Below are positions 1 to 27,486 of a DNA stretch of 27,486 bases, piece by piece. Under the pieces are notes generated by a model. It made no database searches. It was given only the letters and a program-made list of their open reading frames with translations, and was not told the origin of the DNA. The first letter of the stretch is position 1. The number at the start of each line of letters is the position of its first letter. The translations under genes and the position numbers were made by a program. Source of the stretch: Spirochaetia bacterium (GTDB taxonomy: Bacteria; Spirochaetota; Spirochaetia; Treponematales; Rectinemataceae); assembly GCA_021286925.1 (NCBI GenBank), contig JAJTBL010000001.1:1-27486 (forward strand), in the 5' to 3' direction.

Positions 1-1077
1 ATGGAAGGGCATTTTTCGGTGCCTTATTCGCAGGAATTCCAGCGGAGACTGCTCAAGCTCTGCTCGCCGGAAACGGCCAGAATCGACGAGCTGGTTTACG
101 CCCATGCCGCGCTTGCCGAATGGTATGCCGCCGCCGTGCATGGATTGCTGAATGCTTCTGGCCGGAAAGCCGATTCTATTGACGCGCTCTGCCTCCATGG
201 CCAGACGGTCTGGCATGCTCCTAATGCGGCAGTTTTCCCTGGACCCGACGGTACCATGATCGAGGCGCGCGGAACACTGCAGATTGGGTCAGCGCCGATA
301 CTTTCGGAACGGACAGGCATTCCGGTTGTATATGATTTCCGCTCGCGGGACATGGCAGCTGGCGGAGAAGGCGCTCCGCTGGCTCCCTTTGTGGATGCCC
401 TGCTGTTTGGAAGCGCCGGAAAAGGCTGTATTGTGCAGAATATCGGCGGTATCGGCAATGCAACCGTCATTCCTGCTGGAGCGGGAAACGAGGCTGTCTT
501 TGCCTTCGATACCGGTCCGGGCAACATGGTGATGGATGAACTGGCAAAGCTTTTTTCAGACGGAAGGCTTTCCTTTGATGAAGATGGGAAAATGGCTGGG
601 AAAGGAAGGGTTAGCCAGGCTTTGCTCGATCCTTTCCTGAAAGATCCCTACTTTTCGCGGAAACCTCCCAAAAGCACCGGGCGGGAAATCTACGGTGGGG
701 AGTTCGCGGCTGAGTTTGCGCGCCAAGGTCGAGCGCTGGGGCTTTCTGATTTCGATATCATGGCCTCGGCGGCGGCGTTTACCGCGGAAACCATCATCCG
801 AGCATATCGGGATTTTGTCTTTCCAATTGTGTCGATTGATGAGGTTGTGGTTGGCGGAGGAGGCGCCCTCAATCCGAGCCTCATGGCAATGATCAGGGAA
901 CGTCTGCCTGCCGACACCGCCCTGATGAGCACAGCCGATCGCGGCATTCCAGTTCTTGCACGCGAGGCGATTGCGTTTGCGGTTCTGGGGCATGAATCGC
1001 TGATGGGACATGCGTCGAATTTACCCGCGGTAACCGGAGCGGGACGCGAGGTGATTTTGGGTTGTTTGACACTTTAG
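1..1077 (+). CDS. anmK: Anhydro-N-acetylmuramic acid kinase, probably 5'-truncated by the window edge
   Basis: Family motifs HGQT, DFRSRDMAAGGEGAPLAP, NIGGIGN, FDTGPGN, PKSTGRE, GGG and REAIAFA are present. The usual N-terminal GxMSGTSxDG phosphate-binding loop is absent, so the true start is likely upstream of position 1. Confidence 0.93.
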   Translation: MEGHFSVPYSQEFQRRLLKLCSPETARIDELVYAHAALAEWYAAAVHGLLNASGRKADSIDALCLHGQTVWHAPNAAVFPGPDGTMIEARGTLQIGSAPILSERTGIPVVYDFRSRDMAAGGEGAPLAPFVDALLFGSAGKGCIVQNIGGIGNATVIPAGAGNEAVFAFDTGPGNMVMDELAKLFSDGRLSFDEDGKMAGKGRVSQALLDPFLKDPYFSRKPPKSTGREIYGGEFAAEFARQGRALGLSDFDIMASAAAFTAETIIRAYRDFVFPIVSIDEVVVGGGGALNPSLMAMIRERLPADTALMSTADRGIPVLAREAIAFAVLGHESLMGHASNLPAVTGAGREVILGCLTL

Positions 1078-1107
1078 CATTTTTTGAAGAATTTGCCCTT
1101 GCGTTTG

Positions 1108-1154
1108 TTGTGAAATGATATGACAATATCATTATAGCTTGTGAAATATTTTCA
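1108..1154. promoter_or_regulatory. Putative operator/promoter region of the ABC transporter operon
   Basis: Perfect inverted repeat AATGATAT-gaca-ATATCATT (1114-1133). Direct repeat TTGTGAAAT at 1108-1116 and 1139-1147. Second inverted repeat TGAAA-tat-TTTCA (1142-1154) abutting the SD. AT-rich intergenic context; candidate -10 TATCAT at 1127-1132. Confidence 0.65.
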
Positions 1155-1164
1155 GGAGGCAATC

Positions 1165-2676
1165 ATGAAAAAGATGTTTGTGATCGGGCTCGCCATTCTG
1201 ATGGTGGCAAGCATGGTGCCAGCGGCTTTTGCTGCTGGTGAAGAGAAAGTCCTGACCATCGGTGTCGATCAGGAAGCGGTTGGACTTGACCCACATATAG
1301 TCACGTCATTTTCATCTCACCGCCGTGTGGATCTTTTGTATAACAAACTGGTCCGCCACGATGAAAATCTGAAAATCGTGCCTGACCTTGCGGAATCCTG
1401 GGAAATTCCGGACAACCAGACCTACATTTTCAATCTGCGCAAGGGCGTGAAGTTCCATGATGGCACCGAAATGACGGCGAAAGACGTAGAATTTTCACTC
1501 AACCGGGTGCTGGATCCCAAAACGGCCTCGCCGGGCAGGTCCTATATCTCCACAATAAAAAGCATCGAAGTGCTTGGAACCTACAAGGTAAAAGTAGTGC
1601 TGTCCGCGCCGCTCGCTTCTTTCCTTGAAGGCCTTGCCAGCAACAACTGCGCAATTGTTTCCAAAGCCGCGGTCGAAAAATACGGAAATCTGCAGAAGGT
1701 GGCGGTTGGAACCGGCGCATTCATGCTCAAGGAATGGATTCCCGACAATTCCATGACCCTGGTCAAGAATCCTGAATACTTTGAAAAGGGACTGCCGTAT
1801 CTCGACAAGATCATATTCCGTGTCATTCCTGAGCAGGCTTCGCTCCTGGCGGGCATCAAAGCGGGCACGCTCGATATGGCTCAGATCAATGATGCAAGCA
1901 CGGTCCTCCTGGCAAAACGGGACACCAGCATTGCGGTCATGCAGAAACCGGGCATCAATGTGCGCACTTTCGGTTTCAATACGACCCGCAAGCCATTTGA
2001 TGACGTACGGGTTCGCCAGGCTCTTTCACTGGCTATCGACAGAAACGAAATTGTAACGGTGGCGGAATTCGGCATGGCCCAGCCAACCGGACCTATCCCC
2101 GCCGGCGCGACACAATGGGCTCTGCCGCTCAACAAGCTCCCCAACTTCACGCCTGATTACGCGAAAGCCAAGGCCCTGCTTGCCGAAGCCGGTTTCCCCA
2201 ACGGCTTTACCTTCAAGATTGTCACGGCGAATTCCTTTGAAGGCGGTTTGTCCGTCGCGCAGGTTGTCCAGAATCAGCTTAAAAAAATCGGCGTCAACGC
2301 GGAACTCGAGGTGGTTGAATGGGGCATGTATATTGACCGCTGGGTTAAGCGAGATTTTGATTCCATGGTGGAACTCCGCGGCGGCAGCGGCGAACCTGAC
2401 CGCTTCCTGTACCGGACTATCCATTCAACAGGCGGCGTCAATAACTTCCTTTTCAAGGATGCCGATGTAGACCGGCTTCTTGACAAGGGACGTGTCCTGA
2501 CCAGTTATGCAGAGCGTAAGCCAGTGTATGACGAGCTGCAGATTGTTCTTGCCCAAAAAGCGCCGATTATTTTCCTGTATTGCCCGTTTGAAACCCATGT
2601 CATGACAAAACAAGTAAAGGGCTTCAAGCAGGTAGGCTATGGCAGTCTGTACTATCTGATTCAGACACAGAAATAA
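1165..2676 (+). CDS. ABC transporter substrate-binding protein, family 5 (OppA/DppA-like)
   Basis: SD AGGAGG at 1154-1159, ATG 1165. Cleavable signal peptide (MKKMFVIGLAILMVASMVPAAFA, no lipobox). Motifs PDLAESW, FNLRKGVKFHDG, GTGAFML and FDDVRVRQALSLAIDR. Confidence 0.92.
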   Translation: MKKMFVIGLAILMVASMVPAAFAAGEEKVLTIGVDQEAVGLDPHIVTSFSSHRRVDLLYNKLVRHDENLKIVPDLAESWEIPDNQTYIFNLRKGVKFHDGTEMTAKDVEFSLNRVLDPKTASPGRSYISTIKSIEVLGTYKVKVVLSAPLASFLEGLASNNCAIVSKAAVEKYGNLQKVAVGTGAFMLKEWIPDNSMTLVKNPEYFEKGLPYLDKIIFRVIPEQASLLAGIKAGTLDMAQINDASTVLLAKRDTSIAVMQKPGINVRTFGFNTTRKPFDDVRVRQALSLAIDRNEIVTVAEFGMAQPTGPIPAGATQWALPLNKLPNFTPDYAKAKALLAEAGFPNGFTFKIVTANSFEGGLSVAQVVQNQLKKIGVNAELEVVEWGMYIDRWVKRDFDSMVELRGGSGEPDRFLYRTIHSTGGVNNFLFKDADVDRLLDKGRVLTSYAERKPVYDELQIVLAQKAPIIFLYCPFETHVMTKQVKGFKQVGYGSLYYLIQTQK

Positions 2677-2711
2677 GCATCTCTCGAGTGCTTTAAGGTT
2701 TGTGCTCCCAT

Positions 2712-2757
2712 GAATCGCCGGCCATGCTGGCTCTCCAGCAAAGCTGGCGATTCTTTC
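2712..2757 (+). terminator. Long stem-loop after the binding-protein gene (mRNA stabiliser or partial terminator)
   Basis: GAATCGCCGGC/GCTGGCGATTC 11-bp stem (one G-U pair) enclosing the inner hairpin TGCTGG-ctct-CCAGCA, followed by TTTC. Confidence 0.6.
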
Positions 2758-2780
2758 ATATCGTACGAGGATGAATACCG

Positions 2781-3743
2781 ATGGGTCGATATATTTTCCG
2801 CCGACTGATTTCACTCATACCGGTCTTGCTTGGTGTTTCAATAATTGTGTTTTTTCTTGTCCGCCTGATACCAGGCTCGGCTCTGCAGATGTACCTGGGA
2901 ACGCAGGTAGAAGCGACGCCGGAACAAATGGAAGAACTGCGCCGCATTTTCGGCGAAGACAGGCCGGTTCCGGTACTCTATGTTGAATGGCTTGGGCGGC
3001 TGCTCCAGGGAGATTTGGGGTATTCGCTGCGCACCGGCCGAGAGGTTCTGCCGGATATCCTGCAAAGACTGCCGCTCTCCATGGAGCTGACGTTTTACGC
3101 GCTCTTTCTTTCGCTGATCATCGGTATTCCGCTCGGTATTCTTTCAGCCCTGAAGCATGACCCGGCAACGGATGTTGCAATCCGGATAACAGGTTTGCTG
3201 GGGCTGTCATTGCCGCAATTCTGGCTGGCTTCGCTGATGGTTATCGCGTTTTCCGGATTCCGCGGGTGGATTCCGATGGGAAATTATATCGGATTTCTGA
3301 AATCACCCCTTGAAAACCTCAGAATGCTCTTCCTGCCTTCGCTTGCGATTGGCATCGGGCTGGCGGCAGTCATCATGCGCTACACGCGCAACAGCATGCT
3401 GGAAGTCATGCAGATGGATTATATCCGGACAGCTCAGGCAAAGGGCCTGGCCAAGCGTGTTGTCATTGTGCGGCACGCGCTCAGAAATGCGATACTTCCG
3501 GTCATCACTGTCGCTGGCTTCAATACGGGCTACCTGCTTGGCGGCGCCATTGTCATCGAAGAAGTCTTTGCACTGCCCGGCATGGGCAGGCTTGCGCTGT
3601 ACGCGATCTATCAGCGGGATTATTCGCTGATTCAGGGAATCGTGCTGATCATTGCGACAATGTTTGTCCTGGTCAACTTGATTACCGACCTCATCTATGC
3701 CGCGGTGGACCCGCGGATTCGGCTTGATACAAAGGAGGGCTGA
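2781..3743 (+). CDS. ABC transporter permease (OppB/DppB-like)
   Basis: GDLGYS, LPLSMEL and the EAA loop DYIRTAQAKGL..HALRNA; multiple hydrophobic segments; SD GAGGA upstream. Confidence 0.93.
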   Translation: MGRYIFRRLISLIPVLLGVSIIVFFLVRLIPGSALQMYLGTQVEATPEQMEELRRIFGEDRPVPVLYVEWLGRLLQGDLGYSLRTGREVLPDILQRLPLSMELTFYALFLSLIIGIPLGILSALKHDPATDVAIRITGLLGLSLPQFWLASLMVIAFSGFRGWIPMGNYIGFLKSPLENLRMLFLPSLAIGIGLAAVIMRYTRNSMLEVMQMDYIRTAQAKGLAKRVVIVRHALRNAILPVITVAGFNTGYLLGGAIVIEEVFALPGMGRLALYAIYQRDYSLIQGIVLIIATMFVLVNLITDLIYAAVDPRIRLDTKEG

Positions 3744-3746
3744 GAT

Positions 3747-4577
3747 ATGTCGAGGCTTCTGAAAAACCCGATTGCCCTCGTCGGTCTGATCATCATTTTG
3801 CTGTATGTCCTCATCACGGCAGTTTCCCAATTCTGGCTGCCTTTCGATCCTTTGCAGATGGATGTGGCGCATATCATGGAGCCGCCTTCATTCAAGACTG
3901 GGCATCTTTTCGGCACTGATGAATTCGGGCGCGATATTCTGACCAGGATTATGAAAGGTGCCGGCGTATCCTTGCTGATCGCAATTTCAGCAACCCTGAT
4001 TGGCGCGACGATCGGTACATTCATGGGAGTGTGGGCAGGATTTCTCGGCGGGGCATGGGATCACTGGATCATGCGGCTTGCTGATGTCCTGTTTTCCTTT
4101 CCCTCGTTACTGCTTGCCATCTTTGTTATGGCTATTCTTGGCGAGAAAACCTACAACGTCATTATCGCGATATCCATTGTGTATATTCCGCAGTTTGCGC
4201 GGGTGAGCCGAGGCGCGGTGCTGGCGATAAAAAATAACGAATTTGTCAGGGCAGCTTTTTCCAGCGGAGCTGACCGGCGTTTTGTCCTTTCACGCCACCT
4301 CCTGCCGAACATCATGATGCCGGTTATTGTCCAGAGTTCGCTCTCCCTCAGTGTCGCCATCCTTTTGGAATCCGCCCTGAGCTTTCTCGGCCTCGGTGTC
4401 CAGCCGCCGAATCCATCATGGGGGAATATGCTGAGCGGCGCCCGCAAAGTGATGCTGCTGGCGCCCTGGACTGCCCTCTATCCCGGCCTTGCCATCATGG
4501 GGTTGGTGCTGGGATTCAATCTTCTGGGCGATGGCTTGCGCGACATTCTCGATCCGCGTCTGCGAAATATAAAGTAG
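3747..4577 (+). CDS. ABC transporter permease (OppC/DppC-like)
   Basis: HLFGTDEFGRDILTR, EFVRAAFSSGA..RHLLPN, ESALSFLGLGVQPPNPSWG and GDGLRDILDPR; SD GGAGG upstream. Confidence 0.93.
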   Translation: MSRLLKNPIALVGLIIILLYVLITAVSQFWLPFDPLQMDVAHIMEPPSFKTGHLFGTDEFGRDILTRIMKGAGVSLLIAISATLIGATIGTFMGVWAGFLGGAWDHWIMRLADVLFSFPSLLLAIFVMAILGEKTYNVIIAISIVYIPQFARVSRGAVLAIKNNEFVRAAFSSGADRRFVLSRHLLPNIMMPVIVQSSLSLSVAILLESALSFLGLGVQPPNPSWGNMLSGARKVMLLAPWTALYPGLAIMGLVLGFNLLGDGLRDILDPRLRNIK

Positions 4578-4586
4578 GAGGAAGCG

Positions 4587-5603
4587 ATGTTCGACAAGAA
4601 AGAAACGGTGCTCAGCGTTCGCAACCTCGGGACCCGCTTCATGACTTCGTCAGGAACCGTAAAGGCTGTGGATGGCGTTTCGTTCGATGTTCATAAAGGC
4701 GAAATTTTCGGCATTGTCGGCGAATCGGGTTCAGGAAAAAGTGTCACCAACCTTTCCATTCTCCGCTTGATTCCTTCGCCGCCGGGCAAAATTGTCGAAG
4801 GACAGATCATTCTGAAAGGAAAGAATCTGCTTGAAGCGAATGAAAACGAATTGCAGATGATCCGGGGCGGCAATGTTTCGATGATTTTTCAAGATCCCAT
4901 GACCTCCCTCAACCCGCTGCTGAAAGTTTCGGTGCAGATAGCGGAAGTTCTGGAACTTCACCATGGGCTTTCGCGCAAAGAAGCTGAAAAGAAAGTTGTG
5001 GAGCTTCTGAAGGCGGTCGGTATACCGGACGCTGAACGAAGGGCGCAGGAATATCCGCACCAGTTTTCAGGCGGCATGCGGCAGCGGGTGATGATCGCCA
5101 TGGCTATCGGCTGTAATCCTGATGTGCTGATCGCTGACGAGCCGACGACAGCCCTCGATGTCACTATTCAAGCACAGATTCTGGATTTGATCCGGCGTCT
5201 TTCGGATTCCCGCACCATGTCGGTGATTCTCATAACCCATGATCTGGGGGTGGTAGCGGGTATGTGCGATACGGTGGCTGTCATGTATGCAGGTCGAATT
5301 GTGGAGCAGTCCGCGGTTGATCCGCTTTTCCGTGAACCGCGGCATCCGTATACGCAGGGGTTGCTGGCATCGGTGCCGCGGCTCGATTCCGCATGGAGCG
5401 AACGGCTGTATTCAATACCGGGTGCGCCGCCCAATCTGGCCGATCTGCCCGCAGGATGCGCGTTTGCGCCGCGCTGTGCCTATGCCTTGCCGGTGTGCCG
5501 GAATGCATATCCGCCGCTGACAGAAATGGATGACGGCCAGGGCGGGAAACGCTTGGTCCGCTGTTGGCTCCACACCAGCGAAAACTCCGGAGAACAGCAA
5601 TGA
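4587..5603 (+). CDS. ABC transporter ATP-binding protein (OppD/DppD-like)
   Basis: Walker A GESGSGKS, signature FSGGMRQR, Walker B LIADEPTTALD, HPYT and the C-terminal Cys cluster; SD AGGAGG. Confidence 0.94.
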   Translation: MFDKKETVLSVRNLGTRFMTSSGTVKAVDGVSFDVHKGEIFGIVGESGSGKSVTNLSILRLIPSPPGKIVEGQIILKGKNLLEANENELQMIRGGNVSMIFQDPMTSLNPLLKVSVQIAEVLELHHGLSRKEAEKKVVELLKAVGIPDAERRAQEYPHQFSGGMRQRVMIAMAIGCNPDVLIADEPTTALDVTIQAQILDLIRRLSDSRTMSVILITHDLGVVAGMCDTVAVMYAGRIVEQSAVDPLFREPRHPYTQGLLASVPRLDSAWSERLYSIPGAPPNLADLPAGCAFAPRCAYALPVCRNAYPPLTEMDDGQGGKRLVRCWLHTSENSGEQQ

Positions 5604-6640
5604 ATTCAGCAAACACAACACCGCAGCCATTGCTCGAGGTGAAAAATCTCAAGGTTTATTTCCCTATTGAAAAAGGAATTATTGTCAGGAAAAGGATTGG
5701 GTGGCTCAAGGCGGTGGATGATGTCAGCTTTGCGGTGAACGAGGGCGAGGCTGTCGGCCTTGTCGGGGAATCCGGCTGCGGTAAATCGACAACCGCCCTG
5801 GCCATAGCTCATCTGCAGAAAATTACTGATGGGCACATCCTGTTTGAAGGCCGGGATTTGAGCGCCATGCCGGCGGGGAAGCTCTATGCTGAGCGCCGTA
5901 ACTTCCAGATGGTGTTTCAGGATCCCTATTCTTCGCTTGATCCCCGAATGACCGCGTTTGATACCATTGCGGAACCGCTGAGAATCCAGGTGCGCCGGGG
6001 AACCATGGCGCTGAGCGAAGCGGAAATTCGTGACAAAGTGCTGGATTTGATGGACAAGGCGGGGCTTTCCCGGACATTTTCCAACCGCTATCCGCATGAA
6101 TTTTCAGGGGGCCAGCGGCAGCGTATCGGGATTGCCCGGGCTCTGGCGCTCTCGCCGAAGCTCGTTATCGCGGATGAGCCGGTCAGTGCGCTCGATGTTT
6201 CCATACAGTCGCAAATCCTCAATCTGATGAAGGACTTGCAGAATGAGCTAGGATTAACCTATCTCTTTATAGCGCATAATCTTGCAGTGGTTGAGTACTT
6301 CTGCCGCCGGATTGTGGTAATGTATCTCGGCACGATTGCGGAAATTGCCCCTTCTGAAATGCTGTATAGCGAGCCTCTGCATCCCTATACGCAGGCGCTT
6401 TTGTCCGCCGTTCCCATTCCCGATCCGCCCCGTGAACGCCAGCGGTCCCGCATCCTGCTGAAAGGCGACGTTCCATCGCCAAGCGCGGAGCGGCAAGGCT
6501 GTCCATTCAAGGAGCGCTGTGCTTCCGCAATGGCGATCTGCGCAACCCAGCGTCCTGATCTGCTCGAGGCAAGGCCTGGGCATCAGGTTGCCTGCCATTT
6601 ATATGGGCAGAAAGGAAATACCGATGGCAATCATCATTGA
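5600..6640 (+). CDS. ABC transporter ATP-binding protein (OppF/DppF-like)
   Basis: ATG 5600 overlaps the upstream TGA (ATGA). GESGCGKS, FSGGQRQR, IADEPVSALD, HPYT and the C-terminal Cys cluster. Confidence 0.93.
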   Translation: MNSANTTPQPLLEVKNLKVYFPIEKGIIVRKRIGWLKAVDDVSFAVNEGEAVGLVGESGCGKSTTALAIAHLQKITDGHILFEGRDLSAMPAGKLYAERRNFQMVFQDPYSSLDPRMTAFDTIAEPLRIQVRRGTMALSEAEIRDKVLDLMDKAGLSRTFSNRYPHEFSGGQRQRIGIARALALSPKLVIADEPVSALDVSIQSQILNLMKDLQNELGLTYLFIAHNLAVVEYFCRRIVVMYLGTIAEIAPSEMLYSEPLHPYTQALLSAVPIPDPPRERQRSRILLKGDVPSPSAERQGCPFKERCASAMAICATQRPDLLEARPGHQVACHLYGQKGNTDGNHH

Positions 6641-7103
6641 AGACGCTTTTCCTGGCGATATCCTCCGCTGTGCTCAAATCGCCTGCGACAGCGAGATTGG
6701 CAGGCGGTACGGTTTTGTTCAGGAAAGCCTCGCGGCGCGGATGCAGGAGCGGCTCATTGGCGGCGATGTGATCCTGGTTGCCCGCGAAACGGAACAGGCT
6801 GCACCGGATATCGCCGGTTTTGCCTGGATTGACCTGAAAGGCGGATTCGGCCAGTCGCCCTATCTCAAACTGATTGCCGCAAATCCCGCCAGGCGAAGCA
6901 GCGGCGTCGGTTCTCGTTTGCTTGCGGCCTTTGAAGCCCGGACGCATGGACGCGGTCGGGCCTGGCTGCTGCTCTGCTCCGATTTTAACACGCAGGCGAT
7001 TCGATTTTATGAAAACCATGGCTATGCGGTTGTCGGGGCTTTGCCTGATTTTGCCAAAGACGGGATTACCGAAATGGTTTTATACAAGCTTCAGGAACAT
7101 TGA
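6624..7103 (+). CDS. GNAT-family N-acetyltransferase
   Basis: SD AAGGA, ATG 6624 (17-nt overlap with the upstream gene), 159 aa. Acetyl-CoA motif A RRSSGVGSRLL and motif B NTQAIRFYENHGY. Confidence 0.85.
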   Translation: MAIIIEDAFPGDILRCAQIACDSEIGRRYGFVQESLAARMQERLIGGDVILVARETEQAAPDIAGFAWIDLKGGFGQSPYLKLIAANPARRSSGVGSRLLAAFEARTHGRGRAWLLLCSDFNTQAIRFYENHGYAVVGALPDFAKDGITEMVLYKLQEH

Positions 7104-7105
7104 AC

Positions 7106-8212
7106 ATGGAACGCATAGACCGGATCACCCTCGATGCCATAGACCGGCAGCTCTTTGCCGGCGCGGTGATCCGACTGGAACAGGATGGCGAAACTCGCTA
7201 TGAGAAAGCCTTTGGATATTCGCTGAAGACTGCTGAGCGACAGGTTCCGATGACTGTTGAAACGCTGTTTGACCTGGCTTCGCTGACCAAACTCTTTACC
7301 GCGACTGCCGTGCTGACACTTGTCAGCAAGGGAAAGCTCGAACTTGATGTGCCGCTTGCTGATGCGGCTGGGGGCAAATTTGCCGCCCAGTTTGCGATGA
7401 ATGTTTCGAGCCAGCTTCCAAGGGTTTCCGCGATGCTGAAAACGACGACTGTCCGGGATTTGCTGACGCACGCCAGCGGCATTCATTACTGGTATCCATT
7501 CTACGCGGATGGCGTGGGGAGCAGTTTTGCTTCAATTCTGGAAACCGTTCTGACCCGTTTTCCTCAACAGAAAACGACAATATATTCAGATATCAACTTC
7601 ATGCTGGCGGGCATGCTGGCTGAGCAGGCGGGCGGGATGGCATTGAATAAAGCAATGGCCACGCTTGTGTGCAGGCCGCTTGCGTTGGAGTGCTGCGCTT
7701 ATCGCCCTACACCCGCTCAGAATACTGCCTTCGCGGCGACGGAGTTCGGCAATCGGATTGAAATGAAAATGGTGGCGGAACTTGGGCTCCGGTTTTCGGG
7801 CTGGCGGCCGCTGGATCAGCCTATCATGGGGGAGGCGGATGACGGCAATTGTCGCTATTTCTTTGGCGGCACCGCTGGCCATGCCGGCCTTTTTGCGACC
7901 GCGAGGGACCTTTGCAGGCTGGGAACTTTGTATGCCGGCAACGCTGTCCCGGGTTTTCTCCCGGAAGCACTTCTGAAGGAAGCAGTCACTGATTATGGCA
8001 ATGGGCGCGGGCTTGGTTTCCAGTTTGGCCCCCGCTATCCGGATGGCTGCGGACACACAGGTTTTACCGGTACATTCCTGTATGTTAACCCCGGCAGAAG
8101 GCTTTCCTTGAGCATTCTTACCAATCGCCTGCATGTTCCGGAGCCGCAGAACATCGATCCGTTCCGCGAGGCGATTACAGAGACGGCGCTGGAAATGGCC
8201 GGAAAGCAATAA
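7106..8212 (+). CDS. Serine hydrolase, beta-lactamase/PBP-like fold (AmiE/YbbE-like candidate), no signal peptide
   Basis: SxxK in FDLASLTK, LLTHASG, YSD at the YxN position, GHAGLF and HTGFTG. SD CAGGA precedes ATG 7106; TTG 7100 is an alternative start. Confidence 0.85.
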   Translation: MERIDRITLDAIDRQLFAGAVIRLEQDGETRYEKAFGYSLKTAERQVPMTVETLFDLASLTKLFTATAVLTLVSKGKLELDVPLADAAGGKFAAQFAMNVSSQLPRVSAMLKTTTVRDLLTHASGIHYWYPFYADGVGSSFASILETVLTRFPQQKTTIYSDINFMLAGMLAEQAGGMALNKAMATLVCRPLALECCAYRPTPAQNTAFAATEFGNRIEMKMVAELGLRFSGWRPLDQPIMGEADDGNCRYFFGGTAGHAGLFATARDLCRLGTLYAGNAVPGFLPEALLKEAVTDYGNGRGLGFQFGPRYPDGCGHTGFTGTFLYVNPGRRLSLSILTNRLHVPEPQNIDPFREAITETALEMAGKQ

Positions 8213-8325
8213 AGGGCGAAGCGCTTTCGGTGAAATCATTGCTCAAAAAGCAAGTCTTCATAAAGGTTTAAGAGCGGCCATCAAGCCTAGTTTTTCAAAA
8301 CTCGATTTCAATTTTAAAAATCAAC

Positions 8326-8362
8326 TTGACCGCTCAATAATTATCCCCTAAAATGCTATAAT
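8326..8362 (+). promoter_or_regulatory. Tandem sigma70-type promoters for the TAXI-TRAP operon
   Basis: TTGACC(8326-8331)-N17-TAAAAT(8349-8354), plus an extended -10 TGcTATAAT (8354-8362), in an AT-rich intergenic stretch. Confidence 0.7.
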
Positions 8363-8412
8363 TATACTCGCCGGGGTCAGGAATTGGCCGGAAACTGGCA
8401 AAAGGAGTCTGT

Positions 8413-9387
8413 ATGAAGAAATTATTCGTTCTGCTGATGGCACTTGCCGTCGTGTTCGGCGCAGGAGCACAGAACAAGGCTGGCTGGCCGGAGCAGCTGA
8501 AATTTATGGCAGGACCTCCTGGAGGCAACTGGTTCGCGCTTGGAACGGCGCTTTCTGAAATGTGGAGCAAGGCTGTATTACAGACGACTTCTTCGACAGG
8601 CGGCGGAGTTGCCAATATTCTGAACACCGATGCTAAAAAAGGTGATTTTGGATTCTCCGTCACTTCGCTGGTCGGTGCGGCAATCGCGGGCGAAGAGGAT
8701 TTTACCGGAAAAGCGGTAAAAAACACCGTGGTCATGGCAAACCTCTATACACAGTTTACTTATTTTATTGTGAGAAAAGATTTTGCTGATAAAAATGGTA
8801 TCAAGACTTTTGACGATATGATCAATGGCAATGTTCCTGTCCGTTTTGCAACCTTGAAGCCAGGAACAGCGTCCGAGTTTGTCATCAAAGCGCTTTTCAA
8901 AAAAGGCTATGGCACCGATTACGACAAGCTCAAGAAAAAAGGCTGGACCTTCGAGTTTACTTCGTATGAAAACGGCACGGACCTGATCGCGGACAATCAC
9001 CTCGATTGTTTTGCCTTCTCGGTAGGACGCGTTGCAAGCGTTGTCATGAACATTGAAAACTCCACCCCGATCTATATTCTTCCGGTTGGGCAAAAAGCTT
9101 TGGATGCTTTGGCTCAAGCCTATGGAACGACAACATTTACCGTTGAGCCAGGTATCTACAAGAGTGTTAAAACTCCTATCAAAACCGTCGGCGATTACAC
9201 ATGTATCGTCATTCGCAAAGATCTGCCGGATTCATTGGTGTATGAGCTGAACAAAGCGCTGTGGGCTAACAAGTCCAGCCTGGCCATGGCAGTTCAGGAT
9301 ATCAATGAGCTTAACCCCAAAGAAGCGCTGCCCGAAGGGGTGCCTGCGCACCCTGCTTCGGTTCAGTTCTGGAAGACTGCAAAATAG
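8413..9387 (+). CDS. TAXI-family TRAP transporter solute receptor
   Basis: SD AAGGAG. Signal peptide; GPPGGNWFALG, STGGGVANI, LYTQF and HPASVQFW correspond to TAXI consensus blocks. Lies directly upstream of a fused TRAP permease. Confidence 0.88.
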   Translation: MKKLFVLLMALAVVFGAGAQNKAGWPEQLKFMAGPPGGNWFALGTALSEMWSKAVLQTTSSTGGGVANILNTDAKKGDFGFSVTSLVGAAIAGEEDFTGKAVKNTVVMANLYTQFTYFIVRKDFADKNGIKTFDDMINGNVPVRFATLKPGTASEFVIKALFKKGYGTDYDKLKKKGWTFEFTSYENGTDLIADNHLDCFAFSVGRVASVVMNIENSTPIYILPVGQKALDALAQAYGTTTFTVEPGIYKSVKTPIKTVGDYTCIVIRKDLPDSLVYELNKALWANKSSLAMAVQDINELNPKEALPEGVPAHPASVQFWKTAK

Positions 9388-9467
9388 CTTCGGCAAACCC
9401 GCCGCGTTGAAATTGCGGCTGGTGTTAGAATTGGCTTTGCGGATTTTTAGAAGCTTCAGTCAATACT

Positions 9468-9504
9468 TTTCAAGGCCGGGGCATGACTCCGGCCTTGAAA
9501 TTTT
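9468..9504 (+). terminator. Strong stem-loop between the TAXI receptor and permease genes
   Basis: Perfect 12-bp stem TTTCAAGGCCGG/CCGGCCTTGAAA followed by TTTT. A second weaker hairpin (GCCGCG/TGCGGC) lies at about 9400-9422. Confidence 0.7.
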
Positions 9505-9541
9505 CCCATTTTCCTAAGTTTCCTTAAGCCAGGGAGCAAGC

Positions 9542-11572
9542 ATGCGCAAGGTTGAAGGTTTCGCGAAAAAAAGCATTTATGTGTATGTCGTTTTAATTGG
9601 ATTGTTTCATATCTATACTTCCGTTTTTGGCAATTTTGAAGCTTATCTGCAGCGGGCATTGCATCTTACGATGATTCTACCGCTTGTTTTCCTTCTGTGG
9701 CCGATAAGCAAGAAAGCTCCGTCCGATAGGATTCCCTGGTATGATATGGTTCTCGCGGGTCTTTCTTTTGCTCCCGGGGTGTACATCGTCATCAATTACT
9801 GGGCGATTACGACAAGAATTGTACAAATAGACCCGCTGACGTCGACGCAGATAGTATTGGGGGCTTTGCTTATTGTGCTCCTGCTTGAAGCGGCTCGGAG
9901 AATTGTCGGCTTGCCGATCATGTTTATCGCGCTGGTTTCCATCCTGTACATGTTGTTCGGCAAATACATTCCCGGTCTTTTTCAGGGCATTTCATTTACG
10001 CCGGCAGAGATTATCGAACAGGCTTTTTTAACGGATGAAGGTATTTTTTCTTCTCCGCTGGGGGTATCCGCCACCTATGTCATGGTTTTCCTGATTTTTG
10101 GCGGGTTTTTGGAAAAAAGCGGTGTGGGGGAATTTTTCATGCAATTTGCCCAGGCGTTTACCGGTACTCAACCGGGCGGGCCTGCGCTGATTGCCGTAAC
10201 TTCTTCATGTCTTTTCGGTTCCATCTCCGGTTCAGCTGTCGCGAATGTGTATGGAACAGGCACCTTTACCATTCCGCTCATGAAGAAAATTGGCTATCCA
10301 AGTTATTTTGCGGGGGCTGTCGAAGCGGTAGCCTCAACTGGCGGCCAGATAATGCCGCCTATTATGGGAGCCGGCGCATTCCTTATGGCTTCATTCCTTG
10401 GATTGCCTTATAAAACCATTATGATAGCAGCAATCCTGCCGGCACTCATGTACTACGGCGCCGTCTTTTTAATGGTACGGCTGGGAGCGCACAAGAATCA
10501 TCTGAAAGGTCTCAGTCAGGAAGAATTGCCTTCAAAGCGGGCGGTAGCTAAAAAATCTTTCATGGTAATTCCGCTTGTCGGGATTGTTTATTTCCTGATG
10601 ACAGGCGCGACGCCCATGAAAGCCGCCATCATCGGCATTATCCTGGCCTGGCTCATATCGTTTTTCAATCCCAAAGCGGAACTGGATCAGGGAAAGAAGA
10701 AACTCTCATATCTAGCGGGAGCTGTTGTATCAGCGGTTTTTGTCGCGCTGGTCTTTTTCCCGGGGATTTCAGATTCGATCTTTAAAACGAAATTGAGCAT
10801 AGTTCCTGTAGTAATTCTTTTCATTGCAGTAACATACTTGAATGGCGGCATGAATATACAGGATGTCATTGACGCAATTTATGAAGGCGCCAAGGGGATT
10901 CCGTTAATCGCGATTGCCTGCGCGACAGCAGGCATTGTCCTTGGTGCGGTTGCTCTGACAGGAATCGGCGGCAAACTTGTCGGCTTTGTACTTTCATTTG
11001 CCAAAGACGCGCCCCTGCTCGGCCTCGCGCTGGTCATGCTTATTTCAATATTCCTTGGAATGGGGCTTCCGACCACCGGTGCGTATATCCTTGGTTCCGC
11101 TTTGGGCGCACCGATCCTGGTCAAGATGGGTTTTTCTCCCCTTGCGTCCCATATGTTTGTATTCTATTTTGCGGTCATATCGAATATTACTCCTCCGGTT
11201 GCGCTTGCGGCCTTTGCGGCCAGTTCTATATCAGGAGCTTCGCCCAACAAGATAGGCTTCCAAGCGATGCGGCTCGGATTCCTCGCTTTTATAGTCCCCT
11301 TTGCCTTCTGCTATGATCCCGGCTTGTTGCTGCAGGGGACTCTTGCGGTAAACCTCTTGGCTATTGTGTCAGGCATCATTGCCTTGTTTGCATTCGGATA
11401 TTTCTGGATGGGGTATATAACCAGACCGATTTCCTGGCCGATACGAATAGTGCTGGCTTTTGCCGGTGTCATCGCCTTGTTCCCAAATAACCTTTATGTC
11501 CTTGGAGCAGGTATTCTGGTTGGAGGATCATTCCTCTATTCGAAACTGATATTGGAAAAGAGACCGGCGTAA
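9542..11572 (+). CDS. TRAP transporter fused permease (4TM/12TM, DctQ-DctM-like)
   Basis: Highly hydrophobic 676 aa protein. GGPALIAVTSSCLFGSISGSAVANV, GTFTIPLM, ASTGGQIMPPIMGAGAF, GMGLPTTGAY and HMFVFYFAVISNITPPVALAAF. Confidence 0.92.
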   Translation: MRKVEGFAKKSIYVYVVLIGLFHIYTSVFGNFEAYLQRALHLTMILPLVFLLWPISKKAPSDRIPWYDMVLAGLSFAPGVYIVINYWAITTRIVQIDPLTSTQIVLGALLIVLLLEAARRIVGLPIMFIALVSILYMLFGKYIPGLFQGISFTPAEIIEQAFLTDEGIFSSPLGVSATYVMVFLIFGGFLEKSGVGEFFMQFAQAFTGTQPGGPALIAVTSSCLFGSISGSAVANVYGTGTFTIPLMKKIGYPSYFAGAVEAVASTGGQIMPPIMGAGAFLMASFLGLPYKTIMIAAILPALMYYGAVFLMVRLGAHKNHLKGLSQEELPSKRAVAKKSFMVIPLVGIVYFLMTGATPMKAAIIGIILAWLISFFNPKAELDQGKKKLSYLAGAVVSAVFVALVFFPGISDSIFKTKLSIVPVVILFIAVTYLNGGMNIQDVIDAIYEGAKGIPLIAIACATAGIVLGAVALTGIGGKLVGFVLSFAKDAPLLGLALVMLISIFLGMGLPTTGAYILGSALGAPILVKMGFSPLASHMFVFYFAVISNITPPVALAAFAASSISGASPNKIGFQAMRLGFLAFIVPFAFCYDPGLLLQGTLAVNLLAIVSGIIALFAFGYFWMGYITRPISWPIRIVLAFAGVIALFPNNLYVLGAGILVGGSFLYSKLILEKRPA

Positions 11573-11637
11573 AAGCTGTGCATCGGCGGCGGCTCTTGAA
11601 AAGGTTTTGCGTCTGACAGAGCTGCGGGAGGTATTCC

Positions 11638-12093
11638 ATGAAATGGCGGCTTGATGGCGACGTGCTTTATGTGGTCATGAGGGCGGGAGAAGTATTCCCG
11701 CGCGATGTTCTGCCGCTTTTCATGGGGAAAATCGGGGCTGACAGCGCAGCTGCTGGGCCGCAGCTATCCAGGCCGACCGGCATCATCCTGACCGGACTTG
11801 GCATGGTGAAAAATGTCGAACTAGGGCTTGGCTGGTACAAGGACAAAGAAGTTGGGTATGAGCGGGATTTCATTTCCGAGCCGAATGAATTGCTGGCGTT
11901 GAGCGGCTTTTTTATCAAGGATACCGAGAGACCTTGTCATATCCACGCGGTGCTCGGAGGCAGGGAGAGCATGGCAAGAGGCGGTCATCTTTTTTCCTGC
12001 GAAGTATTTACCTTTTTGGAGATGGCTGTCCGGATGGAAGATACGCCTTTGTTCCGCCAAATGGTTGACGGGCTTCCGGAACTTTCTTGGTAA
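11638..12093 (+). CDS. PPC-domain / DUF296 protein (AF0104-like, putative metal-binding)
   Basis: SD GGGAGG. TGLGMV, ELLALSG, HIHAVLG and GGHL motifs typical of DUF296. Confidence 0.8.
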   Translation: MKWRLDGDVLYVVMRAGEVFPRDVLPLFMGKIGADSAAAGPQLSRPTGIILTGLGMVKNVELGLGWYKDKEVGYERDFISEPNELLALSGFFIKDTERPCHIHAVLGGRESMARGGHLFSCEVFTFLEMAVRMEDTPLFRQMVDGLPELSW

Positions 12094-12104
12094 AGGAAAA
12101 AGCG

Positions 12105-12665
12105 ATGGAACGATGTCCCTGGTGCGGTTCTGATCCTCTGTATATCGAATATCATGATAAAGAATGGGGCACCCCGGTTCATGACGAGCGCAAGCATTTC
12201 GAATTTCTCCTCTTGGAAACCCAGCAGGCTGGACTTTCCTGGCTGACCATTTTGAAAAAGCGGGAAGCCTACCGTGAAGCATTCCATAATTTTGAGCCGG
12301 AACGAGTGGCGCGACTTTCCGAGGCGGATGTGGCGCGCATGCTGGAAAACCCCGGGATTGTCAGAAACCGGCGAAAACTTGCGGCCGCTGTGGTGAATGC
12401 CCGGCATTTTCTAGAAATTCAGGAAAAATACGGCAGTTTTGATGCCTGGATTTGGGATTTTGTGGATGGCCGTCCCGTCAATCACGGCCGGAAATGCCTC
12501 GCCGACCTGCCGGTCACGACGGAGCTTTCTGACACAATCAGCGCCGAGCTGAAACAAATGGGTTTCGCATTTGTTGGTTCAACAACGATTTACGCACATC
12601 TTCAGGCAATTGGAATGGTCAATGACCACCTTGTTTCGTGTTTCAGGTGGAAGGAGCTTTCATGA
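12105..12665 (+). CDS. tag: DNA-3-methyladenine glycosylase I
   Basis: RCPWC, YHDKEWG, LETQQAGLSWLTIL, IVRNRRK, GFAFVGSTTIYAHLQAIGMVNDH..C. Zn ligands appear intact; SD AAGGA. Confidence 0.95.
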   Translation: MERCPWCGSDPLYIEYHDKEWGTPVHDERKHFEFLLLETQQAGLSWLTILKKREAYREAFHNFEPERVARLSEADVARMLENPGIVRNRRKLAAAVVNARHFLEIQEKYGSFDAWIWDFVDGRPVNHGRKCLADLPVTTELSDTISAELKQMGFAFVGSTTIYAHLQAIGMVNDHLVSCFRWKELS

Positions 12666-13585
12666 TGAATCTTGTGTCCGCTATGGAAACTCGTGTTTCA
12701 ACACGGACTTTCGATGGAAAGCCGCTGTCCAGCGAGGAACAGGCGGCGCTGGAAAACCTTCTGCAGGATGTTGAGCGGGCTGAGAAACCTGACTTTCTCC
12801 AGCCGGTCCGGTTGACCTTGCATACCGGGCCGGGCGCTAAAATGGGAACTTTCGGGCTAATAACCAGCGCCGCGGGCTTTCTGGTCCCAGCGGTGCGAAA
12901 TGCGCCTTTCGCCATGGAAAGCGTGGGGTACAGCCTGGAGCTGGCCATTCTGGGCGCTGCCAGTCTGGGCATCGGTTCCTGCTGGATAGGCGGTGTTTTC
13001 AGCAGGGCCAGGGCGAATGAAGCAGCGCGCGCGGGCAAGGATGAACTGGTACCGGTTATCGCTGCGCTTGGTCATCCGGCGAGCCAGCGGAGTCTGGCGG
13101 ATCGAATTGTCACCGGTGCTGCGCAGTCCCGTGTCCGCAAGCCATTGTCGGAAATTTTCTTTCCGATTGCTGCTCAGCCGCACGGCGGCGCTGATGCGGG
13201 CAAGGAAGCGGTTTCCGCGGTCCAGCTCTCAGCTCCCTGGGATACCATTCTGGAGATGGTTCGAATTGCGCCTTCGGCATCCAACAAACAGCCCTGGCGA
13301 ATTGTCCAGGTTTCGGAAACTCCGCAGTTCGTCTTTTTTATGGAAGAAAACTACCGCTACAACAACAGTCTGGGCGATGTACACCTGCAAAACATCGATA
13401 TGGGCATTGCGATGTGCCATTTTGATGCGGCGGCTGAAGCTTGCGGTCTTGCAGGGACATGGCAGCCGCTTGCGGAGAACAGGGGTGCCGGCTCGTCTGC
13501 TGAAGATGAAAAGACCAGCACGGCGCTCGCGTTTGGCAGGTCCCGCGGCTGGAAACCGATCGCCGTCTGGCAGCAGAAGCGCTGA
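12662..13585 (+). CDS. Nitroreductase-family flavoprotein (TM1586-like two-domain type)
   Basis: ATGA overlap with tag. RVSTRTF, GIGSCWIGG, RIAPSASNKQPWR and IDMGIAMCHF. Confidence 0.85.
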   Translation: MMNLVSAMETRVSTRTFDGKPLSSEEQAALENLLQDVERAEKPDFLQPVRLTLHTGPGAKMGTFGLITSAAGFLVPAVRNAPFAMESVGYSLELAILGAASLGIGSCWIGGVFSRARANEAARAGKDELVPVIAALGHPASQRSLADRIVTGAAQSRVRKPLSEIFFPIAAQPHGGADAGKEAVSAVQLSAPWDTILEMVRIAPSASNKQPWRIVQVSETPQFVFFMEENYRYNNSLGDVHLQNIDMGIAMCHFDAAAEACGLAGTWQPLAENRGAGSSAEDEKTSTALAFGRSRGWKPIAVWQQKR

Positions 13586-13588
13586 CCT

Positions 13589-13650
13589 TTGCCTTTTCAG
13601 CGGGGATTCATTATTTTCTTTCTCATACAGGAATGTGTATTCGACATTCC
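13589..13650 (+). promoter_or_regulatory. Putative ferritin promoter and 5'-leader inverted repeat
   Basis: TTGCCT(13589-13594)-N17-TATTTT(13612-13617). Perfect GGAATGT-N7-ACATTCC repeat at 13630-13650, upstream of SD GGAGG. Confidence 0.5.
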
Positions 13651-13675
13651 ACAAAGATGAAATTGGAGGAAGAAA

Positions 13676-14194
13676 ATGATTTCCACGAAAATGGCTGACC
13701 GGATAAATCTTCAGATCAACCGCGAGATGTTCTCAGCGTATCTTTACATGGCGATGTCTGCCCGCATGACTGAAATGGGCTACACCGGCATCGGCAAATG
13801 GCTCATGATTCAATACCATGAGGAAATGTTCCATGCCATGAAATTTGCCAAATACCTGCAGGATCAGGGCGCTTCAGTCAAGCTGGACAAGCTTGATACG
13901 CCGGATTTTCCGGAAAAAACCGTCAAGGAACTGTTTCAGCATGTGCTCAAGCATGAGCAGTGGGTAACCGCAAGCATCCGCGAAATGGTCGAACTTGCCC
14001 GCACCGAAAAAGATTACGCTACGGAAAACCTTCTGAACTGGTACATCGATGAGCAGGTCGAAGAAGAGAAAAACGCCACGGAAATTCTGCAGGCGATCGA
14101 CCTGATTGGCAACAATGCCCAGGGCTTGTTCATGCTGAATGTCGAACTCGGCAAGCGTGACAACCATGCTCCGCTGGACTTCACCAAGGCATAA
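13676..14194 (+). CDS. ftnA: Non-haem ferritin
   Basis: QINREMFSAYLYMAMS, HEEMFHAMK, HEQWVT and WYIDEQVEEEK; ferroxidase-centre residues present. Confidence 0.93.
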   Translation: MISTKMADRINLQINREMFSAYLYMAMSARMTEMGYTGIGKWLMIQYHEEMFHAMKFAKYLQDQGASVKLDKLDTPDFPEKTVKELFQHVLKHEQWVTASIREMVELARTEKDYATENLLNWYIDEQVEEEKNATEILQAIDLIGNNAQGLFMLNVELGKRDNHAPLDFTKA

Positions 14195-14225
14195 TTCTCA
14201 GCGTCTCAAGCAGATTTTGACGAGC

Positions 14226-14261
14226 AAAGCCCTTCGCCTGAATTGGTGAGGGGCTTTTTTT
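14226..14261 (+). terminator. Rho-independent terminator of the ferritin gene
   Basis: AAAGCCCTTCGCC-tgaatt-GGTGAGGGGCTTT stem ending in a T7 tract. Confidence 0.85.
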
Positions 14262-14290
14262 GCGCGCCCGTTCTCGCTATTCTTGAACCC

Positions 14291-15844
14291 ATGCAGGAAA
14301 TTCTTTTTCGGAGCACCGTGGGCGGAACAGATGCGCCGGTGCCAGCAGAAACCGCGATTGCCGAGGGCATGCCTGCCGATGGCGGGCTCTATGTGCCTGT
14401 TTCATTTCCGAGATTGCCGGACCGTGTTTTTTCGCCGGAGCCGCTTTCTTATGCCGAATTGGCATTTCTCGTGATGAAGCCGTATTTTTCCGGCTGGGAC
14501 GAGGCGGTTTTGAAGGACATTCTCCGCAAAGCCTATGATCTAAATACCGAGGCGGGGCGGGAGCCGTATTTTGATACCGGCGAAGTGGCGCCCCTTGTGC
14601 CGCTGGAAGGCATTGCTCAAAGCCCCGGTGCCCGGGTCTTTGTCCTGGAGCTGTTTCACGGCAGAACCTGCGCGTTCAAGGATATGGCGCTCAGCGTGCT
14701 AGGCGGGCTTATTCATCACAGCCTGGAGCGGCTGGGCAGGCATGAGCCGCTTGCCATTCTGACTGCCACCTCGGGTGATACCGGGTCGGCTGCTCTGGAG
14801 GGCCTTGCCGGAGTTCCCGGGCTGAAGACCGCCGTTGTGTACCCGCATGCGGGAACCAGTGAAATCCAGCGTCTCCAAATGGTGACAACGACCCCTGAAA
14901 ACCGCCTTGTTCTCGGATTGGAAGGCAATTTCGACGATGCGCAGAGCGCGGTTAAAGCCATTTTTGCAAGCGCTGCAACATCAGCGGATTTTGCGGGCAT
15001 CAGGCTTTCTTCGGCTAATTCGATCAATATTGGAAGGCTCTTGCCGCAAATTGTGTATTATGTCAAGGCTTGGCGGGACCTCTCGGCGCAGGGTGCGCTA
15101 GGCCGTGATGGGCGGATGAATGTCGCAGTGCCGACCGGAAATTTCGGCGACCTTCTGGCCGCAAAATACGCCAAGGAAATGGGCCTGCCGATCGGAACAC
15201 TGGTCTGCGCGTCCAATGCGAACAAGGTGCTGGCGGATTTTTTTGCGACCGGTGTCTATGACCGCTGCCGGACGCTGGTTAAAACGGACAGTCCTTCCAT
15301 GGACATCCTCGTGTCCAGCAATCTGGAGCGCCTTGTCTTCCTTGCGGCCGGGCAGAATCCGGAACGGGTCAAAACCTTGATGAGCAACCTGAAAACCAAG
15401 GGAGTTTTCAAACTGAATCGAAAGGAAATGGCATATCTGGCGGATTTTGAGGCTGGCTGGTGCAGCGACTACTCGGCTGGCTCGGCTATTTCCAAGGCAT
15501 GGTCAGTGTGGCGTGTGTTGCTGGACCCCCATACTGCGACGGCGCTGGATGTTGTTCTGCAGAAAGAACATATCCTCAAGGATGGCACGCCGCTCGTCAT
15601 TGCGGGTACGGCTTCTCCCTATAAATTCCCCCGGGCCTGCTCCGAGGCGCTTGGCTTTGCGCACGCCGGCAGCACAGCTTTGGGAGATCTGGAGTGCGCG
15701 CTTGAGCTAGAAGCGAAAACCGGCGTTGCCATGCCGCGCCAGTTGAAAGAGCTGTCCGCTAAAACCGTCCATCACCGCAAAGTTGTCACCAAGGAAGCGC
15801 TTGCGGGCGAGCTGGCTCAATTTTTTCGGAATAAATCTGAATAA
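14291..15844 (+). CDS. thrC: Threonine synthase
   Basis: DGGLYVP, ELFHGRTCAFKD (PLP lysine), ATSGDTG, SANSINIGR, PTGNFGD and SPSMDILVSSNLER. Start placed at ATG 14291 because the longer ORF runs through the ferritin terminator. Confidence 0.93.
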   Translation: MQEILFRSTVGGTDAPVPAETAIAEGMPADGGLYVPVSFPRLPDRVFSPEPLSYAELAFLVMKPYFSGWDEAVLKDILRKAYDLNTEAGREPYFDTGEVAPLVPLEGIAQSPGARVFVLELFHGRTCAFKDMALSVLGGLIHHSLERLGRHEPLAILTATSGDTGSAALEGLAGVPGLKTAVVYPHAGTSEIQRLQMVTTTPENRLVLGLEGNFDDAQSAVKAIFASAATSADFAGIRLSSANSINIGRLLPQIVYYVKAWRDLSAQGALGRDGRMNVAVPTGNFGDLLAAKYAKEMGLPIGTLVCASNANKVLADFFATGVYDRCRTLVKTDSPSMDILVSSNLERLVFLAAGQNPERVKTLMSNLKTKGVFKLNRKEMAYLADFEAGWCSDYSAGSAISKAWSVWRVLLDPHTATALDVVLQKEHILKDGTPLVIAGTASPYKFPRACSEALGFAHAGSTALGDLECALELEAKTGVAMPRQLKELSAKTVHHRKVVTKEALAGELAQFFRNKSE

Positions 15845-15856
15845 CAAGGAACAGGC

Positions 15857-16789
15857 ATGATACGGATATCGGTACCGGCAACCAGCGCCAACATCGGCGC
15901 CGGCTTTGATACTCTGGGCATTGCCCTTGCGCTCCCGGCATTTTTCAATGTCGAGCCTGCAGACACCACTAGCATCAGCGGCTGCCCCGTGGAATTTCAA
16001 ACTGAAGACAACCTTTTTCTGCGTTCGATGCGAAAAGCGAACGAGATCCTCGGCTATAAGAACCGGCCTATACGGCTTCATATCGAATCAGCCATTCCGG
16101 TTGCGAGAGGGCTGGGCTCCAGCGCGGCGCTGACCGTCGGCGGTGTCCTCGCCGCGATGCGGCGCGGAGGTGCTGGGACTGCCGAGCCCTTATCTGCCGA
16201 TGAAAAGGCGCTCGCGCTGCGGATCGCGACCCTAATTGAAGGGCACCCCGACAACGCCGCGCCGGCTCTCATGGGCGGCTTCTGCGCTTCAATGATTCTC
16301 GCAGGCGCTGACAGCGCCGTGCCTGCTGTCCCTGCAGTGCATGTCGGAGCAAGCCCGGTAGCCGAGTCCTGGACATTCCACGCACTGATTCCGCCTTTCG
16401 AACTTTCCACCGCGCTGGCGCGTGCCGCTTTACCGGCTTCCGTGAGCCTGCATGACGCGGTTTTCAACATCAGCCACGCGGTCATGACCGCCCTGGCCTT
16501 TGCCCGCGGCGATGCAAGCCTGCTGGCGGGCTCGGTTCAGGATTTGCTCCATCAGCCATATCGAAAAAGCCTGATTCCCGGCTACGATGCCGCCATGGAT
16601 GCCTGCAGGCAGGGCGGAGCGGATGCGGTCTGGCTGTCAGGCGCAGGTCCCACGATCATGGCGGTTGCGGCGGATCAGGAACAATCCGGAAAGCTTTCAG
16701 CCAGCCTGGATGAATTTTGCCGGGTCCAAGGCTGGAAACACCTAGCGCTGAAACCCGACAACCGTGGAGCTGAGGTACACGATGCCTGA
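15857..16789 (+). CDS. thrB: Homoserine kinase
   Basis: VPATSANIGAGFDTLG, GHMP motif PVARGLGSSAA, EGHPDNAAP, D.LHQPYR and SGAGPT. Confidence 0.93.
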   Translation: MIRISVPATSANIGAGFDTLGIALALPAFFNVEPADTTSISGCPVEFQTEDNLFLRSMRKANEILGYKNRPIRLHIESAIPVARGLGSSAALTVGGVLAAMRRGGAGTAEPLSADEKALALRIATLIEGHPDNAAPALMGGFCASMILAGADSAVPAVPAVHVGASPVAESWTFHALIPPFELSTALARAALPASVSLHDAVFNISHAVMTALAFARGDASLLAGSVQDLLHQPYRKSLIPGYDAAMDACRQGGADAVWLSGAGPTIMAVAADQEQSGKLSASLDEFCRVQGWKHLALKPDNRGAEVHDA

Positions 16790-17399
16790 AACACCAGGGC
16801 GTTCCCCAGATTTTCCGCCCAATGCGCCCAGCTCCGCCTGGCCGCTGCGCTCCGCCGCAATTCGGCTGGAAAGTAAATTCGGCCCGATTTTCCTCATCTG
16901 GGATCTTGAAAGCCAAACGCTTCAGCGCGTTTGGATAGCTCAGGATGGTTCTGCCGGGGACATCGGCGCTGTTCTGGCCATGAAAGTGTCCGGAGCTCCG
17001 GAGCTTGTCAGAACAGCGGCAGCTTTTATCGAAGCGCTTCTGTCGGGGGCCGGCAGAGCATTTGTTTTTCCGCTGGAGCTTATTCCCCTCCAGCAATGCC
17101 CCGGTTTTCAGCGCAAAATCCTTTCGGCCGAGCATGCGATTCGACCTGGAACGGTAAGCACCTATGCCCGGCTCGCCGAAGCCGCAGGCTACCCGGGCGC
17201 GGGACGGGCAGTCGGCTCCGCCCTTTCCCACAACCCTTTCCCGCTCCTAATCCCCTGCCATCGCACCATCAGAAGCGACGGCAGTCTCGGCGGATACCAG
17301 GGCGGACTCGCCATGAAACGCTATCTGCTCGAACAGGAAGGGATTTCGTTCCTGAATAATGGAAAAGTTGACCTGAAATGCGTACCTTATGGTATATGA
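16782..17399 (+). CDS. ogt: Methylated-DNA--protein-cysteine methyltransferase
   Basis: Active-site IPCHR, TYARLA, RAVGSALSHNP and GGYQGGLAMKRYLLEQE. ATG 16782 has SD GAGG and overlaps the thrB stop by 8 nt. Confidence 0.9.
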   Translation: MPETPGRSPDFPPNAPSSAWPLRSAAIRLESKFGPIFLIWDLESQTLQRVWIAQDGSAGDIGAVLAMKVSGAPELVRTAAAFIEALLSGAGRAFVFPLELIPLQQCPGFQRKILSAEHAIRPGTVSTYARLAEAAGYPGAGRAVGSALSHNPFPLLIPCHRTIRSDGSLGGYQGGLAMKRYLLEQEGISFLNNGKVDLKCVPYGI

Positions 17400-17433
17400 A
17401 AGAAGCCGAGCACACTTGCAAAAACGGCTTCTT
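17400..17433 (+). terminator. Possible stem-loop after ogt
   Basis: AAGAAGCCG/CGGCTTCTT perfect 9-bp stem with a 16-nt loop; no good T tract. Confidence 0.4.
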
Positions 17434-17476
17434 GTGAAAAGGCTTTATCGATGAGGAATTAACGAGAGGAAAAACG

Positions 17477-18253
17477 ATGAGAATGCCCGCCCTTTTTATA
17501 GGCCATGGCTCTCCCATGAACATATTTCTCGAAGGACCTTATGCGGCAGATTTGCGAGAACAGGCGGAAAGCATGCCAAGACCGGCCGCAATTCTGGTCA
17601 TATCGGCCCACTGGACAACACCCCAGCTCCGCGTCACTGCCTCCGCCGCCCCGCGGCAGCTCTATGATTTTATCGGTTTTCCTGAAGAGTTTTATAAATT
17701 CACCTATGAGACGCCTGGCGATCCAATACTGGCCGGCAGAATTGCGTCGCTTTTGGAGACAGCCGGCAAACCCTGTACGCAGGATCCAACTCGAGGCATT
17801 GACCATGCCGCCTGGGCAATCCTTTCGCACATGTATCCCGAAGCGGATATCCCCGTTCTCGAACTCAGCCTGAGCTATCACCTTCCCCCGCTGGAGTGGT
17901 TCGATATTGGCAAAGCACTTTCGCCGCTCCGCGAAGAAGGCATCCTGATCATCGGCTCCGGCAACCTTGTGCACAATCTCTATGAATTCGACTATGAAAT
18001 GAACGTCCAGCCATATCCATGGGCTGTCGCCTTCAATACACTCGTCAAAGAAAAGCTCGCGAAAAAGGACAAAACAGCCTTAGCTGCGTATGCGGAAACC
18101 GTGCCGGAGTCAAAACAGGCAGTCCCGACCCCGGATCACTATCTGCCGCTTCTGGCCGCTGCCGGCACCATGGAAAGCATGGAAAGCGCCGTTGTCTTTC
18201 ATGAGTCCTTCCAAAACGGAAGTATCGCCATGACAAGCTTTATTTTTGCCTGA
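17477..18253 (+). CDS. ygiD: Class III extradiol ring-cleavage dioxygenase (DODA/YgiD/LigB-like)
   Basis: FIGHGSPMN, ISAHW, DHAAW, MYPEADIPV, GSGNLVHNL and PTPDHYLPL; SD GAGGA. Confidence 0.88.
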   Translation: MRMPALFIGHGSPMNIFLEGPYAADLREQAESMPRPAAILVISAHWTTPQLRVTASAAPRQLYDFIGFPEEFYKFTYETPGDPILAGRIASLLETAGKPCTQDPTRGIDHAAWAILSHMYPEADIPVLELSLSYHLPPLEWFDIGKALSPLREEGILIIGSGNLVHNLYEFDYEMNVQPYPWAVAFNTLVKEKLAKKDKTALAAYAETVPESKQAVPTPDHYLPLLAAAGTMESMESAVVFHESFQNGSIAMTSFIFA

Positions 18254-18287
18254 AATTGTGCAGTAAAAACGCGGGGTAACGCCAGCT

Positions 18288-18710
18288 ATGAAAAAGCCAG
18301 CCAGTGAAAAACAGCCCATTGAAAATCAGGTCAGTGAAAAACCAGCCGCCAAGAAACCCAAGCACGATATCCGCCTGGACATCCAGACCCTGTATTATGC
18401 AACCCAGAACAAACAGATCGGCTTCTGGGCCAAATTTTGGACAGGCCTTGCCATTGCCTACGCCCTTTCGCCAATAGACCTGATACCCGATTTTATCCCT
18501 GTGCTCGGTATGCTCGACGACGCCCTGATTCTGCCGGTTTTCATTTATTTAGCCTTCAAGTCGATACCGCCCGAAATAATCGAAGAAAGCCGAAAAAAAG
18601 CACAGACTGAACCGCTCAATCTCGCCAAAAACTGGAAAGGCGCCCTGCTGGTGCTCAGTATTTGGGGACTCTTGCTCTTTGCGATTATCAAAGCGTTTTT
18701 CGTAAAATAA
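18288..18710 (+). CDS. YkvA/DUF1232 family membrane protein
   Basis: Signature AYALSPIDLIPDFIPVLGMLDD. The start codon is uncertain because no SD is visible. Confidence 0.85.
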   Translation: MKKPASEKQPIENQVSEKPAAKKPKHDIRLDIQTLYYATQNKQIGFWAKFWTGLAIAYALSPIDLIPDFIPVLGMLDDALILPVFIYLAFKSIPPEIIEESRKKAQTEPLNLAKNWKGALLVLSIWGLLLFAIIKAFFVK

Positions 18711-19380
18711 CGACACAGCGCTCTTCTTCCAGGAAAGGCACCCAGACGGGTAAAATTGCCGCTTTTGCGGCAGCCTCGGCAAAAAACTTATCCTCGCCGA
18801 GCTCTGCAAGCTCAATTTTAGCATTCAGCATTTTTCCTTTGTAGGCAAACAGCGCGCCGCCCGGCGCGAGCGCTTTCCAGACAGTCTTGAACAGCTTGGT
18901 TTCTGAAAAAGGCCTGAAAGCCCGGAACGTGACCACCTGATGCCCCCCCGCCGCGCGTTCGATTTCGCTTTCTTCTATCGAAACATTCTCCAGCTGGAGC
19001 AAGGCTTTCTGGTTTTCCAGAAACGTGATGCGCTTCCCCATGCGGTCAATCAGCCTGAACTGCCGATCCGCAAGGACAATACTCAAGGGAATCCCCGGAA
19101 GGCCGGCGCCTGTGCCGATATCCGAAACCACCGCATTCCTGCCCGGGCCCATTCTCACATCGCATTCTTCCAGCAAATCCACAAGGATGCGCCACGGGGC
19201 GAGGCTGTCCAGAATATGCTTGACGATTAAATCCTCGCCCTCGGCCTTGACCAGCCCGTAAACCGGATTCCAGCGTTCGAGCTCATGCGTATAGGTAATA
19301 AGCCGGTGAACCATCACGCCCGAATAGGGAATATCCAGGGCCGCCAGGCCGCGCACCAGCAACAAGTCGTTCTGAGTCAT
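18688..19380 (-). CDS. rsmG: 16S rRNA m7G527 methyltransferase
   Basis: HILDSL, SAM motif DIGTGAGLPGIPL, KRITFL, VVTFRAF and YKG. ATG at 19380 lies 6 nt after a -10 box. Confidence 0.92.
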   Translation of the reverse strand: MTQNDLLLVRGLAALDIPYSGVMVHRLITYTHELERWNPVYGLVKAEGEDLIVKHILDSLAPWRILVDLLEECDVRMGPGRNAVVSDIGTGAGLPGIPLSIVLADRQFRLIDRMGKRITFLENQKALLQLENVSIEESEIERAAGGHQVVTFRAFRPFSETKLFKTVWKALAPGGALFAYKGKMLNAKIELAELGEDKFFAEAAAKAAILPVWVPFLEEERCVVILRKTL

Positions 19381-19386
19381 GAAAGA

Positions 19387-19415
19387 ATTGTACCTGCCAG
19401 CGCGCGGATAGTCCA
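19387..19415 (-). promoter_or_regulatory. rsmG promoter, predicted leaderless transcript
   Basis: Minus strand TGGACT-N17-TACAAT-N6-ATG; no SD. Confidence 0.65.
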
Positions 19416-19461
19416 CTATGTTTTTTCATATCGAATTTTACTCGGCCGCCAGCCGGGGTGA

Positions 19462-19491
19462 TTGACAAGTTCGAGCTTTTCCATCGATACT
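19462..19491 (+). promoter_or_regulatory. pyrG promoter, predicted leaderless or near-leaderless transcript
   Basis: TTGACA(19462-19467)-N18-GATACT(19486-19491)-gaaatccc-ATG; no SD. Confidence 0.65.
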
Positions 19492-19499
19492 GAAATCCC

Positions 19500-21110
19500 A
19501 TGAAGAAGCTAGTATTCGTTACTGGCGGGGTCTGCTCTTCATTGGGCAAAGGCATTGCCGCCTCGTCGATCGGCGCTCTCATGGAAGCCCGCGGTTTTAC
19601 CGTTCGCATGGTAAAAATAGATCCCTACCTGAATGTCGATGCCGGAACAATGAGCCCCTACCAGCATGGGGAAGTCTATGTCACCGACGACGGGGCGGAA
19701 ACCGACCTCGATCTCGGCAATTACGGCCGCTTTACCTCGGCTCCGCTGTCACGGGCCAATTCAATCACCACAGGACAAGTTTACAAAGCCGTCATTGAGA
19801 AGGAACGCGCTGGCGATTTCCTCGGCAAAACCGTCCAGGTCATACCCCACATCACCGATGAAATCAAACGCCGCATCCTCGTCGTTGCGGAAAGCCCCGA
19901 TGTCGATATCACCATAGTCGAAATCGGCGGCACCGTCGGCGACATGGAATCCATCCCCTTCCTGGAAGCAGCCCGCCAGCTCATCCACGAGTTTGGCCGT
20001 CAGAACGCCATTTCAGTCCATGTCACGCTGGTGCCTTCAGTCTCGGGCGGAGAAATCAAGACCAAACCCACCCAGCACGCCGTCAAGGAACTCCAGGAAG
20101 TCGGTATCCAGCCCGATGTGCTCATCCTCCGCTCAAAACAGCCGCTGGAAGAAGGCATCCGCAGAAAAATTTCATCCTTTACCAATGTCGAATTTGAAGG
20201 CGTTATCTCCGGCTACGATGCGCCGACCATCTACGAAGTGCCCCTCATCTTCTTTCAGCAGAAACTCGACAGCTTTATCCTGAAAAAAATGAACGTCGAA
20301 AGCAGACATGCCGAACTCGGCATCTGGAAACAGGTCGTCAATACCGTGAAAAACCCCGCCCATCAGGTGCGCATCGGAATTGTCGGCAAATATATGGAGC
20401 TGCACGACGCCTACAAGTCAGTTTGGGAAGCCCTCTACCATGGCGGCATCGCGAACGACGCAGGCGTAGAGCTGGTAAAAATCGACTCGGGCCTCTTGGA
20501 GCATGCCGATGCCAACCTCGGCGAACTCTTTGCCGGCATTGACGGGATTTTGGTTCCCGGCGGCTTTGGCGAACGCGGCATCGAAGGCATGATCAAAGCT
20601 GCGCAGTATGCCCGCGAGCATGGAATACCGTATTTCGGCATCTGCCTCGGCATGCAGATCATGGTTATCGAATACGCCCGCAACGTGCTCGGCCGCAAGG
20701 ACGCGCACTCCAGCGAATTTTCCAAGACCACCAGCTACCCCGTCGTTGCCTTGCTGGAAGAACAGATCGATGTCAAAGCCTATGGCGGCACGATGCGCCT
20801 TGGGGCTTCGGAATCGGTCATCAAGGCAGGCACCTTCATGCACAAAGCCTACGGCAAAGATCGAATTTTGGAACGGCACCGGCACCGCTATGAAGTCGCC
20901 AACGAAAAACGGGCGGAACTGCAGGAAAAAGGCTTGATCATCGCGGCAACCACGCCGGACGGCTCGCTGGTGGAAGCCTGCGAATGGCCGGGACACCTGT
21001 GGTCAGTCGGCGTTCAGTACCACCCTGAATTCAAATCCCGCCCGACCAAAGCGCACCCGCTGTTTAAAGCCTTTATCGCGGCAAGCCTGGAACGCCACGC
21101 AAAAGCTTGA
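19500..21110 (+). CDS. pyrG: CTP synthase
   Basis: VTGGVCSSLGKG, DPYLNVDAGTMSPYQHGEV, EIGGTVGD, KTKPTQH, GICLGMQ (catalytic Cys), ERHRHRYE and QYHPEF. Confidence 0.98.
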   Translation: MKKLVFVTGGVCSSLGKGIAASSIGALMEARGFTVRMVKIDPYLNVDAGTMSPYQHGEVYVTDDGAETDLDLGNYGRFTSAPLSRANSITTGQVYKAVIEKERAGDFLGKTVQVIPHITDEIKRRILVVAESPDVDITIVEIGGTVGDMESIPFLEAARQLIHEFGRQNAISVHVTLVPSVSGGEIKTKPTQHAVKELQEVGIQPDVLILRSKQPLEEGIRRKISSFTNVEFEGVISGYDAPTIYEVPLIFFQQKLDSFILKKMNVESRHAELGIWKQVVNTVKNPAHQVRIGIVGKYMELHDAYKSVWEALYHGGIANDAGVELVKIDSGLLEHADANLGELFAGIDGILVPGGFGERGIEGMIKAAQYAREHGIPYFGICLGMQIMVIEYARNVLGRKDAHSSEFSKTTSYPVVALLEEQIDVKAYGGTMRLGASESVIKAGTFMHKAYGKDRILERHRHRYEVANEKRAELQEKGLIIAATTPDGSLVEACEWPGHLWSVGVQYHPEFKSRPTKAHPLFKAFIAASLERHAKA

Positions 21111-21136
21111 CAGCAAGGCTTTCCGGGGACGATACT
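21107..21136 (+). promoter_or_regulatory. Internal promoter for lptCAB overlapping the pyrG stop codon
   Basis: TTGACA(21107-21112, contains the pyrG TGA)-N18-GATACT(21131-21136); same architecture as the pyrG promoter. Confidence 0.6.
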
Positions 21137-21145
21137 CTTTCAGGT

Positions 21146-21739
21146 ATGCGTTCAGGAATGCGCCGGGAAAATAAACCACAGCAGCGCCTCGTCAGCGCCA
21201 TGGCAGTCTTTGCCGCCATGGCTTTGCTCGCTGCTTGCTCGGTGCGCAATGAGGAAAGCCCCGTCCAGACCAGCGATGACAGCCCCGATATCGTGTTTTC
21301 CGGCTATTCCCGGGATGAAGTGAACCATGGCGTTGTCACCTTCAAAGCCAGCGCGGAAAAAGCCGAATATTTTCAGGAACAGCGGAAGCTCGTCATTTAC
21401 AACGTGCGTTTTGAAGATTGGGGCGAATCCGGCCAGACCCTGCTTTCAGAAGGTGAGGCGGAGAAAGCCATCTATTATGAAGATACCGGCAATGCCGAAT
21501 TTTCAGGCTATATCAGCATTCGATCCCATGAAGAAGACGCCAGTTTTGAAACCAGTGCCCTGCGCTATGATGCCGCAACCCAAACGCTGGAAGGCGACGC
21601 AAAAACGCAGGCTATAGTCCGAGTCGGCGACAAACTCTTTCTCCATGGCATGGGGTTTTTCGCCGATATTCAAAACAAGGCATTCGCTTTCAGAAATGGG
21701 GTAAGCGGCAGTATACTGAACAAGGGGAGCAAACCATGA
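21146..21739 (+). CDS. lptC: LptC-like periplasmic beta-jellyroll lipoprotein
   Basis: Lipobox LLAAC; ASAEKAEYF, FETSALRYD and GMGFFAD resemble LptC repeats; immediately upstream of lptA and lptB. Start could be ATG 21146 or 21158. Confidence 0.7.
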   Translation: MRSGMRRENKPQQRLVSAMAVFAAMALLAACSVRNEESPVQTSDDSPDIVFSGYSRDEVNHGVVTFKASAEKAEYFQEQRKLVIYNVRFEDWGESGQTLLSEGEAEKAIYYEDTGNAEFSGYISIRSHEEDASFETSALRYDAATQTLEGDAKTQAIVRVGDKLFLHGMGFFADIQNKAFAFRNGVSGSILNKGSKP

Positions 21740-22449
21740 CAATACAAAAATCAAAAACGAGCATTTTCCTGACAGTGCTGACCATCGGTCTTCTGATGGC
21801 TGCCAGCATGCCGGTCTTTGCCCAGAACGCCGCGCCGGTAAAGCCGGTTGAAGGCCAGAAAGGCGAAGACAGCGAAGTGATCACCTTTACTGCCCAGCGG
21901 ATGGAAAGTGTTCTTGCCAAGGGCAAGGAAAAAACCATCCTCATCGGCGCGGCGGTCGTCAACACTGGAAGCATTGAAATCCGGGCCGACAGGATTGAGC
22001 TGTCCGGAACCGACTACAATAACCTTGTCTGTATCGGCTCTGTCAAAGTCAAGGATGAATCCAAAGGCTTTGCTCTTGTCTCCGATAACCTTGAATACGC
22101 TCGCGATACGGAAATCGGCCTGGCGCAGAGCGCGGTCGTGCTTGAAGACTCGAAGAATAACGTCATCCTCAAGGCGGAATGGGTTCGATTCGACCAGAAA
22201 CAGAGCATTGTCGACGCCCGGATCGGAGTCCATATTCTAAAGGAAGATTTCGCTGTCCGTGCCGAATATGCGCGCTACAACCGCGACACCGAAAGCCTCG
22301 AACTCAGCGGAAAGCCCACTGTTGTTTCGCCTGACGGCACTATTACCGCGGACACCGTCAGCGGCAAGCCGAACATGGACAACCTGACCCTGAGCGGCCA
22401 GGTCAGCGGCACCATCACAACCAAGAAAAAAGAAGGGACCACTCCTTGA
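21736..22449 (+). CDS. lptA: LptA/OstA-family periplasmic protein
   Basis: ATGA overlap, signal peptide, OstA-like beta repeats (IRADRIEL, AEYARYNRDTESLELSGKP), position between lptC and lptB. Confidence 0.75.
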   Translation: MTIQKSKTSIFLTVLTIGLLMAASMPVFAQNAAPVKPVEGQKGEDSEVITFTAQRMESVLAKGKEKTILIGAAVVNTGSIEIRADRIELSGTDYNNLVCIGSVKVKDESKGFALVSDNLEYARDTEIGLAQSAVVLEDSKNNVILKAEWVRFDQKQSIVDARIGVHILKEDFAVRAEYARYNRDTESLELSGKPTVVSPDGTITADTVSGKPNMDNLTLSGQVSGTITTKKKEGTTP

Positions 22450-23177
22450 GCGACTCCGTTCTTGAAGTAAAAAACCTCCGCAAAAACTATGGGAAAAAGC
22501 TGGCAGTCTCGGATGTCAGCTTTTCCATGAAAAATGGAGAAGTGGTCGGCCTTCTGGGACCCAACGGCGCCGGCAAAACCACCATTTTTTATATGGTGGC
22601 AGGCTTTCTCCAGCCCAGCGCCGGCATCGTGATGCTGGACGGACACATCCTCAACCGCATGCCCATGTTCCAACGGGCGCGGCACGGGATTTCCTACCTC
22701 CCGCAGGAAGCTTCCATTTTTAGAAAAATGACGGTCGAGGAAAATATTCTGGCAGTGCTGGAAACACGAAGCGGGATGAGCGGCGCCGCGCGCCGCGAAA
22801 GGGCGCGCCAGCTTATGGAAGAGTTCGGTATAAGCGCCATCGCAAATCAGCCTGGCTACACGCTGTCTGGCGGCGAACGGCGCCGCACCGAAATTGCCCG
22901 CGCGCTCGCCATGGAGCCGAAATTCCTTTTACTGGATGAGCCTTTTACCGGCATCGACCCGATCGCGATTCACGAGATAAAGAAGATTGTCGAAAAGCTC
23001 GCGGCTTCCGGCATCGGCGTTCTGCTCACCGACCACAATGTTCGTGACACTTTGGAGATAACAAGCCGGGCCTACATCATTCACCTGGGGCAAATCATCG
23101 TTTCGGGCGGCCGCGATGCGATTTTGAACGATGAGCGGGCCCGCCAGATCTATCTTGGCGAAGGTTTCCGGATGTAA
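22446..23177 (+). CDS. lptB: LptB ABC ATPase
   Basis: TTG start overlapping the lptA TGA, with SD GAAGGGA. GPNGAGKTT, YLPQEASIFR, LSGGERRRTEIARAL, LLDEPFTGIDP and TDHNVRDTL. Confidence 0.93.
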   Translation: MSDSVLEVKNLRKNYGKKLAVSDVSFSMKNGEVVGLLGPNGAGKTTIFYMVAGFLQPSAGIVMLDGHILNRMPMFQRARHGISYLPQEASIFRKMTVEENILAVLETRSGMSGAARRERARQLMEEFGISAIANQPGYTLSGGERRRTEIARALAMEPKFLLLDEPFTGIDPIAIHEIKKIVEKLAASGIGVLLTDHNVRDTLEITSRAYIIHLGQIIVSGGRDAILNDERARQIYLGEGFRM

Positions 23178-23211
23178 AATTCGGTAATCCTCGGTAATAT
23201 ATAAAATAATG

Positions 23212-23259
23212 TTGACGACTGACATTCAGCATGATACATTTACTATACCCGTACGGGTA
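23212..23259 (+). promoter_or_regulatory. tatD promoter with a palindrome over the predicted +1
   Basis: TTGACG(23212-23217)-N17-TACATT(23235-23240) with an extended-10 TG and an AT-rich UP-like tract upstream. Perfect 14-bp palindrome TACCCGTACGGGTA at 23246-23259. Confidence 0.7.
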
Positions 23260-23287
23260 AACCCACCATTTTTTTAACGGAAAACAG

Positions 23288-24067
23288 ATGCGGTATTTTG
23301 ACACTCATGCCCATATCGGGCTCATTTATGATGACCCGATCGAACAGCTTTTAGTTTGCCAGCAAGCGAAACAGGCCGGCGTCAGCAGAATTGTAAGCAT
23401 CTGCAACAGTCTGGTTGATTTCAAACAGGTCTATGAAAACCTCAAACCGGCTGAACATGTCTTTCATGCGGTAGGCGTTTCACCCTCCGAGGTTCAGAAC
23501 CCCGGGAAGGACTGGCAATATACCATCGAAGCCGCGGTTAAAATGCCGCGCGTTATCGCGATTGGCGAAATCGGCCTGGACTATTTCCATAAATACGGCG
23601 ACAAGCGGAGCCAGATTGAGCTTTTTATCGATCAGCTCGAATTGGCGGCGCGGCTCGACCTGCCGGTCATCATTCACAACCGCGAAGCGGGCCACGATGT
23701 GCTGGAAATTCTCCGCGACCGTATGCCACCAGCTGGTGCAGTTCTTCATTGCTATTCCGAAAACGCTGAATATGCGGACCGGGTTTTGCAGACAGGGCTT
23801 CCGATTTACTTCTCCTTTGCAGGGAACCTGACCTACCGGAATGCCCGCAACCTCCACGAGACTGTGGAAATGCTGCCGCCTGACCGGATTCTCATCGAAA
23901 GCGAATCGCCCTTCATGGTGCCTGCTGAGTATCGCGGCAAGCGAAACAAGCCGGAGTACCTGCCCTCAACCGCTTGGTTCCTTTCGGAAATCCTCCAGGT
24001 TGAGCCCGAAGAAGCCGCGGAAATCACCTATCAGAACGCCTGCCGGTTCTTCAGGATGGAGCCCTAA
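23288..24067 (+). CDS. tatD: TatD-family hydrolase/nuclease
   Basis: FDTHAH, IGEIGLDY, IIHNREA, LHCYS, SFAGNLTY, ESESPF and RGKRNKP. Confidence 0.9.
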   Translation: MRYFDTHAHIGLIYDDPIEQLLVCQQAKQAGVSRIVSICNSLVDFKQVYENLKPAEHVFHAVGVSPSEVQNPGKDWQYTIEAAVKMPRVIAIGEIGLDYFHKYGDKRSQIELFIDQLELAARLDLPVIIHNREAGHDVLEILRDRMPPAGAVLHCYSENAEYADRVLQTGLPIYFSFAGNLTYRNARNLHETVEMLPPDRILIESESPFMVPAEYRGKRNKPEYLPSTAWFLSEILQVEPEEAAEITYQNACRFFRMEP

Positions 24068-24082
24068 GCACTGCCAAATTGC

Positions 24083-25099
24083 ATGGATATGAATCGAAAA
24101 ACGCCCGCGCTCGCGGGCGTTCAACTTGAAAGCCCTTTTTTCCTCGCGCCTGTTGCAGGCTATTCCGACGCCGCCTACCGCTCGGTTTGTTACGAACTGG
24201 GGGCAGCGCTCTGCTACACGGAGATGGTCAGCTCGGAAGCCTTGATTCGCCATCATCCCAAGACCAGCCTCTTGCTTCAGCGTGCTGAGGCTGAAAAGCA
24301 CTATGCTATCCAGCTGTTCGGCGCCAAGCCTGAAGTGCTGGCGCAGGCCGCGGCCATGGTTTCGGCCTACCGCCCCCTGGTGATCGACCTCAATTGCGGC
24401 TGTCCTGTCCCGAAAATCGTGAAAAGCGGCGCCGGCTCAGCCCTCCTCAAGACCCCTGAAAAAATAGCCGCCATTGTGCGCGCCATGCGGGAGGCGACCG
24501 ACATCCCCATAACGGTGAAAATCCGCAAGGGCTGGGATGAGGCTTCTGTCAATTTTCTGGAAGCAGCTGACGCGGCTGTCGGAGCCGGCGCCGCTGCGGT
24601 GACCCTCCATGGCCGGACACGAGCTCAGGGTTATTCGGGCAAAGCCGACTGGACGGCCATCGCCGAGCTTGCCCGTCATCTGGCTGTCCCGGTTTTCGGT
24701 TCCGGCGATGTCTTCAGCCCGGAGGCCGCTCTGGCCATGCTGGCTGAAACCGGCTGTTCGGGGGTCATGTTCGCCCGCGGTGCGATGGGCAACCCCTTTG
24801 TGTTCGCCCGGACTGTCGCCCTCTGGCAAGGCCGCCCGCTCCCTGTCTACACCAACGCCGAAATCGCGGAAGTCGCGCGCCGCCATCTTGAGCGTTCGGT
24901 TCAATTTTTGGGAGAAAAAACAGCCTGTGTCGAGTTTCGCAAGCAGTTCTGCGCCTATACCCGCGGCCGGCCTCGCGGTGCGGCTTTGCGGGAACAGGCT
25001 GTGCACTGTTCCACCCGTGCCGAATTCCAAGCCGTCCTCGACCTTTTTGCCGCTGAAACCAGTGATTCAGATGCTGAAGCGGCGGCTGATCGCTCATAA
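24083..25099 (+). CDS. dusB: tRNA-dihydrouridine synthase (DusB-like)
   Basis: LAPVAGYSD, TEMVS, IQLFG, DLNCGCP, GAGSALL, TVKIRKG, HGRT and RGAMGNP. ATG 24089 is an alternative start. Confidence 0.9.
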   Translation: MDMNRKTPALAGVQLESPFFLAPVAGYSDAAYRSVCYELGAALCYTEMVSSEALIRHHPKTSLLLQRAEAEKHYAIQLFGAKPEVLAQAAAMVSAYRPLVIDLNCGCPVPKIVKSGAGSALLKTPEKIAAIVRAMREATDIPITVKIRKGWDEASVNFLEAADAAVGAGAAAVTLHGRTRAQGYSGKADWTAIAELARHLAVPVFGSGDVFSPEAALAMLAETGCSGVMFARGAMGNPFVFARTVALWQGRPLPVYTNAEIAEVARRHLERSVQFLGEKTACVEFRKQFCAYTRGRPRGAALREQAVHCSTRAEFQAVLDLFAAETSDSDAEAAADRS

Positions 25100-25130
25100 C
25101 GGTGGGATTCGCCGAACCCCCATCCCCAGC

Positions 25131-26455
25131 TCACAGCCCCGCGGATAATTCCGGATTTACATTCAGATAGTCACGGAGAGCTTTGCTCAGCGCCTCATTT
25201 GCGGAATCCGAAAAGGTCATCCCTGCGCTTTGGTCAAGCCAGGGAACCAGCACCTTTTCTTTCAGCGGCTTCCAGACAAGCGGCATGGCTGCGGGTGCCG
25301 GGATGCGCTCCGCCTTTGGAAACCGGCCGCGCAATTCAGGATAATATTCGGGTATCACCTTGGCGGTCACCGGCGTGTATGCGGAAAATCCCCCTGCGAT
25401 GCCAAATTCGCTTTCATTTAAGCGAAGCGAGCGCGCCTTTTCCAGCAGAAGCCGCTGGGTGTCCGCGGTAAAAAACCATGCCAGGAATTGACTTGCCGCG
25501 GTTTTCGCGCGGGCGCCGTTCGGAATGCCCGCGTAGAGGACATCTTCATACACGGCGAGCTTGTTTTCGATTTCGACATAATGAAATTCGAACTGGTTGC
25601 GCGTCTGCGAGGGCAGTGTGAAAAATTCCGAGCTTTTCAGGGCTGCAAAAAGCGTCCTGCGAGGGCTGAAGCGTAGGTAAAGGCAAAAGCGTTTTCTTTT
25701 TCGGCAGACCCATTGACTGCTGTGCTGAAATCCTGCAGTGCCGCGATCGCGACGGGGAGCTTGTTTTGGTCCCACTGCACCGGCAGGCTGTCTTTGGCTG
25801 GTTTGGCTGGCGAGGAAAAGTCGGCGCCCATCCACTGGACCCACTGGAACAAGAAATCGCCGCCGGTTTTGCGCGGCACAAAGCCCATCGCGGTAAATCC
25901 CTTCCCGGAATCCTTGTTGAATTTTTGCGCAATAGTTCGAATTTCTTCCATTGTTATTGTCGAACTGGACATGGCGGCCAGGCTGGCTGGGTTGTCAGTC
26001 TCAAGCGCGCCTTTTTTATTCACCAGCATGAGAAGATTGAAGCTGACAGGGAGGAGCCGGGTTTTCCCCTTTGCCTTGCCTGCTTCCAGAAGAGCAGGGT
26101 AAAAATCGTTCCGCGAAAAGGCGAGCCTGTCAAAAAGGAAGTCCAGGGTCTGAAATCGAGCCATGGTCGCAGGCTGGCGAAGGTTTTTCCCGATGACCAG
26201 GGAAGGCGGCGTCTTTGCCTGGGCCAGCGCGGTGCCCAGGTTGTCACGGTAGTGCAATTCGACTAAATACTGCGTCTGTGAAGCATTGAAGAGTTCAGCG
26301 GCCAGCTGGATTTCCGGGCTGTCGGTCCAGACAACGGCAATGTCGCTTTCAAAAAGGGAGCAGGAAACGAGCAAAGCGATAAAAAGCGCGGTGCTTGCCA
26401 GCGGGATGGAAAATCTGCCAAGATGGGATGAGCCGGTCTTTTGTTTCAGCGCCAT
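25131..26455 (-). pseudogene. Solute-binding-like lipoprotein gene split by a single frameshift (or an assembly indel)
   Basis: Frame A runs from ATG 26455 (lipobox LLVSC) to TGA at 25637-25639, 272 aa. Protein-like sequence continues in the -1 frame (FAALKSSEFFTLP...FGIAGGFSA...) to the stop at 25131. The span is 1325 nt; adding one base gives 441 aa. Confidence 0.7.
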
Positions 26456-26461
26456 GAGATG

Positions 26462-26490
26462 ACGATAGCTTTTCCTGATTACAATGGCAA
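26462..26490 (-). promoter_or_regulatory. Promoter of the lipoprotein gene, predicted leaderless
   Basis: Minus strand TTGCCA-N17-TATCGT-N6-ATG; no SD. Confidence 0.6.
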
Positions 26491-26507
26491 GAGGATGGCA
26501 TACGGGG

Positions 26508-27452
26508 ATGAAATCACGATTCAACCGACATTCGGAGCGCCTCATCGAGCGGTTCGGCGAAAAAGTGTGGCGCCTCGGACTCGACGCCGGCTTTTCCTGT
26601 CCGCACCGTCTGCAGGGGAGGGGCAAGGGAGGCTGTTCGTTCTGTCCGCCGGATGCCGCCATCGCCGCGTATCAGCATGACGGCTCGCGGATTGTGCTGA
26701 ATCTCGATGAGCAGATTGCCCGGGCTGTGGCGTTTACGCGGTACCGCTACAAGGCGCGGCTGTTTTTCCTGTACTTTCAGGCATACACGAATACCTATCT
26801 TCCCGCGGACCAGCTTCGTGCCCTGTATGACCACGCGATTTCGGTGATGGAAGCCATCGCGCCGGGAACCCTGCGGGGGCTGGTTATTTCGACTCGTCCT
26901 GACTGCATCGATAGGGAGAAGGTCGAATTGATTGCGTCCTACCAGCGGCAGGGGCTAGAGGTCTGGCTGGAACTGGGCTTGCAGAGCGCGCACGACCAGA
27001 CACTGAAGCGGATCAATCGAGGCCATTCAGTGGCTGATTTTGTTGCAGCATCAAACCTTGCGTATGATGCGGGTATCAGGCGGGCTGTACATGTCATTCT
27101 CGGCCTGCCCGGCGAAAATCGGCTCATGATGCTGGAAACCATGCGGTTTCTGCAGAAAAACGGCCTTGAGGGCATAAAATTCCACGACCTGCGGCTTGCC
27201 AAAGGCTCGGCGCTTGAGCGCTCCTACCGCGCCGGTGAGTTTGCGCCGCTCCATCCGGATCGCCTCCCGCCGCTCCTTGCCGACTGTCTTGAGCTTCTGC
27301 CCGCTTCGGTGGAAGTTTTGCGGCTTTCTTCTGATTTTTCCCGCGATTCGGTACTGGACTTGTTCCCGCATCCGGATAAAAATAATTTGTATATGGCTGT
27401 TGAAGCGGAGCTTGCACGGCGGAATTCCTTTCAGGGGAGGCTGGTCGAATGA
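26508..27452 (+). CDS. TIGR01212 (YhcC-like) radical SAM protein
   Basis: DAGFSCPHR...GGCSFC split Cys triad, YFQAYTNTY, STRPDC, ELGLQSAH and HVILGLPGE. Start placed at ATG 26508; 26484 is possible. Confidence 0.88.
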   Translation: MKSRFNRHSERLIERFGEKVWRLGLDAGFSCPHRLQGRGKGGCSFCPPDAAIAAYQHDGSRIVLNLDEQIARAVAFTRYRYKARLFFLYFQAYTNTYLPADQLRALYDHAISVMEAIAPGTLRGLVISTRPDCIDREKVELIASYQRQGLEVWLELGLQSAHDQTLKRINRGHSVADFVAASNLAYDAGIRRAVHVILGLPGENRLMMLETMRFLQKNGLEGIKFHDLRLAKGSALERSYRAGEFAPLHPDRLPPLLADCLELLPASVEVLRLSSDFSRDSVLDLFPHPDKNNLYMAVEAELARRNSFQGRLVE

Positions 27453-27486
27453 AAGCATTTCGAGCGGTCATCCGCGGTGATGTCCA
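27449..27486 (+). CDS. Probable acylphosphatase, 5' fragment running off the window
   Basis: SD GGGGAGG and ATGA overlap. Translation MKAFRAVIRGDV(Q/H) fits the start of the acylphosphatase [LIV]xGxVQGVxFR motif; only 12 full codons are visible. Confidence 0.5.
   Translation, partial: MKAFRAVIRGDV

Follow-up and report, generated by a model that had tools for sequence, protein, structure and literature searches.

A spirochaete gene cluster with a predicted ABC-fed route for muropeptide salvage

The window, which is the whole stretch of 27,486 nucleotides analysed here, constitutes an entire contig of a Rectinema-like spirochaete, and its first gene, anmK, is hence truncated at base 1. Eight genes lie on the plus strand, encoding the kinase AnmK, a family-5 binding protein, two permeases and two ATPases of an ABC transporter, a GNAT acyltransferase and a signal-less beta-lactamase-fold hydrolase, all as the initial annotation had assigned them. 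That annotation also described four genes as chained. The chaining holds, while the number rises to six, since the gaps between permB and permC (3 nt) and between permC and atpD (9 nt) are also tiny, and from permB to the hydrolase gene no intergenic gap exceeds 9 nt. The two real spacers measure 87 nt (anmK to the binding-protein gene) and 104 nt (the binding-protein gene to permB). Overall, the arrangement is far beyond chance, being colinear on single contigs in 17 family genomes and recurring in other phyla.

The anmK gene (anhydro-N-acetylmuramic acid kinase; 1..1077, plus strand, TAG stop at 1075-1077; PF03702, E 7.5e-85) reaches 396.8 bits against the equivalog NF007148, above the cut-off of 387 despite the truncation. 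Its missing N-terminus of about 22 codons lies on contig C262 (G000:C262:11-73(-)); upstream of it stands a divergent carboxylesterase gene and neither murQ nor murR, both of which were looked for at this position. Indeed, murQ and murR are unlinked to the cluster in this lineage, which counts against the salvage pathway favoured below. The spacer behind anmK contains an 18-nt palindrome (1115..1132; 7-nt arms, 4-nt centre), a possible operator, which L002 and L007, the closest relatives, retain. L003 has a degenerate version, and L005 and L010, with their short spacers, have none. In the window, a sigma-70 scan found no promoter in this spacer. The locus is present in RNA libraries of three studies, and contigs of one study join anmK to the transporter, one of them spanning anmK through permC/atpD. 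These bridging contigs favour the proposed co-regulation of anmK with the transporter, while the palindrome-bearing spacer and the genes inserted in some genera speak against it. A cyclophilin and another ABC system intervene before the binding protein in three genera, and anmK is 15 kb distant in one genome; such non-adjacency also counts against the favoured pathway.

The periplasmic binding protein (1165..2676, plus strand; 503 aa; PF00496, SBP_bac_5, E 1.3e-97) starts at ATG 1165, after AGGAGG, a correction from GTG 1141. It carries a Sec signal peptide without a lipobox Cys and is 94-98% identical among Rectinema-type relatives. Among named families it matches GsiB, DppA and OppA best, far under the cut-off in each case, and its identity to E. 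coli DppA is 29%. Residues D408, R355 and Y357 of DppA, which from the DppA structures we take to be those holding the free peptide ends, align with G407, A355 and S357. With these anchors missing, the protein, judged by its sequence, is not a canonical dipeptide binder. The spacer behind its gene holds a stem-loop (2712..2753, plus strand); folding of 2674-2782 gives a minimum free energy of -41.7 kcal/mol (z -4.0), and none of 200 shuffles was as stable. Hairpins of different sequence occur at the equivalent spot in L002, L003, L008 and L010. The remaining transporter genes, all on the plus strand, are permB (2781..3743; PF00528 and PF19300), a DppB/NikB/GsiC-like permease; permC (3747..4577; PF00528 and PF12911), which is DppC/GsiD-like and the one of the two BPD_transp_1 permeases with an OppC_N domain; and the ATPase genes atpD (4587..5603; OppD/DppD-like) and atpF (5600..6640; OppF/DppF-like), both with PF00005 and PF08352 (ABC_tran and oligo_HPY). 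The start of atpF was corrected to 5600, where it overlaps atpD by the four nucleotides ATGA.

The GNAT gene (6624..7103, plus strand; 159 aa; PF13508 and PF00583), with its start corrected to 6624, overlaps the end of atpF by 17 nt. Its product, an acyl-CoA N-acyltransferase that was given no role in the initial annotation, has an RxxGxG CoA loop and invariant E104, N122 and Y129, and the nearest folds to its AF2 model (pLDDT 93.2) are Ard1, RimI and phosphinothricin/amino-acid acetyltransferases. The hydrolase gene (7106..8212, plus strand; 368 aa; PF00144, E 2.7e-48) starts at ATG 7106, 2 nt past the GNAT stop, and the alternative TTG 7100 would overlap. In five protein clusters (P0103, P0106, P0109, P0121, P0122) the two enzymes form a single fused protein, which makes the GNAT the hydrolase's most tightly bound partner.

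Among NCBIfam models, PBP4B scores best for the S12 hydrolase, with 98.7 bits against 48.7 for the runner-up. Alignment with E. coli YfeW shows 28% identity over the full length and the common motifs SxxK, YSD, GHAGLF and GHTGxTGT, and S59xxK62, Y160-S-D162 and H317-T-G319 are invariant among 48 homologues. On this sequence evidence the enzyme belongs to the PBP4B/AmiE subfamily, from which an amidase activity may be predicted; the PBP4B score, well under the equivalog cut-off of 385 bits, counts against the favoured pathway. AmiE is the PF00144 MurNAc-L-Ala amidase of the Bacillus subtilis murQ operon (PMC8054146, PMC10653849), and yfeW lies within the E. coli murQ-murP-yfeW operon (PMC5061867). 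The hydrolase had been called cytoplasmic, and we retain this placement because no signal peptide was found in it, residues 2-13 being a confident helix of the fold, and because it can be fused to the CoA-dependent GNAT.

Comparison across genomes supports a role in cell-wall salvage. Relatives of the binding protein with at least 56% identity cover Spirochaetota, Bacillota and Armatimonadota, and 19 of their 20 loci have AnmK, MurQ, MurR, GNAT or hydrolase on the contig, the single exception being a short contig; among paralogues at or below 39% identity, such neighbours occur at 1 of 60 loci. Flanking genes vary from locus to locus. In spirochaetes, murR and murQ, both reversed, precede anmK-SBP-perm-perm-ATPase-ATPase-GNAT-hydrolase, and murQ adjoins anmK in relatives; other phyla have GNAT-SBP-perm-perm-hydrolase-murQ-anmK, with the gene set unchanged. 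Across 60 family genomes the hydrolase occurs in 30, the binding-protein orthologue in 27, true AnmK in 31 and MurQ in 36, co-occurring by genus. The linkage of the orthologues to anmK, murQ, murR, GNAT and hydrolase across phyla is specific, a positive outcome for the neighbourhood survey that the initial annotation had suggested.

While AnmK and MurQ are present in the host genome, an 88%-complete MAG, a search of it found no Amidase_2, AmpG (TIGR00901), PTS_EIIC (MurP-type PTS), GH3/NagZ, Mpl or LdcA. Five further genomes with the cluster, of which two are whole-chromosome assemblies, likewise yielded neither Amidase_2 nor AmpG, and only one of the 5 family genomes out of 60 with Amidase_2 also has the cluster. 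This agrees with the AmpG- and AmpD-independent route proposed earlier. The missing AmpG, AmpD-type amidase, NagZ/GH3, LdcA and Mpl point to scavenging for catabolism and not for the re-use of peptides. Since GH3/NagZ was not found in the host genome, a disaccharide ligand would lead nowhere there, which counts against the favoured pathway.

Taken together, these observations are best explained, with a probability of about 0.58, if the cluster is an ABC route for (anhydro)MurNAc-peptides in which a cytoplasmic AmiE-like amidase feeds AnmK and MurQ. The Dpp/Gsi-like binding protein would capture a MurNAc-containing cell-wall fragment in the periplasm; we infer from context that its likeliest ligand is 1,6-anhydro-MurNAc, or MurNAc, with the stem peptide attached. 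The two permeases and two ATPases would import the fragment, and the PBP4B/AmiE-type hydrolase would then cleave the D-lactyl-L-Ala amide bond. AnmK would convert the freed anhMurNAc to MurNAc-6-P, and MurQ, encoded elsewhere in the host genome, would turn this into GlcNAc-6-P and D-lactate. The GNAT, translationally coupled to the hydrolase, probably N-acetylates an amine, either on the peptide set free or on a D-amino acid derived from it, committing that part to catabolism. If true, the cluster would stand in for the AmpG permease/AmpD amidase route.

It is conceivable, though unlikely, that stem peptides or D-amino-acid peptides are imported rather than sugar-linked fragments. The hydrolase would then be a cytoplasmic D-stereospecific peptidase or DD-carboxypeptidase and the GNAT would acetylate the released D-amino acid, with racemisation where an enolase gene is present; AnmK would merely be co-located, both serving cell-wall salvage. 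The S12 fold includes D-peptidases, and Foldseek matches the hydrolase to R61 DD-peptidase, alkaline D-peptidase and D-stereospecific hydrolase; moreover, weak DD-carboxypeptidase activity has been reported for PBP4B (PMC5061867), so that the fold would suit a D-peptidase just as well. The enzymes whose folds come nearest to that of the GNAT use as substrates the alpha-amines of amino acids or of peptide N-termini. In Sphaerochaeta-type clusters (L011, L016, L017, L019, L026) an enolase-superfamily gene adjoins the GNAT, its closest named family being the N-acetyl-D-Glu racemase DgcA, and a DgcN-DgcA route for D-Glu is published (as cited in PMC10845958). This neighbour points at amino-acid rather than sugar chemistry and counts against salvage of sugar-linked fragments. 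However, it is absent from the host genome, including the window, and from most clusters, and its DgcA score of 141-154 bits is far under the cut-off of 400. Further, the binding protein lacks the DppA anchors for free peptide ends, and AnmK would be left without a substrate route, as neither AmpG nor a MurP-type PTS was found.

The missing peptide-end anchors would also suit a transporter that supplies AnmK and MurQ with free anhMurNAc, free MurNAc or an amino sugar without peptide, with hydrolase and GNAT serving a different co-regulated substrate, a reading we regard as distinctly improbable. One such task could be to restore the N-acetyl groups of de-N-acetylated muramic acid or glucosamine residues, which GlmA of Clostridium acetobutylicum reportedly does. 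Some family-5 proteins take non-peptide ligands, with agropinic acid, agrocinopine and AI-2 binders among the PDB relatives, and L027 (Anaerolineae) has no hydrolase alongside its AnmK, GNAT, binding protein and permeases. Yet the hydrolase accompanies the binding-protein orthologues (at least 56% identity) wherever contigs are long enough to show it, a cytoplasmic AmiE-type enzyme would be substrate-less if peptides were removed outside the cell, and the structures that come nearest to the GNAT are not those of sugar acetyltransferases. A generic importer of oligopeptides or nickel adjoining anmK by chance, with unrelated GNAT and esterase-like genes, is very improbable and already disfavoured: all transporter components score well on Opp, Dpp, Nik and Gsi models, but none (permB included) reaches an equivalog cut-off, and the AnmK/MurQ/GNAT/hydrolase linkage is kept across phyla despite order shuffling, and 59 of 60 paralogues lack it.

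The initial annotation is partly supported: the linkage, the cytoplasmic PBP4B/AmiE-subfamily hydrolase and the failure to find AmpG, Amidase_2 and PTS EIIC in the host genome speak for it, and its claim of an undescribed system was overstated. No published description of this cluster was found in the literature, but both an AmpG-independent ABC muropeptide importer, YejBEF-YepA of Agrobacterium tumefaciens (Gilmore & Cava 2022, PMC9790009), and the beta-lactamase-fold MurNAc-L-Ala amidase AmiE (PMC8054146, PMC10653849) are published. Like YejBEF-YepA, the cluster's transporter is a family-5 ABC system predicted to replace AmpG for peptidoglycan-fragment uptake in an AmpG-less diderm. It belongs to a different branch, with Gsi, Dpp, Nik and Opp models best and YejB/YejE/YejF far under cut-off, and has two separate ATPases where YejF is fused. 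YepA reportedly occurs only in Alphaproteobacteria and works together with AmpD and NagZ (PMC9790009), whereas here the transporter is accompanied by a hydrolase, GNAT and AnmK of its own, and AmpD was not found in the host genome. MppA-OppBCDF of E. coli, which takes up murein tripeptide, is likewise a family-5 system dedicated to a cell-wall fragment, as is predicted here, but MppA takes only freed peptides (PMC10622912), and the binding protein gets lower scores with MppA structures than with those of the GsiB/HbpA/DppA types and does not have the anchor that, in DppA types, serves the free amino end of the peptide.

The DgcN-DgcA D-glutamate pathway and the D-to-L conversion by a GNAT and an N-acylamino-acid racemase resemble the Sphaerochaeta-type clusters in setting an acetyltransferase beside an enolase-superfamily racemase-like gene, unlike the window and host genome. 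To our knowledge, DgcN is not a GNAT. AmiE (YbbE) of B. subtilis and PBP4B (YfeW) of E. coli are, like the hydrolase, PF00144 enzymes encoded in MurNAc catabolic clusters, and YfeW shares its motifs at the low identity given above, AmiE being compared by its published description as an exo-MurNAc-L-Ala amidase acting on muropeptides, not intact wall (PMC8054146, PMC10653849). Both are exported, unlike the hydrolase, and in the cluster an ABC system takes the place of the MurP PTS as partner transporter. With the E. coli AmpG-NagZ-AmpD-AnmK-MurQ recycling, whose earlier components were not found in the incomplete host genome, the cluster has the pathway end in common, the host having equivalog-score AnmK and MurQ. 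Overall, the cluster is related to known kinds, namely YejBEF-YepA, AmiE and AnmK/MurQ.

Eight genes, all in the same direction, occupy bases 1-8212 of the window, itself the whole of contig C206 from a metagenome-assembled genome (G000) of 2.09 Mb and 88% completeness. On the + strand, an anmK gene truncated by the contig start (1-1077; PF03702, E 7.5e-85) is followed by genes for a family-5 substrate-binding protein (1165-2676; SBP_bac_5), the permeases permB (2781-3743) and permC (3747-4577), both BPD_transp_1, the ATPases atpD (4587-5603) and atpF (5600-6640), both with an oligopeptide-type C-terminal tail (oligo_HPY), a GNAT (6624-7103; PF13508, PF00583) and a serine hydrolase (7106-8212; PF00144, E 2.7e-48). 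AnmK passes the equivalog cut-off of NF007148 (396.8 bits against 387) despite its missing 5' end, and the transporter, with SBP_bac_5, two BPD_transp_1 permeases and two oligo_HPY ATPases, belongs to the Dpp/Opp/Gsi/Nik family-5 class. The initial annotation had described a chained unit of four genes; the chaining is real, but it links six genes from permB to the hydrolase, the successive junctions being a 3-nt gap, a 9-nt gap, a 4-nt overlap, a 17-nt overlap and a 2-nt gap. The suggestion that murQ or murR might lie immediately upstream had to be dropped, the upstream contig (C262) carrying a divergent carboxylesterase there. Directly 3' of the cluster lies a TAXI-type TRAP transporter (8326-11572), with a solute-binding subunit (8413-9387), a fused permease (9542-11572) and its own promoter-like site, TTGACC-17-TAAAAT, at 8326-8354; the pair adjoins the cluster in a related locus (L002) too and is well represented in RNA-library contigs. 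Elsewhere in the window, a 341-aa ORF at 25637-26662 (- strand) has no Pfam match, overlaps ORFs on both strands and is perhaps no real gene.

The anmK and binding-protein genes are separated by 87 nt containing an 18-nt palindrome (1115-1132), which is kept in the closest relatives and missing in more distant ones, where the spacer is about 30 nt. A promoter scan of this spacer found no sigma-70-like site that could act as an internal promoter between the two genes. The 104-nt spacer between the binding-protein gene and permB contains a strong stem-loop (MFE -41.7 kcal/mol, z -4.0), and relatives have a hairpin of differing sequence at the same position; a stem-loop 3' of the binding-protein gene is the usual means by which ABC operons raise the level of its message. 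RNA-library contigs from one study span anmK, the binding-protein gene and both permease genes (1-3941), and those of a sister run extend into atpD (1-5421), although contigs that bridge genes cannot prove one transcript. In RNA libraries of two other studies the deepest contigs are those of the binding-protein gene, and in the contig sets X15 and X16 depth drops past permC/atpD and the hydrolase gene (7200-8000) is nearly uncovered, contig depths of this kind being unable to rank genes. The unevenness of depth along the window makes DNA carry-over unlikely. An adapter-flanked RNA piece beginning at 1169 was considered as a transcript start and rejected, as it is not a mapped one.

The closest homologues of the binding protein are encoded in a 'Treponemataceae' MAG (98% identity), Rectinema subterraneum SURF-ANA1 (94%) and further Rectinema-like MAGs; SURF-ANA1 is a cultured organism whose locus, L008, contains the complete cluster. 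DNA near-identical to the window is present in metagenomes from wastewater, sludge, bioreactors and biofilms (11 studies) and in RNA libraries of several studies. Across 80 loci with binding-protein relatives, each searched for the window's other proteins together with MurQ and MurR, identity splits in two, with 20 loci at 56-98% and none of the others above 39%. The predicted linkage of binding-protein homologues to anmK and murQ is upheld by this survey: at least one of AnmK, MurQ, MurR, GNAT and hydrolase shares the contig in 19 of the 20 close loci (AnmK itself in 14), the exception being a 6-kb contig, against 1 of the 60 distant loci, an Anaerolineae locus with AnmK and GNAT and without the hydrolase. 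The close group comprises Spirochaetota (Rectinema, Sphaerochaeta and others), a Bacillota MAG, an Armatimonadota MAG, 'Candidatus Fervidifonticultor' and other MAGs, and the cluster spans Spirochaetota, Bacillota, Armatimonadota and probably Chloroflexota. In the spirochaetes, murR and murQ are divergent from anmK-SBP-perm-perm-ATPase-ATPase-GNAT-hydrolase; the non-spirochaete order is GNAT-SBP-perm-perm-hydrolase-murQ-anmK, without ATPase genes, and the genes flanking the cluster vary from locus to locus. The preservation of the same gene set across phyla and through rearrangement is the strongest evidence for one functional unit.

Among 60 genomes of the window's own family, the Rectinemataceae, the hydrolase occurs in 30, the binding-protein orthologue in 27, true AnmK in 31 and MurQ in 36; their presence and absence track the same genera, and 17 genomes have AnmK, binding protein and hydrolase together on a single contig and on the same strand. 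An even sample of the phylum outside the family gave no hydrolase match at E 1e-40 in 150 genomes, a sign of rarity in the sample and not of absence, and the distribution of the cluster is thus patchy.

The versions of the cluster differ in several details. Identity to three loci of Rectinema-like genomes (L002, L003 and L008) drops along the cluster, from 94-95% for the binding protein, a conservation unusually high for its class, and 94-98% for permB through 85-94% for atpD to 68-79% for the GNAT and 57-71% for the hydrolase, AnmK standing at 80-86%; the hydrolase end may be subject to faster evolution or exchange. The non-spirochaete loci L025 and L020-L024 encode the binding protein and two permeases and have no ATPase genes, so that the ATPases must be borrowed from elsewhere in the genome. 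In the Bacillota version (L020, 14728-16266) no GNAT was detected, and the hydrolase is followed by a PIG-L family deacetylase and a GntR/UTRA regulator. Three family genera carry a cyclophilin and a second, unrelated ABC system, made up of a PF04392 binding protein, a BPD_transp_2 permease and an ATPase, between anmK and the binding-protein gene (L089, 2249-5781; L090, 2015-5294). In another family genome (G173:C3:2006083-2008447), a hydrolase homologue (52% identity) lies directly upstream of a distant family-5 binding protein (38%), with AnmK on a different contig; this pair is perhaps a second version of the module that has diverged.

Besides AnmK, G000 encodes MurQ (contig C395) and a MurR-like regulator (contig C323). 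Amidase_2/AmpD (PF01510), AmpG (TIGR00901), PTS EIIC/MurP, GH3/NagZ, Mpl and LdcA were not found in this 88% complete genome. The search for ampG and ampD called for in the initial annotation also drew a blank in five other cluster genomes, two of them whole chromosomes (Amidase_2 0/5, AmpG 0/5, GH3 5/5), and Amidase_2 is present in 5 of the 60 family genomes, mostly in genera without the cluster. As neither AmpG nor a PTS was found, the transporter is the only candidate supply route for AnmK, and as Amidase_2 was not found, the hydrolase is the only candidate cytoplasmic amidase. That Mpl and LdcA are both missing points to breakdown of the peptide part and not to its re-use.

The binding protein begins with a Sec signal peptide that lacks a lipobox, the mature part being residues 24-503, and its contig carries LptC-, LptA- and LptB-like genes (LPS transport) at 21107-23177. 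These homologues point to a diderm cell, consistent with an envelope bearing LPS or a related glycolipid, and together with the signal peptide they place the binding protein in the periplasm. It is about equally far from the GsiB, DppA, OppA and NikA models and from the HbpA, GsiB and DppA structures, and scores 171 bits with the DppA_dipep model, against a cut-off of 1005. In an alignment with E. coli DppA (29% identity), D408, R355 and Y357 of mature DppA, which anchor the dipeptide at its free amino and carboxyl ends, lie opposite G407, A355 and S357, with an invariant Arg two residues ahead of G407. Given these replacements, the protein does not appear to be a canonical peptide binder, which would be in keeping with a ligand blocked at its N-terminus, as MurNAc-peptides are, or with one that is not a peptide.

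The hydrolase finds its best NCBIfam family in PBP4B (98.7 bits, cut-off 385; next 48.7) and aligns over its full length with E. coli YfeW/PBP4B (28% identity, E 9e-29). Both carry SxxK, an unusual Y-S-D second motif, GHAGLF and GHTGxTGT. All 48 homologues compared, other phyla included, keep S59, K62, Y160, S161, D162, H317 and G319, and with them the motifs S59xxK62, Y160-S-D162 and H317-T-G319; because of this invariance, the enzyme is predicted to be catalytically competent. Its AlphaFold (AF2) model (pLDDT 93.8) has a class-C/S12 fold, and Foldseek against the PDB returned generic S12/class-C folds only (TM 0.64-0.73), so that it has no close solved relative and its substrate cannot be read from the structure. 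No signal peptide was detected, the first residues forming a confident helix of the fold, and the YfeW alignment begins at YfeW residue 40; the missing signal peptide and the GNAT fusions described below imply a cytoplasmic enzyme. Its gene accompanies anmK here and murQ and murR in relatives, and the E. coli gene order murQ-murP-yfeW was confirmed, in keeping with the operon reported to encode PBP4B (PMC5061867). In B. subtilis, the PF00144 protein AmiE (YbbE) belongs to the MurR regulon (PMC10653849, Table 1); encoded in the murQ-murR-murP-amiE-nagZ-namZ operon, it serves as exo-MurNAc-L-alanine amidase and acts on muropeptides outside the cell (PMC8054146). By alignment with YfeW and by the description of AmiE, the hydrolase would be a cytoplasmic counterpart of AmiE/PBP4B and is a candidate MurNAc-L-Ala amidase.

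The GNAT has the acyl-CoA loop RxxGxG and conserved E104, N122 and Y129, and its AF2 model (pLDDT 93.2) has GNATs alone as top structural matches. In five protein clusters (P0103, P0106, P0109, P0121 and P0122) it is fused N-terminal to the hydrolase, and a search of longer proteins turned up no fusion to any other partner. Sequence and fold searches returned generic GNATs and no named subfamily; E. coli YpeA, a GNAT encoded in the vicinity of yfeW and amiA, was rejected as a relative, the similarity being that of GNATs in general (E 7e-4). The nearest structures are of the Ard1, RimI, phosphinothricin and YncA types (N-terminal/amino-acid alpha-amine) and polyamine acetyltransferases, not sugar acetyltransferases, which is a weak hint at most. 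In Sphaerochaeta-type clusters an enolase-superfamily gene, absent from G000 (88% complete), stands between atpF and the GNAT gene, directly upstream of the latter (loci L011, 15424-16494; L016, 15425-16495; L017, 8825-9907). Among named families this gene scores highest with the N-acetyl-D-Glu racemase DgcA (141-154 bits, cut-off 400); the MenC and L-Ala-D/L-Glu epimerase models come lower, and all of them stay below cut-off. The presence of this DgcA-like gene suggests that in those genomes the GNAT makes an N-acyl D-amino acid or peptide that is then racemised.

Building on the observed gene families, topology, motifs, linkage and absences, we infer the ligand, the bond cleaved and the substrate of the GNAT. 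(Anhydro)MurNAc would be captured in the periplasm and imported by the ABC transporter with its peptide still attached; the AmiE/PBP4B-type hydrolase would cut the lactyl-L-Ala amide bond, AnmK would phosphorylate the sugar, MurQ would cleave the ether, and the GNAT would acetylate the amine of the freed peptide or D-amino acid. We give this scheme as a whole a probability of about 0.58. An importer of stem peptides or D-peptides, working with a D-peptidase and a D-amino-acid acetylase, would accord with the structural neighbours of the GNAT and is unlikely beside the altered peptide-end contacts of the binding protein and the lack of another known route for the substrate of AnmK. Import of free (anhydro)MurNAc, with a different substrate for the hydrolase and GNAT, would also supply AnmK; we hold it to be quite improbable, with the hydrolase so regularly found among the same genes. 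That a generic peptide or nickel system stands here by accident is very hard to credit in the face of the linkage across loci.

Within the scheme of MurNAc-peptide import, a bolder and rather doubtful proposal is that GNAT and S12 hydrolase form one bifunctional cytoplasmic unit, which would free MurNAc from foreign muropeptides and N-acetylate the stem peptide or D-amino acids, marking scavenged wall peptide for catabolism and not for re-ligation into the wall of the cell itself; in genomes with the enolase-type racemase, D-to-L conversion would be added. If true, such a unit would be an undescribed branch of peptidoglycan metabolism common to necromass-feeding anaerobes of several phyla. Rectinema, a carrier genus, has been linked to necromass recycling in anoxic habitats (PMC6052044), and the window sequence is present in sludge and wastewater metagenomes and metatranscriptomes; the cluster could therefore serve as a molecular handle on the turnover of dead bacterial cell walls in anaerobic communities. 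For the PBP4B subfamily, about which little is understood, the cluster also suggests a candidate role.

Knowledge of peptidoglycan recycling comes largely from E. coli (AmpG, NagZ, AmpD) and from B. subtilis, where NagZ, AmiE and NamZ are secreted and the MurP PTS takes part. Full-text searches of the literature brought up no family-5 ABC importer that is linked to anmK/murQ and comes with both a GNAT and a cytoplasmic PF00144 hydrolase. In Alphaproteobacteria one exception based on an ABC system is on record, the YejBEF-YepA system of Agrobacterium, which resembles the present cluster in that an ABC system replaces AmpG (PMC9790009). However, the cluster has two separate ATPase genes and a Dpp/Gsi-like binding protein, whereas YejF is a fused ATPase, and its scores with the Yej models lie far from their cut-offs (YejB 144.9 bits against 445, YejE 96 against 439, YejF 319 against 834); judged by these models and the gene layout, it does not belong to the YejBEF-YepA family. 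Moreover, YepA systems still depend on AmpD, whereas none was found here. With the AmiE pathway of B. subtilis the cluster shares a beta-lactamase-fold amidase, but AmiE and PBP4B are exported, whereas the hydrolase here has no signal peptide and is predicted to be an intracellular enzyme, and its partner transporter is an ABC system in place of a PTS. The cluster suggests a third layout, in which ABC import is combined with a cytoplasmic AmiE-like amidase and a dedicated acetyltransferase.
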